A stretch of 64,000 nt of DNA from an uncultured Candidatus Binatia bacterium (GTDB lineage: Bacteria > Desulfobacterota > Binatia > UBA9968 > JAJDTQ01): positions 672,001 through 736,000 of the forward strand of contig OZ251459.1 of NCBI GenBank assembly GCA_965242525.1, read 5' to 3'. Shown here piece after piece: positions 1-64,000 of this stretch. Both the position numbers and the translations under genes were made by a program. The number at the start of each line of letters is the position of its first letter. Position 1 is the stretch's first letter. The notes under the pieces were generated by a model, which had not been told where the DNA came from, did not search any database, and saw only the letters and a list, made by a program, of their open reading frames with translations.

Positions 1-523
1 CACCCGCATCCTCTTCCCCATCGTGGTCACGGTGGTGGCGTCGTGCATCGCGCCCCTGGGCACTCCGCTGATCGGCATGCTGATGCTGGGCAACCTGCTG
101 CGGGAATGCGGCGTGGTGGAGCGCCTCAAGCTGGCTTCCGAGAACGAGATCGCCAACATCGTCACGCTGCTGCTGGGGCTGTCCATCGGCGGCACCATGG
201 CCGCGGAGAGGTTCCTGCGGGTGGAGACCCTCATGGTCCTCTCCTTGGGGCTGGTGGCCATCGGCCTGGACACGGTGATGGGCGTGCTGTTCGGCAAGCT
301 CATGTGCCTGCTCACCCGCGGCCGCATCAACCCGCTCATCGGCGCGGCCGGCATCTCGGCGTTCCCCATGGCCGCCCGGGTGGTGCAGAACGTGGGCCAG
401 CGCTACAACAAGAAGAACCACCTGCTGATGCACGCCATGAGCGCCAACGCCGGGGGCCAGATCGGCTCGGTGATCGCCGCGGCCATCATGCTCTCGGTGC
501 TGCGGGGCATGGGCGTCATCTGA
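1..523 (+). CDS. Na+-translocating decarboxylase beta subunit (OadB/MmdB family), 5' partial
   Basis: Hydrophobic ORF with family motifs NPLIGAAGISAFPMAARV and LLMHAMSANAGGQIGS; open at window start. Confidence 0.9.
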   Translation, partial: TRILFPIVVTVVASCIAPLGTPLIGMLMLGNLLRECGVVERLKLASENEIANIVTLLLGLSIGGTMAAERFLRVETLMVLSLGLVAIGLDTVMGVLFGKLMCLLTRGRINPLIGAAGISAFPMAARVVQNVGQRYNKKNHLLMHAMSANAGGQIGSVIAAAIMLSVLRGMGVI

Positions 524-546
524 CGGAACCGGCGCGGGGGACGTTC

Positions 547-2115
<1,569 letters not shown>

Positions 2116-2159
2116 CAGGGGGAGCGTCCGACCCGTCCCGGCTCGATTCCTCTCTCTCC

Positions 2160-2570
2160 CTACGGCTCACCGGGTCGGGTCAGGATGGCGACACGGGTCA
2201 GCCCCGCGGACTTGGCGGCGTCCATTACCGCCACCACCAGGCCGTGGGGCACGCTGCGGTCGGCCCTCAGCAACACCTGTGGCCCGCCGCCTTTGGCGGT
2301 CGCCTCTTCCAGCGCCGCGCGCAGGTTTGCAAGCGCCACCGGCGCGCCGTCGAGACGGACCTCCCCCTTCCGCGTGATGACCACGTCCAGGTCGCCGCCC
2401 TTGCGCGCGGCCTCCTTCGCGGACGCGTCCGGCAGGTCCACCGTGATTCCCGGGTCCGCCAGGAAGTTCATGGACAGGGCGAAGAAGATCAACAGGTTGA
2501 AGATCGTGTCCACGAACGGCGTCATGTCGAGGAGGCCGCCGGCAGGCCTCGTGGGTGGCCGGAAGTTCAT
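2160..2570 (-). CDS. exbD: Biopolymer transporter ExbD/TolR
   Basis: LDMTPFVDTIFNLLIFF TM motif, ADRSVPHG-x-VVAVMD. Confidence 0.9.
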   Translation of the reverse strand: MNFRPPTRPAGGLLDMTPFVDTIFNLLIFFALSMNFLADPGITVDLPDASAKEAARKGGDLDVVITRKGEVRLDGAPVALANLRAALEEATAKGGGPQVLLRADRSVPHGLVVAVMDAAKSAGLTRVAILTRPGEP

Positions 2571-2594
2571 GTCACTCGTCCGCGCCGTCTTTCA

Positions 2595-2894
2595 GGGAAC
2601 CTCCGGACCATCGGGACAGGGGGCATGAGCGCGTCCTTCGACTTCGCTTCGCTACGCTCAGGACGAACGGAGATACTGAGGATCCTGGAATAGCTTGCCA
2701 CTACAAGGACGTATGATGGCGCGGTAGCCATCCCTGCTTACAGGCCCTTCATCCCGGTTTCCTTCCTGTCGATAAGGGAAACTCCGAACGATTATCCCCG
2801 TTCGTCCTGAGCGTAGCGAAGCGGAGTCGAAGGACGCTTTTTCCCACAGGGTGAGGGAATCCATCCCGGATGGCTCGATCGTTCAGGGGTTCCC
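2595..2894. mobile_element. MITE-like element with REP core inserted in the exbB 3' end
   Basis: Imperfect terminal IRs GGGAACCTCCGGACCATCG / CGATCGTTCAGGGGTTCCC, two internal inverted REP units, CA duplicated on both sides. Confidence 0.75.
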
Positions 2895-3485
2895 CAGCAA
2901 GTCCAGGAAGCGGACGGACAGCCGCTCCATCTCCAGCGTGAGGGTGTTGGCCTTGTTCAGCAGGTACCTGTGCATGACGATGGTGGGGACCGCCACGCTC
3001 AACCCGGCCAGGGTCGTGACCAGCGCCTCGGAGATCCCGCCCGCAAGCGTGCCCGGGTTGACCGCGCTCTGTGTGGAGATCACCGAGAAGATCTCGATCA
3101 TGCCCGAAATGGTCCCCAGGAGGCCCAGCAGCGTGCTGACCCCGGCGATGGTGCCGAGGGTGTCCACGAACCGCACCAGCTCGGCCGCTTCCCGACGGCC
3201 CGCTTCCTCCATGTGCTCCTTCACCACGGCGCGGCTTCGTCCCGCCGCCCGGACGCCCGCGGCGAGCACCTTGGCGATGGCCGCAGGGCTCCGTTCCAGC
3301 AACGCCCCGGCCGCGCCCGGGTCCTCCCCCTCGACCAGCGCCTCCGCCCTCCGCACCAACTCCGCGGGCGCCACCCGACGTCTTCGGAGGCTGAACAGCC
3401 GCTCCACGAATATGCCCACCGCGGTGACCGAGCACAGCAGTATCGGGACCATGAAGATGCCGCCCTTGCCGAGGAATTCGAGCAT
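2883..3485 (-). CDS. exbB: ExbB/TolQ/MotA proton channel protein
   Basis: LGLLGTISGMI and GISEALVTTLAGL motifs; adjacent to exbD. Confidence 0.9.
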   Translation of the reverse strand: MLEFLGKGGIFMVPILLCSVTAVGIFVERLFSLRRRRVAPAELVRRAEALVEGEDPGAAGALLERSPAAIAKVLAAGVRAAGRSRAVVKEHMEEAGRREAAELVRFVDTLGTIAGVSTLLGLLGTISGMIEIFSVISTQSAVNPGTLAGGISEALVTTLAGLSVAVPTIVMHRYLLNKANTLTLEMERLSVRFLDLLGNP

Positions 3486-3500
3486 GCCGCCAACACCTAG

Positions 3501-3603
3501 TACCCTGTAACAGTGACTAGGTCACTGGCCTGGAACATCTCATCATGCACGGGAAACATGTCTCGCGCTGTATCCCTGCTGACAGAGGGACTGTTACAGG
3601 GTA
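3501..3603. mobile_element. Miniature inverted-repeat element, IS701-like ends
   Basis: Perfect 14-bp TIR TACCCTGTAACAGT / ACTGTTACAGGGTA flanked by CTAG and CTGG. Confidence 0.65.
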
Positions 3604-3611
3604 CTGGTATC

Positions 3612-3821
3612 GGAAACCCTGAAGAACCATCCTTATCCCTTCTGGACGCATCGAATCAGGAATCCCCATCCCTCCTGATCGCAGCGAAGCAGAGTCCCCT
3701 ATCCCTCCTGGGCATGGCGAACCGGAGACCTCCGTTCGTCCTGAGCGTAGCGTAGCGAAGTCGAAGGACCTGCTTTCCCGCAGGGAGACGAAACCCGATC
3801 CGGAAGGGATCCGACGTTCCT
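3612..3821. repeat. Degenerate REP-MITE family copy with tandem ~33-bp units
   Basis: CCGTTCGTCCTGAGCGTAGCG...GTCGAAGGAC core preceded by degenerate tandem units. Confidence 0.65.
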
Positions 3822-3961
3822 ATCATTTATCCTCGACCTGGGGTAACCGGAAGGGTTCCCTCTGCCGTTTCCGGCGCCGGCGCTTGTTTCCCGGTCGTGT
3901 GCGTTCTATCTCAACGGGAGGAGGGCCGCACGCGGTCTTTGCCGCGAGAGTTGACAACCCC

Positions 3962-4741
3962 ATGCTCAGGCGCATCGGACCCTTGATGGTGGACGTCTTC
4001 CCGCCGGAACGGAACAAGTTCCGGCCGCCCGTGGTCCTGGTCCACGGCCTGTGGGCCGGGGGCTGGTGTTGGCGGGAATGGGCCACGCGCCTGTGCAACC
4101 TGGGGTGGGAATGCTGGTCCCTCGACTTGCGGGAGCATGGCCGCGGCGCGCCGTCAACGCCGGACGAGGCGGTGGACCGCTTGCGCGCGGTGATGGCGGA
4201 GGCGGCCTTTCCGCCGGTGCTGATGGGGCACGGCATGGGGGCGCGGCTCGTCCTGGCCGCGGCCAGGGAGCGCGAGGCCGCGGCCGGGGTCCTGGTGGCG
4301 CCGGACGTGGCCGCCTACCTGGGAGAGTTGCCCAAGGCCATGCGCCTGCTGCGGCTCCGGTACCTGGCGCTGCTGGTCATGCGCCGTCCGATACTCGTCC
4401 GGCCGGCCGACTTCATGGACCTGTGGCTCCACGCCGTACCCCCGGACCGGCAACGGGACATCGTGGAAGCGCTTGCCCCGGAGCCGCCGGGGATGGTCCG
4501 GGCGCTGTTCGAGCGCGGCCTCGACGCGCCCGAGGTCCGGAACCCGACGCTGGTGCTCGGCGGGGCCGACGACCGGCTGGTCCCGGGCGCCGCCCTCCGC
4601 GACTTCGCCCGGGACGCGGGCGCGGGATACATGGAGGCCGGCGGCCGCGGCCACTGGCTGCTGGAGGACGGGGACCTGGTGAGCCGGACCCATCGCTGGC
4701 TCGTGAGGACCCTGGGGGAAGCGGTCCAGGAACCGTCATGA
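3962..4741 (+). CDS. Alpha/beta hydrolase
   Basis: VLVHGLWAG oxyanion motif, GHGMG at nucleophile elbow (Ser replaced by Gly), GGADDRLVP, GHW. Confidence 0.75.
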   Translation: MLRRIGPLMVDVFPPERNKFRPPVVLVHGLWAGGWCWREWATRLCNLGWECWSLDLREHGRGAPSTPDEAVDRLRAVMAEAAFPPVLMGHGMGARLVLAAAREREAAAGVLVAPDVAAYLGELPKAMRLLRLRYLALLVMRRPILVRPADFMDLWLHAVPPDRQRDIVEALAPEPPGMVRALFERGLDAPEVRNPTLVLGGADDRLVPGAALRDFARDAGAGYMEAGGRGHWLLEDGDLVSRTHRWLVRTLGEAVQEPS

Positions 4742-5466
4742 ACGAAGTGAACCTCCTCGTGGCCTTCGGGGCCGGCGGCCTCTCGTTCCTCAGTCCGTGC
4801 GTGCTGCCGTTGATCCCGTCGTACCTCTCGTTCGTCTCCGGCATATCGCCGCGGGAAATGAGCGAAGGCGCCCCGGGCCACGCCCGGCTCATGGGGAACG
4901 CCCTCGCCTTCGTATGCGGCTTCTCCGTCGCCTTCGTCGCCCTGGGAGCGTCCGCCAGCCTGCTGGGAAGCCTGCTGATCGGCTACCGGGACGCGGTGCG
5001 CATGGTCGGGGGCCTGTTCATCCTGTTGGTGGGGATCTACCTGACCGGGGTCTTCAAGGTCGCCGCCCTGGAGCGCTACGCCCAGTTCGACCTGCGCAGC
5101 AAGCCGGCCGGCTACCTGGGGTCGGCGCTGGTGGGACTCACCTTCGCGGTGGCCTGGATCCCCTGTGTGGGGCCGATCCTGGGCGCCATCCTGACCCTGG
5201 CCGGAACCGCGGCCGACGTCCACCGCGGCACGCTGCTGCTCTCGGCCTACGCAGCCGGCCTCGCCCTGCCGTTCCTCCTCAGCGCCTTGGCCATGAACCG
5301 CTTCTTCCGGCTCTCCCGCGCCCTCGGCCCTTGGCTGCCGGCCATCCACACGTGCGCCGGCCTGCTCCTGGCCGCCGTCGGCCTCCTGCTGCTGACCGAC
5401 ACCATGACCGCGCTCAACGCCTACGCGCTCCGTCTCACCCCCGCCTGGCTGGTGAAGTGGCTGTAG
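4738..5466 (+). CDS. ccdA: Cytochrome c biogenesis protein CcdA
   Basis: SFLSPCVLPLIPSYLS and WIPCVGPILG motifs. Confidence 0.9.
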   Translation: MNEVNLLVAFGAGGLSFLSPCVLPLIPSYLSFVSGISPREMSEGAPGHARLMGNALAFVCGFSVAFVALGASASLLGSLLIGYRDAVRMVGGLFILLVGIYLTGVFKVAALERYAQFDLRSKPAGYLGSALVGLTFAVAWIPCVGPILGAILTLAGTAADVHRGTLLLSAYAAGLALPFLLSALAMNRFFRLSRALGPWLPAIHTCAGLLLAAVGLLLLTDTMTALNAYALRLTPAWLVKWL

Positions 5467-5660
5467 CCGCACGGGCGCCCTGCCTCTCCGTATCCTCTAT
5501 CCGCCGTTTTGGAGCAGGGCATGAAAACGGCCCGCAAACCGGCCGGGATCTTCAAGGTGTCTCCGGCGAAGTTCATCTGATTCGACGCACTGCATCGTCA
5601 ATCACGATCACGGCTTCAAGCGCTCCACGGGATACTGTGGGGGCGCTTCCGGCTTTCGTG

Positions 5661-5875
5661 TGGGTAAGGTAGGAGGGAAAGGGGAGCGAAAGAGAACACG
5701 CCGTCATTGCTCCGCAGACGCCCACCCCTCGTTATTCCCGCAGCCGCCCGCTCCCGTCATTCCCGCGAAAGCGGGAATCCAGACCATGCGAGCAAACCAC
5801 ATGGGCGCCCTGTATGAGAGGTTTGTACAACGAGAGCGATGAAACTGGATGGATTCCCGCTTTCGCGGGAATGAC
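5661..5875. repeat. Composite repeat with inverted pair of dRS3-like palindromes
   Basis: GTCATTCCCGCGAAAGCGGGAATCCA at 5756-5781, inverse at 5850-5875; 5661-5740 similar to 41295-41370. Confidence 0.8.
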
Positions 5876-6062
5876 GGGATCGGGAGTGTCGCAACCCACA
5901 CGAATTCCGGAAGCGCCTCGGTATTTCTCCCGTCAAATCAGCGAAGCGGCGCCATCACGTCACCCGAGAGGCCCCGAGGCAGTCTCGTCCCGCGCTCAGA
6001 TGGTTCGTCTCCTGGTCCGTCTCCAGGCTCGAACACCATGATCTTCAGGTCCTCGCCCGCCG

Positions 6063-7229
6063 TCATCCCGCCTCCGTACCCTCGTTCAGTATGGCAAGAT
6101 ACCGGTCATAGACGAACAGCCGGTCACGGCGCCGTCCGGTCAGTTCGCGGGCGATGCCTTGCTCGACCAGCAGGTCCATGGCCGAGGAGACGGTGGGGAA
6201 GGAGAGGGCGGTGCGCCTGACGGCCTCGTTCAGGGACAGGATGGGCTGCTCCTTCAGCGCTTCGTGGACGCGCAGGGCCGAGCCGGCGCGGCGGCCGCCG
6301 ATCCTCCCGGTACGCCGCCGGTCCTCCTGGAAGGTTTGGGAGATGCGTTGCGCGGCCGAGACCGCGCTCTCCGCGGTCTCGCGCACGCCGTCGAGGAAGA
6401 AGCCGAGCCACGCTTCCCAATCGCCGGTGCGGCGCACGTGGCTCAGGAGGTCGTAGTAGGCGCTCCGGTGCTGTTTCAGGTACAGGCTCAGGTAGAGGAG
6501 CGGCTCCCGCAGCATCCCGGCGTGGCACAGCAGGAGGGTGATGAGCAGCCGTCCGACCCGTCCGTTGCCGTCGAGGAAGGGGTGGATGGTCTCGAACTGG
6601 ACGTGGGCAAGCCCGGCTCGGACCAACACGGACAGCCCGTCGCCGCTGGCGTGGAGAAAGCGTTCGAGGGCCGCCATGCAGTCGGGCACCGCGGTGTGCG
6701 GCGGCGGCACGAAGGCGGCGTTGCCGGGTCGGGAGCCGCCGATCCAGTTCTGCGAGCCGCGGAACTCGCCGGGCGCCTTGCTGCTGCCCCGCCCGTGGGA
6801 CAGCAACACCCCGTGGATCTCGCGGATCAGCCGATTGGAGAGCGGGAAGTCCTCCCCCAGGCGGCGCAGTCCGTGGTCGAACGCCTTCACGTAGTTGGAG
6901 ACCTCCACCACGTCGTCGAGGGGCACGCCGGGCGCCTCTCCGAGCTCATGGAGCAGGAGGTCGGACAGCGAGGACTGCGTGCCCTCTATCCGGGAGGAAA
7001 GCACGGCCTCCTTGCGCACGTAGGTGTAGAGGAAGAGAGTCCGGTCGGGCAGGAGCGCCGAAAGGCCGTCCAGCCGGCCCAGGGAGAGCACCGCGGCTTC
7101 GAGCGCCGGCTGCAACGGACCGTCCAGGGAGAGGGGAGGGACGGGCGGCAGCGGCGTCGGCACGAAGGCGCGGACCTGCTCGCCCCCGGCGCTCGTGACC
7201 TCGTATGTGCCGATTTCTCCGCGCTGCAT
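6063..7229 (-). CDS. Fic family protein (Fic_N + Fic + C-terminal HTH)
   Basis: HPFLDGNGRVGR motif; EAVLSSRIEGTQ. Confidence 0.92.
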   Translation of the reverse strand: MQRGEIGTYEVTSAGGEQVRAFVPTPLPPVPPLSLDGPLQPALEAAVLSLGRLDGLSALLPDRTLFLYTYVRKEAVLSSRIEGTQSSLSDLLLHELGEAPGVPLDDVVEVSNYVKAFDHGLRRLGEDFPLSNRLIREIHGVLLSHGRGSSKAPGEFRGSQNWIGGSRPGNAAFVPPPHTAVPDCMAALERFLHASGDGLSVLVRAGLAHVQFETIHPFLDGNGRVGRLLITLLLCHAGMLREPLLYLSLYLKQHRSAYYDLLSHVRRTGDWEAWLGFFLDGVRETAESAVSAAQRISQTFQEDRRRTGRIGGRRAGSALRVHEALKEQPILSLNEAVRRTALSFPTVSSAMDLLVEQGIARELTGRRRDRLFVYDRYLAILNEGTEAG

Positions 7230-7346
7230 ACCGGCCGTTCCTTATGAAAAGTTTTTCAAGAGCAGGGAAGGCAATTCAATTTTATAGGCTAATTCTTGAA
7301 TAATCAACGGGTTGAAGCAACAAGGACATTCCTTGTGCCGGGTTCT

Positions 7347-9713
7347 TTACGCCGCCCGCCTCCCCCGTATCAGCGCCAGCACCCGTTCGGGGGACAGGGG
7401 GGTCTCGGACACCTCCACGCCCAGGGGGCGGAGGGCATCGACTACCGCGTTGGCGATGGCCGCGGGCGGGGCGATGGCGCCGCCTTCGCCGAGGCCCTTG
7501 AGTCCCAGCGGGTTGAGCGGGGAAGGGGTTTCGAGATGGACCTGCCGTATGTTCGGTACTTCGCCGCAGCCGGGCAGGATGTAGTCCAGCAGGGTGCCGG
7601 TGACGAGTTGTCCCAGGTCGTCGTACACGAACTCCTCGTAGAGCGCGCCGCCGATGCCCTGGGCGGTGCCGCCCCGCACCTGCCCCTCCACGAACAGGGG
7701 GTTGACCGCGGGGCCGGAGTCGTGCGCCACCGCGTAGTCCAGGATCCGGACCTGCCCGGTCTCCGCATCCACTTCCACCACGGCCACGTGGGCGGCGTTG
7801 GCCCAGGTCACGGTCTGCGGCACGTAGTAGTAGCTGGCCTCCAGGTCGGGCTCCATGCCCTCCGGCATCCGCGAGCTCCAGCCGGGCACTGCGGCCCGGG
7901 CCAGCTCGGCCAGGGAAACGCCCCGGTCCGGCCTTTCCTCCACGAACACTTGGCCGCCGCGGGTGGCGAGGTCGTCGGGGTTGGCTTCCAGTAGGTGCGC
8001 GGCCAGCTCGAACACCTTGGCCTTGAGGCGGCGGGTGGCTTCGTGGATGGCGGCGCCGGCGTTGACCGTGCTCCGGCTGGCGAAGGTGCCGCAGCCGTAG
8101 CGGATGGCCGCGGTGTCGCCTCCCACCACGGTGACGTCTTCGGGGTTCACGCCCCACAGGTCCGCGGTGACCTGCGCGAACACGGTCTCGTGCCCCTGGC
8201 CGTGGCCGCTGGCGCCCACCGACACCATGAGCTTGCCGGAGGAATCCACCTGCACCCGGGCGCCCTCGAAGGACCCCACCCCGGTGCCCTCCATGTAGAA
8301 GCCGATGCCCGCGCCCACGTAGCGGCCGGACTCCCGGGCCTCTTTCTGCCGCGCGCGCACGCTTTCGTAGCCGCACGCCTCCAGCGCCTTTGCGAGGGTG
8401 GCGGGAAAATCGCCGCTGTCGTAGCACACCGGCTCTCCGTCCCTGTAGAGGATGCCGGCGTCGTAGGGTATCCGGTCGGGCTCCACGAAGTTGCGGAAGC
8501 GCACTTCCGCGGGGTCCAGGCCGAGCTCGCCGGCGATGCGGTCGATGCAGCGCTCCATGACGAACACCGCCTCCGGCCGGCCGGCGCCCCGGTAGGGCGC
8601 GTTGGGCGCCTTGTTGGTGGCGACGCAGGTGCCGGTGACGTCGAGGTTCGGTATCCGGTACGGCCCCTGCAGGTGGGCCGAAGTGTTGTACGCGTCAGTG
8701 AGGCCCAGGGGGTTGTAGGCGCCGTTGTCCAGCAGGAAGCGGTCCTTCAGGGCCACGATCCTGCCCTCCCGGTCGAACCCCGCCTCCACGTAGTGCACCT
8801 GGTCCCGGGCGTGGGCCGTGCTGATGAAATGCTCCCTGCGGTCCTCGATCCACTGCACCGGACGCTGCAACTCCAGGGCCAGGTAGGGCACCAGCACTTC
8901 CTCGGGATAGACCAGCACCTTGGGTCCGAACCCCCCGCCCACGTGGGGCGCCACCACCCGGATTCCCTCCTCGGCCAGATCCAGTTGGGAGGCGATCTGC
9001 CGCCGCACGCTGTGGGGCACCTGGGTGGAGGACCACACGGTCAGGCGCCGGGGCCTGGTCTCGGCCATGGCCGCCACCCCTCGGCCTTCCATGGGCACGG
9101 CGCCGTGGCGCCGGTGGTGGAAGCGCTCCGCAATGCGGTGGGGCGCGGTCTCCAGCGCCCGTTCCGGGTCCCCCTTGGCGATGCGGAAATGGAACACCAC
9201 GTTGTCGTCGGCGCCGTCGTGCACCCGTTCGGCGTCCGGCGCCAGGGCCGCTTCCGGGTCCACCAGCGGGGGAAGCTCTTGGTAATCCACGGTGACGGCC
9301 TCGGCCGCGTCCTCGGCCCGGTACCGGTCCTCGGCCACCACCATGGCCACGGGCTCGCCCACGTAGTGGGCCTTGTCCACCGCAAGGACCCGCGCCCGCG
9401 GCCCCTTGAGCACGGGCTTCACCCGTTCGAGCCAGGGGGGAGGGTGGATCTCGAAGCTCGAAGGGAAGGGCGCGATGGCGTCCCTGACCTCTTCTCCCGT
9501 GACCACCCGCACCACCCCCGGCATTTGCCGGGCCCGGGTCGCGTCCACCCCGCGTATCCTGGCGTGCGCGTGCGGGCTGCGCAGCACCGCGGCATGGAGC
9601 ATCCCCGGAAGCCGCAGGTCGCCCACGAAGGTCCCCCGCCCCCGCAGCAGGGGTTCCGCCTCGCGCATGGGGATGCTCCGCCCCATGTGCCGTCTGACGC
9701 CGTGGTCGTTCAT
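7347..9713 (-). CDS. Xanthine dehydrogenase family molybdopterin-binding large subunit (CoxL-like)
   Basis: VGGGFGPK, PYRGAGRPE, GHGQGHET, KGLGEGG motifs. Confidence 0.9.
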   Translation of the reverse strand: MNDHGVRRHMGRSIPMREAEPLLRGRGTFVGDLRLPGMLHAAVLRSPHAHARIRGVDATRARQMPGVVRVVTGEEVRDAIAPFPSSFEIHPPPWLERVKPVLKGPRARVLAVDKAHYVGEPVAMVVAEDRYRAEDAAEAVTVDYQELPPLVDPEAALAPDAERVHDGADDNVVFHFRIAKGDPERALETAPHRIAERFHHRRHGAVPMEGRGVAAMAETRPRRLTVWSSTQVPHSVRRQIASQLDLAEEGIRVVAPHVGGGFGPKVLVYPEEVLVPYLALELQRPVQWIEDRREHFISTAHARDQVHYVEAGFDREGRIVALKDRFLLDNGAYNPLGLTDAYNTSAHLQGPYRIPNLDVTGTCVATNKAPNAPYRGAGRPEAVFVMERCIDRIAGELGLDPAEVRFRNFVEPDRIPYDAGILYRDGEPVCYDSGDFPATLAKALEACGYESVRARQKEARESGRYVGAGIGFYMEGTGVGSFEGARVQVDSSGKLMVSVGASGHGQGHETVFAQVTADLWGVNPEDVTVVGGDTAAIRYGCGTFASRSTVNAGAAIHEATRRLKAKVFELAAHLLEANPDDLATRGGQVFVEERPDRGVSLAELARAAVPGWSSRMPEGMEPDLEASYYYVPQTVTWANAAHVAVVEVDAETGQVRILDYAVAHDSGPAVNPLFVEGQVRGGTAQGIGGALYEEFVYDDLGQLVTGTLLDYILPGCGEVPNIRQVHLETPSPLNPLGLKGLGEGGAIAPPAAIANAVVDALRPLGVEVSETPLSPERVLALIRGRRAA

Positions 9714-9746
9714 GGCCGTTCCTCGATTCCGCGTCCGGGTCCGGCG

Positions 9747-10442
9747 CTATGCCGCGCCGATGGTCCAGATGTCGTAGAGCAGCTCCATGCGCCGGAAGGT
9801 GACCTCCCGCGTCTGTTGCTGGAGGTTGGGCGAGTCCAGGTAGCGGCGTCCGATGTCTTCCGCCAGGGTGCCGTGCTCTTTGTCCGCCTCCACGTGCACG
9901 GTGAAGAACCGGACCGATTCGGGAGACATGCCGTAGCGGTCCATGAAGCCCTGCCCCAGAGCCGCGGCGGCCGGCGAGAACGTGCCCTCGGCGCCCATCT
10001 GCGCGGCCATCACCACGAACCACGGCTGCGTGTGGATCACCAGCTCGGCATAGTAGAGGTGGGCGGCGGTGGCCGGAAGCAGGGCCGCGTGCTCCAGGTC
10101 CTTGCGCGTGAGGCCGATGGCTTCGGCGAACTCCACGAACATGTCCGGGTGGCCGGCGCTCCCGGGCAGGAGGCCGCGGGTCTCCTCTTCCGCCACCTCG
10201 AACAGCCGCGGGGCGAACTCCGGATCGCTGCACGCCACGTAGCGGAGCAGGGCGATGCGGGGAACCGCCCGGCGGAACTGGTAGTCCTGGACCGCCCAGG
10301 CGCGGATGTGCTCCAGGGTCGCGGACCCCGAGCGCACGGCCTCCACGAACGGATGGCGGACGCGCAGCTTGGGGAAACCGGCGATGTCGCGCTTGAGCTC
10401 CTCCACGAACGCGTCCGCGGAAAGGGGTTCGGTGCTGCTCAT
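9747..10442 (-). CDS. TenA/PqqC/CADD-like heme-oxygenase-fold redox protein
   Basis: HPF, AEEETRG..H, EG, FFTVHVEADKEH pattern. Confidence 0.75.
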   Translation of the reverse strand: MSSTEPLSADAFVEELKRDIAGFPKLRVRHPFVEAVRSGSATLEHIRAWAVQDYQFRRAVPRIALLRYVACSDPEFAPRLFEVAEEETRGLLPGSAGHPDMFVEFAEAIGLTRKDLEHAALLPATAAHLYYAELVIHTQPWFVVMAAQMGAEGTFSPAAAALGQGFMDRYGMSPESVRFFTVHVEADKEHGTLAEDIGRRYLDSPNLQQQTREVTFRRMELLYDIWTIGAA

Positions 10443-10618
10443 CGGGTTGTCTCCTTCGGCGAAAATCGATGCGGGGCGCAAGCGTCAGGCTATCGGCTTT
10501 GGCGCAAGAAAGCGAGTCCGCGGAGCCGTTGCCGTGGGAACGCGAGGGGTGTTATGATCCCCTCCGCACCGAACGGCGCCGACACCGGACGGCGCCAATT
10601 TTCACAGGAGGTGTCACC

Positions 10619-11806
10619 ATGAAGGCTCTCAGGCTGTTGGCCGCGTCTCTTCCGGCGTTGCTGGCGACAACGGGGATACTGTGGGCGGAGACCGTCAAGG
10701 TGGGCGTGATCCTTCCCTACTCGGGTCCCAACGCGCAACTGGGGCAACAGGTCGATCGGGGTTTCGAGCTCTACCGGAAGCTCCACGCCGACGAGGCCGG
10801 GGGACACCGGATCGAGGTCATCAAGCGGGACAGCACCGGGCCCAAGCCCGACGTGGCCAAGCGGCTGGCCACGGAGCTGATCACCCGGGACAAGGTGGAC
10901 CTGCTGGCGGGGGTGGTCTATTCCAACAACGCCTTCGCCATCTCGGACGTGACCCGGAAGGCGAAGGTCCCGTTCCTGATCATGAACGCCGGCACCTCGG
11001 CCATCACCACCCGGTCCCCCTACACCGCCCGGGTGTCGTTCACCATGTGGCAGGCGGCGTACCCGCTGGGCCGCCACGCCTACGAGAAGATGAACATCCG
11101 CACCGCGGCCGTGGCGTACGCCAAGTATTCGCCGGGCATCGACAGCAAGACCGCGTTCACCGAGGCGTTCACCGCCGCGGGCGGCAAGGTGGTGGCCGAC
11201 ATACCGTTCCCGTTCCCGAAGATCCCGGACTTCACGCCGTTCCTCCAGCCGGTCAAGGACGCCAGGCCCGACGCGCTCTACGTCTTCATCCCCGCGGGGA
11301 AGTGGGCCACCGGGGTGATGAAGACCTACGACGACCTCGACATGAGGGCGGCCGGCATCGAGCTCATCGGCCCGGGCGACATCACCCAGGACTCGGAGCT
11401 GCCCAACATGGGGGACGTTCCCATTGGGGTGGTCACCATGCACCACTACTCCGCGGCCGGGGACCGGCCCGAGAACGAGGCGTTCGTGAAGGCGTGGAAG
11501 GAGGCTTACGGCGCCGACAGCACGCCGGACTTCTTCGGCGTCCAGGGCTGGGACGGCATGGCGGCCATTTTCGAGGCGGTGCGGCGGCTCGACGGCAAGA
11601 TCGACGCGGACGAGACCCTGGCCGTGTGGAAGGGGTGGAAGTTCGACAGTCCGCGGGGTCCCATCATGATCGACCCGGAGACCCGCGACATCGTGCAGAA
11701 CCAGTACCTGCGCAAGGTCGAGAAGCGCGGCGGCGCCCTCGCCAACGTCGAGACCGACACCCTGGAGATGGTCAAGGACCCGTGGAAGCAGCTCGAGAAG
11801 AAGTGA
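10619..11806 (+). CDS. Branched-chain amino acid-type ABC transporter substrate-binding protein
   Basis: Signal peptide, VKVGVILPYSG, SPRGPIMIDPETRD. Confidence 0.9.
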   Translation: MKALRLLAASLPALLATTGILWAETVKVGVILPYSGPNAQLGQQVDRGFELYRKLHADEAGGHRIEVIKRDSTGPKPDVAKRLATELITRDKVDLLAGVVYSNNAFAISDVTRKAKVPFLIMNAGTSAITTRSPYTARVSFTMWQAAYPLGRHAYEKMNIRTAAVAYAKYSPGIDSKTAFTEAFTAAGGKVVADIPFPFPKIPDFTPFLQPVKDARPDALYVFIPAGKWATGVMKTYDDLDMRAAGIELIGPGDITQDSELPNMGDVPIGVVTMHHYSAAGDRPENEAFVKAWKEAYGADSTPDFFGVQGWDGMAAIFEAVRRLDGKIDADETLAVWKGWKFDSPRGPIMIDPETRDIVQNQYLRKVEKRGGALANVETDTLEMVKDPWKQLEKK

Positions 11807-11973
11807 CGAAGTGACGACCGGAAAGCGGCGCTCCGTCCCGTGAAGGCGCGGGGCGGAGCGCCGGGAACGCTTGGCGCCCCCGCGCGGTCCGCCGCAACCG
11901 CGGACAGGGGCGGGCGCCGGGCGCTTCCGCAGCCCATGGCCGAGCCGCCCGGCGGGTCCGCAGGTCTTCTCCC

Positions 11974-12834
11974 GTGGTCAATTCCCTTGTCAGCATTGCG
12001 TTCGACGGTTTCGCGTTCGCAATGATCCTGTTCATCATCTCGGTGGGGCTGTCCGTGACCATGGGCCTCATGGGGTTCGTGAACTTGGCCCACGGGGTGT
12101 TCGCCATGCTCGGCGGCTACGTCGCGGTGTCCTTCATGCGCGAGTGGCACGCGCCGTTCCTGCTGGCGGTCTTGCTGGCCTGCGCGGCGGTGGCGCTGGT
12201 GAGCGTGGTGCTGGAGCGGTGGCTCTACCGCCGGTTCTACGGCGCCGACGAGCTGCAACAGGTGCTGCTGACCATCGGCCTGGTGTTCATGGGCATCGCG
12301 GTCTGCACCTTCGTCTGGGGGCCGCTCAACGTGCAGCTCGACGTGCCGCCCTGGCTCAAGGGGCAGGTGGACCTGGGGTTCCGGCGCTTCCCCACCTACC
12401 GCACCTTCATCATACTGGTGAGCCTCGGTCTGATCGTCGGCCTCTGGTACGGGTTCGAACGCACGCTGCTGGGCGCCAAGGTCCGGGCCGCGGTGGACAA
12501 CCGCCGCATGGCCGAGACCGTCGGCATCAACATCCGGCGGTTGTTCACGCTCACGTTCGCGTTGGGGAGCGCGCTGGCCGCCCTGGGCGGCGCGCTGGGC
12601 ACCGAGATCCTCGGCCTCACCCCCACCTACGCGCTGGAGTACCTGGTCTATTTCCTCGTGGTCGTGGCGGTGGGCGGCCTCGGCAGCCTGCGGGGGGCGT
12701 TCGCGGCCTCGCTCATCCTCGGCGTCGTGGATACGGCCGGAAAGTACTTCCTGCCGGGCTTCGGCGCTTTCTTCCTGTTCGCGCTGACCATCGTCCTGCT
12801 GCTCTGGCGTCCGCAGGGGTTCTACGCCCGGTAG
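11974..12834 (+). CDS. livH: ABC transporter permease (LivH-like)
   Basis: GLMGFVNLAHG, VGGLGSLRG. Confidence 0.88.
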   Translation: MVNSLVSIAFDGFAFAMILFIISVGLSVTMGLMGFVNLAHGVFAMLGGYVAVSFMREWHAPFLLAVLLACAAVALVSVVLERWLYRRFYGADELQQVLLTIGLVFMGIAVCTFVWGPLNVQLDVPPWLKGQVDLGFRRFPTYRTFIILVSLGLIVGLWYGFERTLLGAKVRAAVDNRRMAETVGINIRRLFTLTFALGSALAALGGALGTEILGLTPTYALEYLVYFLVVVAVGGLGSLRGAFAASLILGVVDTAGKYFLPGFGAFFLFALTIVLLLWRPQGFYAR

Positions 12835-12871
12835 CCCCGCGGCCCTGCCAGGAGTCGAGGTCCTCGCCCCC

Positions 12872-13839
12872 ATGGAACCGCCGCCGCAACGAACCGCCGC
12901 CCTCCGCTGGCCGGAACTGCTGCCCTGGGCGGCCGCGGTCCTGGGGTTCTTCGTGTTCCCCGACTACCTGCAACTGGGGTCCCAGATCCTCATCATGGTG
13001 CTCTTCGCCATGTCCCTGGACCTGATCCTGGGCTATGCCGGCATCGTGTCCCTGGGCCACGCGGCGCTGTTCGGCGCCGGCGCGTACACCGCCGGCATCC
13101 TGTCGGCGCACCTGGGCTGGAACGAGCCCGTGAGCGGACTGCTGGCCGCGGGCGCAGCGGCCGGCGCGGTGGGCTTCGTGTGCGGCGCGGTGATACTCTA
13201 CACCCGCGGCCTCACCCTGCTGATGCTCACCATGGCCGTCACCATCCTGCTGCAGGAGTTCGCCAACGAGCAGGAGCACTGGACCGGCGGCGACGACGGC
13301 CTCCAGGGCGTGGTCATGGATCCGCTGCTGGGGCTCTTCGAGTTCGACCTCTACGGGCGCACCGCCTACCTGTACGCGCTGGCGGTGCTGTTCGTGGTGT
13401 TCGTGGCGGCCCGCGCCATCGTGAACTCCTCCTTCGGCCAGTCGCTTCGGGGCATCCGGGAGAACGAGCGGCGCATGCACGCCGTGGGCGCCCAGGTCTA
13501 TCGCCAGACGCTCCGCATCTACACCATCGCGGCCGTCATGGCCGGCATCGCCGGGGGCCTGCTGGCCCAGACCACCGAGTTCGTGGCCCTGGACGTGCTC
13601 GGCTTCGAGCGCTCCGGCGACGTGATGATCATGCTGATCCTCGGAGGCGCCGGCCGGCTCTACGGCGCTTTCCTGGGAGCGCCGGTCTATATGATCCTGC
13701 AGGACCACCTCGCCCGGCTCAGCCCGGAGTACTGGCTCTTCGGCATCGGCGCGCTGCTGGTGGCCACCATCCTGTATGCGCCCGAAGGACTGCTGGGGCT
13801 GCTGGAGCGTTTCGGCGTCCGCCCCGGGCGGAGGACCCG

Positions 13840-13843
<4 letters not shown>
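12872..13843 (+). CDS. livM: ABC transporter permease (LivM-like)
   Basis: GYAGIVSLGHAALFG, GIRENE. Confidence 0.88.
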
Positions 13844-14605
<762 letters not shown>

Positions 14606-14609
<4 letters not shown>

Positions 14610-15325
14610 CCGTTCCTTCGCACAAGGCCCTCGACCTCGCCCGCGTGAGCGCCGGCTACGGCCGGACCGTGGTGCTGGAGGACGTGGACCTGAGCCTTGC
14701 CCGGGGCGAGCGGCTGAGCGTCATCGGTCGCAACGGCGTGGGCAAGACCACGCTGCTGGGGACGGTGATGGGCTACACCACGCTGCACGCGGGCCGCATC
14801 GAGCTGGCGGGCCGGGACATCTCCCGCGCGAGGACCTACGACCGGGCGCGTGCGGGCCTGGGGCACGTCCCCCAGGAACGCGAGGTGTTCCCGTCCCTGA
14901 CCGTGCACGAGAACCTGGCGGTGGCCCGGAGGGCCGGGAGCTGGACCCCTGCCGGGGTCTATGAGCTGTTCCCGCAACTGGCCGCGCGCGAGACCCACAA
15001 GGGGAGCCAGCTCTCCGGCGGCGAGCAGCAGATGCTGGCCATCGCCCGGGCGCTGGTGGGGAACCCCACGGTGCTGCTCATGGACGAGCCCACGGAGGGG
15101 CTGGCGCCGGTCATCATCGAGCAACTGGTGGAGGCCATGCACACGCTGCGCTCCCAGGAGGGACTGACGCTCGTGCTGGTGGAGCAACACGCGGGCATCG
15201 CCCTGGAGTTCTCGGAACGGACCGTGGTCATGAACCGCGGCCGCATCGTCTATGACGGTCCCAGCGCCGCCTTGGCGGCCGACGAGTCGCGGCTGAACGC
15301 GCTGGTGGGCGTGGCCGGCGAGTGA
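14606..15325 (+). CDS. livF: ABC ATP-binding protein LivF
   Basis: GRNGVGKTT, LSGGEQQ, LLMDEPTEG; TTG start inferred. Confidence 0.88.
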
Positions 15326-15399
15326 CGGGCGCCGGGCCGTGGCCGGGACGCTCAGGTGAGTGTTGGACATTTCGCCCGCTTTGGTGTGTAATTCCATCC

Positions 15400-15621
15400 G
15401 GAACCTTGGGACGATCGGACAGGCCTTCCCGTCCCGTTCGTCCCAAGCGCAGCGAAGTCGAGCGTAGCGAAGCGGGACCTCCGTTCGTCCTGAGCATAGC
15501 GAAACGGAGTTCTCCGTTCGTCCCGAGTGTAGCGAAGCGGAGACCTCCGTTCATCCTGAGCGTAGCGAAGCGGAGTCGAAGGACGCGCTCATGCCCCCTG
15601 TCCCGATTGGCCGGAGGTCCC
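15400..15621. repeat. REP-MITE family copy with ~4 tandem 33-bp units
   Basis: Tandem CCGTTCGTCCYGAGCGTAGCGAAGCGGAG units between GGAACC.../...GGAGGTCCC ends. Confidence 0.8.
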
Positions 15622-15673
15622 ATCCCTTGCAACCGCACCGTCCGGGAAGCGCCGCCGGATCGGAGGAGACGCC

Positions 15674-16921
15674 ATGAAGAGCCCTGACGATGGAGAGAGG
15701 CTGGGCCGTCGAGAACTGCTGCGCCGGGGCGCCCTGGCCGGGGTGGCCGCGGGGCTCCTGCCCTTTGCTGGCAGCCGTGCGGCCCGGGCCGAGACCCGGG
15801 CCGAGGTCAAACGCTACGCCACCCTGGGCCGCACCGGACTGCGCATCTCCGACGTCTCGTTCGGGTCCAGCCGTCTCGGCGCCGGTGAGGAGCGCCTGGT
15901 CCTGGACGCCTTGGACCGGGGCGTCAACTACTTCGACACCGCGGAGAGCTACCGGGGCGGCCGTTCCGAGACCACCATCGGCAACGCCCTCCGGGGCAAG
16001 CGGGACAAGGTCTTCATCGCGTCCAAGACCCACACGGTCTCGACCGAGACCAAGGCGTCGATGATGGAGTCCCTGGAAGGCAGCCTCAAGCGGTTGCAGA
16101 CGGACTACGTGGACGTTTACTTCACCCACGCGGTGAACCACGTGGGCCGGCTCAGCAACCCCGAGTGGGGCGAGTTCGTGGAGCAGGCCACGCAGCAGGG
16201 CAAGATCCGCTACTCGGGGATGTCCGGCCACGCGGGCCGGCTCATCGAGTGCCTGGACTACGCACTGGACCGGGACATGGTGGACGTCATTCTGGTGTCC
16301 TACAACTTCGGCCAGGACCCGGCCTTCTACGAGCGCTTCACCCGGGGCTTCGATTTCCGGGCGCGTCAACCCGACCTGCCGCGGGTGCTGAAGAAGGCCA
16401 AGGCCCGGAACGTGGGCGTGGTGGCCATGAAGACCCTCATGGGGGCGCGCCTCAACGACATGCGGCCGTTCGAGAAGGACGGCGCCACCTATGCCCAGGC
16501 CGCGTTCCGATGGGTGCTGTCCAATCCCGACGTGGACGCGCTGATCATCTCCATGACCGATTCGGAGCGGCTCCGGGAGTACCTGGGGGCCTCGGGCTGG
16601 ACCACCGCGGCCCGGGGCGACTTCGAGCTGCTCGAGGGCTACGCGCGCATGAACGGCGCCTCGTACTGCCGCCACGCGTGCAACGACTGCGAGGACGCCT
16701 GTCCCTACGGCGTCCCCATTGCCGACGTGCTGCGGACGCGCATGTACGCCCGGGACTACGGCGACGAGGTATTGGCCCGGAGCGAATACGCCGCGCTCGG
16801 AGCAGGCGCGGCCGCCTGCCTGACCTGCCCGACCCAGGCGTGCGCCGGCTCCTGCACCCACGGCCTGCCCGTGGAGAAGCTGCTGGCGCCGACCCATCGG
16901 CGGCTCACGCGAAACGCCTGA
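15674..16921 (+). CDS. Aldo/keto reductase with Tat-like signal and C-terminal Fe-S domain
   Basis: GRRELL twin-Arg, LGRTGL, DTAESY, CxxxCxxCxxxCP cluster. Confidence 0.85.
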   Translation: MKSPDDGERLGRRELLRRGALAGVAAGLLPFAGSRAARAETRAEVKRYATLGRTGLRISDVSFGSSRLGAGEERLVLDALDRGVNYFDTAESYRGGRSETTIGNALRGKRDKVFIASKTHTVSTETKASMMESLEGSLKRLQTDYVDVYFTHAVNHVGRLSNPEWGEFVEQATQQGKIRYSGMSGHAGRLIECLDYALDRDMVDVILVSYNFGQDPAFYERFTRGFDFRARQPDLPRVLKKAKARNVGVVAMKTLMGARLNDMRPFEKDGATYAQAAFRWVLSNPDVDALIISMTDSERLREYLGASGWTTAARGDFELLEGYARMNGASYCRHACNDCEDACPYGVPIADVLRTRMYARDYGDEVLARSEYAALGAGAAACLTCPTQACAGSCTHGLPVEKLLAPTHRRLTRNA

Positions 16922-16930
16922 GCAATCCTC

Positions 16931-17008
16931 TCCGTTCGTCCTGAGCGTAGCGTAGCGAAGTCGAAGGACGCGCTTTCCCGAGCGGAGACGGCGTTGTCCA
17001 GACGTTCC
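16931..17008. repeat. REP-MITE family partial copy
   Basis: REP core plus TTGTCCAGACGTTCC end. Confidence 0.7.
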
Positions 17009-17024
17009 GAAAAGGCGTCACCCA

Positions 17025-18050
17025 GTGACCTTGTGCCCCGTTCACCCCGAAGAGCCTGAAGCGGACCCCTCCGCGGAGGCTCCCGAGCGCGGCGGCGCGC
17101 CCGCGGAAGCAAGTCCGGGGGAGGGCGTGGGAGTCGAAGTCCATGGCTACGGCGGTTTGCCGGACGGTCCCATCGTCGTCACCGGGGCCAACGGCGTGGT
17201 GGGGGCCGCTCTGGTCAGGCTTCTGGCCGCGCAGCCCGAAGCGCAGGTGCGTGCGCTGGTCCGGGGACTGGAGCAGGCGGCCCGCCTGGAAGGGCTGCCG
17301 GTCAGTCTCCTGCAAGTCGATTACCGGAGCCAGGGAACCCTGGATGCCGCGGCGCAAGGGGCGGCGGCCATGGTCCATCTCGCCGGAGCCCTGCAACCGC
17401 GGCGCGGGGAGCGGCTTCACGACGCCAACGTCGAGACCACGCGACGCCTGGTCTCGGCCGGCAAGGCCTCCGGGGTCCGGCGCTTCGTCTATCTCAGCGC
17501 GCCGGGCGCAAACCCCGCCTCCCGGAACGAGTACCTGCGTTCCAAGGGCTTGGCCGAATCGTCGATACGGGAGGCGGGGTTTCGCGGGGTCGTCTTCCGG
17601 GTCCCCATGGTGCTGGGCCGGGGAACCCCTTCCATGCAGACCCTCCTCCACTTGGCCCGCCGCGGGGCGGCGCCGTTGGTGCGGGGCGGCAAGGTCCGCA
17701 TACAACCGGTGGCGCTGGCGGACGTGACTCGCGGCGTCCGGTGGGCCCTGGGAGACCGGGCGCCGGTCCTCCGCACCCTGGATCTGGTGGGCCCCGAGGT
17801 CCTCACCTACGCGGAGCTCCTCGGAAGGGTCGCGGACCTGCTCGGCAGGTCGCCGCGGATCCTGGGGGTGCCCGGGGTCCTGGCGGAGGTCGGCGCGAGG
17901 GCCGCCGGCCTTCTGGGGTCGAGCTGGAATTGGTCGTTCTTCGACACCCTCTTCAACGAGCGCCTGGGAGACCCCGCGGAGGCGCGAAGGCTGCTCCCGT
18001 TCCCGCCGACCCCGGTGGACGGAGTGCTCCGGGAAGCGGTGTCCCCATGA
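17025..18050 (+). CDS. NAD(P)-dependent epimerase/NDUFA9-like SDR
   Basis: VTGANGVVG Rossmann motif, YLRSK; start uncertain. Confidence 0.8.
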   Translation: MTLCPVHPEEPEADPSAEAPERGGAPAEASPGEGVGVEVHGYGGLPDGPIVVTGANGVVGAALVRLLAAQPEAQVRALVRGLEQAARLEGLPVSLLQVDYRSQGTLDAAAQGAAAMVHLAGALQPRRGERLHDANVETTRRLVSAGKASGVRRFVYLSAPGANPASRNEYLRSKGLAESSIREAGFRGVVFRVPMVLGRGTPSMQTLLHLARRGAAPLVRGGKVRIQPVALADVTRGVRWALGDRAPVLRTLDLVGPEVLTYAELLGRVADLLGRSPRILGVPGVLAEVGARAAGLLGSSWNWSFFDTLFNERLGDPAEARRLLPFPPTPVDGVLREAVSP

Positions 18051-19018
18051 CCCCGGACAGTGAGCCGGGCGGCGCCCCGGCTCCCGAAGCAGCGGCGCCG
18101 CGGAAAGGGCCCAACGTCTGGGCGCGGCTGGTCCCCGCGGCGCTCACGGTCGCGGTCTTCGGCCTCATCTTCTGGCGCATTCCGTTCCACGAGTTCTGGC
18201 AGGCGGTTTCCGGCGCGCGGCTGACGCCGTTCTTCGCCCTCATGGGTTCGTTCTCGCTGTGCTTCTTCCTGGCGGACGCCGCGGTGCTCACCGCGCTGAT
18301 CCGCTGGTTCCACGGGCCCATCCGCTACCGGGAGCTCCTGCCGGTGCGGGCCTCCACCTACATCGTCTCCATCATCAACACCCAGCTCGCCCAGGCCGCC
18401 CTCGCCCTCTACCTGAACCGGCGCTTCCGTACGCCTCTGGGCGAGGTCACCAGCACCGTGGTCCTGCTCATCCTGCTGGAGGCCGCCAACCTGACGTTCT
18501 TCGCCACCGTCGGGTCCGCAGCCTTTCCCGGCGGCACGCCCGCGATCTTCTTCGTGTTGCCGGCGCTGCTCGCCCTGGCGTGGCTCGCGCTGACCCGCAT
18601 GGCCCGGGGCGGGTTCGGCGCGTTGGGACGCAAGGCGGGCGGCAACGTCCTCCTGTCCTCGTTCGGCAAGGTCCGGTTGCGCCAGGGCTTGGCCATACTG
18701 GGGATCAAGGGGTCGGTGTTCTTCCTCTCCCTGCTGGTCCACGCCCGGGCGCTCACGTTCTTCGGCATCGAGGTCCCGGTGCTACCGCTGCTGGCCTTCC
18801 TCCCCATCGTCTATCTGGTGGCCGCGCTGCCCGTCACCGTGGCCCATCTCGGCACCTCCCAGGCCGCCTGGATATTCTTCTTCGGCGGCTACGCCGCGGA
18901 AGCCGACCTGCTCGCCTACAGCCTCGCCGCCCACCTGACGTTCATGCTGGCCAACGGCGCCTTCGGCCTGCTCTTCCTGCCGCGGGTCTATGCCGACCTG
19001 TTCCCGAAGCGGGGATGA
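18047..19018 (+). CDS. Lysylphosphatidylglycerol synthase TM-domain / flippase-like membrane protein
   Basis: Multiple TM helices, LPVTVAHLG motif. Confidence 0.65.
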   Translation: MTPDSEPGGAPAPEAAAPRKGPNVWARLVPAALTVAVFGLIFWRIPFHEFWQAVSGARLTPFFALMGSFSLCFFLADAAVLTALIRWFHGPIRYRELLPVRASTYIVSIINTQLAQAALALYLNRRFRTPLGEVTSTVVLLILLEAANLTFFATVGSAAFPGGTPAIFFVLPALLALAWLALTRMARGGFGALGRKAGGNVLLSSFGKVRLRQGLAILGIKGSVFFLSLLVHARALTFFGIEVPVLPLLAFLPIVYLVAALPVTVAHLGTSQAAWIFFFGGYAAEADLLAYSLAAHLTFMLANGAFGLLFLPRVYADLFPKRG

Positions 19019-19148
19019 ACGCGGCGCCTTCCTGCCTCCGTTCCCCTGGGGAACGTCTGGACAGTACCGGATCGAGGGACCAACGGGCGTTTGCCCGCTT
19101 CGCCGCGGCGTGGTAGCGGATTGATAGCGAGTGATTGCGGAGGACGCG

Positions 19149-19445
19149 ATGGCGACCATCAACGTGCGGCAACTGGACGAAGACGTGGTTCGGCGTCTCA
19201 AGCGGCGCGCCGCGGACAACAACCGTTCCCTGGAAGGGGAAGTGCGGCCCATCCTCGAAGGCGCGGTCGAGGACGAGGCGTCGGCCAAGCGCGCGTCCTT
19301 CCGGGCTCTGTCGGCGAGGTTGCGCCGCGGCGCCGAAGCGCGCTCGCAGACGCCTTCGGAGGTCCTGATCCGGGAAGACCGCGAGACCGGGCGCCGGGAT
19401 ACAGCGCAGCGCCATGGTGTAATATGTCGATTCGTGAAGCGATAA
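19149..19445 (+). CDS. FitA-like ribbon-helix-helix antitoxin (orphan)
   Basis: MATINVRQLDEDVVRRLKRRAADNNRSLEGEVR. Confidence 0.75.
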   Translation: MATINVRQLDEDVVRRLKRRAADNNRSLEGEVRPILEGAVEDEASAKRASFRALSARLRRGAEARSQTPSEVLIREDRETGRRDTAQRHGVICRFVKR

Positions 19446-19810
19446 GCCAGAAGATCCTGGAGACGGGCGGAAGACTCCGGGTTCGGAGCGCCCTGAACCC
19501 GATCTTGTGGCTTTGTGCGATCATAACTGTTCCAGGCATGTACTTTGCCAGTCAGATGGTTGAATCGCCTTCATGGCTGATTACACTCATGTTCCTTCCT
19601 CTCGTTGCTGGGATTGCAGGTTTTCTGTTTCTTCTGTTCTTTGACAGGGACAAGTTGCAATCCGAAGACTATCAAATTCGGAAAATGGAGTTGGAATGGA
19701 TTCAGGAGAAGGGCACAATTCTTCCTGTTGATATTGCATCTACTGAGAAAACTTCAAATCCCCGCCTGCCTGGACCTCAAAAATCAATCGAGGGAGATTC
19801 GGAACAATGA
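19424..19810 (+). CDS. Hypothetical 2-TM membrane protein
   Basis: Low-GC ORF, two hydrophobic helices then DRDKLQSEDYQ; stop overlaps next ATG. Confidence 0.7.
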   Translation: MSIREAISQKILETGGRLRVRSALNPILWLCAIITVPGMYFASQMVESPSWLITLMFLPLVAGIAGFLFLLFFDRDKLQSEDYQIRKMELEWIQEKGTILPVDIASTEKTSNPRLPGPQKSIEGDSEQ

Positions 19811-20100
19811 AACGAGTTTACTTGCTGATTTACGACAACGAAGTCGGGACCCGGAAGGAAGTCAGGAAGTTCCTCGACGAACGACCGGAAATACTGCACT
19901 GGCGCTTTGATCTTCCCAACACATTCTACTTGATTTCCGAGTTGTCAGCGGGAGCGTTGTACAGTGTATTTCAGGATTTCAACCAGGAACACGGCAGCTT
20001 TCTCATCAGTGAAGTCGGCTCGAACACGCAAGGCTGGCTCCCCAAGAGGACGTGGGCGCTCTTGAACGAGAAGATAAACGAGAAAAGTTACGCGTCCTGA
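19807..20100 (+). CDS. Small hypothetical protein, possible ferredoxin-like (Cas2/VapD-like) fold
   Basis: 97 aa, N-terminal VYLLIYD strand, ATGA coupling with upstream gene. Confidence 0.65.
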   Translation: MKRVYLLIYDNEVGTRKEVRKFLDERPEILHWRFDLPNTFYLISELSAGALYSVFQDFNQEHGSFLISEVGSNTQGWLPKRTWALLNEKINEKSYAS

Positions 20101-20148
20101 CTTTTGATCCTATGCGCCCGTTTATCGGATAGCAGCAGGAAGAACGCT

Positions 20149-21624
20149 ATGGCACAACTTTCCGAGCAGCGCCCTTGCTGGTTCGTCGGAGCTTTTTGGG
20201 GTGATGGTGACCACACCGAACGGTTTCTGAAAGAAGGGATCTGGGAAAACGGCTACAAAGACAAATATCTGGACCAGGTGCGTTCAATGCACCCCGGCGA
20301 CCGCATCGCTATCAAGGCCACGTACCCGCGTAAATCAGATCTCCCGTTCGACAACCTGGGTAAAGCTGTTTCTGTAATGGCTATCAAGGCAGTGGGGACG
20401 ATTACAGAAAACCCGGGAGACGGGCGGCGCGTCAGGGTTGATTGGACGCGGGTAGAGCCCGCTCGCGAATGGTATTTCTACACTTATCGCCGTACCGTTT
20501 GGGAGGTATGGCCAGGAAAGGGGAGGATCCCGTGGGCTGCTGATGCCTTGATCCAATTTGCATTTACAGGACAATCACAAGACTATCCCCGTTTTCTGAA
20601 GCGATGGGGTTTTCTCAAGGGCGATCCGAATATCTCGGATGCACCGGAAGAAGCGAAGTCGTCGCCCTATTCCATCGATGACATGGAACAAGTGGAGTCG
20701 CCGCTCTATTCCATCGATGACATCATCGAGGAGGGCTGCTTTCTGGAACGGGGACGGTTGGCTGACCTCCTGGATTCCTGGCGTTCCAAGAAGAACCTCA
20801 TCCTGACGGGGCCTCCCGGCACCGGCAAGACCTGGCTGGCCCGCAAGCTGGCCTTTGCCCTGATCGAGTTGAGGGATGAGCGTCTGGTGCAAGCGGTGCA
20901 GTTCCACCCCAACCTCTCTTACGAGGACTTCGTGCGCGGCTGGCGGCCATCCGGCGACGGGCGGCTGGAGTTGGTGGACGGGCCGTTTCTGAACCTGATC
21001 GACGCCGCCCGCAACGACCCCAACACTGACTACGTAATGGTGATCGAGGAGATCAACCGCGGCAATCCGGCGCAGGTTTTCGGCGAGATGCTTACGCTGC
21101 TGGAAGCCGGCAAACGCAACCGCGGCGAAGCCCTGGCCTTGAGCTACCGCCGCTCCGATGGCGAGCGGGTGCATGTGCCGGAGAACCTGTATGTGATCGG
21201 CACCATGAACCTGGCCGACCGCTCGCTGGCGCTGGTTGATTTGGCCTTCCGCCGCCGTTTCGCCTTCGAGGAACTCGAACCCGTGTTCGGGCCGGTCTGG
21301 CGGAAGTGGGTCAGCGAACACTGCGGCGTGGACGCTGCATTCCTGGCCGATGTCGAGCAGCGGATCGACCGCCTGAACGAGCAGATCGCCGCGGACCGCA
21401 GCTTGGGACGGCAATTCAAGATAGGCCACAGCTTCGTCACCCCGCCGGACGACAGCCCCATAACCGACCCCTTCGCCTGGTTCCGGCGGGTGGTGGAAAA
21501 GGAGATCGGGCCGCTGCTGGACGAATACTGGTTCGACTCCCCGGACAAAGCCCGCGATGCCAAGGCGAAACTGCTGCACGGCCTGGAATCGCAGGACGTC
21601 CCGAACCCGTCGGATGGCCCATAG
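20149..21624 (+). CDS. mcrB: McrB family AAA+ GTPase of a type IV restriction system
   Basis: GPPGTGKT, QFHPNLSYEDFV, IEEINRG, GTMNLAD, RRRF. Confidence 0.92.
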   Translation: MAQLSEQRPCWFVGAFWGDGDHTERFLKEGIWENGYKDKYLDQVRSMHPGDRIAIKATYPRKSDLPFDNLGKAVSVMAIKAVGTITENPGDGRRVRVDWTRVEPAREWYFYTYRRTVWEVWPGKGRIPWAADALIQFAFTGQSQDYPRFLKRWGFLKGDPNISDAPEEAKSSPYSIDDMEQVESPLYSIDDIIEEGCFLERGRLADLLDSWRSKKNLILTGPPGTGKTWLARKLAFALIELRDERLVQAVQFHPNLSYEDFVRGWRPSGDGRLELVDGPFLNLIDAARNDPNTDYVMVIEEINRGNPAQVFGEMLTLLEAGKRNRGEALALSYRRSDGERVHVPENLYVIGTMNLADRSLALVDLAFRRRFAFEELEPVFGPVWRKWVSEHCGVDAAFLADVEQRIDRLNEQIAADRSLGRQFKIGHSFVTPPDDSPITDPFAWFRRVVEKEIGPLLDEYWFDSPDKARDAKAKLLHGLESQDVPNPSDGP

Positions 21625-22739
21625 TGACCCCGTTCGTCCTTTCGGGGCAGCGGCGCATCCCGCTGCGGAATATCTGGCTGTTGCTGCTCTACGCGTCGGA
21701 GCTGTTTCGCCAGCTTGACGACGCTGAGCGGGCCGGCGTAGAGGATCGCCCGGACGACATTCCCGACCTGGTGGCGGAAATCCTGGCCCATGAGGTGGAA
21801 CGCCGCTTGGCGCGCAACCTCAGCTACGGCTGGCAACCCCGCGCCGCGGTGCTGCATCGGGTGCGGGGCCGCATCGACCATCGCCGCACCGAAAGCCGCC
21901 AACTGCTGCAACGCGGCCAGATAGCCTGCCGCTTCGACGAACTCACCATCGACACGCCCCGTAACCGCTATGTGCGGACGGCCCTGGTCCGGGTGTCCGG
22001 CACTGTCAAAGGCCAGGAACTGGCCCATCGCTGCCGTTCCCTGACCCGGCGGCTGGAGCGGTTGGGCGTCGTCGGCCCCCAACCGGCTCCGTCCGAGGTA
22101 TCCGCCGCAGACTTCCGTGGGTTCGGCGCCGACGACCGCCGGATGGTGGCGGCAGCCCGGCTGGTGTTCGAGTTGGCCCTGCCCAACGAAGATCCGGACA
22201 ACCGGCGCTTGGCTCCGCCGCCACGCAACGAAGAGCAATGGCTCAGACGGCTGTTCGAAAAGGCGGTTGGCGGCTTCTACGCCGTAACGCTGTCGCCGTC
22301 CGGGTGGCGCGTGGCCGCTGGCCAGTGGATCCACTGGCCGGTAGAGCGCGCCACCGACGGGATCCGAAACATCCTGCCATCCATGCAGACCGACATCGTT
22401 CTGGAACATCCCCGCCGGGGTTGCCGCATCGTCATCGACACCAAGTTCAACCCTGTCGTCGTCGAGGGCTGGCGCCGGAATGAATCACTGCATAGCGGCC
22501 ATCTCTACCAGATCTACGCCTACCTGCGCTCCCAGGAGGACCCCGCCGACCCGCCATCGGCCCACGCCGCCGGCCTGTTGCTGCATCCGGCGGCAGGCGA
22601 GGACGTGGACGAGGCGGTGGCGCTGCAAGGGCACCCCATCCGGTTCGCCACCGTCGATCTGGCGGCCTCCGCCCAACGGATACGGGCGCGCCTGCTGACC
22701 CTGGCCGAAGAACCCCCGGCCTGGACGGACGAGCCGTGA
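21624..22739 (+). CDS. mcrC: McrC family PD-(D/E)XK nuclease
   Basis: IPLRNIWLLLLYA, MQTDIVL, IDTK, LYQIYAYL; coupled to mcrB. Confidence 0.9.
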   Translation: MTPFVLSGQRRIPLRNIWLLLLYASELFRQLDDAERAGVEDRPDDIPDLVAEILAHEVERRLARNLSYGWQPRAAVLHRVRGRIDHRRTESRQLLQRGQIACRFDELTIDTPRNRYVRTALVRVSGTVKGQELAHRCRSLTRRLERLGVVGPQPAPSEVSAADFRGFGADDRRMVAAARLVFELALPNEDPDNRRLAPPPRNEEQWLRRLFEKAVGGFYAVTLSPSGWRVAAGQWIHWPVERATDGIRNILPSMQTDIVLEHPRRGCRIVIDTKFNPVVVEGWRRNESLHSGHLYQIYAYLRSQEDPADPPSAHAAGLLLHPAAGEDVDEAVALQGHPIRFATVDLAASAQRIRARLLTLAEEPPAWTDEP

Positions 22740-23968
22740 TCCGCTCGCGCGGCCGGCGCCTGCGCGCCGCGGCCCGGGACCTGGGTCACGAGCGGCTCAA
22801 GCTGCTGGGCGTCGTCACCGGCGGACACATGATGATCCACTGGTTCCAGCAGTTGTTCCCGGTGGCGCTGCCGTTCATCAAGGCCGGCCTGGGTCTCAGC
22901 GCGGTCCAGACCGGGGCCCTAGCCACCGCGCGCCAGTTCGGGCAGGGGACCCTCAACCTGCCCGCGGGCATGCTGGCCGACGCGCTGCACCGCTACCGGG
23001 ACGTCATCCTGGCCTCGTCGCTGGTCTTCATGGGCGTGGCCTACCTGCTCTTCGGCAGCCGCGGCGGCTTCGGGACCGCCTTTGCGGCCAGCGTGCTCAT
23101 CGGGTTCGGCACCGCGCTGTGGCATCCCGCCGCGGCCGCGACCCTTACCTCGAAGTTCCCCGAGCGCCGGGGCACGGCCATGTCGGTCCACGGCACCGGG
23201 GCCACGTTGAGCGACAGCCTGGCGCCGTTGGCGCAGGGAGCGCTGCTCACGGTCCTGCCCTGGGAGGGGATCCTCTGGTGGCAAATCGTTCCGGGAGTCC
23301 TCTTCGGCTTCCTGGTGCTGCGCGGCCTGTTCGGCGTGTTCCGGCCGGAGCCCGCCGCGGCCTCCCGCACCGGCCGGCTCGGCGACATGCTCGCCCTGCT
23401 CGCCAACGGCTCCTTCGTGGCCATATCGGCTTCCCGGGGCTTCCTCACCATGGGGCGCGTGGTGATCCTCACCTTCCTGCCCATCTACCTGGTCGAGGAG
23501 TTGGGTTTTTCGGCCAACGCGCTGGGCGTCTATATCATGCTGCTCCACGTCATGGGGATCTTCTCCCAGACCGTCCTGGGCTACCTCTCGGACCGGTACG
23601 GCCGGAAGCCGGTGCTGGTTCCCTCCATGCTCGCCTTGGGCGTCCTGTACGTGCTGCTTGCCGTGGCCCCTCCGGTGGCGGCCCTGACCCTGGTCATCAT
23701 CGCCATGGGCACCTTCTTCTACACCCTGATGAACGTGCTCACCGCGGTGATCTCGGACGTGGCCGGAGCCAACGTCCAGGCGTCTTCCCAGGGGTTGACC
23801 ACGGTCATCGCCCAGGTGGCGGTGTTGCCCACCCCGGTCATCGCCGGTTACCTGGCCGACCGCCACGGCATGGGGGCGGCGTTCGTCCTGGCGGGCGCGT
23901 TCGTGTTCCTGGCGGCGCTCTGTCTCGCCCCGTTGCAACTCTACGGAGGAGACCGGCGAGGCTCCTAG
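22736..23968 (+). CDS. MFS transporter (Fsr-like)
   Basis: 12-TM pattern, WHPAA, GYLSDRYGRK. Confidence 0.88.
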   Translation: MIRSRGRRLRAAARDLGHERLKLLGVVTGGHMMIHWFQQLFPVALPFIKAGLGLSAVQTGALATARQFGQGTLNLPAGMLADALHRYRDVILASSLVFMGVAYLLFGSRGGFGTAFAASVLIGFGTALWHPAAAATLTSKFPERRGTAMSVHGTGATLSDSLAPLAQGALLTVLPWEGILWWQIVPGVLFGFLVLRGLFGVFRPEPAAASRTGRLGDMLALLANGSFVAISASRGFLTMGRVVILTFLPIYLVEELGFSANALGVYIMLLHVMGIFSQTVLGYLSDRYGRKPVLVPSMLALGVLYVLLAVAPPVAALTLVIIAMGTFFYTLMNVLTAVISDVAGANVQASSQGLTTVIAQVAVLPTPVIAGYLADRHGMGAAFVLAGAFVFLAALCLAPLQLYGGDRRGS

Positions 23969-23994
23969 CCGCGGAGCCGCGGGGCTTTCGGGCG

Positions 23995-24576
23995 TCAGCG
24001 CCGGGCGCCCCTCCGGAGGAGGTTCCGCGTGAACACCGCCGCGGTGTATGCGAACACCAGGTTGCCCGTCCACCATGTCCAGGCGGAGGGCCGGGCCGGG
24101 TCGAACCAGAGCCCCAGGACCACGGCGCCCACCAGCAGGTAATAGACCACGCCCGCGGCCTTTCCCGGAAGGTCCTCGCGGAGGCGGGGCCGGCGGTCGG
24201 ACGGCCCGGTCCCGTTCCGGTACAGGAACTGGGTCCCGAGGGCCGCCACCCCCAGGGGCACCCAATAGCCCAGTCGTCCCAGCCATGCCGCGGCCAGCAG
24301 GCTCGACGCGTTGAACAGCACGTCCGCCAGCGCGTCCAGCCGTCCCCACGCGGCGTTCGGGGCTCCGGCCTTGCGCGCGAAGTACCCGTCCAGCAGGTCC
24401 GACGCGGCCGTGAGCAGGTAGAGGAGGATGAGCGCGCCCGCGGCGCCGGACGCGCCGCCATGGGCTTCGAACATGAGGTAGAGGAAGGGGAAGGGGACGG
24501 CAAAGCGTCCCAGGGTCAGGCCGTTGGCCAAGCCGCGGTAGAACCCCGAACCCGGCGCCTCGGCCCCGGGGTTCAG
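23995..24576 (-). CDS. CDP-alcohol phosphatidyltransferase family protein
   Basis: ANGLTLGR, DLLDGYFARK...GRLDALAD; start uncertain (24576 CTG or 24531 TTG). Confidence 0.8.
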   Translation of the reverse strand: MNPGAEAPGSGFYRGLANGLTLGRFAVPFPFLYLMFEAHGGASGAAGALILLYLLTAASDLLDGYFARKAGAPNAAWGRLDALADVLFNASSLLAAAWLGRLGYWVPLGVAALGTQFLYRNGTGPSDRRPRLREDLPGKAAGVVYYLLVGAVVLGLWFDPARPSAWTWWTGNLVFAYTAAVFTRNLLRRGARR

Positions 24577-25091
24577 TGGATCGGCTCCATGACCGCTCCG
24601 CAACCGCCGCACTTCCGGTTCGCTTCGCTGCTCCAGAAGCGCTCGAAAATGGGCGGGAGCTGGGCCACGATGTCGCTGAGCTGCACCGCTTCCTCGTAGA
24701 GTTTCGCGTGGCAGTCGTCGCAGTACCACTGGAACAGGTCCATCTCGCCCTCGCGCCGCCGGCGCTCGATGACGAGGCCCACCGTGTCCGCCCGGCGCTG
24801 CGGCGAATGGGGCACTTTGGGCGGGAGCAGGAAGATCTCGCCCGCTCGGATGGGGACGTCCCGGGGCGCGCCGTCCTCCATGATCCGCAGCGTCATGTCG
24901 CCTTCGATCTGGTAGAAGAACTCCTCGCCCTCGTCCACGTGGTAGTCCTTGCGGGTGTTGGGTCCGCCCACCACCATGACGATGAACTCGGTGTCTTTGT
25001 ACACCACCTGGTTGCCCACCGGCGGCTTGAGCAGGTGGCGGTGCTCGTCGATCCATCGGGCGAAATGGAAAGGGGGGGTGATGCGGCTCAT
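24573..25091 (-). CDS. nbaC: 3-hydroxyanthranilate 3,4-dioxygenase
   Basis: LKPPVGN, GGPNTRKDYH..EE, VPHSPQR, rubredoxin-like CxxC pairs. Confidence 0.95.
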   Translation of the reverse strand: MSRITPPFHFARWIDEHRHLLKPPVGNQVVYKDTEFIVMVVGGPNTRKDYHVDEGEEFFYQIEGDMTLRIMEDGAPRDVPIRAGEIFLLPPKVPHSPQRRADTVGLVIERRRREGEMDLFQWYCDDCHAKLYEEAVQLSDIVAQLPPIFERFWSSEANRKCGGCGAVMEPIH

Positions 25092-25136
25092 CTCCGTGTC
25101 CTCCCTCGTAAACGGTGCGTCGTCCGGACTTCCTTC

Positions 25137-25270
25137 GGGAACCCCTGAACGATCGGGACCTCCGAGACGGATTCCCTCACCCTGCTCCCCGTCTCCGTTC
25201 GTTCTGAGCGTAGCGAAGCGAAGTCGAAGGACGCGCTCCTGCCCCCTGTCCCGATTGTCCAGAGGTTCCT
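25137..25270. repeat. REP-MITE family copy
   Basis: GGGAACCCCTGAACGATCGGGAC ... GTCCCGATTGTCCAGAGGTTCC with REP core. Confidence 0.8.
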
Positions 25271-25307
25271 TGACTTGTAACACGACGCAGCGCCGAAAGG
25301 AAGAAAA

Positions 25308-25802
25308 TCAGGCCCCGCGGGCAAGGCCCGCGGCCCAGTGGACCACTTCGTCCTGGGCCGTGTTCTGGGGTCCGGAGCCGGCCCGCCGGACCGCGTTCCG
25401 CGCTGCGTCCGCGCCCAGGCCCAGGGCGAGCAGCACGCACACGGCGAAGGTGCCGCTGCGGCCGATGCCCGCGGCGCAGTGCACGAGCAGGGTCTCTCCC
25501 GCGGCGAGCCCCCGGGCCGCCTTCTGCGCCAGCGCCCAGAACGCTTCCCGGTCCGCGGGCGCGTCCAGGTCTTCCACCGGGAAGCTCTCGTGCTTCCACG
25601 GCGCCTTCCGTTCGTCGAGCGCCCGGGCGTACCGCGGCGACTTGTCGCGCAACTCGTCCGGGGGAACGAGACAGATCACCCGCGTGATCCGGTGCCGGCC
25701 GATGGCGCTCCATGCGTCCTCGAACGCCTCGTAGCGCCCCGGCATGCTGCCCAGGTACAGGCGGCCGGCCACCGCGGCGGGAAGCTCCACCGCCCGGTAC
25801 AT
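25308..25802 (-). CDS. Protein-tyrosine/dual-specificity phosphatase
   Basis: VHCAAGIGRSGT (CX5R) motif. Confidence 0.85.
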   Translation of the reverse strand: MYRAVELPAAVAGRLYLGSMPGRYEAFEDAWSAIGRHRITRVICLVPPDELRDKSPRYARALDERKAPWKHESFPVEDLDAPADREAFWALAQKAARGLAAGETLLVHCAAGIGRSGTFAVCVLLALGLGADAARNAVRRAGSGPQNTAQDEVVHWAAGLARGA

Positions 25803-25837
25803 GGGCGCAGGTTCGTGCGCGGGCAAGGCCACGGGGG

Positions 25838-26848
25838 TTACAGGGTCCGGCGCAGTTCCGCCGCGGCCGCGGCCAGCAGCCGGGCCTTGGCCAGGGCCAG
25901 TTCCCGGCTCACGGTCATGAGGCCGCAGTCCGGGGCCAGCAGCAGCTTCCCGGGTTGCAGGTACCGGAGGGCCTCGCGCACCCGGCCCACCACCGATTCC
26001 ACCGGCGGCGTCGGGACGTCGCCGGGGTCCACGCAGCCGAACATGACGAGCCGGTCCCTGCACATTTCCAGGACGGCCGGGTCGTAGTTGCTGCGGGCGA
26101 ACTCCACGGCAAAGCCGCCGATCCCGGTTCCGAGCAGCAACTCCAGCAGCTCGGGGTACTGGTACTCGTGCTGGAGGCCCTTGCCGCCGGGATAGCCGTA
26201 ACACAGGTGGACGATGGTGGGGATGGTGACCCCCTCGATGCACCGGTCGAGAGCCCGGGCGCCGTAGGCGGCCGCCTTCTCGTGGTAACGGGTCATGGCG
26301 GGCTCGTCGATCTGGACCACGTCGCAGCCCGCGGCCTCGAGGTCCCGCAACTCCAAGTTGATGGCCGCGGCCACGTCCAGGGCCAGGGCGGCCTCGTCGC
26401 CGTAGAACTCGTCGCAGGTGCTGTCCACCACGGTCATGGGACCGGGCACCGCCATCTTCACGGGCCGGTCCGTGCGCTCCTTGGCGAACCGGAGGTCGTC
26501 CACCACGGCCGGCGTCCGGCGCCGGACGGGGCCGTACACCCGGGGCACCTGGTGGACCTCCTCGCGCCGCCGATAGACCCCCTTGGCTTGCCGGTTCACC
26601 GTGTCCACGCCCTCCAGCGAGTTCAGGACGTGGTCGATGAAGTGCGGGCGCCGCTGCTCCCCGTCGGTGACCAGGTCGAGGCCCGCCAACTCCTGGTCGC
26701 GTATGGCCACCGAGGTGGCGTCGTCCAGGCCCTCCCGGAGCCGGTCCCCGTCGAGTTGGAAGGTGACCTGGCTGCGCGTGTGGGCGGCCAGCCATCCGGG
26801 CCGGGGAAAGCTGCCCACGGTGGTGGCGGCAATGGGCGGTAGCTGCAT
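25838..26848 (-). CDS. Cobalamin-independent methionine synthase II family protein
   Basis: TTVGSFPRP, DGEQRR, QIDEP, HLCYGY, PDCG. Confidence 0.88.
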   Translation of the reverse strand: MQLPPIAATTVGSFPRPGWLAAHTRSQVTFQLDGDRLREGLDDATSVAIRDQELAGLDLVTDGEQRRPHFIDHVLNSLEGVDTVNRQAKGVYRRREEVHQVPRVYGPVRRRTPAVVDDLRFAKERTDRPVKMAVPGPMTVVDSTCDEFYGDEAALALDVAAAINLELRDLEAAGCDVVQIDEPAMTRYHEKAAAYGARALDRCIEGVTIPTIVHLCYGYPGGKGLQHEYQYPELLELLLGTGIGGFAVEFARSNYDPAVLEMCRDRLVMFGCVDPGDVPTPPVESVVGRVREALRYLQPGKLLLAPDCGLMTVSRELALAKARLLAAAAAELRRTL

Positions 26849-26900
26849 GGGAACCTCCGTTTCTGGCGCGTGACGGAGCCGGTGCGGGCCTCCGGCCGCG

Positions 26901-28181
26901 TCACGCGGGGTGCGGCGCCGGGGCCAAGCGGGGCCGCGGCGCAATCTGCATCACCAGGGCCGCGGCCAGGAGCGCCATGGCGGCGCCGGCCAGGAACGCG
27001 TACTGGTATTCCCCGAAATGGTCGTACACCACCCCGGCGCCGTAGGCCGCGACCGTGGCCCCGAGCTGGTGCGCGAGGAAGATCCAGCCGAAGATGCGCG
27101 CCACCGCGTGCCGGCCGTAGGTGTCCGCGGCAATGGCCACGGTGGACGGGCCGGTGGCGTACCAGTCGATGCCATAGACCGTGGCGAACAGGACCAGCCC
27201 GGGCAGGGTATCGACGAAGGGCAGCAGGACCAGCGAGCAGCCGCGCAGGAAGTAGGCTAGGGCCAGGACCTTGCGCGGGTCCACCCGGTCCACCAGCCAG
27301 CCCGCGCCCAGAGTGCCGACGAAGCTGATGCCGCCCATGACCCCCACCACGAGGCCCGCGGTCACCTTGGCCACGCCCAGGTCGTCCACCACGTGGGGGA
27401 TCAGGTGCAGGCCGATGAGCCCGTTGGCGGTCAGGCCGCAGACGAAGAAACCGCCGCTCAACAGCCAGAACGTAGAGCTGTGGAAGGCGTCGCGCACGGG
27501 CGTGGCCGACGCCTTCGGCTCGGGCCGGGCCGCGTCCGAGGCGCTCCCGGCGCCCGCTCCCCGGCCGTAGGGCTCCAGGCCCACGTGGGCCGGCTCGTCG
27601 CGCATCCACAGGGACACCATCGCCATCAGGCCGAAGGCGACCGCGCCCATGAACAGCATGCTTCCGCGCCAGCCGGTGCTGACGATGACCGCCATGAGCA
27701 GCGGCAGGAACACCATCTGGCCGGCGGCGTTGCCGTTGGTGAGGATGCCGATGGTGACCCCCCGGTGCTTCACGAACCAGCGGTTGGCCACCGCGGCCGC
27801 AAGCACCGGGGTGGCGCTGGTGCCGAAGCCCACCAGCAGGCCCCAGAACAGGAGGAGCTGCCACCACTGCTGGACCATGGCCGTCCCCACCAGACCCGCG
27901 GTCACCAGCCCCAGGGCGTACGCCACCACCTTGCGCACCCCGTGGCGGTCCACCAGCCAGCCTGCGGCCGGGGCGCCGATGCCGAACAGGAACAGGTTGA
28001 GGCTGCCGGGTCCCGACACCGCGGCCCGGGACCAGCCGAACTCGGCTTCCAGGGGGTTGATCAGCAGCGAGGCCGCGGAGCGGGTTCCCGCGGCCGTCAG
28101 GTTGACGCAGAACGTCAGCGCCACGACGACCCAGCCGTAGAAGAAGGGCGCCGCGATCGGCGGTTGGCGCCGCGTCACCAC
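26901..28181 (-). CDS. MFS transporter
   Basis: FYGW, NRWFVKHRG, 12-TM pattern. Confidence 0.88.
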   Translation of the reverse strand: MVTRRQPPIAAPFFYGWVVVALTFCVNLTAAGTRSAASLLINPLEAEFGWSRAAVSGPGSLNLFLFGIGAPAAGWLVDRHGVRKVVAYALGLVTAGLVGTAMVQQWWQLLLFWGLLVGFGTSATPVLAAAVANRWFVKHRGVTIGILTNGNAAGQMVFLPLLMAVIVSTGWRGSMLFMGAVAFGLMAMVSLWMRDEPAHVGLEPYGRGAGAGSASDAARPEPKASATPVRDAFHSSTFWLLSGGFFVCGLTANGLIGLHLIPHVVDDLGVAKVTAGLVVGVMGGISFVGTLGAGWLVDRVDPRKVLALAYFLRGCSLVLLPFVDTLPGLVLFATVYGIDWYATGPSTVAIAADTYGRHAVARIFGWIFLAHQLGATVAAYGAGVVYDHFGEYQYAFLAGAAMALLAAALVMQIAPRPRLAPAPHPA

Positions 28182-28190
28182 CGCGGGCCG

Positions 28191-29282
28191 CTAACCGAGC
28201 CGGTAGAAACGCCGGGCGTTGGCGTGCAGGATCGCAGCCTTGTCATCTTCCGTCAGCCTGGGGTTCTCGTGCAGTTCCCGGATCTCTTCCTTGGCGGTGG
28301 CGTGGTTCACCTCGTGGGGGAAGTCGGACGAGAAGAGGAAGGGCTTGTTGCCGGCCACGCGCACCGCGAAGGGCAGGGTGAGCTCGTCGCCCTCCACCCC
28401 CACGAATATCCGGTCGGATTCCACGTGCCTGAGGACGTAGTCGGTGACCGATTCCCCCTTCCCCAGCCGGAGGAAGCGTCCGTGGGGGTCGTACTGGACG
28501 TGGCTGCTCCAGGACCGCTCGAAGCGCTCCAGGCAGTTGACGAACCACGCGGCCCCGGCCTCCAGGAACCCGAAGCGGGCGTTGGGGTAGCGGTCCAGCA
28601 CGCCGTTGAAGACGATGCCGGCGAAGTTCACCATCTGCCCGAAGGGATGGCCCAGGGCGTTCACCGGCGCGTACGGGCTCATGTCGTCCAGGCCCATGTT
28701 GTCGTGGACGCCGCCGTGGATGCCCAGGGCGCATCCGAGCCGGTCCGCCTCCTCGTAGATGGGCCAGTAGCGCTCGTCTCCCAGGTGGTTCTGGAGTTGT
28801 CGGGCGCCGGTGCCCGGCAGCATGGCGCCGGCGAAGTGGAGCTCCTCGACGATGCGGCGGAGCTCCGCCGCCGCCTCCGCGGGCTCGTGCAGCGGGATGA
28901 GCCCCACGGCCTGGAAGCGCGGGCTCCGGCCGGTGTACTCGTCGTGGATCCAGTCGTTGTAGGCCCGGGCCAACTCGATGGCCCAGTCGCGGCTCACCAC
29001 GCGGCCGAAGGCCAGGCCGTTGGACGGATAGAGGACCGTGCGCTCCACCCCCACGTCCTCCAGGAACTCCAGCCAGCCTTCGCGCCCCACCTTGGCGAAC
29101 GCCCCTTCGGGCACGAAATGGCGGTTGGCGGCGTGGAGGTGGTCGTTGGGGGCGAAGGGACTGCGCATGGACCAGTTGCTGGCCCGGTACTCCTCGGGCA
29201 TGCGCCGCCAGATGGCTTCGTGGTCTTCCACCACGTGGCCGTCGCCGTCCACCACCGGCCCCTGCTCTCGTAACGTGCTCAC
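28191..29282 (-). CDS. Amidohydrolase_2 family protein
   Basis: DGDGHVVE, ARAYNDW, FLEAGAAW, FSSDFPH, NARRFY. Confidence 0.9.
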   Translation of the reverse strand: MSTLREQGPVVDGDGHVVEDHEAIWRRMPEEYRASNWSMRSPFAPNDHLHAANRHFVPEGAFAKVGREGWLEFLEDVGVERTVLYPSNGLAFGRVVSRDWAIELARAYNDWIHDEYTGRSPRFQAVGLIPLHEPAEAAAELRRIVEELHFAGAMLPGTGARQLQNHLGDERYWPIYEEADRLGCALGIHGGVHDNMGLDDMSPYAPVNALGHPFGQMVNFAGIVFNGVLDRYPNARFGFLEAGAAWFVNCLERFERSWSSHVQYDPHGRFLRLGKGESVTDYVLRHVESDRIFVGVEGDELTLPFAVRVAGNKPFLFSSDFPHEVNHATAKEEIRELHENPRLTEDDKAAILHANARRFYRLG

Positions 29283-29322
29283 GGTTGGCCTCCCGTCGGT
29301 CCGTTGCGCCCGGACCCCTCCC

Positions 29323-30450
29323 TCAAACCCCGGCCGGGGTCCTTCCCGCGGCGTCGCCTTCGCCCAGGCGGTAGAACCGCTGGGCGTTGCGGAAGAGGAT
29401 GGCGTCCTTGTCGTCCGCGGTGAGCTCGCCGTTCTCCTGCAACTCCCGCAGTTCGTGCTTGCAGGTGGCGGCGTCCACCTCGTGGGGATAGTCGGAAGAG
29501 AACAGGAACGGCTTGTTGCCCACCACCCGCACCGCTTCGGCGATGGACAACTCGTCGCCCTCGACCCCCACGAAGATCCGGTCCTCGTCGATGTGGCGGC
29601 AGATGTAGTCGGTCATGTCCATGCCTTCGCCGAGCCGGAGGAAGCGTCCGCGCGGGTCGTACTGCACGTGGCTGGCCCAGGAGCCGGTGAAACGTTCGAT
29701 GCAGGTCAGCAGCCAGGCGCAGCCCGCTTCCAGAAAGCCCATGCGCAGCCCCGGGAACCGGTCCAGCACGCCGTTGAAGACGATGCCGGCGAAACCGATC
29801 ATCTGGCCCATGGGGTGGCCCAGGGCGTTCACCGGCGCGTAGGGGGTCAGGTCGTCCATGAGCATCCCTTCGTGGCCGCCGCCGTGGATGCCGAGGGCGC
29901 ATCCCAGCCGCTCGGCCTCCCGGTAGATGGGCCAGTACCGCTCGGACCCCAGGTGGGGCATGTTGGCGCCGGTGGACGGCAGCATGCCGCCGCAGAGTCC
30001 CAGCTCTTCCACCATCCGGCGCAGCTCCTCGGCCGCGGCCCTGGGATCCTGCAACGGCAGCAGCCCCATGGCCTGGAAACGGGGGCTCCTGGCCACGTAG
30101 GTCTCGTGGATCCAGTCGTTGTAGGCCCGGGCCAGCTCGATGGCCCAGTCCCTGCTCACGATCTTGCCGAAGGCCAGGCCGGCGCTGGTGTAGAGCACGG
30201 TGGCGTCGATGCGCACGTCCTCCAGGAAGTCCTCCCAACCCTCCGGCCCCACCACCGCGAAGGCGCCCTCGGGGGTGTAGTGGCGGTTGGCCGAGTGCAG
30301 GTGGTCGATGGGAGGGAACGGGCTCTTGCCGCGGGCCTCGGAGAAGCTCCTGCCCACGTATTCCCGGGGCATGTGCCCGAGGATGGCGGGGATGTCCTCG
30401 ACCACGTGCCCGTCGCCGTCGATGATTCGTTGCGGATTCGCCGAGGTCAT
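29323..30450 (-). CDS. Amidohydrolase_2 family protein (tandem paralog)
   Basis: DGDGHVVE, ARAYNDW, FSSDYPH; highly similar to neighbour. Confidence 0.9.
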   Translation of the reverse strand: MTSANPQRIIDGDGHVVEDIPAILGHMPREYVGRSFSEARGKSPFPPIDHLHSANRHYTPEGAFAVVGPEGWEDFLEDVRIDATVLYTSAGLAFGKIVSRDWAIELARAYNDWIHETYVARSPRFQAMGLLPLQDPRAAAEELRRMVEELGLCGGMLPSTGANMPHLGSERYWPIYREAERLGCALGIHGGGHEGMLMDDLTPYAPVNALGHPMGQMIGFAGIVFNGVLDRFPGLRMGFLEAGCAWLLTCIERFTGSWASHVQYDPRGRFLRLGEGMDMTDYICRHIDEDRIFVGVEGDELSIAEAVRVVGNKPFLFSSDYPHEVDAATCKHELRELQENGELTADDKDAILFRNAQRFYRLGEGDAAGRTPAGV

Positions 30451-30588
30451 GTGCTTGCCCCCTTTGGAAACGGGATGGAGCGGTCGCGGACGCCGTCTTC
30501 CGGGATTATCCGATCCCCGCGGGCATGTCAAACTCGCCGGGAGGGACCGGCGCCCGGGGCCGGCGTCCCTGCGCCCGGGCGTCTCCTC

Positions 30589-32058
30589 TCACCTCTGCCC
30601 CGGCGCCCGGCCAAGGGTCAGCGAAAAGCCCGGCTTGCGGACATGGACGTGGTTCGCCTTCTCCTTGCGGGTGAGCTCCGCCACCAGCCGCGCCAGCGGC
30701 GTACCCGCGCCCAGGCGCTCCTTCGGGGCGCCGCCGTCCGGCAGGGCCTTCACCGCGTCCTCTCCGGCGAACACCCACAGCAGGAACTCCTCGTCGGACA
30801 CGTGGGCGGCGCCGAGCCGTTGCCGCACCTCCCGGATCGATGGCGAGGGCAGCTCCCAGCGCTCCCATTCCCTGGCCCTGGGGCGCCCGAGGATCCTGTC
30901 CTTGACCTCCGGGTCCATGTACTCGGCGCCCTCGCGGCCCCAGTATCCCAGAGCGTACTGGATGGCCTGGTCCGTCACTTCCCGGTAGCGTTCCCCGACG
31001 ATGACGTTGATGGCCGCCTGGGTGCCCACGAACTGCGACAGGGGCGTCACCATGATAGGATAGCCGAACTCCTTGCGCACCCGGACGCATTCTTCGAGGA
31101 TGGCGTCGAGCTTGTCGCGCATGTCGATGAGCGCGAGCTGGTGGCGGAAGTTGGAGATCATGCCTCCGGGCACTTGGTGGGTGTACTGGGACTCGTCGTA
31201 CTCTGCCACTTGGCCCACCGGCAGCCCGTCCCGCCTGGCGACGTGGTTCAGCTTCTCCGTCACCGGCCGCAGCGCTTCCTCGTCGATGAGGGGGTTGTGG
31301 CCCATGGCTCGGAGGTTTTGCGCCACGCTGAAGATGGAAGGCTGCGCCGAGCCGTTGGCCAGCGGCGGGATGGAGGTGTGCAGCGTGGTCAGGCCCATGT
31401 CCACGGCTTCGAGGTAGCACAGGGGCGCGAGGCCGTTGTTGCAGTGGGCGTGGAACTCCACCGGGGTGTCGCCGACGTTGTCGAGGACCAGGGGGATCAG
31501 GGTCCGCGCCCGCTCCAGGGTCAGCAGGCCGCCCACGTCCTTGAAGCAGATCCGCACCGGGTCGATGGCCGCGGCCTCCCGGGCCTTCCGCGCGTAGTAC
31601 TCGTCGGTGTGGCGCGGCGACACCGAGTAGATGAGGTTCACCACCGTGTCCATGCCGAGTTTCTCGAGAGCCTTCTTCTCCCGGTCGAACTCGTCGTAGT
31701 CGTTCCAGGAATTGGAGGTGCGGGTGAGGGTGATGCCGTAGTCCATCACCCGTTGGATCATGAGCTCGAAGACGCAGACCGGGATCTTCTCGATGAGCTT
31801 GAGCCCGCCGTGGAGGCGCAGCGGCGTCTTCCGGAACCGCTTCGCGCCCAGCCGGAACCAGTCCCAGGCGTCCTCCTTCTGCTCCCGCACGAGCTTCTTG
31901 AACATCACGGTGACGAAGAACTCGGCCGATTCGAACCCCGCCTCGTCGATGTGCTCCGCCACCGCCAGCATGTCGTCCGTGCGCATGTTCAGCGCCCACA
32001 GGCTCTGGTTGCCGTCGCGCACCGTGGTATCGATGAAACGGACGTCGCTCATGGTCAC
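30589..32058 (-). CDS. Pyruvate carboxylase B / oxaloacetate decarboxylase alpha-like carboxyltransferase lacking a biotinyl domain
   Basis: DTTVRDGNQSL, FKDVGG, HAH, HQVPGGMISN, GYPIMVTPLSQFVGTQA. Confidence 0.85.
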   Translation of the reverse strand: MTMSDVRFIDTTVRDGNQSLWALNMRTDDMLAVAEHIDEAGFESAEFFVTVMFKKLVREQKEDAWDWFRLGAKRFRKTPLRLHGGLKLIEKIPVCVFELMIQRVMDYGITLTRTSNSWNDYDEFDREKKALEKLGMDTVVNLIYSVSPRHTDEYYARKAREAAAIDPVRICFKDVGGLLTLERARTLIPLVLDNVGDTPVEFHAHCNNGLAPLCYLEAVDMGLTTLHTSIPPLANGSAQPSIFSVAQNLRAMGHNPLIDEEALRPVTEKLNHVARRDGLPVGQVAEYDESQYTHQVPGGMISNFRHQLALIDMRDKLDAILEECVRVRKEFGYPIMVTPLSQFVGTQAAINVIVGERYREVTDQAIQYALGYWGREGAEYMDPEVKDRILGRPRAREWERWELPSPSIREVRQRLGAAHVSDEEFLLWVFAGEDAVKALPDGGAPKERLGAGTPLARLVAELTRKEKANHVHVRKPGFSLTLGRAPGQR

Positions 32059-34028
32059 CTCGTTCGTATTTCGTTCCGCTCGCGGGCGAACCGGGGTTCG
32101 TCGGGCAGCAGTTCCATGGCCCTCTGGTAGGCTTCCTCCACGTCTCGACGCGGCGCCTTCAGCCAGTTGCGCGTGCGCGCCAGGTCGCGCCAGGCCCAGG
32201 CGTGACGGGCCGGCGAGGCGTCGAGTTGAAGGACGCGCTCCAGCAGCGTTCGGGCCTCGGTGAGAAACCGGCGGTTGGACTCGGGTTGGCGTCGTCGGTA
32301 GGCTTCGTTCGCCAGCCAGAGCTTGGCCTGTGCGAACTCGTGCAGCGCCCGCGGGTCGGCGTACACTGCGTCTCCGGCTCGTTCGAAGTAGCGGTGTGCG
32401 GCACGGGAATCCTTGGCGCGGCGGGCGAGGATGGCCGCGTCGATGGCGTCCTGGCCGAATATCGCGGGACGGTCCTGCCGGAGCAGCTTGCGCGCCTTGT
32501 TCTCTTCACCGGCTTCCCACAGTACGTCGACCAGCGTATTGGCGACGTGGGAGACCGCGCTTTCCGGGCCTTGTGCCTCGAACGCTTCCAACACTTCTTC
32601 GGCGCGCTCGACCTCGCCGCTGTTCGCGTATGCCCGGATCATTTCCGACGCGAGGACCGCCGAAGCGGGGTTGGAGGCCCACGCGGACTCGACGCGTCGA
32701 AGCGCTTCCCTGTGCTCCCCCAACGTCCGCAGATGGGCCGCGTCCCGCAACGCGGACAGCGCAGCGTATTCCGGGTGGGCCGGCAACGTCGCCCGGAAGT
32801 AGGTCCGCTGCTCGTCGAAATCGAACCGCGGGGGCTGCGACCCGTTGGCCTCCATGGCCTGGAAGACCTTCCGCAGCCCGGAGAGTCGCCCTTCGGCAAG
32901 CCCCAGCTCCTTCAGGAACTCGCCGATACGGCGATTGCGGGCGGGCACGGCCGGGACTTCCGCGCCGGGGAGCAGGTGCCCGGCTTCGATTCCCGGCGCC
33001 GGCCCGGGATAGCTGGTGATTTCGACCCGGCTCGGAAAGAGATAGACCTTGGTGGGCTCGGGCTGGTCCACGTCGTAGCCGCGGTGGTAGAGCGCGTTGA
33101 CGAGGGTTTCCCGGAGCGCCGGCATCGGATAGCTGACCCAGCCCCGGACCCGGCTCCGGTCGTGTTGCTTCTGCAAGTGGTATGTCGAGAGGTTTTCGAG
33201 GTAGTTCAGGCAGTCGCGAAGCTGGTCCACGAGTCCGCCGCGGAAGGTGCGCTCCTCCTGCACGTCCCCGGCCCGGTCCGCGGCGAACTGGACGACCTCG
33301 ATCTTCGCCCCCCGAAACCACTCCACGGGGTCCCTCGCGAAGAAGAGGAGGCCCGCGTTCCGGGGCGCCTCGTGGTCGTTGACCTTCGTCGTGAGCCGCA
33401 TCCGCCGATAGATGCTCCTCTCGTCCGGCTCCTCGATGAGCCCGCTCTCCACGTCGCGCAGGTACTCGCGCACCTTCGCCTCGCGCAGGTCCTCGACTTG
33501 GGCGTCGTGCGCCCGGCGGTCGTCCCAGGGCACGCGGGCCGTCTGCTGGATGAGTCCCCGGAGCAGGTCGCCGCGCCGTTCGGCATCGACGGTCTCCGAG
33601 CCGAGGCGTACCCAGAACCGCCCCGGCCCCTTGCCGTCGGCGGCGGGCGCCCGGTGGGGCCGCATCTCGCTCGCCGGGGCCCACACGACCAGGATGAGTC
33701 GGTCTCCGACCGTCTCGGGCGACAGGAGGGGAGGGTAGGGCGGGTCGAGCCGGTTGCAGTGGCCGCGGATCCACTTCTGCGCCGCTTCGACTTCCTTCGC
33801 GGTCAGGCCGGAGGGGGGCAGGGCGGCCCGCCCGTCCCGCTCCCCGACGCCGATGACGACATAGCCGCCGTTCAGGTTGTGGTAGTCGTTCGCGAAGGCG
33901 CAGATGGTCCGCAGCACTTGGGGGCCGGTGGTGTGCGGGTCCCAGGACGCCTTGAACTCCACCCGCTCCGACTCCACGCCGCGGCAATGGAGGAGGTTGT
34001 CGAGGTTGATGGGAAGAATGGCGCTCAT
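32055..34028 (-). CDS. Schlafen/AlbA_2 + HATPase_c-like + TPR-like protein
   Basis: ESERVEFK, ICAFAN...GGYVVIGV, ALRETLVNALYHR, ARNRRI, helical C-terminus. Confidence 0.8.
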   Translation of the reverse strand: MSAILPINLDNLLHCRGVESERVEFKASWDPHTTGPQVLRTICAFANDYHNLNGGYVVIGVGERDGRAALPPSGLTAKEVEAAQKWIRGHCNRLDPPYPPLLSPETVGDRLILVVWAPASEMRPHRAPAADGKGPGRFWVRLGSETVDAERRGDLLRGLIQQTARVPWDDRRAHDAQVEDLREAKVREYLRDVESGLIEEPDERSIYRRMRLTTKVNDHEAPRNAGLLFFARDPVEWFRGAKIEVVQFAADRAGDVQEERTFRGGLVDQLRDCLNYLENLSTYHLQKQHDRSRVRGWVSYPMPALRETLVNALYHRGYDVDQPEPTKVYLFPSRVEITSYPGPAPGIEAGHLLPGAEVPAVPARNRRIGEFLKELGLAEGRLSGLRKVFQAMEANGSQPPRFDFDEQRTYFRATLPAHPEYAALSALRDAAHLRTLGEHREALRRVESAWASNPASAVLASEMIRAYANSGEVERAEEVLEAFEAQGPESAVSHVANTLVDVLWEAGEENKARKLLRQDRPAIFGQDAIDAAILARRAKDSRAAHRYFERAGDAVYADPRALHEFAQAKLWLANEAYRRRQPESNRRFLTEARTLLERVLQLDASPARHAWAWRDLARTRNWLKAPRRDVEEAYQRAMELLPDEPRFARERNEIRTR

Positions 34029-34177
34029 GGAAGGACTACCACCCGTCATCGGGCCTTTCGCCCCGACTCTCTGGACTATACACCCTGAACCGGCGTAGCC
34101 GAAACCGGAACCATGACGTCTTCTCTCGACATTCCCGGAAGCCGTGCTATTTTCGGAAAGATGAGGAAATTGTCTTG

Positions 34178-34276
34178 AGGAACCCCTGAACAACCCTCCC
34201 GTTCGTCCTGAGCGTAGCGAAGCGAAGTCGAAGGACGCCCTTTCCCGAGGGAAAGCCGCATCGATCAGGCGTTCCT
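34178..34276. repeat. REP-MITE family copy
   Basis: AGGAAC...GTTCCT ends with TG on both sides, REP core. Confidence 0.75.
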
Positions 34277-34319
34277 TGATATTTCCAGGACGTTTTCATC
34301 CATCGCAAGCGCTTGATCA

Positions 34320-34652
34320 TTGGAGGAGACCGTGAAGATACGCGACATCCAGAGGGATATCGAAGAGAGCCTCGCCAGCCTGCCGACCTTGACCCTGCCG
34401 CCGCTCTTGGAGGGGTTGAGGCATCTGCCCGTAGGCGACCGCAATCCCCAGGTGAGTATCCGCTATACGGACCAAGGGAGGAAGGTCCGAGAAGACGCGG
34501 ACGCGGGCTACTTCGATCCGGACCGTTGCGAGTTGGTGCTCCGGTTTACGCCGTTCCAGTCGGAGACTACGGGTCGCGCCGCCACCGGATTTACTCCGGT
34601 CCGCATACGAGGCGACTCCATTGCCGATACGGTGCTCGGTGACCGACGCTGA
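34320..34652 (+). CDS. Hypothetical protein or gene fragment
   Basis: 110-aa ORF with GGAGG near the start; no recognisable motif. Confidence 0.4.
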   Translation: MEETVKIRDIQRDIEESLASLPTLTLPPLLEGLRHLPVGDRNPQVSIRYTDQGRKVREDADAGYFDPDRCELVLRFTPFQSETTGRAATGFTPVRIRGDSIADTVLGDRR

Positions 34653-34837
34653 CCGGATCCATGACGAGTCTCTACCTGGGTACGAGCGCGCTGCCGGAAG
34701 GCGTTGTTGCGCCGTCGCCGTGAAGTGCTTTGACAACGCGTCGTCGTTCTGGAATTATCCATGGTTGGATGCCAAAGGATGGGGTGAAACACCAGCGGGG
34801 TATCGTTCGCCCGCTCGTGGATCCGGTGGAGGGATCG

Positions 34838-35311
34838 ATGCGAACCGATTCCGTCGAGATGAACCGCGTCGTGGAAGGGCTGCCGTCCATATCCGCCAAG
34901 ATTCGCGCACTCGACGGCGCCGGATATGCGCGCGCCGACATCGCCAGGTTCCTGGGCAAGCGTTACCAGCACGTGCACAACGTTCTGGCGCGAGAGCGGG
35001 GGAAGGCCGCGGCTGCTCCGGCTCGGTCCGGGGCTCCCGACCGGCCGGGAGACGTCGCGTCGCAGAAACTCCGCGTTGCCGAAGACGGACGGGTCGTCAT
35101 CCCTGCCGAGATGCGCGCGGCGATGCTCATCGACGAAAGCGGCCATCTGACGGCGCGCGTGGTCGAAGGGGAGTTGAGGGTGTTGACGCCGAAGGCGGCC
35201 ATCTTCAAGTTGCAGCGGATGGTGCGGGAGAAGGCGCCCGACGGCGTTTCCCTGGTCGATGAGTTGATTGTCGAAAGGCGGGCCGAGGCGCGGCGTGAGG
35301 ATGACCGATGA
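34838..35311 (+). CDS. AbrB/MazE-type antitoxin with extra N-terminal helical domain
   Basis: LRVAEDGRVVIPAEMRAAM; C-terminal SLVDELIVERRAEA; overlaps vapC. Confidence 0.8.
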   Translation: MRTDSVEMNRVVEGLPSISAKIRALDGAGYARADIARFLGKRYQHVHNVLARERGKAAAAPARSGAPDRPGDVASQKLRVAEDGRVVIPAEMRAAMLIDESGHLTARVVEGELRVLTPKAAIFKLQRMVREKAPDGVSLVDELIVERRAEARREDDR

Positions 35312-35688
35312 GCGTCGTCCTCGATTCGTCCGCAGTGCTTACGGTGATCAACGGGGAGGCCGGAGCGGAGAGGGTCGAGGCTGTCCTGACGGGGGGTTCG
35401 ATCAGCGCCGCCAATTTTTCCGAGGTCCTGTCGAAACTGGTGGACAAGGGCCACGATGACGGCGATGCCGTCGCCGTGCTCGACGCGCTTCCGTTGACGG
35501 TGCTTCCGATGGACGCGGCGCAGGCGCGGCGCGCCGGGTTGTTGCGCCGTCAGACGCGCAAGCTGGGCCTCTCCCTCGGGGACCGCGCCTGCCTGGCACT
35601 GGCGGTCGAGACGGGGCTTCCTGTGGTCACTGCGGACCGCGCCTGGGCGCAACTGGACCTTGGCATTCCAGTGACCGTGGTCCGTTGA
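35308..35688 (+). CDS. vapC: VapC PIN-domain toxin
   Basis: VLDSSA, SE, LSLGDRACLALA, TADRAW. Confidence 0.92.
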   Translation: MSVVLDSSAVLTVINGEAGAERVEAVLTGGSISAANFSEVLSKLVDKGHDDGDAVAVLDALPLTVLPMDAAQARRAGLLRRQTRKLGLSLGDRACLALAVETGLPVVTADRAWAQLDLGIPVTVVR

Positions 35689-35785
35689 GTTCGTGCGGTG
35701 AACGCAACCCTGGTCTTGCCGCGCCGCGGGGCCTCCGTCTCCTGCCGCGCCGAGCCCGCGTCTGCATCGCGCAAGTCGGAGTCCC

Positions 35786-36670
35786 ATGACCGATGAAGTT
35801 GCCCGGGGCGTGCTCTACGCCCTTGCTGCCGGTATCATCTGGGGCGTCGGCCCTTCCCTGCTCAAGCAGGGCATGGTCGCGTCGAGCGTCAGCATGGCGA
35901 CGCTGGTTTCCCAGTATGCGTCCACCGGCGCCCTGCTCCTGATCACCGCATGGAGGGGCGAGTTCGTGTCCCTGGGCTGGCGGGCGCTGCTTGCCTTCGG
36001 CCTTACGGGCGTGGCCGCGGCCCTGGGCAAGATCTTCCTCAACCGGGGGATCGACAGCGTGGGCGCGTCCAAGTCGGTGACGGTGAAGAACTCGTCGCCG
36101 CTCATCACCGTGTTCCTGGGCGCGGCCCTGCTGGGGGAGCGGGTGGGTTGGGAGATCCTGCTGGGGGTCGTGGTCATCGTGGCCGGCGTGCTGCTGCTCA
36201 GCGCCGCCCCCAGGGAAGGGTCCGAGGGGCCCGGCCGCCTGAGCTACTTCATGTACCCGCTGCTGTCCGCGCTGGCCTTCGGCGTCAATCCCATCTTCAA
36301 GAAATGGGGGCTCCTGGGCGCCGCGCTGCCCGCTCTGGGGACGCTCATCAACCACGTGGTCTCGCTGGTCTTCATGTTCACTGCGGGTCCCTTGCTGGGG
36401 ATCCATGCCCGACGGGAGAAGGTTCCGTTGAGGAGCGCGGTCCTCTTCTCCGTCACCGGCGTCACCGAGGCCGCGGCCTCCCTCCTGACCTACCAGGCCC
36501 TGCTGATCGCCCCCGCAGTGCTGGTGGCGCCCATATGGCGCATCTCGCCGCTGGTTACCTTCGTGCTGTCGCACTTCACGCTGAAGGCGCTGGAGACGGT
36601 CACCCTCCGGGACGGGTTGGCGGCCCTGCTCATCGTCGGCGGGGTGTGGGTGCTCAGCCTGGGCGGTTGA
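35786..36670 (+). CDS. DMT/EamA family transporter
   Basis: 10-TM duplicated EamA pattern, LLGERV. Confidence 0.85.
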   Translation: MTDEVARGVLYALAAGIIWGVGPSLLKQGMVASSVSMATLVSQYASTGALLLITAWRGEFVSLGWRALLAFGLTGVAAALGKIFLNRGIDSVGASKSVTVKNSSPLITVFLGAALLGERVGWEILLGVVVIVAGVLLLSAAPREGSEGPGRLSYFMYPLLSALAFGVNPIFKKWGLLGAALPALGTLINHVVSLVFMFTAGPLLGIHARREKVPLRSAVLFSVTGVTEAAASLLTYQALLIAPAVLVAPIWRISPLVTFVLSHFTLKALETVTLRDGLAALLIVGGVWVLSLGG

Positions 36671-36784
36671 CGCATCCGGGCCTTGCGAGCACCGGGCGGT
36701 TTGTCCGGCGTCCGGCGGTCCTGTACACTCGCGGTTCACTCAGGGGAAACCCTGTTCGGTCCGGGAAGAACCAAGGGGGAACGG

Positions 36785-37957
36785 ATGGCGGTTTCAGCTT
36801 TCGAGTACAGCAATCCTCGCGTGGAGCGCATCGTCTTCGGTCGCGGGACGGTAGGCCGGTTGGCGGACGAGGTCCGGCGGCTGGGCGCGAGCCGGGTGTT
36901 CGTGGTGACCTCGCCTTCCATCGCCCGGACGTACCTGCTGGACGCGGTGCGTTCGGCTCTGGGCGGCCTCTGCGTCGGGGTCTTCGACACGGTGAAGCCC
37001 CATTCGCCCACGGACTCGGTGGTGGCCGCGGCAGGGCAGGCGTCCGCGGCGTCCGCGGACGCTTTCGTCAGCGTGGGCGGCGGCAGCTCCATCGACACCG
37101 CCAAGGGCATGGCCGCGTACCTGGCCGAAGGCCGTCCGCTGAAGAGCCTGGCCACCCACTTCATACCGCCTGACCGCAAGGAAGTCCCGGACATGCCGGC
37201 GCCCAAGCTGCCCCACGTGGCCATCCCGACCACCTTCTCGGGGGGCGAGTACAGCTATTCCGCAGGCTTGGCCGAAGCGGGCCACAAGCTCATCCTCGCC
37301 GACCCCAAGCTGTCGCCCCGGGTGGTGCTGCTGGACCCGGAAGCCGCGCAGACCGCCCCGCCCAGGCTGCTGGCCGCGTCCGGCATGAACGCCCTGGCCC
37401 ACTGTGTGGAGGCCATCTACTCGACCCAGACCCAGGTGCTGAGCCAAGCCTACTGCCTGGCCGCGGTGGGACCCATCGCCGCCTACCTGCCGCGTCTGGT
37501 GGCGGACATGGACGACCTGGAGGCCATCGGGGAGATGCAGGTGGCCGCGTGCCTCTCGAGCATGGGGGTCTATAGCGCCTGGACCGGCATCCACCACGGC
37601 ATCGTGCACGTGGTGGGCGGGCGGTTCACCGTCCCCCACGCCCACATCCATGCGCTGATGCTGCCCTACGCCATGCGCTGGAACCTGGACGGCACCACCG
37701 AGGCCATGGCCCGCATCGCCCGGGCCATGGGGGTAAGCGAACCGGACGACGGGAAGGCCGCGGCCCGGGCCCCGGAAGTGGTGTACGAAATGAACGTCGA
37801 GATGGGGCTGTCGTTGCGGCTCCGGGACCTGGACATCCCGCGGGACGCGCTGCCGTCCCTGGCCGAAGCGGCCCTGGACGACATCAGCACCCACAACAAC
37901 CCCAAGAAGATCCACTCGGCCTCGCAGGTGCTGGAGTGCCTGGAGATGGCTTGGTGA
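36785..37957 (+). CDS. Iron-containing alcohol dehydrogenase (maleylacetate reductase-like)
   Basis: VGGGSSIDTAK, IPTT, NALAHCVE, HHGIVH. Confidence 0.9.
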   Translation: MAVSAFEYSNPRVERIVFGRGTVGRLADEVRRLGASRVFVVTSPSIARTYLLDAVRSALGGLCVGVFDTVKPHSPTDSVVAAAGQASAASADAFVSVGGGSSIDTAKGMAAYLAEGRPLKSLATHFIPPDRKEVPDMPAPKLPHVAIPTTFSGGEYSYSAGLAEAGHKLILADPKLSPRVVLLDPEAAQTAPPRLLAASGMNALAHCVEAIYSTQTQVLSQAYCLAAVGPIAAYLPRLVADMDDLEAIGEMQVAACLSSMGVYSAWTGIHHGIVHVVGGRFTVPHAHIHALMLPYAMRWNLDGTTEAMARIARAMGVSEPDDGKAAARAPEVVYEMNVEMGLSLRLRDLDIPRDALPSLAEAALDDISTHNNPKKIHSASQVLECLEMAW

Positions 37958-38028
37958 CCGTTGCGGCGACCTTGCCGTGAAAGTCTGGAGAGCCCCTTGC
38001 CCCGGTTGTCCAGATTTCCTGGATTAAC

Positions 38029-38613
38029 TCCAAGTCTTTGACTTCCTTAAGGTTTCTCCTACATCGGGGGTTCCCAAAAGTCAAGGGGAAACCGGCAGAA
38101 AATCCGGGAAAATCGGGGTCCTTCCGGGGTCCATCCGGGCGCCGTCGAGGGCGTCCATCCGGGGACCTCGCGGGTGCCGTCTCCGGGATCCGTCCGGGGT
38201 CAGCCCGTGGGGACGCCTTGACCCCGGCAAGGTGGTTTGGCAAGGGCAACCAGCAAACGTCCATCCTGGGCACCGTGGGGAAGCGTGGGCGGCGTCTTCG
38301 GGGGTCCGTCTCCGGGGTCCCTGCCGGTAGCCAGAGAGACGGCGATCCACGTGGGGGCCGGGGTCTCTGGCAGGGTCCGGGGTCAGGCTTCGCGGGCAAG
38401 GTCCGGGGCGGCGTCGAGGGCGTCCGTCATGGGTCAGCCCGTGGGGACCTCGCGGGGGCCGTCTTCGAGGCGCCGTGGGAAGCCGTCCCTGGAAGCCGTG
38501 GGAAGCCCGTAGCGACGCGGGAGAGACTGGCCAGTAGGATAGGAAGGGTTGGGGGTCGAGACGCCGCCCACGGCTTTCCTGGGCATCCGGGGCGGCGTCT
38601 CCAGTTGGGGTCA
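38029..38613. repeat. Conserved GC-rich structured flank, copy A of cargo scaffold
   Basis: Homologous to 49120-49421; begins TCCAAGTCTTTGACTTCCTTAAGGTTTC; internal repeats and AGACGCCGCCC/GGGCGGCGTCT hairpin. Confidence 0.85.
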
Positions 38614-38639
38614 GGCTGGCAATCACGTTGTCCTTGCCG

Positions 38640-39161
38640 TCAAAGCCCGAGTTCGCCTTCTTTGGCCTTTCTGCATTCGTGATGATTTTTGAACCAGTAG
38701 GTTATCACCATCTCGAAGTTTTCAATATCTGTACCTGATTTCGACCTCGAAATACTAAACAAAATCTCGTCGATATTGTCCGGGTTCGTATCGGAGTCGG
38801 ATATGAACCATCGCATAGACAACCGCGCTTCGGATGCTGTTTCGGAGGTTTCTTCCTTGTCATGCTCTCCATACTTGGAGGCTAAAAACATCGCTGTTAT
38901 TGCTATATTGCCTTTAGCCTCTTCTATGCTAGATTCTGACCAGATAGCCGCAACTTCACAGGCCCCACCGTCCCGCGTACCTCCGATTAAGAGTCTCCCA
39001 AGGTTAAGACTACTTTTATACTCTCGCGTTTCCTGTCCATACCCTCCAGCACTCCATCCGTCATCCGGCTTGATGGGGTCTCCCATGCTGACCCCCAAGA
39101 GACCCGCCGCGGCCGTGTTCCCGATGGCCAGCATCAACGCCAAGGCCAGCAACGCTTTCAT
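38640..39161 (-). CDS. Secreted hypothetical protein, paralog of the ankyrin protein C-terminal domain
   Basis: Signal peptide MKALLALALML; motifs SMGD, GTRDGGAC, KYG, YWFKNHHEC; low GC. Confidence 0.8.
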   Translation of the reverse strand: MKALLALALMLAIGNTAAAGLLGVSMGDPIKPDDGWSAGGYGQETREYKSSLNLGRLLIGGTRDGGACEVAAIWSESSIEEAKGNIAITAMFLASKYGEHDKEETSETASEARLSMRWFISDSDTNPDNIDEILFSISRSKSGTDIENFEMVITYWFKNHHECRKAKEGELGL

Positions 39162-39190
39162 TTCAAACCTCCCGTCCCTGCCGTCAAAGC

Positions 39191-40957
39191 CTAGAGGTCT
39201 CCATCTTCGGGTTTCTTAGCTTTCTTACATTCGTCATGGTTTTCAAACCAATACGATAAACCAAGCAGGTGGTTATTGGGAAGAATATCTGTTCCTACTT
39301 TTGTGACCCAAAGGGCAAACTCCATGAGCTTGCTTGGGTTCGACTTCGGGAACCATCGCGCTTCCGGGTATTCCGAAGACGACTGCCGACCGAACAACCC
39401 CGATTCAGGTTTTTCCTTGTCAGGCTTTCCGTACTTGTCAGTTAACAAGGTCAGCACCCTGTCATATTCGCTTAAAGCGCGTTCTTTGGTATGAAACCAT
39501 CCGTTAGCACGAAAGGCACAGACCCCACCTTTCCGCGTCCCTTGAACTGTGTATTTTTCAAAGGGGAGACTACCTCTATAGGTGCGCGTTTCTTCTCCCC
39601 ACTTTTCGGATGCTGGTATAGACCTGATGCGATCTCCCATGCAGACCCGGAAGGGACAGGCCGCCCTCCTGAGCCTCTCGGCTTCCTTGGCCTTCTCTGC
39701 GGCTGCCTTGACCCTTTCTACGGCTTCCTTATCTCCGACACTCTCTGCGGCTTTCCTTACGGCCGCAGCATATCCACTGCTCGCCGCAAGGTCAAAAGCC
39801 GTCTTTCCGTCCGTGTTCTTGGCGTTGACGTTGACCCCGGTTCTCAATAAAACCTCTATGGCCGCAGCATGTCCTTGCCACGCCGCATAGTGCAAAACCG
39901 TCCATCCGTGCTTGTCTTCGGCGTTGATATTGGCTCCAGCCTTCAACAGGGCATCAATAGCCGTTACCTGTCCATCAGCCGCCGCATAGTGCAGGGCCGT
40001 CCTTCCCTCCTCGGCCTCGGCGTTGATATTGGCTTCAGCCTTCAACAGGGCATCAATGGCCGTTACCTGTCCTTTGCTCGCTGCCCAATGCAGGGCCGTC
40101 TCTCCCTCCTCGGCCTTGGCGTTGATATTGGCTCCAGCCTTCAACAGGGCATCAATGGCCGTTACCTGTCCGTTGCTCGCTGCCCGAGACAAAGCCGTCC
40201 ATCCGTGCTTGTCCTCGGCGTTGATATTGGCCCCGGCCTTCAACAGGGCATCAATAGCCGTTACCTGTCCTTTGGGCGCTGCAAAATGCAGAGCCGTCAA
40301 TCCGTTCGTGTCCTTGGCGTGAACGTTAGCCCTGGCCTTCAACAGGGTATCAATGACCGCAACCTGTCCGTTGGCCGCCGCATAGTGCAAAGCCGTCAAT
40401 CCGTTCTTGTTCTTGGCGCTGATATTGGCCCCAGCCTCCAACATGGCATCAATGGCCGCAACCTGTCCGTTGGCCGCCGCATGGTGCAAAGCTGTCAATC
40501 CGTTCTTGTCCTCGGCGTGGACGTTAGCCCCAGCCTTCAACATGGCATCAATGGCCGTTACCTGTCCTTTGCTCGCTGCCCGAGACAAAGCTGTCCATCC
40601 GTGCTTGTCCTCGGCGTTGATATTGGCCCCGGCCTTCAACAGGGCATCAATGGCCATTACCTGTCCTTTGCGCGCCGCATGGTGCAAAGCCGTTCTTCCG
40701 TTCTTGTCCTCGGCGTGGACGTTAGCTCCGGCCTCCAACAGGGCATCAATGGCCGCAACCTGTCCTTCCCACGCCGCATCGTGCAAAGCCGTAAATCCCT
40801 TCTTGTTCTTGGCGTTGACGTTGGCCCCTGCCTTCAACATCGTCTGGATTGAAGCCACATCGCCCGCCGCTGCCGCATCATGTAACTTGTCAGCATGAAC
40901 GCTCTTCCCGATGGCCAGCAACGTCAGCATCAACGCCAAGGCCAGCAACGCTTTCAT
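39191..40957 (-). CDS. Secreted ankyrin-repeat protein with C-terminal domain of unknown function
   Basis: Signal peptide; ten full 33-aa GxTALHxAAxxG repeats plus caps. Confidence 0.92.
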   Translation of the reverse strand: MKALLALALMLTLLAIGKSVHADKLHDAAAAGDVASIQTMLKAGANVNAKNKKGFTALHDAAWEGQVAAIDALLEAGANVHAEDKNGRTALHHAARKGQVMAIDALLKAGANINAEDKHGWTALSRAASKGQVTAIDAMLKAGANVHAEDKNGLTALHHAAANGQVAAIDAMLEAGANISAKNKNGLTALHYAAANGQVAVIDTLLKARANVHAKDTNGLTALHFAAPKGQVTAIDALLKAGANINAEDKHGWTALSRAASNGQVTAIDALLKAGANINAKAEEGETALHWAASKGQVTAIDALLKAEANINAEAEEGRTALHYAAADGQVTAIDALLKAGANINAEDKHGWTVLHYAAWQGHAAAIEVLLRTGVNVNAKNTDGKTAFDLAASSGYAAAVRKAAESVGDKEAVERVKAAAEKAKEAERLRRAACPFRVCMGDRIRSIPASEKWGEETRTYRGSLPFEKYTVQGTRKGGVCAFRANGWFHTKERALSEYDRVLTLLTDKYGKPDKEKPESGLFGRQSSSEYPEARWFPKSNPSKLMEFALWVTKVGTDILPNNHLLGLSYWFENHDECKKAKKPEDGDL

Positions 40958-41088
40958 TCCGCCCTCCTCTGGTTAGTCAGCCTACAAGGTGGGGAGCGGC
41001 GTCGTTCCGGTAAGGGACTTTGACAATGGCGGCGTGAACCCGCTCCCCGGACCCGTCCATACACAATCCAGCCCGCGGCGTCAACCCA

Positions 41089-41253
41089 TTAGGCGTCATC
41101 GTCCTCTTCGCCGTGGTTAAGCCAGTAGTTGAGAGCATGACGAACCACCGCCGAGTTTGTGACCTGCACGGACTGATGGCGTTCCGAGTAGGGTTCCACC
41201 GTCACATCAAGCAGTTCTTTCTTGATGCTGACCAACTTGTAATCAGGATGCAT
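41089..41253 (-). CDS. Small ribbon-helix-helix-like protein (54 aa)
   Basis: MHPDYKLVSIKKELLD...TNSAVVRHALNYWL strand-helix-helix pattern; RBS AAAGGGGA; second copy at 49964-50128. Confidence 0.7.
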   Translation of the reverse strand: MHPDYKLVSIKKELLDVTVEPYSERHQSVQVTNSAVVRHALNYWLNHGEEDDDA

Positions 41254-41294
41254 AATCGTATCCCCTTTCAAATGGGGCTCTTCAGGAATTCGAG

Positions 41295-41628
41295 TGGGCA
41301 AGGTAGGAAGGAAAGAGGAGGACAGGGGTCATGCCGTCATTGCTCCGCAGACGCCTACCCCGTCATTCCTGCGAAACCATGTCCTCGTGGAAGCGGGGAC
41401 GGGAATCTCGTTGTACAAACTTCCATGCCCGCTTCTACTTCTTGACCACCTTTTTTCTCTGGATAGCGCTTTTCATGTAGTCAGGGACCTCGTATTCAAC
41501 CAATTGGTCCACAGTGATTGCAAGGCGTCATGGGGTTTGGGTCGGAAGGATGGAAACATGGGGAGTTTGCATAAGAATGGATGGATTCCCGCTTTCGCGG
41601 GAATGACGGTTAGGCTTTCGCGGGAATG
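41295..41628. repeat. dRS3-like composite repeat
   Basis: Matches 5661-5740; TGGATTCCCGCTTTCGCGGGAATGAC at 41582-41607. Confidence 0.75.
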
Positions 41629-41707
41629 TGGGCAGGATTTCACGGCTGTAGCGTTCCGTCCCCTCATGGCGCGGCCGGGTGGGGCGCCCTCCTGGATTCC
41701 ACCCGGG

Positions 41708-41878
41708 TCACCTCGCCGCCAGCCGTCCCGGGTTGCGCTTCATGGCGGTCTCCACGTCTTCCCGTGAGACGCCCTCGGCCATGAGTCCCGCGGCCAGCCT
41801 GCCCAGTCCTTCCGCGGGGCTCATCCGGTCCACCTGTCCCAGGTCCGTGGACAGGACCACGCGGTCGGTGCCTGCCTG
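41708..41878 (-). pseudogene. Duplicated 3' end of the DUF6282-like gene
   Basis: Near-identical to 43966-44136; encodes DRVVLSTDLGQ...MKRNPGRLAAR. Confidence 0.85.
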
Positions 41879-42100
41879 TTTTTCTGATGGAGAGCTTCGA
41901 GAAGGGAGTTTTACCGGCAGGTTCGCGCACTCGATTTGCAATTGAGCAAAGTACCGGCTTGGGCCGCTCGGGGCGGGGGCGATGTTGCCCAAGCGCTGAC
42001 CCCGTTACCTTGTTCCGACTCAAGGCGCCTCGATTTGGGAAGCGTGTGCGGCCGTCCTTTCGGCTTTGACCTCGCCTTGGCATGGGACTATGCTGTCCCC

Positions 42101-43672
42101 ATGAGCGTTCCCGGTGATGGCGCCGCCAAGCGCAAGCTGCCCATCGGCGTCCAGACTTTCCGCAAGATCCGGGAGGGCGGCTGCTACTACGTGGACAAGA
42201 CCCCCTGGGTCCGGCGGCTGGTGGACGAAGGCGAGCAGTACTTCCTCTCCCGACCCCGGCGCTTCGGCAAGAGCCTCCTGCTGGACACCATCAAGGAACT
42301 CTTCGAGGGCAGCGAGGAACTCTTCCGGGGACTCGCCATCCACGACCACTGGGACTGGGACGCGCGCTTCCCCGTGGTGCGGTTGAGCTTCGGCAGCGGC
42401 AACTACAAGGACCCGGACTGGCTGGAGGAAGACGTGACGGACCAGTTCGACGACCTGGAGAAGAGCGCCGGCATGGACGCACGGGCCGGCAGCGGTCCGG
42501 CCCGCCTCCGGCGTCTCGTCCGGTCGCTGCACCAAAGCACGGGGCGCCGTGTGGTGGTGCTGGTGGACGAGTACGACAAGCCCATACTCGACGCCCTGGG
42601 GACCCCGGAGGTGGCCAAGGCCAACCGGGACTACCTGCGCGGGCTGTACTCCGTCATCAAGGACTGTGACCCGCACATCAAGTTCACCTTGCTCACCGGG
42701 GTCAGCAAGTTCTCCAAGGTGAGCCTCTTCTCCGGGTTGAACAACCTGAAAGACATCACCCTGGACCCGCGCTATTCCGCGGTCTGCGGCTACACGGACC
42801 GGGACCTGGACGCCGTGTTCGCGCCCGAACTGCCCGGCCTGGACCGGGACGAGATACGCCGCTGGTACAACGGCTACTCCTGGCGGGGCGACGAGAAGGT
42901 TTACAACCCCTTCGACGTCCTGCTGCTGTTCGACACCCGCGAGTTCCAAGCCCACTGGTTCGAGACCGGCTCCCCCAGCTTCCTCGTCAATGCCCTGATG
43001 GAGCGCCGCGTCTCCTCCCTGGACCTGGACCGCATGGTCGGCGACGAAGAGATGCTGTCGGCCTTCGACGTGGACGAGATGGCCGTCGAGGCGTTGCTGT
43101 TCCAGACCGGCTACCTCACCATCGCCGGGGAGGATGCACAGGACGGGTCCATCGGTTACCGCCTGGCCTACCCCAACCACGAGGTCCGCCAGAGCCTGAA
43201 CCGGCACCTGCTCCTGGCCCTGCTGCCTGACGCCTCGCGGCAGAAGGCCCGGAGGAGTTCCCTTCGCAAGCTGCTGGCCGCCAACGACTTCGCCGGCCTG
43301 GAAGCGCTGTTCCGGTCCATCTTCGCCGGCATCCCCTACGAGTGGCACGTCAGGAACCCCATCCGGGACTACGAGGGCTACTACGCCAGCGTGGTCTATT
43401 CCTGCTTCGCGGCCCAGGGCCTGGACCTGATCGCCGAGGAGAGTTCGAGCGCGGGGCGTGCGGACATGACCGTGCGCTTCGATGGCAATATCTACGTGTT
43501 CGAGTTCAAGACCGTGGAGAAGGAATCCACCGGGGACGCCATACGGCAACTCAGGGAGAAGGGCTACGCGGACAAGTACCGCAGCCTGGGCCAGCCCGTC
43601 CGTCTCATCGGCGTGGAGTTCAGCAAGGCAGACCGAAACGTCACCGCTTTCGAGGTGGAAACGCCTTCCTGA
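42101..43672 (+). CDS. AAA-ATPase-like protein with C-terminal PD-(D/E)XK nuclease
   Basis: LPIGVQTF, YYVDKT, SRPRRFGKS, VDEYDKP, YNPF, GRAD...FEFK. Confidence 0.92.
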   Translation: MSVPGDGAAKRKLPIGVQTFRKIREGGCYYVDKTPWVRRLVDEGEQYFLSRPRRFGKSLLLDTIKELFEGSEELFRGLAIHDHWDWDARFPVVRLSFGSGNYKDPDWLEEDVTDQFDDLEKSAGMDARAGSGPARLRRLVRSLHQSTGRRVVVLVDEYDKPILDALGTPEVAKANRDYLRGLYSVIKDCDPHIKFTLLTGVSKFSKVSLFSGLNNLKDITLDPRYSAVCGYTDRDLDAVFAPELPGLDRDEIRRWYNGYSWRGDEKVYNPFDVLLLFDTREFQAHWFETGSPSFLVNALMERRVSSLDLDRMVGDEEMLSAFDVDEMAVEALLFQTGYLTIAGEDAQDGSIGYRLAYPNHEVRQSLNRHLLLALLPDASRQKARRSSLRKLLAANDFAGLEALFRSIFAGIPYEWHVRNPIRDYEGYYASVVYSCFAAQGLDLIAEESSSAGRADMTVRFDGNIYVFEFKTVEKESTGDAIRQLREKGYADKYRSLGQPVRLIGVEFSKADRNVTAFEVETPS

Positions 43673-43737
43673 TTCCCCGTCCCCGGTTCCTTGACACTGG
43701 GCGCCCCGTCTCTGGCGCCCGTGAAAGCCCCGCCTCC

Positions 43738-43852
43738 GTCATTCCCGCGAAAGCGGGAATCCAGACCCTGCGAGCAAACCCCATGGTACCCTGTATGAAA
43801 GTGGATTCCCGCTTTCGCGGGAATGACGAGTGTGAGCTTTCGCGGGAATGAC
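43738..43852. repeat. Inverted pair of dRS3-like palindromes
   Basis: 43738-43763 and 43802-43827; spacer similar to that at 5782-5820. Confidence 0.85.
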
Positions 43853-43965
43853 AGACCTTTGATTTCTGGCGTCTTCCGGCTTTTGTGCGGCAGGATTCCA
43901 CGGGTGTAGCCTCCCGTCCCCTCAAGGCGCGGCCGGGTGGGACGTACTCCGGGATTCCATCCGGG

Positions 43966-44904
43966 TCACCTCGCCGTCAGCCGTCCCGGGTTGCGCTTCA
44001 TGGCGGTCTCCACGTCTTCCCGTGAGACGCCTTCGGCCATGAGCCCCGCGGCCAGCCTGGCCAGTCCTTCCGCGGGGCTCATCCGGTCCACCTGTCCCAG
44101 GTCCGTGGACAGGACCACGCGGTCGGCGCCCACCTGCCGGAAGACCGCGGCGGTGTCCGCGAACGATACCGCGCCCATGTCCACCAGGACGTAGCTGAGT
44201 TCGACGTACGCTCCGGCCCCGGCCAGCTCCCTTAGGTCGCCGACGTCGAGGGCCGGCGGGTCGTAGCAGGGGTGGGTGACGACCACCTTCTCGACACCGA
44301 GGGCGCCGGCCCGCTCCATCACGTGGAACACCTCGTCCCGTCCCACGTGTCCGGTGGCCAGCGTCAGCCCTTCGCCGGCCGCGATGCGCATCACTTCGTC
44401 CAGGAGGGGCCGCCATCCGGGGGCGAGCACGTCGATGGGCTCCACCTGGTGAAGGGGCTGGGCCATGGCGGAGACGGCGCCGCCGCACCACTCGGGCGGG
44501 ATGTCGTACTGCTCCCCTTCGCCGTGGCGCGCGGTGAGGTGGGCCGCGGCGTGGACCGTGGGCAGCCACACCACCTTGAGGTAGGGCTCGTTGCCTTCCG
44601 ACGGTCCCAAGGCGCCGCGCACCGCCGCGGGGTTGACGCCGCCCACGTAGTGGTTGAGCGTCACCGAGCCGTGGAGGCGGAATCCGGTGACCCGGTGGGC
44701 CATCTGGGCCCAGCTCCCGGTGGCCGCCATGTGCGACTTGACCACGACTCCGGCCAACCCCGACTCGCATGCGTGCAGGGCCAGGGACACGGCGTCGTAA
44801 CGCCGGGGGATGCCCTCGGGTCCGCAGTGGACGTGGAGGTCCACGGCTCCGCCCACGTCGAAGTCCGCGCCGGTGGCCGCGCCGCGCCGCGGGTCGTGGC
44901 TCAT
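43966..44904 (-). CDS. DUF6282-like metal-dependent TIM-barrel hydrolase
   Basis: DLHVHCGP, VVKSH, LATGH, VVTHP, STDLGQ. Confidence 0.8.
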   Translation of the reverse strand: MSHDPRRGAATGADFDVGGAVDLHVHCGPEGIPRRYDAVSLALHACESGLAGVVVKSHMAATGSWAQMAHRVTGFRLHGSVTLNHYVGGVNPAAVRGALGPSEGNEPYLKVVWLPTVHAAAHLTARHGEGEQYDIPPEWCGGAVSAMAQPLHQVEPIDVLAPGWRPLLDEVMRIAAGEGLTLATGHVGRDEVFHVMERAGALGVEKVVVTHPCYDPPALDVGDLRELAGAGAYVELSYVLVDMGAVSFADTAAVFRQVGADRVVLSTDLGQVDRMSPAEGLARLAAGLMAEGVSREDVETAMKRNPGRLTAR

Positions 44905-46139
44905 GCCGCGCCGCAGACGTCCATGGCGGTATGGGCCAGCACCTTGGCGCATTCCACCATCTCGCTGATGAAGACGTAGCCGCCGTCCGGGCCGGACTCC
45001 AGGAAGCCGCCGCCGGGTCCGTAGTGCAGGCACGGGATGCCGTGCTTCCACAACCAGCAACTGTCGCCCGCGGAGTAGGACATGGGCAGGCAGGCGCCGA
45101 TGAGGTTGGGGGGCGAGCCCGTGACCCGCCGGTGGTTCCGCGCCACCGCCTGGACGATGGGCGTGTCCCGGGGCACGTCCAGGGGGTCCATCACCAGCCG
45201 CCGACACCCCTCGAAGAACGCGGGCGGCGGGGTCTCGACGGCGTAGTCGAAACGTGGGTCCGTCTCCTTGAGGGGGTCGAGGGCGCGCTCCACGTCGGCG
45301 ATGACCGAGGCCGCGGTCTGTCCGGGCACGAAGTGCACGTCCACGATGATCGTGCACAGGTCGGGCACGTAGGGCGGCTCGGTGAGCACGTAGCCGTCGC
45401 CCCGGCCGCCGATGATGCTGCCCACGTTCAGGCGGGGCAGGGCAGGCAGGTCGGCCCTCGGGGTATGGGAGAACTCGACGCTCCGCAGGGCTTCGATGAC
45501 CCGGGTCATCTGCTCTACCGCGTTGACCGTTTCCTCGACCCTGCTGACGTGCCCGGTGACGCCGTAGGTGTGGACCGCGAAATGGACGATGCCGCCGTGC
45601 ACGGTCACCAGGTTCCCCAGGCCGAAGGGTTCGGGCAGCACCGCCATGTCAGTCCGAAAGCCGCTCTCCATGAGGTGGCGCGTGCCTTCTCCCCCCTGGG
45701 TCTCTCCCACCACGCAGGCCAGCACCAGGTCTCCGCGCAACCGGACTCCCGCCTGGCGGACGGCTTCGGCCGCGGCGATCATGGAGGCCACGCCGCCCTT
45801 CATGTTCTGGACCCCGTGGCCGTAGAGTCGGTCGCCCTCCACCACCGGAGTCCAGGGGTCCCGCTTGCCGCCGCGGGTAAGGGAGTTGATGTCGATGTGT
45901 CCGTTGAACATGAGGCTCGGGCCGCCTCCCGTACCCGGCAGGGTGGCGATGGCCTGGAGGCGCCCGGGCTCCACCTCCTGCATGGTCACCCGGTACCCCC
46001 GGTCCGAGAGGTAGTCCCGCAGGAACAGGGCCGCGGGGGTCTCGTTCGGACAGAAGCTCGGGATCCTGACGAGCTCTCCGGCAAGGTCCACCAGCGCCGC
46101 GGGGTCAACGTCCATGTGGGGGATGGTCACGGGGGTCAT
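44901..46139 (-). CDS. M20 (ArgE/DapE-like) deacylase
   Basis: FNGHID, LYGHGVQNMKGG, VGETQGG. Confidence 0.88.
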   Translation of the reverse strand: MTPVTIPHMDVDPAALVDLAGELVRIPSFCPNETPAALFLRDYLSDRGYRVTMQEVEPGRLQAIATLPGTGGGPSLMFNGHIDINSLTRGGKRDPWTPVVEGDRLYGHGVQNMKGGVASMIAAAEAVRQAGVRLRGDLVLACVVGETQGGEGTRHLMESGFRTDMAVLPEPFGLGNLVTVHGGIVHFAVHTYGVTGHVSRVEETVNAVEQMTRVIEALRSVEFSHTPRADLPALPRLNVGSIIGGRGDGYVLTEPPYVPDLCTIIVDVHFVPGQTAASVIADVERALDPLKETDPRFDYAVETPPPAFFEGCRRLVMDPLDVPRDTPIVQAVARNHRRVTGSPPNLIGACLPMSYSAGDSCWLWKHGIPCLHYGPGGGFLESGPDGGYVFISEMVECAKVLAHTAMDVCGAA

Positions 46140-46170
46140 CCGGTGGGAAGGGGTCCTGCCGCCGGCGGGG

Positions 46171-47463
46171 TCACGAGGCCGCGTCGGCCAGCCGCAGCAC
46201 CATGCCGGCCATGAGCATGGCGCCGTGGGCCAACGCCTTCTCGTCCAGGTCGAAGGTGGCGGTGTGGTGTCCCGATGGGGCGCCCCCGCCCAGGAGGAAG
46301 TAGAGGGACTTGCCGCCTCGTTCCTGGACCCGGCGCATGAAGTAGGTGGCGTCCTCGCCGCCTCCCAGGGGGCGTGCGTCGTGGACGCGAAAGTCCACGG
46401 GCAGCGCCCGGGCCACGGCCGCCAGGTGGTCCTTGAGCTCCCGGTCCGACTTCCCGCCGATGGTGCGGCCGGTGACCTCGGTGTCGGCTTCGACCCCCTG
46501 GAGCGCGGCCGCGCCTTCGATGCAGCGCTGCGCGCCTGCCTCCATGAGATCGCAGATTTCGTCCGTGCCGCCGCGCACCTCGTACTTGATATGGGCCCGG
46601 GACGCCACCACGTTGGTTCCCGTGCCCGCGTTCAGCACGCCGACGTTGACGAACGTGGCGCCCTGGCCGTGCCGGGGCAGGGCGTGCAGGGCAAGGGTGG
46701 CCTGGCAGGCCGCCAGCAGCGCGTTGCGGCCGCGCTCGGGGGCGCCGCCCGCGTGGGAGGCCGCGCCGCGGAAGCGCGTCTCCATCTTGACGGACGAGAG
46801 GAAATGGGTGGCCTCCAGGGCCACTTCCCCCAGCGGCAGCCCGGGCCCGCCCATGTGGAGGCAGGCGAAGTAGTCCGCGTCGTCCACCACCCCGGCCTCC
46901 ACCATGGGGTGGGCGCCGCGGCCTCCTTCCTCCGCGGGCTGGAACAAGAGCTTCAGCCGGCCCCGCCAGTCCGGGCTCTCGGCCAGCAGCGCCGCGGCGC
47001 CAAGGCCGATGGCCACGTGGGCGTCGTGCCCGCAGGCGTGCATCACCGCGGGCTTCCCGGAAGCGAACCCGCCGGCCGCCGGACGGTGCCCGGCCTCGGA
47101 CGACTCGGCCACCTCGGTGGCGTCCATGTCGAAGCGCAGCGCCACGGTAGGGCCGGAGCCGCGCTCCAGGATGCCCACGGCCCCGGGCGTCTCCACCTCC
47201 CGGCCCAACGCGCCCGCCTGGGCGCGGCTCTCCCGCACCGCCTGCTCATCCGGCCACCCGCGCACCGCGTCCGCACGAACGCAGTCCGCTCCCGTCTCCA
47301 CCCGGTACCCGAGCTCCCGCAGCCGCCGGACCACCATGCCAGTGGTACGAAACTCGGTCCACCCCGCCTCCGGATGCCGGTGCAGGCTGCGCCGCACCTC
47401 GATCATCCCGGGGAGCTTCCCCTCGCACCGCTCCGCCAGTCCCTTCAGGTACTCGTGCGCCAT
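46171..47463 (-). CDS. M20D amidohydrolase (AbgA-like)
   Basis: LHRHPE, RFDMDA, MHACGHDAH, FQPAEEG, GGED, HHT. Confidence 0.9.
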   Translation of the reverse strand: MAHEYLKGLAERCEGKLPGMIEVRRSLHRHPEAGWTEFRTTGMVVRRLRELGYRVETGADCVRADAVRGWPDEQAVRESRAQAGALGREVETPGAVGILERGSGPTVALRFDMDATEVAESSEAGHRPAAGGFASGKPAVMHACGHDAHVAIGLGAAALLAESPDWRGRLKLLFQPAEEGGRGAHPMVEAGVVDDADYFACLHMGGPGLPLGEVALEATHFLSSVKMETRFRGAASHAGGAPERGRNALLAACQATLALHALPRHGQGATFVNVGVLNAGTGTNVVASRAHIKYEVRGGTDEICDLMEAGAQRCIEGAAALQGVEADTEVTGRTIGGKSDRELKDHLAAVARALPVDFRVHDARPLGGGEDATYFMRRVQERGGKSLYFLLGGGAPSGHHTATFDLDEKALAHGAMLMAGMVLRLADAAS

Positions 47464-47524
47464 GACGCCTTCATAACCTTGATGCGGACCGGAGGCAACG
47501 ACGGAACCCTGCTTTGACCCATTG

Positions 47525-49105
47525 TCACATGCCCCACACCGTGACCGGCGCTCCGCCTTCCGTTTCTTCGCGGCGGTACACCCGCTCGTCCCATGACCTG
47601 TCCCGGGTGCGGTCGAAGATCACCAGGTGTCCTTCGGTCGCGGCGCAACGGTCCATGTAGGCGCGTGTTTGCGTGAGACCCTGCCGGAGGGTCTCGTCGA
47701 GGCCCCGGTGCAGCACCTTGCACTCGATGACGATTTTCTGCGTCCGGTCGGCGTCTCCCGCCACCGGCCGGACCATCAGCAGGTCCGTCCGCATGCGCCC
47801 CAGTCCGTACTCGCGCTCGATGCGCCCGCCGCCGTTGACGACGCGCTGCAGGAACGCCTGCAACAACAACTGCGGTCCGGCCTCCCGGTACTGGAACCGC
47901 TCCATCCAGTGCTCCGAGTGTTCGCGGAAGAACGTCTGGAACGCGGCCAGCAGCCCGTTCGTCCGCAGCCCGCCGTCGTCGTCCACGTACCATGCGGGCT
48001 CGTGATGGATGTTCATGGCCTGGGTGGTGTAGGTGAGGTCCCGGGGGATCACTTCCCGGTAGATGGGGTTGGCGATGGCTACGGGATCGTCTCGCGCCAC
48101 CAGCCCCAGGTCGCGCGCGTACTGCAGGTCGTCGGGCGGAATGGAGTCGGTGGAGGGGATGCCGCTCAGGATGGGTTCCACCACCCGGCGCACGCGTTCT
48201 TCCCGGAGCTTGTCCGCGAGCTGGTCCAGGTGCGTGTCGCGGCGCAGGATCAACCGCTCGCGGGCCCGTTGCACCGCCTCCACGTCGATGGGGTCGGAGG
48301 CTTCGGGGGCATGGTCCACGATCTCCGCGCCGAGGGCGTTCACCAGCCACGGCTGGCCCCGGGTCAGCTCCCAGATGAGGGCCACGGCGTCGTCGCGCCA
48401 CACACGGCCCGTCTCCGCGGCGTGTTGCGCCAGCAGCGCCCGGGTCTGGGCTTCGGAGAAGTCCCCGAGGCGCAACGAAGCGGCCTTGACGTTGAAGGCG
48501 CTGCCGCCGGTCACCAGCGCGCCTTCGCCGAGCGAGTGGATCCGGTAGTCCCGCACGTCGCGCACGCCGCAAAGGATCACGCTCTGGGGAAAGCGTTGCG
48601 GGCGCTGGTCGTACCCGGCCCGGAGTTGCCGCAGGACCGTCAGGAGGGTATCGCCCAGCAGCGCGTCGATCTCGTCCACCAGGAGCACCAGAGGGATCCG
48701 GTCCTCCTGCGCCCAGCGGCTCAGAACCTCCTCGAAGGCGCCGTAAGGTCCGGCTCGGTCCAGGGCCTCCGGCCAGATGCGGGCCACGAAGTCGTCGTCC
48801 ATCGTAGCGCACGCCCGGAGCGCCATGTGGTTGAGGATCGCCCGCATGGCCGCGCCCACGTCTTCCCGCGCCGCCTGGGCGCTCTCCACGTTGACGTGCA
48901 CGCAACGGTAGGCGCCGTTGCGGTTCAACCGCTCCATCAACGCCAGCAGCGCGGAGGTCTTGCCGGTCTGCCGCGGCGCGTGCAGCACGAAATACCGCCG
49001 CTGGCCGATCAGGCGCAGCACGTGGTCGGCGTCGAGGCGCTCCAGCGGTGGAATGCAGTAGTGGTCCCGCGCATCCACGGGACCGGTGGTGTTGAAGAGA
49101 CGCAC
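47525..49105 (-). CDS. AAA-family ATPase with C-terminal nuclease-like domain
   Basis: FNTTGP, APRQTGKTS, LLVDEID, TRGQPWLVN, RTDLL..IECK; GTG 49105 or TTG 49114 start. Confidence 0.85.
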   Translation of the reverse strand: MRLFNTTGPVDARDHYCIPPLERLDADHVLRLIGQRRYFVLHAPRQTGKTSALLALMERLNRNGAYRCVHVNVESAQAAREDVGAAMRAILNHMALRACATMDDDFVARIWPEALDRAGPYGAFEEVLSRWAQEDRIPLVLLVDEIDALLGDTLLTVLRQLRAGYDQRPQRFPQSVILCGVRDVRDYRIHSLGEGALVTGGSAFNVKAASLRLGDFSEAQTRALLAQHAAETGRVWRDDAVALIWELTRGQPWLVNALGAEIVDHAPEASDPIDVEAVQRARERLILRRDTHLDQLADKLREERVRRVVEPILSGIPSTDSIPPDDLQYARDLGLVARDDPVAIANPIYREVIPRDLTYTTQAMNIHHEPAWYVDDDGGLRTNGLLAAFQTFFREHSEHWMERFQYREAGPQLLLQAFLQRVVNGGGRIEREYGLGRMRTDLLMVRPVAGDADRTQKIVIECKVLHRGLDETLRQGLTQTRAYMDRCAATEGHLVIFDRTRDRSWDERVYRREETEGGAPVTVWGM

Positions 49106-49119
49106 TTTCCCCAAGTCAA

Positions 49120-49421
49120 TCCAAGTCTTTGATTTCCTTAAGGTTTCTTCTACATCGGGCTTTCCCGGAAGTCAAGGGGAAACTGGCGGGAAAATCGGGT
49201 CCCTGGGAAGGTTCCGGGGACCTCGCATGCGCCGTCTCCGGGGTCAGCCCGTGGGGTCCGGGTGCCGTCTTCGAGGCGCCGTCAGGGAAGCCGTCCCTGG
49301 AAGCGGTGGGAAGCCCGTGGGGACGCGGGAAGCCGGTCAAGGTGAGATGGGAAGGGATGGAGAGAAGACGCCGCCCACGGCGTTCCTGGGCGTCCGTGGG
49401 CGGCGTCTTCGGTTGGGGTCA
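49120..49421. repeat. Conserved GC-rich structured flank, copy B of cargo scaffold
   Basis: Homologous to 38029-38613; perfect 17-bp IR at 49364-49380 / 49394-49410. Confidence 0.85.
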
Positions 49422-49724
49422 AAAGCGGCCCTCAGGGTCATGACGCCAATACTCGGGATAGAATATTCTCATATATTCCCAGAAGTCGGTACCGCCAGCG
49501 ACCGCCTGCAAATCGCCCTCGTTCAGCCTGCTGGTGGGTGGCAGTACCAGATGCGCAACATCGGCGCTCTCTTCGTGGACTTCGACGGAGATGGACGCCG
49601 GAATAGTGACGCCGAACTCCTGCCCGATGGCTCCCTTCGGGTCACTAAGCAACCGGGCTCGGAAGTCTGCGTCCTCTATCGCCTTGCCCACAATTTTCAT
49701 CCGCATTTCATTTTGTGTTTCCAT
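49419..49724 (-). CDS. NHLP (nitrile hydratase-like leader peptide) RiPP precursor
   Basis: KAIEDADFRARLLSDPK, VHEES, HLVLP, DLQAVAGG cleavage motif; 23-aa core. Confidence 0.9.
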   Translation of the reverse strand: METQNEMRMKIVGKAIEDADFRARLLSDPKGAIGQEFGVTIPASISVEVHEESADVAHLVLPPTSRLNEGDLQAVAGGTDFWEYMRIFYPEYWRHDPEGRF

Positions 49725-49881
49725 TGGTTCCCTCCTTCCCGTTAGTCAGGCTCTCCGAAGCCCTACTGCCGTTCATGGTGGCGGCGTGCAAGAGAGAAGG
49801 TAACGAGGTTGATGTCCTCCCCGGTAGTGGAGACTGCACGCCCCAAGCCCTCGCAGCCCCCTACCACAGCAAGGGAAATCC

Positions 49882-49910
49882 CGTCTATACGACAACCCCT
49901 CCCTTGTCAA
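49882..49910 (-). promoter_or_regulatory. Putative sigma70 promoter upstream of NHLP gene
   Basis: Minus strand TTGACA-N15-TATAGA or TTGACA-N17-TAGACG. Confidence 0.4.
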
Positions 49911-49963
49911 GACCCGCCCCCGCGCCAGGTAGAGCGGGCTTCGGAGGGCGGCGCCGTGGACCG

Positions 49964-50128
49964 TCAAGCGTCATCGTCCTCTGCGCCGTGGTCAAGCCAC
50001 TAGTTGATGGCCTGACGAACCACCGCCGAGTTTGTGACCTGCACGGACTGATGGCGTTCCGAGTAGGCTTCCACCGCCACATCAAGCAGTTCTTTCTTGA
50101 TGCTGACCAACTTGTAATCAGGATGCAT
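49964..50128 (-). pseudogene. Second copy of RHH-like gene with TAC->TAG nonsense at codon 43
   Basis: Same length and frame as 41089-41253; TAG at 50000-50002; WLDHGAEDDDA-stop retained downstream. Confidence 0.75.
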
Positions 50129-50357
50129 AGTCGTATCCCCTTTTTCAAATGGAATACTGGAAGCTAAGCATACAATCCATCAAAGTCAAGGTGCCCCTGA
50201 AAGTGCGATACGAACTAATTCCTTCAAGTATCAATTGGCGAGTTGGCGCGGGGTTGCTATTTTGACGAACATGTGATACATTTGAAATATGAGCGATGAT
50301 ACAAAACTTGAAGTAGGCTCTCCCGAGTGGTTGGCAGTAGCTCGCCGCGGTGCAATT

Positions 50358-50468
50358 GGACAGAGAGCATGAGCGCGTCCTTCGACTTCGCTTCGCTCAG
50401 GACGAACGGGGGTCGAGGGTCAGGGCGAGGGAATCCATCCCCCATCTCTCGTTTATCCAGACGTTCCC
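50358..50468. repeat. REP-MITE family copy
   Basis: Inverted REP core plus GGGAATCCATCC and CAGACGTTCCC end. Confidence 0.7.
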
Positions 50469-50472
50469 CAGG

Positions 50473-51447
50473 CTATTCGTCCCGGGCCAGGGCCACCACG
50501 CGCTTGCGCTGTTCCTGGGCGCCCAGGGGCATGAGCAGCGGCAGGTCCAGGCCGCCCCGGACGAACTCGTCCAGGCGCCGGCGGCAGTCCTTGGGGGTCC
50601 CGGAAAGGGAGTGGGCGTGGACCACCTCGTCGCTGATGAGGCCCTTTGCTTCGTCCCAGTCCCTTCGGCCCACCGCGTCCGCCAAGCGCTCCCGGTCCAC
50701 CGCGCCGCCGCCGAGCCGGATGTTCTCCTCGTGGTGCGGGTTGCGGAAGATGTAGGCCAGGAAGGTCCGGGCCGCATCCATGGCTTCCCGCGGGTCGTCC
50801 GCCACCGAGGCCGCGATGAAGCCCGCCGCCTTCCGCCCGCTCGGCGCGCCGGCGCGGGATTCGCCCTTGCGGAACTCCCGGACGCAGCGTTCGATGTAGG
50901 CGGGCGTGCAGCCCGCGGACAGGAGCACGCCGTCGCCCATCTCGCCGGCCAGGCGCAGCATCCGGGGGCGCACCGCGGTCATGTAGATGGGGATGGGGCT
51001 CCCCGGTGTGAGCCCCATGCGGGCTCCCCGGAAGGTGAAGACCTCGCCGTGGAACTCCACGGTCTCCCCCGCCAGCAGCCGGCGCAGCACCGTCATGTAC
51101 TCGCGCATGGTATCGATCATCCGGTCGGCGTCGATGCCGATCTCCCGGAGGGCGGTGGGATTGGCTGTGCCCGCGGTGGCCGCCACCCTGCCGGGCGCGA
51201 ACTCGTCCATGGTGGCCAGCGCCATGGCGGTGACCATGGGGTGCCGCGTGTAGGGGCTCAGGGGAGCGGGGTTCACCGTGATGCGCCGCGTGGCCCCGAG
51301 GAGGGCGGTGGCCGAAGCGATGGAGTCCCGGAAGCAGATGTGGTCGGACATCCAGATGGAATCCATGCCGGTCTCGTCCGCCATCCGCGCCAGCTCGATC
51401 ATCTCCCGGATCGAATAGAAACCGTCGAAGCACAGTCCGGCGTTCAT
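50473..51447 (-). CDS. LLM class flavin-dependent oxidoreductase (Mer-like)
   Basis: SIWMSDH, PYTRHP, LRLAGEMGDGV. Confidence 0.88.
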   Translation of the reverse strand: MNAGLCFDGFYSIREMIELARMADETGMDSIWMSDHICFRDSIASATALLGATRRITVNPAPLSPYTRHPMVTAMALATMDEFAPGRVAATAGTANPTALREIGIDADRMIDTMREYMTVLRRLLAGETVEFHGEVFTFRGARMGLTPGSPIPIYMTAVRPRMLRLAGEMGDGVLLSAGCTPAYIERCVREFRKGESRAGAPSGRKAAGFIAASVADDPREAMDAARTFLAYIFRNPHHEENIRLGGGAVDRERLADAVGRRDWDEAKGLISDEVVHAHSLSGTPKDCRRRLDEFVRGGLDLPLLMPLGAQEQRKRVVALARDE

Positions 51448-51505
51448 GGGTCAACTCCCGGTTATCGGGTGGGCCAACGCGCCGCGGTCTCCGAGCGCTC
51501 GCGCC

Positions 51506-52960
51506 TCAGAGCGCGTTGGATCGCCACAACTCCAGGCTGCGGAGGATGGCGCTCTCCAGCCAGGGGAGAAAACGCTCCTCTGCCTCCTGTTGCGATTCCT
51601 TGTAGTTGATCTGGAACACCTCGTCCGTCACCGGAGTCACCGGTCCGGGTTCGCTTTGCCCATCTCCCGTTTCCACCCGCTGGAACCAGGTGGCGGAACA
51701 GGCCAGCACTCCCCGGAACTCGTGTCCGACGCCATGGAACGCGATCAGCAGTTCCGTCTGGTTGGCGTTCCTGATGACCAAGCGCGACCATGCGCGGTAG
51801 ATTTGCGTGTTGACGAAATAACCCAGTATTTTTGCGGTCTCGATGATCTGGTTGCGATAGTAGTGGCTTCGTTCGTCGTCCACGGCGCTGTCCGCGGAGA
51901 ACTCGGCGTGCTCGAGAACGTCTTGCGTGGTCGCGCGTAGTTTGTCGGCCACTTCGTCGAGACGCCGTTTGGACAGGCGGCACAGATGGGCGGCGACGGA
52001 CTTCACGGATTCCTGCTCGGGCATGAGTGAATCCCGGCGTCTTGCCAACTGCCGCCCGATGGACTTGATGGCGTCATCCACGCGGCGGGATTCGAGCACG
52101 TCTTCGGAGATGCCGAGGGCGCCCATGAATGCGTCTTTTTGCAGGCCGGCAAAATACTCTACCAAATCCGCCAGGTTTCCGGCGTCCCCGGCTTCCAGGG
52201 CGTCGATATAGCGCGCCCGGTCCCGGTTCCGGACCACCAGCGGAAACCATCCTGCCTTGACGAACACCAGGGTCGCCAGGGCGCGGGCGATGCGCCCGTT
52301 GCCGTCCTGGAAGGGGTGTATCCGGGTGAAGCGATGGTGCAGCCATGCGGCCTCCACTTCCGGAGCGACGTCGCCGTGACCCAGATGCATTGCGATGAGC
52401 CGCTCCATCTCCGAGGCGACGTGTTCGGGCGGGCAGTAGTGGTGCACTGTTCCGTCGGGGCGCACAGGATTGTTGGGCTGGAGTTTGTAGTCCCCGCGGC
52501 GGAGAGGAACCCGTATCTCCCTGCCGAAGGCGTCCACGCCCTCCACCGTCTCCTGATGCCGCGTCATCAGGGCGTGCAACTCCTTGACGTAGCCGGTGGA
52601 CAGCGAGCGGACGCCTTTGACGAACTCGAACACGCCCTCTACCGCTTCTCGATGGTCCTCGATCATCGACACGACGGAATCCGGGTCCCGTGTGCTCTCG
52701 TGCGGAATCAGCGCGGCCTTGACGCCGTGCTCGATCAACAGTTCCGTGACGCCCCGATCGAGGGTGTAGAGCCGCTCGATCAACCCGGTCTCGATGGCCC
52801 ATTCGCGTTTCAGACGCTCCTCGAAGCGCCGGAAGGCGTCTCCCTGGGCCAGCCGTTGGCGCTGCTCCCGCCAGACTTGGGAGAGAGCGCGCAACTCGGC
52901 GCGGGCGAGTTGCGCGGGCGGCGTCTCGTAGTCCCGGATTTCCGTCCAGTCGTGCGCCAT
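51506..52960 (-). CDS. Fic family protein
   Basis: HPFQDGNGRIAR; WAIETGLIE; start 52960 or 52987. Confidence 0.9.
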   Translation of the reverse strand: MAHDWTEIRDYETPPAQLARAELRALSQVWREQRQRLAQGDAFRRFEERLKREWAIETGLIERLYTLDRGVTELLIEHGVKAALIPHESTRDPDSVVSMIEDHREAVEGVFEFVKGVRSLSTGYVKELHALMTRHQETVEGVDAFGREIRVPLRRGDYKLQPNNPVRPDGTVHHYCPPEHVASEMERLIAMHLGHGDVAPEVEAAWLHHRFTRIHPFQDGNGRIARALATLVFVKAGWFPLVVRNRDRARYIDALEAGDAGNLADLVEYFAGLQKDAFMGALGISEDVLESRRVDDAIKSIGRQLARRRDSLMPEQESVKSVAAHLCRLSKRRLDEVADKLRATTQDVLEHAEFSADSAVDDERSHYYRNQIIETAKILGYFVNTQIYRAWSRLVIRNANQTELLIAFHGVGHEFRGVLACSATWFQRVETGDGQSEPGPVTPVTDEVFQINYKESQQEAEERFLPWLESAILRSLELWRSNAL

Positions 52961-53066
52961 GGTGTTCAGGGTCTCCCTATAGCGCATCGCTACGGATGGG
53001 AGAAGACATTGCGCGGGCTTGGCCTCGACGGCGGCGTCGCACCACGCATCCCGGCCCCCGAACATC

Positions 53067-53229
53067 AGGAACGTCTGATCGATTCCGGCTGGAATTTCCT
53101 CTCCCTGTGGGAAAGCGCGTCCTTCGACTCTGCTCCGCTACGCTCAGGATGAATGGAGGACTTCGCTTCGCTACGCTCAGGACGAACGGGGTAATCGTTC
53201 AGAAATGGGGTAATCGTTCAGGGTTTCCC
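53067..53229. repeat. REP-MITE family copy
   Basis: AGGAACGTCTG...CAGGGTTTCCC ends, TC on both sides, two REP units. Confidence 0.75.
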
Positions 53230-54339
53230 TCAACGGAACCCATGCGCCAGGATGGCCTGCAGGTCCGCGGCCGCGGCGTCCCGGAGTCCCATCCGTTCCA
53301 GGGTCAGGCCGTCGCGACGGTAGTCCCGGCGGTTGATTTCCGAGGCCAGGGTGACGAGGGCGTCGATGGCGGGGGTCTCGACTCCCAGGAGCCTGCCCAG
53401 TTCGGCCATGGGCACGAGGCCGTAGGCCACGTCTTCGTGCAGGTAGCGGTGGTCGTGGCTCGTGGGTGCGGCGATGGTCCGGTTGGGCCCGCTTTCCCGG
53501 ATGGCCCGGAAGACCGAGCCGCTTCGGAGGGCGGCTTCGGAGGTCAGCCCCGCGGCGTGGAAGATCTCGACGAAAGTGCGCTGCGGCAGGTCCAGCCCGC
53601 GCACGATGGCCAAGCGTTCCCGGTCCACCGCCTCCATGAGGCGCGCCACCGCGGGCGAGACCGCTTGCCCGTAGAACGACAGATCGCCGGTGTGCTGCTC
53701 GATCCAGCCCGCGTTGGCCACCATGCCCGCGGGATGCATGACGGCGTTGATGTTGGACAGGCCGGTCTCCATGACGTTCTCCGCGGCCGCCACGTTGGGG
53801 AACGCCGCGGCGACCTCGGGCAGGACGTCCGGCGCGAGCTCCCCGGGGAACGCCGCGCACAGGAGGTTCGTGGTGCGCCGATAGACCTCCACCCGGGCCG
53901 GGCCGGCCATGCGGCAGATGCAGGTGAGGGTGACCGTTTCGCAGCACCGCACCGGGCGCTCGCAGCCGGCCCGCCGAAGCTCGCGCACGAAGTGCAGGCT
54001 GCCCCCGGTCTGTCCCGGGTTCAGGTGCACGATGGGGTCCTCGCCCAGGAGCGGCGCCAGGGCGCGGGCCAGGAAGCCGTGGGCCACGGCCGGGACCGCG
54101 GCCACGACCAGGTCCGCGCCGGCCACGGCCTCGTCCAGCGCCGACGTCACCAACTGGGGGCGGGCGAAGGCCTCCCTGCCTTGCTCCACCAGCTCGATGC
54201 CGCCGCGGCGCCGGATGGGTTCCAGGGTCCGCTCGGAACGGGAATAGAGCCGGGTCTCGAACCCCCGGATGGCCAGGTCCGCGGCGGTGGCGCAGCCGCC
54301 GTTGCCCGCCCCGAGGACGGCCACCTTGCTGACGGTCAT
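53230..54339 (-). CDS. Opine (octopine/nopaline) dehydrogenase family
   Basis: VLGAGNGG, NAVMHP, HRYLHEDVAYGLVP. Confidence 0.9.
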   Translation of the reverse strand: MTVSKVAVLGAGNGGCATAADLAIRGFETRLYSRSERTLEPIRRRGGIELVEQGREAFARPQLVTSALDEAVAGADLVVAAVPAVAHGFLARALAPLLGEDPIVHLNPGQTGGSLHFVRELRRAGCERPVRCCETVTLTCICRMAGPARVEVYRRTTNLLCAAFPGELAPDVLPEVAAAFPNVAAAENVMETGLSNINAVMHPAGMVANAGWIEQHTGDLSFYGQAVSPAVARLMEAVDRERLAIVRGLDLPQRTFVEIFHAAGLTSEAALRSGSVFRAIRESGPNRTIAAPTSHDHRYLHEDVAYGLVPMAELGRLLGVETPAIDALVTLASEINRRDYRRDGLTLERMGLRDAAAADLQAILAHGFR

Positions 54340-54354
54340 GGCGGCGCCACGGAC

Positions 54355-55515
54355 TCAGCCCCGGTCCAGCCGGTAACGCTCCACCTTCTCTTCGTCCAGC
54401 TCGACGCCCAGCCCCGGCCGGTGGGGGACCTTGACCGCGCCGTCGGCGAACTCGAACGGCTCGGTGACGATGTCGTCCTTGTAGTAGATGCCCGCGGTGC
54501 GCCCCGCGGCTTCCGCGTCCGGGGTGGTGACCGGTATGACGCAGGCCAGGTTCACCGCCCCGGTGGAGGCGGCCAAGTGGACGTTGGCGGCGTTGCCCAC
54601 CCCCATCTCCACCGAGCCGTTGACGTTGCACGGGAACCCCGCGGCCTCGGCGATGGCGGCCACCTTCCTGGCCTTGAGCAGGCCGCCGGGCTTGGTTGCG
54701 TAGATGGAGATGATGTCCGCGGCCCTCTTCTCGATGATCTCCAGCACGTCCCAGGTGGTCCAGGCGCTCTCGTCGGCCATGATCGGCGTGTCCACTCTCC
54801 GGGTGACCTCGGCCATGGCGTCCAGCCCCTCCACCGGTTGCTCCATGTAGAGTATGCCGTATGGCTCCATGGCCCGGGTGGTCTGCACCGCTTCCTTGGC
54901 GGACCGGTAGCCGTTGTTGGCGTCCACGGTCAGGTTCATCTCCGGTCCCAGCGCTTCCCGGACGCGCCGGAGCAGCTCGACGTCCCGCCCAGGCTCCACG
55001 CCTCCCTTGAGCTTGATGGTCTTGATCCCTTCCGCCTTCACGCGCAGCACTTCGTCCACCGCCTCGTCCATGTCCATGAGCCCGATGCTGTGGGAGACGG
55101 GGACCGATTCCCGGTACATCCCTCCCAGGAGCTGGTAGGCCGGCACTCCCGCGGCCTTGCCCGCCACGTCGTGGAGGGCCATGTCGATGGCCGCCTTGGA
55201 GTAGGGGTATCCCTTGACGGCCCGGTCCATCAGGGTGTGGAGCCACTCGATGCGCCGCGGGTCCTCGCCCGCGAGGCTCGGCGCCAGGATGTCCCGGATG
55301 ACGTTGGCCGCGGAGGAGGGGGTCTCGCCGTAATACCGCATGTGGTCGCCGCCCCAGTCCTTGAGGGCCGGGGCTTCGCCCAGGCCGGTCCAGCCGTCGT
55401 CGGTCTCCAGCCTGACCAGGAGATAGACGCCGATGGGCGTCTTGAGGTTCGCCCACTGGTGGGGCCGCCGCGTCGGCAGCCTGACGGGGATGGTCTCGAT
55501 GGACTGGATCTTCAT
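54355..55515 (-). CDS. Muconate cycloisomerase-like enolase superfamily enzyme
   Basis: KLKGG, VDANNG, MEQP, MADES. Confidence 0.88.
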   Translation of the reverse strand: MKIQSIETIPVRLPTRRPHQWANLKTPIGVYLLVRLETDDGWTGLGEAPALKDWGGDHMRYYGETPSSAANVIRDILAPSLAGEDPRRIEWLHTLMDRAVKGYPYSKAAIDMALHDVAGKAAGVPAYQLLGGMYRESVPVSHSIGLMDMDEAVDEVLRVKAEGIKTIKLKGGVEPGRDVELLRRVREALGPEMNLTVDANNGYRSAKEAVQTTRAMEPYGILYMEQPVEGLDAMAEVTRRVDTPIMADESAWTTWDVLEIIEKRAADIISIYATKPGGLLKARKVAAIAEAAGFPCNVNGSVEMGVGNAANVHLAASTGAVNLACVIPVTTPDAEAAGRTAGIYYKDDIVTEPFEFADGAVKVPHRPGLGVELDEEKVERYRLDRG

Positions 55516-55548
55516 CTTCGCTCCGATGGGCGGGTCCGCTCGCCGCGG

Positions 55549-56661
55549 TCAGCCGACCTCCATGAGCCTGTCGGTGGCGGTGACGTCCGAGAGCAGCTCG
55601 CACCCGTCCCGGGTCACCAGCAGCATGTCCTTGTTCTGGAGCCCCATGCGCCCGGGGATATAGACCAGGGGCTCGATGGCCAGCACCATGCCCTGCTCCA
55701 GCGTCTTCTCGCCGTACCGCCCCAGGTAGGGTTCCTCGTGGAGGAACACGCCGATGCCGTGGCCCACGAAGCTGATGGGCGCCAGGCCCAGCTCGTCGAA
55801 CTTCTCCAGGAACCGTTGGTACACGGCCCTGGCGTGGGCCCCGGGCCGGACCAGGTCCATGACCAGACGCTTGCACTCGATCAGGTTGTCCCAGATGCGC
55901 GCCTGCTCCGGGGTCGGCCGGCCCACCACCGCGGTGCGGCACACGCCCGCGTGGTAACCGTCGATGACCCCGAAGACCTCCATGCGGATCAGGTCCCCCT
56001 CCCGGAGCGTCCTGTGGGTGGGACCCACGTTGGGGAACTGGCTGCGCTCGCCCGAGGCCACGATCAGGAGCCGGAAGTCCTGCGCCCCCAGGGAAAAGAG
56101 CCGGCCCGTGAGCTCGCCGGCCATCTCCAACTCGCTCATGCCCGGACCACCGCGGGCCAGGGTCTCGCCGATGGCCCGGTCGGTGATGCGGCTCAGGGTG
56201 CGCAGCCGCTCGACCTCCCGCTCGGTCTTGACCTGGCGGAGGTCCCGGAACAACTCGTCCGCGGCCACCAACTCGGCCCCGGGCAGTCGGCGGCGCAGGG
56301 TGGCGAAGTCCCCCGCGGGCAGGTGCTCCATCTCCACGCCGACCGCGCCCGCGGCCAAGCCCCGGTCCTCCAGGGCGTCGGCCGCCTCCTGCATGGGATC
56401 GTCCATGAACTCCCGGTAAACCCGTATGTCGTCGAAGGCGGCGTGGGCCCTGACCGTGGTCTCCTCCATGTCGATGGCCACCATGGTGGTGTGGCCGGAC
56501 GGCTCCACCATGCACAGGGCGTGACGCCAGCGCATGAGTCGTTGCGAGGGCGCCACCAGACCCGCGGTGTACGTCAGGTTCTCGGGCGAGCTCGCGACCA
56601 GAGCGTCCAACCCCCGCTCCGCCATGGCCTTCCGCTGCTTGGCAATTACGTCGTCGTCCAT
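55549..56661 (-). CDS. M24 Xaa-Pro peptidase family protein
   Basis: Creatinase-like N-domain, GHGIG..HEEP, AIEP; some metal ligands divergent. Confidence 0.85.
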   Translation of the reverse strand: MDDDVIAKQRKAMAERGLDALVASSPENLTYTAGLVAPSQRLMRWRHALCMVEPSGHTTMVAIDMEETTVRAHAAFDDIRVYREFMDDPMQEAADALEDRGLAAGAVGVEMEHLPAGDFATLRRRLPGAELVAADELFRDLRQVKTEREVERLRTLSRITDRAIGETLARGGPGMSELEMAGELTGRLFSLGAQDFRLLIVASGERSQFPNVGPTHRTLREGDLIRMEVFGVIDGYHAGVCRTAVVGRPTPEQARIWDNLIECKRLVMDLVRPGAHARAVYQRFLEKFDELGLAPISFVGHGIGVFLHEEPYLGRYGEKTLEQGMVLAIEPLVYIPGRMGLQNKDMLLVTRDGCELLSDVTATDRLMEVG

Positions 56662-56677
56662 GGGGTCACCATCGCCG

Positions 56678-57075
56678 GCGTCCTTCGACTTCGCTTCGCT
56701 ACGCTCAGGACGAACGGGAATTTTCCCGTTTCTATGCCTCCTTCGATTCCGCCTCGCTACGCTCGATACGAACGGGAATCTTCCCGTTGCTAGGGGTCCT
56801 TCGACTCCGCTTGCGCTGCGCTGGGACGAACGGGGAGCCGTGGTTCAGGGTTCCTTTACAGCAAGGTTTCCTTCGGGAACCTCTGAACGATCGAGACATC
56901 CAGGATGGATTCCCTCTCCTGACCCCTGTCTCCGTTCGTCCTGAGCGTAGCGCAAGCGGAGTCCTCCGTTCATCCTGAGCGTAGCGAAGTGGAGTCCCCC
57001 GTTCATCCTGAGCGTAGCGAAGCGGAGTCGAAGGACGCGCTCATGCCCCTTGTCCCGATTTTCCAGAGGTTTCCT
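56678..57075. repeat. Cluster of REP-MITE family copies
   Basis: Several REP units in both orientations; complete element at 56875-57075. Confidence 0.8.
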
Positions 57076-57226
57076 TTACAACATCGCGGCCCTGCTGCCT
57101 ATCCGCGTCCGCGCCTTGCCGAACCCTTCTCAAAGCGCGTCCGATCGTATAGGGAAGGAAGGGTGGCGGGTCGGCGTCGCGCGGGCCGGCCGCACAGTTC
57201 ATCCGCGGGGAGGGAAACAACGGGAA

Positions 57227-58315
57227 ATGCTGCTCATCAACAACCGGGAAGTGGAAGAGCTGATGGACATGAAAGCCTGTCTCGAAGCGTTGGAGACGGG
57301 CTACGACGACCTCGCCCGCAACGACGCGGTCTATCGCCCGCGGCTCGACGTGTGGGCGCCCTGCGAGCGTCCGGACGGGTATTACCGATGGGGCACCATG
57401 GAGGGGGCCAGCCGCACGATCGGCACGTTCGCCATCCGCATGAAGTCGGACGTGGTCCATTGGCCCGGCGGCGACACCGAGGAGAAGTACTGCATGGAGC
57501 CGGGCAACTACTGCGGCCTCATCATGGTGTTCCGCATCGCCAACGGCGAGCCCCTGGCCATCATCAACGACGGCGTGCTCCAGCACATGCGGGTGGGGGG
57601 CTGCGCCGGGCTGGGGGTGAAGCACCTGGCCCGGGAGGACGCCGCGGTGGTGGGCATGTTCGGCTCGGGGGGCATGGCGCGGACCTACCTCATGGCGTTC
57701 CACGAGGTCCGCTCCCTGGAGGAAGTCCGGGTGTACAGCCCCACCCGGGCCAACCGGGAGGCCTACGCCAACGAGATGGGCGAGAGCCTGGGCATCAAGG
57801 TCGTGGCGGTGGACCGGCCGGAGGACGTGGTGCGGGGCGCGGACATCGTGTCCGCCTGCACGGACTCCACCCGGGTGGTCTTCGACAACCCCGAATGGCT
57901 CAAGCGCGGCGCCCACATCACCTGCGTCCGCTCGTGCGAGATCGGTCCCCGGGCGGTGAAGGCGTGCGACGTCTCGGTCAAGCTCGGACGCAACACCATG
58001 GTGCAGCTCGACGAGGGCATGGTGCGGCTCCACGGGAACGTGGGCTACGTGGCCGGACAGCCCGAGGAGATCGCGCGCATCCCCAACCCCACGGTGGACA
58101 ACTACACCGGGGACTACTTCGACTACTTCATGGACGTGAAGCTCGGCCGGAAGCCGGGGCGCACCAGCCCGGACCAGACCACTTTCTTCATCAACGCGGG
58201 CACCCAGGGGCTCCAGTTCGCGGCGTGCGCGGGGCGCGTCTATCAGATGGCCCGGGAGAAGGGCGTGGGGCGCGAGCTGCCCACCGAATGGTTCACCCAG
58301 GACATCCGGGACTAG
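57227..58315 (+). CDS. Ornithine cyclodeaminase/mu-crystallin family
   Basis: MRVG, MFGSGGMA, VYSPT, ADIVSACT. Confidence 0.88.
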   Translation: MLLINNREVEELMDMKACLEALETGYDDLARNDAVYRPRLDVWAPCERPDGYYRWGTMEGASRTIGTFAIRMKSDVVHWPGGDTEEKYCMEPGNYCGLIMVFRIANGEPLAIINDGVLQHMRVGGCAGLGVKHLAREDAAVVGMFGSGGMARTYLMAFHEVRSLEEVRVYSPTRANREAYANEMGESLGIKVVAVDRPEDVVRGADIVSACTDSTRVVFDNPEWLKRGAHITCVRSCEIGPRAVKACDVSVKLGRNTMVQLDEGMVRLHGNVGYVAGQPEEIARIPNPTVDNYTGDYFDYFMDVKLGRKPGRTSPDQTTFFINAGTQGLQFAACAGRVYQMAREKGVGRELPTEWFTQDIRD

Positions 58316-58329
58316 CGGGGCGCGGCCGC

Positions 58330-59457
58330 CTGCCCGCGGCGCGCTTCCTCGTCGTGGTCCTTGCCGCGCTGCTCGGCGGCTGCGGGTTGGCGCAGCCGCC
58401 TGCGGCCCCGAAGGCGCCGGAGGAAGTCGGCGACGACCTGGACGCCCGGTCGCTGCGCACGGCCGTGGTCGAAAGCCTGCGGTTCCTCGACCGCGTGCCT
58501 CCGGGACGGCTCCTGAGCCAATGGCCCCGGAGGACGACCGCGGCGGACGTGCGGGCGACCCTGACGGAGTTCCTGGAGATCCTGGACGAGCCGCGGGAAC
58601 CGGGGGCGAGTTGGGCGGACCGCGCGGCGGAACGGTTCGAATTCTTTCCCGCTCCGCTGGGTCCCGCCCGTGCGGACCCGCTGTTCACCGGCTACTACCA
58701 GCCGGTCATCGACGCAAGCCCGGTGGAGACCGACGGTTACCGCTACCCCGTGTACCGGGAGCCGGACGAGCTGCGCGCCGGTTCCGGTTCGGCGGGCAAG
58801 GCGCCGGGGTACTCCCGCCGCCACATCGACGTGCTGGGGAGCCTCCGGGGCAAGGGTTACGAGATCGCCTGGCTGCGGGACCCGGTGGACCGCTTCTTCC
58901 TGCACGTCCAGGGATCGGGGCTGCTGCGCATGACCGACGGGCGCGAGACCCCGCTCAACTTCGCCGCCTCCAACGGCAGGCCCTACACCAGCATCGGCAA
59001 GGTCCTCATCGACGAGGGCAAGCTCGACCGGGAGTCCATGTCCATGCAGCGGCTCCGCCGTTACCTCGCGGAGTTCCCGGAGGAGCGCGAGGCCTTGTTC
59101 GCGCGCAACGAGCGCTACGTCTTCTTCCGGCTGGGGGAGGAGGGACCCATCGGGAGCCTCGGCGTCCCCCTCACCGCCGGGCGCTCGGTGGCCACGGACC
59201 CCACGGTCTATCCCAGGGGCGCGCTCCTGTTCATGGAGACCGGGACCCCGGTGGTGGACCGGCGCGGGGAGCTGGCGGGTTGGCGCCCGGTGCGGCGGTT
59301 CGTGCTCAACCAGGACACGGGCGCGGCCATCCGCGGTCCGGCCCGGGTGGACCTCTATTTCGGAAGCGGCCCCGCGGCGGGGGCCCGGGCCGGGTACATG
59401 AAGAGCAGGGGAAAGCTCTATCTCCTGGCGAAGCGAGGACCGGCGCCGTCCGGTTGA
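58330..59457 (+). CDS. mltA: Membrane-bound lytic murein transglycosylase MltA
   Basis: Lipobox LGGC, FTGYYQP, FFLHVQGSG, QDTGAAIRG..RVDLYFG; start uncertain. Confidence 0.9.
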   Translation: MPAARFLVVVLAALLGGCGLAQPPAAPKAPEEVGDDLDARSLRTAVVESLRFLDRVPPGRLLSQWPRRTTAADVRATLTEFLEILDEPREPGASWADRAAERFEFFPAPLGPARADPLFTGYYQPVIDASPVETDGYRYPVYREPDELRAGSGSAGKAPGYSRRHIDVLGSLRGKGYEIAWLRDPVDRFFLHVQGSGLLRMTDGRETPLNFAASNGRPYTSIGKVLIDEGKLDRESMSMQRLRRYLAEFPEEREALFARNERYVFFRLGEEGPIGSLGVPLTAGRSVATDPTVYPRGALLFMETGTPVVDRRGELAGWRPVRRFVLNQDTGAAIRGPARVDLYFGSGPAAGARAGYMKSRGKLYLLAKRGPAPSG

Positions 59458-59473
59458 ACGGCGCCGCGGCTTG

Positions 59474-59677
59474 GGGGAACCTCTGAACAATCGGGACAGG
59501 TGGCATGAGCGCGTCCTTCGACTCCGCTCCGCTACGCTCAGGACGAACGGAGGACTCTGCTACGCTACGCTCAGGATGAGCGGGGGACTCCGCTCAGCTA
59601 CGCTCAGGATGAACGGGGGATAAGGGGTCAGGATGAGGGAATCCATCCTGGATGTCCCGATTGTTCGGAGGTTCCCC
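59474..59677. mobile_element. REP-MITE family, best-preserved copy
   Basis: ~24-bp TIR GGGAACCTCTGAACAATCGGGACA / TGTCCCGATTGTTCGGAGGTTCCC, three REP units. Confidence 0.8.
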
Positions 59678-59701
59678 TGGTAGAACGACAGGGAGGTTGC
59701 A

Positions 59702-60790
59702 ATGGCACAAGTCTTGTTGCTGGGACCCGATGACATGAGCGGGCTCATCACCATGAAGGAAGCGGTGGACGCCATGGAGCGGGGGTACCGGGACTGGGCG
59801 GCGAACCGGGAGGTGGCCGCGGTGCGGCGGCGGGTGCACGCGCCATCCGGGGCCCGGGTCACGGTGCACCAGGGCGCTCCGTACTCCGCGGGCTCCACCG
59901 GCATACTGACCCACTGCGAGCAGGTGGTGATCCACGACGACGGCATCCAGACCTACGCCACCCGGGGGCGGCCGGTACGGGTCATGTTCGACTCCGGCAA
60001 CTCCGAGCTCAAGGCCATCACCGTGGGCGAGCTGCGGGTCCGGGAATTGCCCGAGGCCAACAACGTGGTGAACGTGCAGACGGCGTGCTCCACCGCGGTG
60101 GGCATCAAGCACTTGGCGCGCCAGAGCTCCAGGGTAGTCGGCGTGCTGGGCTCCCGGGCCCAGGCCGAGTGCCAGTTGACCGCGTGCAAGGCGGTGGTTC
60201 CGGGCCTGCAGGAAGCCCGGGTCTATAGCCCCAACCCGGACAACCGCACCCGGTTCGCCGCCAGGATGACCGAGCTCCTGGACATGGAAGTGCGGCCGGT
60301 CAGCACCTCGCGCGAGGCGGTGCAGGGGGTGGACGTGCTGCTGTCCGTGACCAACTCCAACGTGCCGACCTTCGAAGGCGACTGGCTCGAGCCGGGGGCG
60401 CACCTGTGCTCTATCGTCTCCAGCAACATCGGCCTGTTGCGCGGCGGCTTCATCCGGCAGAAGCGGCGCGAGGTGGACGACGCCACCCTGAAGCGCTGCG
60501 ACATCATCGTCTGCAACTCCAAGAAGCAGGAGATCCTGGACGAACCCGGAGTCCTGTGGGACCCGGTCCAGCAGGGCGTCATCACCTGGGACGACGTGTG
60601 GGACCTGGGCGAACTGCTGGCCGGACAGGTCCCGGGCCGGACCTCGGAGGAGCAGATCAGCTTCTACAAGAACAACGCCTTCTGGGGCGTGGGCGACCAG
60701 GCCATCGGCCAGCTCCTCTACGACCGTGCGGTGGAAAAGGGGCTGGGCACCTGGCTGCCCATCGACGGCGCCGAGTACCGGGAGTCGTAG
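59702..60790 (+). CDS. Ornithine cyclodeaminase/mu-crystallin family (second paralog)
   Basis: VLGSRAQA, VYSPN, GRTSEEQISFYKN. Confidence 0.85.
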   Translation: MAQVLLLGPDDMSGLITMKEAVDAMERGYRDWAANREVAAVRRRVHAPSGARVTVHQGAPYSAGSTGILTHCEQVVIHDDGIQTYATRGRPVRVMFDSGNSELKAITVGELRVRELPEANNVVNVQTACSTAVGIKHLARQSSRVVGVLGSRAQAECQLTACKAVVPGLQEARVYSPNPDNRTRFAARMTELLDMEVRPVSTSREAVQGVDVLLSVTNSNVPTFEGDWLEPGAHLCSIVSSNIGLLRGGFIRQKRREVDDATLKRCDIIVCNSKKQEILDEPGVLWDPVQQGVITWDDVWDLGELLAGQVPGRTSEEQISFYKNNAFWGVGDQAIGQLLYDRAVEKGLGTWLPIDGAEYRES

Positions 60791-60831
60791 CCCCGGCGGC
60801 CGAGGCCCGTGCGCGACAACCGTCCGAATCC

Positions 60832-60921
60832 CCGTTCGTCCTGAGCGTAGCGAAGCGAAGTCGAAGGACGCGCTTTCCCATGGGGAGCGGGAAGTCGAGC
60901 CGGAATCGAACAGACGTCCCC
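60832..60921. repeat. REP-MITE family partial copy
   Basis: REP core plus CAGACGTCCC end. Confidence 0.7.
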
Positions 60922-60925
60922 GAAC

Positions 60926-61522
60926 CTAACGCACGTTCCAGAGCTTGTGTTGCTGCACGGACAGGCGCCACGGGGGGTGGTCCCGGACCAGTCGGAGGCA
61001 CCATTCGAGGGTCCTGGCGTCCAGATGGCTGCCGTCGAACGCGGGGGAGATGAGGTAGTGGTCGGCTTTCACTACAGTCCTCGGAATGCCCTGGCCGTGG
61101 GCGCGCACGTACTTGACCTCGTGGGCCACGCGCTGGCGGACGCAGTGCTCCGCCACCTTGGGCGACACGGTGATCCAGTCGATGCCCGGCGGAAGCTCCA
61201 CCGTGCCGTTGGTCTCCACCGCGAGCCGGTAGCCCTGCTCGTGGAGGTACTCCACCAGCGGGGCGTCCACCTGTTGGCCGGGTTCGCCTCCGGTGAGTAC
61301 GATCCAGGAGCATTGGGGCGCCAGCTCCCGCAGGTAAGCGACCATGGCCACCGCGGTCCAGCGCTTGCCGGAGACGAACTCGGTGTCGCAGTCGAACCCG
61401 TGGGTCTGTGCGGCGCACCGCAGGTTGCACCCCTGGAACCGCAGGAACAGGTTGGCGGTGCCCGCCCGCACGCCCTCCCCCTGGAGCGAGTAGAACATCT
61501 CGTTCACGCGGTAGGTCTTCAC
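60926..61522 (-). CDS. queE: 7-carboxy-7-deazaguanine synthase QueE (radical SAM)
   Basis: NEMFYSLQGEG, GCNLRC...CDT, TGGEP, ETNGT, SPK, QQHK. Confidence 0.92.
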   Translation of the reverse strand: MKTYRVNEMFYSLQGEGVRAGTANLFLRFQGCNLRCAAQTHGFDCDTEFVSGKRWTAVAMVAYLRELAPQCSWIVLTGGEPGQQVDAPLVEYLHEQGYRLAVETNGTVELPPGIDWITVSPKVAEHCVRQRVAHEVKYVRAHGQGIPRTVVKADHYLISPAFDGSHLDARTLEWCLRLVRDHPPWRLSVQQHKLWNVR

Positions 61523-61884
61523 GGCCGGTACTCGCACCTGCTGGTGCAGGTCTCCTCGACGACGACCGCGGTCAACAACGGCAGCCCGGGCTTGAGCCGG
61601 TCGTAGATCCAGCGGGCCACCTCCTCGCTGGTGGGGTTGTCGAGGCCGGTGGAGTCGTTGAGGTGCCAGTGGTCCAGCGACTCTTCCACCAGCGGCGCCA
61701 CTGCCGCGGCGATGGCGTCGAAGTCCGTGACCATGCCCCGGTCGGACCCCGCGGCGGAAAGCTCGCTCGCGGAACAGACCACGCGCCCGACCCAGGAGTG
61801 GCCGTGCAGCCGCGCGCACTTGCCCTGGTGGTAGGGCAGGCGGTGGCTCGCCTCGAAGCGGAACTCCTTGGAAACGGTCCACAT
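61519..61884 (-). CDS. queD: 6-carboxytetrahydropterin synthase QueD
   Basis: FEASHRL, CARLHGHS, LDH, NPTSE, EET. Confidence 0.92.
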   Translation of the reverse strand: MWTVSKEFRFEASHRLPYHQGKCARLHGHSWVGRVVCSASELSAAGSDRGMVTDFDAIAAAVAPLVEESLDHWHLNDSTGLDNPTSEEVARWIYDRLKPGLPLLTAVVVEETCTSRCEYRP

Positions 61885-62077
61885 GGCGCGTCGCAGGGGC
61901 GCTCTCGTCCGACGCGGTTCCGGGCGCTCGGACGCCCCGGGCCGCGGCAACCGGAGTTTACGACGCCCTCGACGGAACATCAACGGACGCTCTCCTTCCG
62001 GGATCGGTCGGGGTTTCCGGGAGCGCTTTCAAGTAACGAACCGGACTGTTAGATTTCCCATCGAAGGCGAGAGGCAG

Positions 62078-62440
62078 GTGGCGGGAGTTACGTTTTCCAT
62101 CTGGGCGGGGGTTTCGGGGGTGCTGGCGGGCGCGCTCGCGTTGACGTACTTCCGGGGCCGTCTCGGAAGCCCGGAACGGTACTGGCTCGTGGGGCTGGCG
62201 GCCGTGGCTCCCGCCTGGGTCATCGCCCTCACCGTCCTGCTGGGGGGGTTGTCCGGAGAGGATCCGGACAAGACCCTGAAAGCCTTTCTGGCGGCCTCGT
62301 CCGCCTGTGCGCTGCTGGGCGTCATCGCCACCGAGTTCTGCGCGAGACGGCTCGAACTCCGGTCCCCGGTGCTGCACTGGCTCCTGGGCGCCGCGGCGCT
62401 GATGCCTTCCTGGTGGCTCATCCTGTGGAGGGTGTGGTGA
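62078..62440 (+). CDS. Small multi-TM membrane protein
   Basis: Four hydrophobic segments; stop overlaps next GTG. Confidence 0.55.
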   Translation: MAGVTFSIWAGVSGVLAGALALTYFRGRLGSPERYWLVGLAAVAPAWVIALTVLLGGLSGEDPDKTLKAFLAASSACALLGVIATEFCARRLELRSPVLHWLLGAAALMPSWWLILWRVW

Positions 62441-63519
62441 GTTTGGGAACGACGACGCCCCGACGGTCGCCTTGCCCCAGGCCGGCCCGCGCCGCGGCCC
62501 CGGTCCGGTGGTCCGTCCCGGCGCGGTGGAAGGGAGCCGGCCAAGTTGCCGTCCTCGCCTTGGCCGCGGTCCCGTGGCCGCAGGCGGTCCATGCGCACGG
62601 CGGCGCGGTCCACGAGCCGTTGCCCCTCGACGCGCTGTTCTCGATGGCGGGGATGATCCGGTGGGACTGGCGCGTGGACATCCTCCTGTTCCTGGTCCTG
62701 GCCACCGGCCTGTATCTCGCGGGATGGCTGCGCCTGCGGCGACAGGCCCGGGGCGCCGCCACCGTGTCCGGCCTCGCGCTCTACCTGGGCGGCATGGCCG
62801 CGCTGGTGGTGGCGCTGGTCTCCCCGGTGGACCGTCTGGCGGCCGAGCGCCTCAGCATGCACATGGTCCAGCACGTGCTGCTGTTGATGGCGGCGCCCCT
62901 GGGGATCCTCCTGGCCAACCCCTTTGCCGCGGTGGTCTGGGGTCTTCCTGCGAGTGTCCGGGACCGGTTCGCGGCGCTGTTCCGGGAAGGCCGCCCGGTG
63001 CGTTCGGCGCTCTCCGCGATGACCTCCATGCCGGTGGCCTGGACCCTCTATGTGGCCAACCTGTGGGCATGGCACCACCCGGCCCTGTACCAGGCGGCGC
63101 TGCGCCACTGGTGGCTGCACGACCTGGAGCACTGGTTGTTCTTCGCCTCCGCGGCGCTCTTCTGGTGGCCCATCGCCAACGCGGCGCCCCTGTCCCGGCC
63201 CGGCCGCCCGTTGGGGCCGCGGGTGGTCTATCTGCTGGCCGCCGCCCTCCAGAACACGCTCCTGGGCATGGCCATCGCCCTGCCCGAGCGGGTCCTCTAC
63301 CCGTTCTATGCCGCCGTTCCCGTCCTGGAGGCCCTCACTCCCATCCAGGACCAGGCCCTCGGGGGCGGCATCATGTGGGTGAGCGGCCACATGTACCTCG
63401 TACCGCTGCTGGTGCTCGTGGCCCGCCGGCTCGTTGCCGAGGACGACGCAGCCAACGCCGGGGACCGGGAGGCGAGCGAAGCTCTCGCCGGCCGCCCGCC
63501 CCGCCTCGCAGGGCCATGA
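62437..63519 (+). CDS. ctaG: Cytochrome c oxidase assembly protein (Caa3 CtaG family)
   Basis: HMVQH, WAWHHP, HDLEH, DQALGGGIMW. Confidence 0.85.
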   Translation: MSLGTTTPRRSPCPRPARAAAPVRWSVPARWKGAGQVAVLALAAVPWPQAVHAHGGAVHEPLPLDALFSMAGMIRWDWRVDILLFLVLATGLYLAGWLRLRRQARGAATVSGLALYLGGMAALVVALVSPVDRLAAERLSMHMVQHVLLLMAAPLGILLANPFAAVVWGLPASVRDRFAALFREGRPVRSALSAMTSMPVAWTLYVANLWAWHHPALYQAALRHWWLHDLEHWLFFASAALFWWPIANAAPLSRPGRPLGPRVVYLLAAALQNTLLGMAIALPERVLYPFYAAVPVLEALTPIQDQALGGGIMWVSGHMYLVPLLVLVARRLVAEDDAANAGDREASEALAGRPPRLAGP

Positions 63520-64000
63520 AACGGGTTCTGGCGCTCCTGTCCCTCCTGGTCCTGTGGCCTATGGCGAGCCCCGCCGCGGACCCGGACCGGCTCCGGAGCC
63601 TCGGCTTCATCGTCCAGGAAGGGTTCGTGGCCGCTCCCGACTTCACCACGGAGGACGCCGCGGGAAACCGGGTCTCCTCCCGGTCCTTCCGGGGCAGGGT
63701 GGTGCTGTTGAACTTCTGGGCCACGTGGTGTCCGCCCTGTCGTCTGGAGATGCCCTCCATGGAGCGGTTGTACGGCGAGTTCCGCGGTCGGGGGCTGGAG
63801 ATCGTCGCGGTCAACTTCATGGAGCCGCGGGAGTTGGTGCAGGCATTCGCCAGGGAGCAGAACCTGACCTATCCCATGCTGCTGGACCGGCGCAGCGACA
63901 TCGCCGAGCGGTACGGCGTGCTGCGCCTGCCGGAAACGGTGGTCATCGGGCGCCGCGGCGAGGTCATCGCCAAGACCACCGGGTACAAGGACTGGTACGA
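63516..64000 (+). CDS. TlpA/ResA thiol-disulfide oxidoreductase, 3' partial
   Basis: Signal peptide, APDF, NFWATWCPPC..EMPSM (own translation; not in ORF track). Confidence 0.9.
   Translation, partial: MKRVLALLSLLVLWPMASPAADPDRLRSLGFIVQEGFVAAPDFTTEDAAGNRVSSRSFRGRVVLLNFWATWCPPCRLEMPSMERLYGEFRGRGLEIVAVNFMEPRELVQAFAREQNLTYPMLLDRRSDIAERYGVLRLPETVVIGRRGEVIAKTTGYKDWY

Follow-up and report, generated by a model that had tools for sequence, protein, structure and literature searches.

A recurrent scaffold around unrelated exported cargo genes in an uncultivated sponge-associated bacterium and its probable relation to a small integrative element

The window, a 64,000-nucleotide stretch of the genome (G000) of an uncultured Candidatus Binatia bacterium, holds two cassettes, units A and B, in which low-GC genes for exported products lie within a common scaffold, and we found that this scaffold recurs well beyond the two units. 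We observed a family of repeats, the diversity of the cargo that it carries, empty sites from which it is missing and, in a sister species, its association with a recombinase gene. With moderate confidence, we interpret units A and B as descending, without its recombinase, from an integrative element that is confined to this clade and carries a built-in expression slot; they would be either non-autonomous or fossil. By sequence comparison, the cassette family appears to be restricted to this species and the sister species (genome G023, 93-95% identical to the window's genome), both of them uncultivated sponge-associated bacteria. The sister species' record is titled Candidatus Binatia.

Each cassette can be read as five parts. 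A putative sigma-70-like promoter and a ~150-nt leader, which contains a Shine-Dalgarno sequence and a conserved long-range inverted repeat of 13 bp, precede a low-GC cargo gene whose product is exported: a lipoprotein, a secreted ankyrin protein, a 173-aa secreted protein or an NHLP peptide precursor. Next come a perfect hairpin of ~17 bp and a GC-rich arm of 250-550 bp in which short motifs are repeated. The cassette closes with a terminal module resembling a promoter that faces outward. In the window, these parts and their surroundings are as follows.

37973..41273, minus strand: unit A, inserted DNA; the single-copy part stops at 41273, where high-copy repeats start
38016..38613, minus strand: flank A, two tandem partial flank copies by profile match (38424-38613, profile positions 1-185; 38016-38301, positions 9-308), including a terminal promoter-like module at about 38029-38110
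38557..38602, no strand: near-perfect palindromic hairpin 3' of the cargo, GGAGACGCCGCCC..GGGCGGCGTCTC
38640..39161, minus strand: unit A cargo 2, 173-aa secreted protein of unknown family
39191..40957, minus strand: unit A cargo 1, 588 aa, with signal peptide, ten ankyrin repeats (PF00023, E 5.8e-75) and a 173-like C-terminal domain
40958..41088, minus strand: leader A, a promoter-like start (TTGACG..TATGGA) and then a leader that has diverged and carries a 9-bp inverted repeat of its own (GGGGAGCGG/CCGCTCCCC), followed by CTGACTAAC and a Shine-Dalgarno sequence
41089..41253, minus strand: small ORF A, 54 codons plus stop, intact
41274..41630, no strand: high-copy intergenic repeats, not unit-specific (copy number in the genome varies along this interval from about 10 to over 200)
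41631..41878, no strand: duplicate of the DUF6282 gene's 3' end (248 bp, 93%); with the other copy (43889-44136) it flanks an AAA-ATPase_like/PDDEXK_9 gene at 41936-43672
49106..49420, minus strand: flank B, with hairpin (49364-49410), GC-rich middle part and terminal module TTGACT..TAGAAG..CCTTAAGG..TCAAAGACTTGGA; it adjoins the GTG start of an AAA_35 ATPase gene (47525-49105)
49419..49724, minus strand: unit B cargo, 101-aa NHLP-type RiPP precursor (TIGR03793, 74.2 bits, cut-off 50.9)
49725..49911, minus strand: leader B, TTGACA..TATAGA start, 13-bp long-range inverted repeat GGCGTGCAG../..CTTGCACGCC, GGCT..AGCC hairpin, CTGACTAAC and a Shine-Dalgarno sequence
49964..50128, minus strand: small ORF B, interrupted in frame by TAG at 50000-50002 (codon 43)
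50129..50348, minus strand: single-copy low-GC stretch upstream of ORF B, part of the DNA found here in place of a 206-bp spacer in G023

A preliminary description of this DNA had claimed that units A and B share a small 'RHH-like' gene with its adjoining sequence, short leader motifs and a GC-rich flank, and all three similarities were recovered. The ORF block (41086-41268 versus 49961-50143) is gapless at 93% identity, begins at CCATTTGAAA, ~15 nt ahead of the ATG, and was matched by blastn at 94.05% over 185 bp (E 8e-77). The flank, which spans TGACCCCAAC to TCAAAGACTTGGA in both units, gave two matches of B to A, the first of 186-187 bp at 83% (E 2e-45 to 3e-45), the second of 171 bp at 75% (E 7e-22 to 1e-21), E-values that together with that of the ORF block exclude chance. 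Both units also carry CACGCCGCCA, CTGACTAAC (window 40972 and 49741) and an AGGAGGG Shine-Dalgarno sequence. As had been described, their cargo is unrelated and lower in GC than its surroundings, the TGA of the NHLP gene lies inside the TGACCCCAAC box of flank B, and neither unit contains an integrase or transposase gene. The small ORF itself is present in both units, but only copy A is uninterrupted, TAC having become TAG at codon 43 of copy B, a change that the preliminary description had missed. The window's genome holds these two copies alone, the 27 other genus genomes hold none, three further relatives were found among 5.8 billion proteins, and searches gave no confirmation of an RHH fold. 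Rather than a scaffold component, the ORF is an accessory common to A and B only.

Across the genome, the scaffold does surround diverse exported cargo, as had been anticipated. By nhmmer, the leader was found at seven loci of the window's genome, plus a degenerate copy in unit A, and the flank gave 14 matches at 11 loci; flank motifs checked as genome-wide repeats in the same genome proved not to be such. The genes between leader and flank encode lipoproteins, NHLP precursors, a secreted ankyrin protein and members of a secreted 173-aa family, mutually unrelated types that are bordered by the boxes CTGACTAAC (before the start) and TGACCCCAAC (after the stop). Many lipoprotein cargoes have a signal peptide and ~100 N-terminal residues in common, and the 173-aa protein of unit A is a paralogue of the ankyrin protein's C-terminal domain and of the 2.989 Mb cassette cargo. 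GC3 is 0.53-0.69 in cassette cargo versus 0.85-0.97 in adjoining genes. Two-gene tandem arrangements and a truncated upstream cassette are also present. Copies are only 75-87% identical to one another, indicating that none is a very recent copy.

The short leader motifs of units A and B are what is left of a longer leader that is homologous between them; full-length alignment of leader A with the family leaders shows that it has lost ~45 nt. Leaders of unrelated cargo are 76% identical over 143 nt, and the leader has an invariant 12-13-bp inverted repeat. Covariation in the helix is thin, with one of 13 pairs altered on both sides. The leader folded no better than shuffled sequence (z = -0.54), and a strict sigma-70 scan of unit B returned zero promoters. 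A leader covariance model (R1) found five places in the window's genome and eight in G023, and elsewhere gave marginal matches only (E about 6e-4), in 2 of 26 other genus genomes. The flank matched one of 28 genomes by blastn, the window's own; downstream of the G023 cassettes it is detectable by nhmmer at weak similarity (E about 1e-8 to 1e-15; blastn none). The sharp shared boundaries that had been expected exist at the 3' end, at ..TTGGAGTTAATC, but not at the 5' end, which is ragged (at the 1.559-Mb locus, for example, the upstream gene is truncated). Neither a conserved 5' end nor terminal inverted repeats nor a constant target duplication was found among cassettes of the window's genome.

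Empty sites, which the preliminary description had proposed to look for, were found in the sister species. Five cassettes (units A and B and three more) are missing at the orthologous G023 sites, and all five sites with readable synteny are cassette insertions. At the unit A site, G023 has 33 bp between the ADH and DUF6282 genes versus 5953 bp here, and in the genus this gap is about 30-240 bp among contigs for which both matches are listed; at the unit B site, the spacing is 206 bp versus 1365 bp. Compared with the sister species and with other members of the genus, units A and B are both inserted DNA, and they appear to have reached their present sites after the two species split. Compared with G023, the 1.559-Mb cassette is a precise 906-bp insertion between GGGGTATTATAGT and CGGG with TAGT on both sides. 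The 2.065-Mb cassette site measures 1592 bp here versus 45 bp in G023 and 121 bp in another genome, G002, and the 0.400-Mb cassette occupies 1.88 kb between 309-bp direct repeats, a repeat that is single-copy in G023 and G002. Junction duplications across the window's genome and G023 measure 0, 4, 13, 14, 248 and 309 bp; no single site-specific mechanism covers all junctions. The 4-bp microhomology at one junction and the 248-309-bp duplications at two others suggest that units A and B were probably relocated through illegitimate or homologous recombination. Unit B occurs without a difference in sponge-metagenome contigs from another study, and contigs of ~98%-identical strains have a match that ends at window 37968/37975, the unit A boundary. 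The circular junctions that had also been proposed found no support in metagenome contigs over the window, in which the listed joints were short-sided or in repeats.

A copy with a recombinase, likewise sought, turned up in G023 in decayed form. The eight leader copies of G023 lie at sites other than those of the window's genome. The G023 elements measure 2.1-2.7 kb and run from a ~75-nt left end through int, leader, cargo (lipoproteins and two secreted ankyrin proteins among them) and flank to a terminal TTGACA..TAGTCT..CAACGGGTTAAGG. The int gene is a small tyrosine-recombinase gene with a Phage_int_SAM_4 N-terminus, truncated or stopped, and in cassette copies it is always cut short at about codon 73-147. 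A nearly full copy (291 aa, one TGA) has tyrosine-recombinase signature residues, read by eye from the translation, and its 184-aa C-terminal part matches phrog_1 integrase (E 2e-14); this copy shares the left end and flank and lacks the leader. The G023 elements are insertions versus empty sites in the window's genome, with target duplications at two of four junctions read (13 and 14 bp). In the window's genome, searches for the G023 integrase homologue and the left-end motif found neither. This genome has three PF00589 genes in all, of which two match Xer-type recombinases strongly and one shares 36% identity with a different integrase; the third tyrosine-recombinase gene lies at 2375605-2376300.

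These observations are consistent with a reading in which the scaffold in G023 supplies both the passenger and the right end of an integrative element of 2.1-2.7 kb, the left part of which would be the ~75-nt end and the small tyrosine-recombinase gene. The 'degenerate integrative element' of the preliminary description agrees with the G023 arrangement, in which the scaffold follows a left end and a decayed tyrosine-recombinase gene. With recombinase and left end missing from the window's genome, units A and B would be recombinase-less. The GC-rich flank would act as a putative recombinase-binding arm and the leader as the transcription and translation start of the cargo; the terminal module would drive the downstream gene and, once the element had been excised as a circle, the recombinase gene. 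In the window's genome, relocation would rely on host illegitimate or homologous recombination, not on a dedicated enzyme. Against this reading, int is always cut short in G023 cassettes and may itself be a relic, and the nearly full int copy without a leader implies that leader and cargo could be secondary entrants into the element. The integrase homologue and left-end motif sought and not found in the window's genome, the heterogeneous junctions, the weak flank similarity between the two genomes, the leader folding, the thin covariation of the leader helix and the lack of a strict sigma-70 promoter in unit B are further counterpoints.

It is unlikely that the cassettes form an active non-autonomous gene-capture platform, trans-mobilised in this genome by an unrecognised recombinase with cargo swapped at the CTGACTAAC/TGACCCCAAC boxes. 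Insertions at all five readable sites, the sharp 3' boundary, boxes around unrelated cargo, the third tyrosine recombinase, and tandems and a truncated cassette that suggest cassette arrays would all fit such a platform; against it stand the missing conserved 5' end, terminal repeats and constant duplication, the age of the copies, the unsupported circles in metagenome contigs matching the window, and a genome in which cognate integrase and left end were both sought and neither found. Of the initial interpretation, the recurrent scaffold and its insertion are supported, but the RHH component and active trans-mobilisation are not.

We are similarly doubtful that no mobility is involved and that co-regulated exported-product genes simply keep common 5' and 3' untranslated regions, with cargo arising through duplication, divergence and gene replacement. 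A regulon would retain conserved promoter, leader and hairpin, the lipoproteins look paralogue-like at their N-termini, and prokaryotes commonly have families of similar upstream regions in front of unrelated genes (PMC3575422). However, the two sister species have non-orthologous cassette sites with reciprocal empty sites, the ankyrin, NHLP and lipoprotein cargoes are not paralogous to one another, the non-coding DNA past the terminator hairpin is conserved for another 250-550 bp, and G023 has recombinase remnants and target duplications. Recombinational variation of the Mycoplasma vpma/vsp type, in which a tyrosine recombinase would exchange promoters and surface-protein genes at a site within the conserved leader, seems very improbable. 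The invariant inverted repeat in the leader, a conserved 5' UTR and signal peptide before variable lipoproteins, and the tyrosine-recombinase gene directly upstream in G023 recall that arrangement, and the proposed vpma recombination sites lie in the conserved 5' UTR (PMC2268961). Yet the cassette genes are scattered, each with its own promoter-like start, no inverted copies were seen at any locus, and the recombinase is decayed in G023 and absent from the window's genome.

Several known systems resemble the cassettes in part. Like integron gene cassettes, they are single-gene units with exchangeable cargo, a palindromic element after each and tandem two-cassette arrays; unlike them, each has its own promoter-like leader, they are scattered without attI attachment, and the hairpin, read from the sequence, is a perfect palindrome without GTTRRRY/RYYYAAC cores. 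A related intact integrase scored 14 bits against the integron-integrase model (cut-off 265). The pdif (Xer-dependent) modules of Acinetobacter plasmids are recombinase-less, carry interchangeable cargo and are thought to be moved by host enzymes, but the cassettes are chromosomal, not plasmid-borne, and no dif-like 11-6-11 sites were seen at their ends. The Mycoplasma vpma/vsp/vsa loci with Xer1-type recombinases (PMC2268961) similarly combine a conserved 5' UTR and signal peptide with divergent lipoproteins and an adjoining tyrosine-recombinase gene, but form single clusters that are served by one promoter and undergo DNA inversion, whereas the cassettes are dispersed, each with a promoter-like start, and inversions were not seen. 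Putative mobile promoters (Matus-Garcia, Nijveen and van Passel 2012, PMC3575422, which also names Correia elements) likewise place similar upstream regions before unrelated genes in one genome by an unknown mobilisation route, and the outward promoter-like cassette end that adjoins host gene starts recalls promoter-bearing miniature elements. Here, in contrast, the reused unit includes a 3' flank and moves with its cargo, leader identity (76% over 143 nt) is below the 80% criterion of that paper, and terminal inverted repeats were not found on cassettes.

The cassettes also resemble small tyrosine-recombinase integrative elements, in which cargo lies between an integrase and an att arm at opposite ends, and derivatives of these that lack the integrase. 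The preliminary view that the units match no element class went too far. The G023 copies likewise combine a left end with a tyrosine recombinase of ~291 aa, cargo and a right arm that is conserved, and are inserted at new sites, twice with short duplications. Unlike such elements, the cassettes display no common att core (duplications are 0-14 bp, and 248-309 bp in the window's genome), every copy found is recombinase-defective or recombinase-less, and the passenger slot is a putative standardised promoter-leader-hairpin expression unit for exported products.

Units A and B, together with three further cassettes of G000 (the genome containing the window, which is G000:C1:672001-736000), are defined insertions relative to sites that are empty in G023, the genome of a sister species. 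We use cassette here for a promoter-like leader followed by an exported low-GC cargo and a GC-rich 3' flank. A 17.7-kb query searched against 28 genus genomes gave the ancestral order of the window's genes as ADH, then DUF6282-M20-M20, then luciferase-like, and G023 is 93-95% identical in the ADH, DUF6282, M20 and luciferase-like genes. The sites and their neighbours are as follows.

Cassette sites in G000 and neighbouring features
Window 37973-43925 (unit on the minus strand): unit A site, 5953 bp in G000 vs 33 bp in G023, holding unit A, high-copy repeats and, between the two copies of a 248-bp duplication, an AAA-ATPase_like/PDDEXK_9 gene
Window 41936-43672 (+): the AAA-ATPase_like/PDDEXK_9 gene, between 248-bp direct repeats at 41631-41878 and 43889-44136
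Window 47525-49105 (-): AAA_35/ORC-like ATPase gene, at the site in both G000 and G023
Window 49106-50470 (unit on the minus strand): unit B site, 1365 bp in G000 vs 206 bp in G023
Window 50349-50470 and 41574-41630: very high-copy intergenic repeats, with up to ~700 and ~200 blastn matches in G000, containing the palindrome TGGATTCCCGCTTTCGCGGGAATGACG
Window 51506-53065 (-): gene for a 519-aa Fic-domain protein, just past unit B
1.559 Mb: precise site, reading GGGGTATTATAGTCGGGAAAAGG in G023, with 906 bp inserted after TATAGT in G000
2.065 Mb: 1592 bp replacing 45 bp (G023) or 121 bp (G002, another genus genome), the flank abutting the next gene's ATG
0.400 Mb: 1.88 kb between 309-bp direct repeats that are 95% identical

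The junctions of these insertions differ from one another. At 1.559 Mb, TAGT stands on both sides of the insert because the insert itself ends in ..GGAGTTAATCTATTAGT. Its left end is the last ~60 nt of a gene resembling that of the 173-aa secreted protein of unit A plus a hairpin, and the insert is therefore a piece of a tandem array. At 0.400 Mb the 309-bp repeats span the 5' end of an esterase gene, and G023 and G002 have a single copy of that sequence; this is the pattern that would be expected from single-crossover integration of a circular fragment. The repeats duplicate the promoter and first ~235 nt of this FrsA-like gene, and between them lie a lipoprotein cassette and an ISL3 transposase fragment (G000:C1:399876-402372; L015 2877-5373). 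The 248-bp repeats at the unit A site correspond to the 3' end of the gene neighbouring the AAA-ATPase_like/PDDEXK_9 gene, and the latter is missing from G023 at the same site. Its family is highly multi-copy and forms tandem arrays, with four members at G000:C1:600540-607401 and ten at G023:C1:827898-843346. The AAA_35/ORC-like gene does not lie between the M20 peptidase and luciferase-like genes in other genus genomes, several of which carry 72-74% identical copies elsewhere. Beside the 3.508-Mb cassette, a ~160-bp repeat (L010 1662-1824, G000:C1:3509101-3509263) with many copies in G023 and in G006, a further genus genome, looks like a miniature mobile element.

Metagenome contigs lend the insertions some support: those of a second study carry unit B without differences, and matches to contigs of ~98%-identical strains end at 37968 and 37975, the boundary of unit A. 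In metagenome runs X6 and X8 the stretch 38636-40771 of the window was almost uncovered, a gap that is no evidence by itself. The joints found with these contigs had short sides or lay in repeats and were not used.

The preliminary description had proposed a repeated scaffold that carries interchangeable cargo, and copies beyond its two units do exist in G000. Iterated nhmmer searches placed the leader at seven loci, with a degenerate eighth copy in unit A, and gave 14 flank matches at 11 loci. The flank motifs are specific to cassette loci rather than repeated across the genome. The positions first reported proved correct for the short leader motifs, the Shine-Dalgarno sequence and both flank boundaries, TGACCCCAAC and TCAAAGACTTGGA; the homology between the flanks of A and B was likewise borne out (82% over 94 nt at the ends; for whole flanks, 83% over 186-187 bp and 75% over 171 bp). 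Flank A consists of two partial copies in tandem, which had been missed. Both named cargo annotations also hold: the ankyrin protein matches PF00023 above the Pfam cut-off (E 5.8e-75, 10 matched stretches), and the NHLP precursor of unit B reaches 74.2 bits on TIGR03793 (cut-off 50.9). The 173-aa cargo matched no family, and a protein atlas returned only unnamed clusters for it.

Between leader and flank there is further cargo: another NHLP precursor, a protein related to the 173-aa cargo, and one more secreted protein. Lipoprotein cargoes have a common signal peptide and ~100 N-terminal residues and diverge beyond them. Cargo genes have a GC3 of 0.53-0.69, against 0.85-0.97 in neighbouring genes. 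The unit B precursor is 59-75% identical by tblastn to precursor genes at 1619752-1623023 (~1.62 Mb), and the precursor of the 1.559-Mb cassette (G000:C1:1559554-1559832) ends in a C-terminal Asp-Trp; on these grounds the cassette precursors look like orphan copies of the substrates of the 1.62-Mb cluster. Some cassette leaders have been lost through IS insertions. An IS630-family transposase gene interrupts one lipoprotein cargo (G000:C1:2934104-2936340, L016), and the N-terminus of another is fused to an IS5-type (DUF772) transposase fragment (G000:C1:2640607-2641755, L014).

The small ORF that had been placed at the head of the scaffold as an RHH-like gene proved not to be part of it. The duplication itself is sound, since the ORF and ~15 nt upstream are 93% identical without gaps between window 41086-41268 and 49961-50143 (blastn 94.05% over 185 bp, E 8e-77), with codon 43 of the unit B copy changed from TAC to TAG, a difference that had been overlooked. 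These are the only two copies in the whole 4.23-Mb genome, and G000 is the one genome of 28 in the genus to have the ORF, so that within the genus it is confined to A and B; leader and flank are much more widespread. Three other relatives, 53-54 aa long and 80-85% identical, were found among 5.8 billion proteins. The ORF matched nothing in Pfam, NCBIfam or PHROGs at the thresholds used, and PDB sequences gave chance-level matches only (E 1.1 and above). Its AlphaFold2 monomer (mean pLDDT 59.9; two helices, no strand) is too poor to decide the fold, so a fold search with it was dropped, and a dimer prediction scored 0.29 against a mark of 0.42. With neither a family model nor a solved structure matching and the monomer model poor, RHH membership was not borne out and the label is still a guess.

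The conserved part of the cassettes begins with a TTGACA box, followed after 15-18 nt by TATAGA, TATAGT or TAGTGT. The leader then contains an inverted repeat that hardly varies, GGCGGCGTGCAG..(about 45 nt)..CTGCACGCCGCC, in which 98% of cells are paired, 6 of 13 pairs are invariant and one pair has changed on both sides; in unit A the same inner motif is enclosed by another inverted repeat, of 9 bp, GGGGAGCGG/CCGCTCCCC. In the NHLP cassettes, the 173-like cassette and one other, a GGCT..AGCC hairpin and CTGACTAAC precede the Shine-Dalgarno sequence. The cargo is followed by a YTGACCCC box and a perfect 17-bp hairpin; beyond these lie GC-rich DNA in which CCCACGGGCT and GGAGACGGCGC motifs recur and, last, a terminal module of the form TTGACT-17 nt-TAGAAG..CCTTAAGG..TCAAAGACTTGGAGTTA. 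Against shuffled sequence, the leader of unit B shows no folding advantage (z = -0.54); the flank does show one (z = -3.78), mostly owing to the hairpin. Rfam, searched with all families at E up to 1 across window 37500-51000, gave no match. Three other readings of these parts were set aside: a small upstream ORF within the leader and a coding sequence on the opposite strand of the flank, in both of which indels shift the frame between copies, and CsrA-type GGA loops, which are not conserved among copies.

Because a strict sigma-70 scan of unit B returned no promoter, we infer promoter roles for the leader and the terminal module only from their likeness to native promoter regions at two of the empty sites. 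Several cassettes in both genomes end 0-75 nt from a start codon, and the gene 3' of the cassette is co-oriented in 8 of the 10 G000 cassettes having flank or hairpin, a bias that is only suggestive (one-sided binomial p ~0.055). Together these observations suggest that the terminal module may supply a promoter to the downstream gene.

The family has a narrow range. By blastn the flank occurs in one of 28 genus genomes and the leader in two of 41 relatives, and R1, a covariance model of the leader, finds five matches in G000 and eight in G023, with marginal single matches (E about 6e-4) in two of the 26 other genomes of the genus. A search of a genome-contig collection with the terminal-module pattern returned no stretches, and the 26 stretches found in metagenome contigs with the leader pattern include none that is a leader by R1, the best of them scoring 17 bits (E 0.006) and 10 bits as short partial matches.

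Several leaders of G023 lie directly 3' of an ORF, about 100-150 aa long, with a match to the phage-integrase N-terminal SAM-like domain (Phage_int_SAM_4, E 8e-4, below the Pfam cut-off). This gene, hereafter int, has nine copies in G023, all short or stopped, and none in G000. One copy retains a 291-aa tyrosine-recombinase frame interrupted by a single TGA, with signature residues identified by eye, and its 184-aa C-terminal part matches the phrog_1 integrase (E 2e-14). The early observation that the units lack an integrase extends to the whole of G000: tyrosine-recombinase genes occur as element parts in G023 only, and the only three PF00589 genes of G000, two of them strong Xer-type and one other, are not near a cassette. 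Searching genome contigs with the C-terminal int ORF returned G023 itself and one 31-residue match only. An intact 332-aa relative in the genus genome G043, with which 2176 relatives were found, was considered as a key to the cassette recombinase and rejected, since at about 36% identity to the G023 fragments it cannot identify that enzyme.

Four G023 elements are insertions of 2.1-2.7 kb relative to empty G000 sites. Their order is a ~75-nt left end, int, leader, cargo, GC-rich flank and a terminal TTGACA..TAGTCT..CAACGGGTTAAGG module, and nhmmer recognises the GC-rich flank as the same flank. The copy with nearly full int has left end and flank and lacks the leader. The cargo includes lipoproteins and two secreted ankyrin proteins. 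Two junctions show target duplications of 13 and 14 bp, one of which includes the nrdR start codon. As regards an att core common to element and target, two G023 targets have GTTCT in common, the duplicated sequences differ (GTTCTGGTTTCAG vs ATGAAATGCCCCTT), and other junctions are without duplication. The 3' end of one element abuts a native ATG, and one element sits in a 5' UTR. One interrupts a PIN-domain gene at about codon 9-13 (G023:C1 around 2833595-2835738; L079 3582-5738), and the rest of that frame runs on from a GTG within the element's left end. Across the two genomes the 3' end is conserved as ..TCAAnGnnTTGGAGTTA or ..CAACGGGTTAAGG, the 5' end is conserved in G023 only, and the left-end motif was not found in G000.

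The reading that fits best makes the scaffold the passenger slot and right arm of a small tyrosine-recombinase element found in these two species alone, and units A and B recombinase-less derivatives of it. A pure regulon of paralogues, in which related genes would simply have kept common control sequences, is a rival that has the shared N-termini of the lipoproteins and the conserved leader on its side and the unrelated cargoes and empty sites against it. Another rival is an active platform mobilised in trans; the sharp 3' boundary favours it and the absence of int from G000 speaks against it. Duplications across junctions measure 0, 4, 13, 14, 248 and 309 bp, and it is the mixture in G000, with a 4-bp repeat, the 248- and 309-bp duplications and truncated left ends, that points to placement by host recombination. 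Under the recombinase-less-derivative reading, the G000 pieces would have reached their sites by illegitimate recombination, or as circularised fragments through Campbell-type homologous recombination. The third rival is a variation system like that of the Mycoplasma vpma/vsp loci, which, as described in PMC2268961, resemble the cassettes in a conserved 5' UTR and signal peptide beside a tyrosine recombinase. Those loci are clustered, with one promoter and inversion at 5'-UTR sites, whereas the cassettes are dispersed over the chromosome, each with its own TTGACA..TAnnnT start and no inverted arrangement seen among copies.

A broader proposal, which we think rather unlikely to hold in full, joins these features as minimal integrative elements of sponge symbionts. 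Each would offer a standard plug-in slot made up of promoter, structured leader, exported cargo and terminator. A promoter pointing outward from the right end would let elements land at host gene starts without silencing them, and, once the element is excised as a circle, would turn on the recombinase. Copies lacking a recombinase, units A and B among them, might keep moving, either in trans or through host recombination, and cargo could be swapped at the conserved boxes just 5' of the start codon and just 3' of the stop. Host-interaction proteins and orphan RiPP precursors would thereby become distributed across symbiont strains.

Secreted eukaryote-like proteins are abundant in sponge symbionts, and to our knowledge little is known of how the genes for them are gained and exchanged. 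The family described here offers a concrete vehicle for such genes: small cassettes with their own expression signals, at positions that differ between sister species, loaded with ankyrin proteins, lipoproteins and peptide-natural-product precursors. It also accounts for orphan NHLP precursors at a distance from their maturation cluster. Should the terminal promoter and the preference for gene starts prove real, the cassettes would be a tidy case of a mobile element rewiring a downstream gene on insertion, and a source of expression parts for uncultivated high-GC bacteria.

A limited literature search, which cannot prove absence, found no published description of this cassette family. Integron cassettes have attC sites with R''/L''..L'/R' boxes and a GTTRRRY core, whereas here there is a perfect palindrome, GAAGACGCCGCCCACGG..CCGTGGGCGGCGTCTTC, and no GTTRRRY/RYYYAAC pair; integrons also keep IntI and attI beside a promoterless array, in contrast to dispersed cassettes with promoter-like leaders. 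The intact relative of int scores 14.3 bits on the integron-integrase model TIGR02249, against a cut-off of 265. The integron class thus fails on attC, on IntI and on the promoterless array. MITEs and other non-autonomous DDE transposons are marked by inverted repeats at their termini and by target duplications of one fixed length; neither is seen here, leader start and flank end not being inverted repeats of each other. Putative mobile promoters are defined by an identity of 80% or more across 50 nt or more of the -150..-50 region before non-paralogous genes (PMC3575422). The leader of unit B is 79.7% identical over 172 nt to that at 1.559 Mb, but both cargoes are NHLP paralogues, and 76% identical over 143 nt to that of the 2.066-Mb lipoprotein. 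Such promoters match the behaviour of the leader but not the 3' arm that travels with the cassettes. Closest among known kinds are integrative elements that carry an integrase, along with defective derivatives of them.
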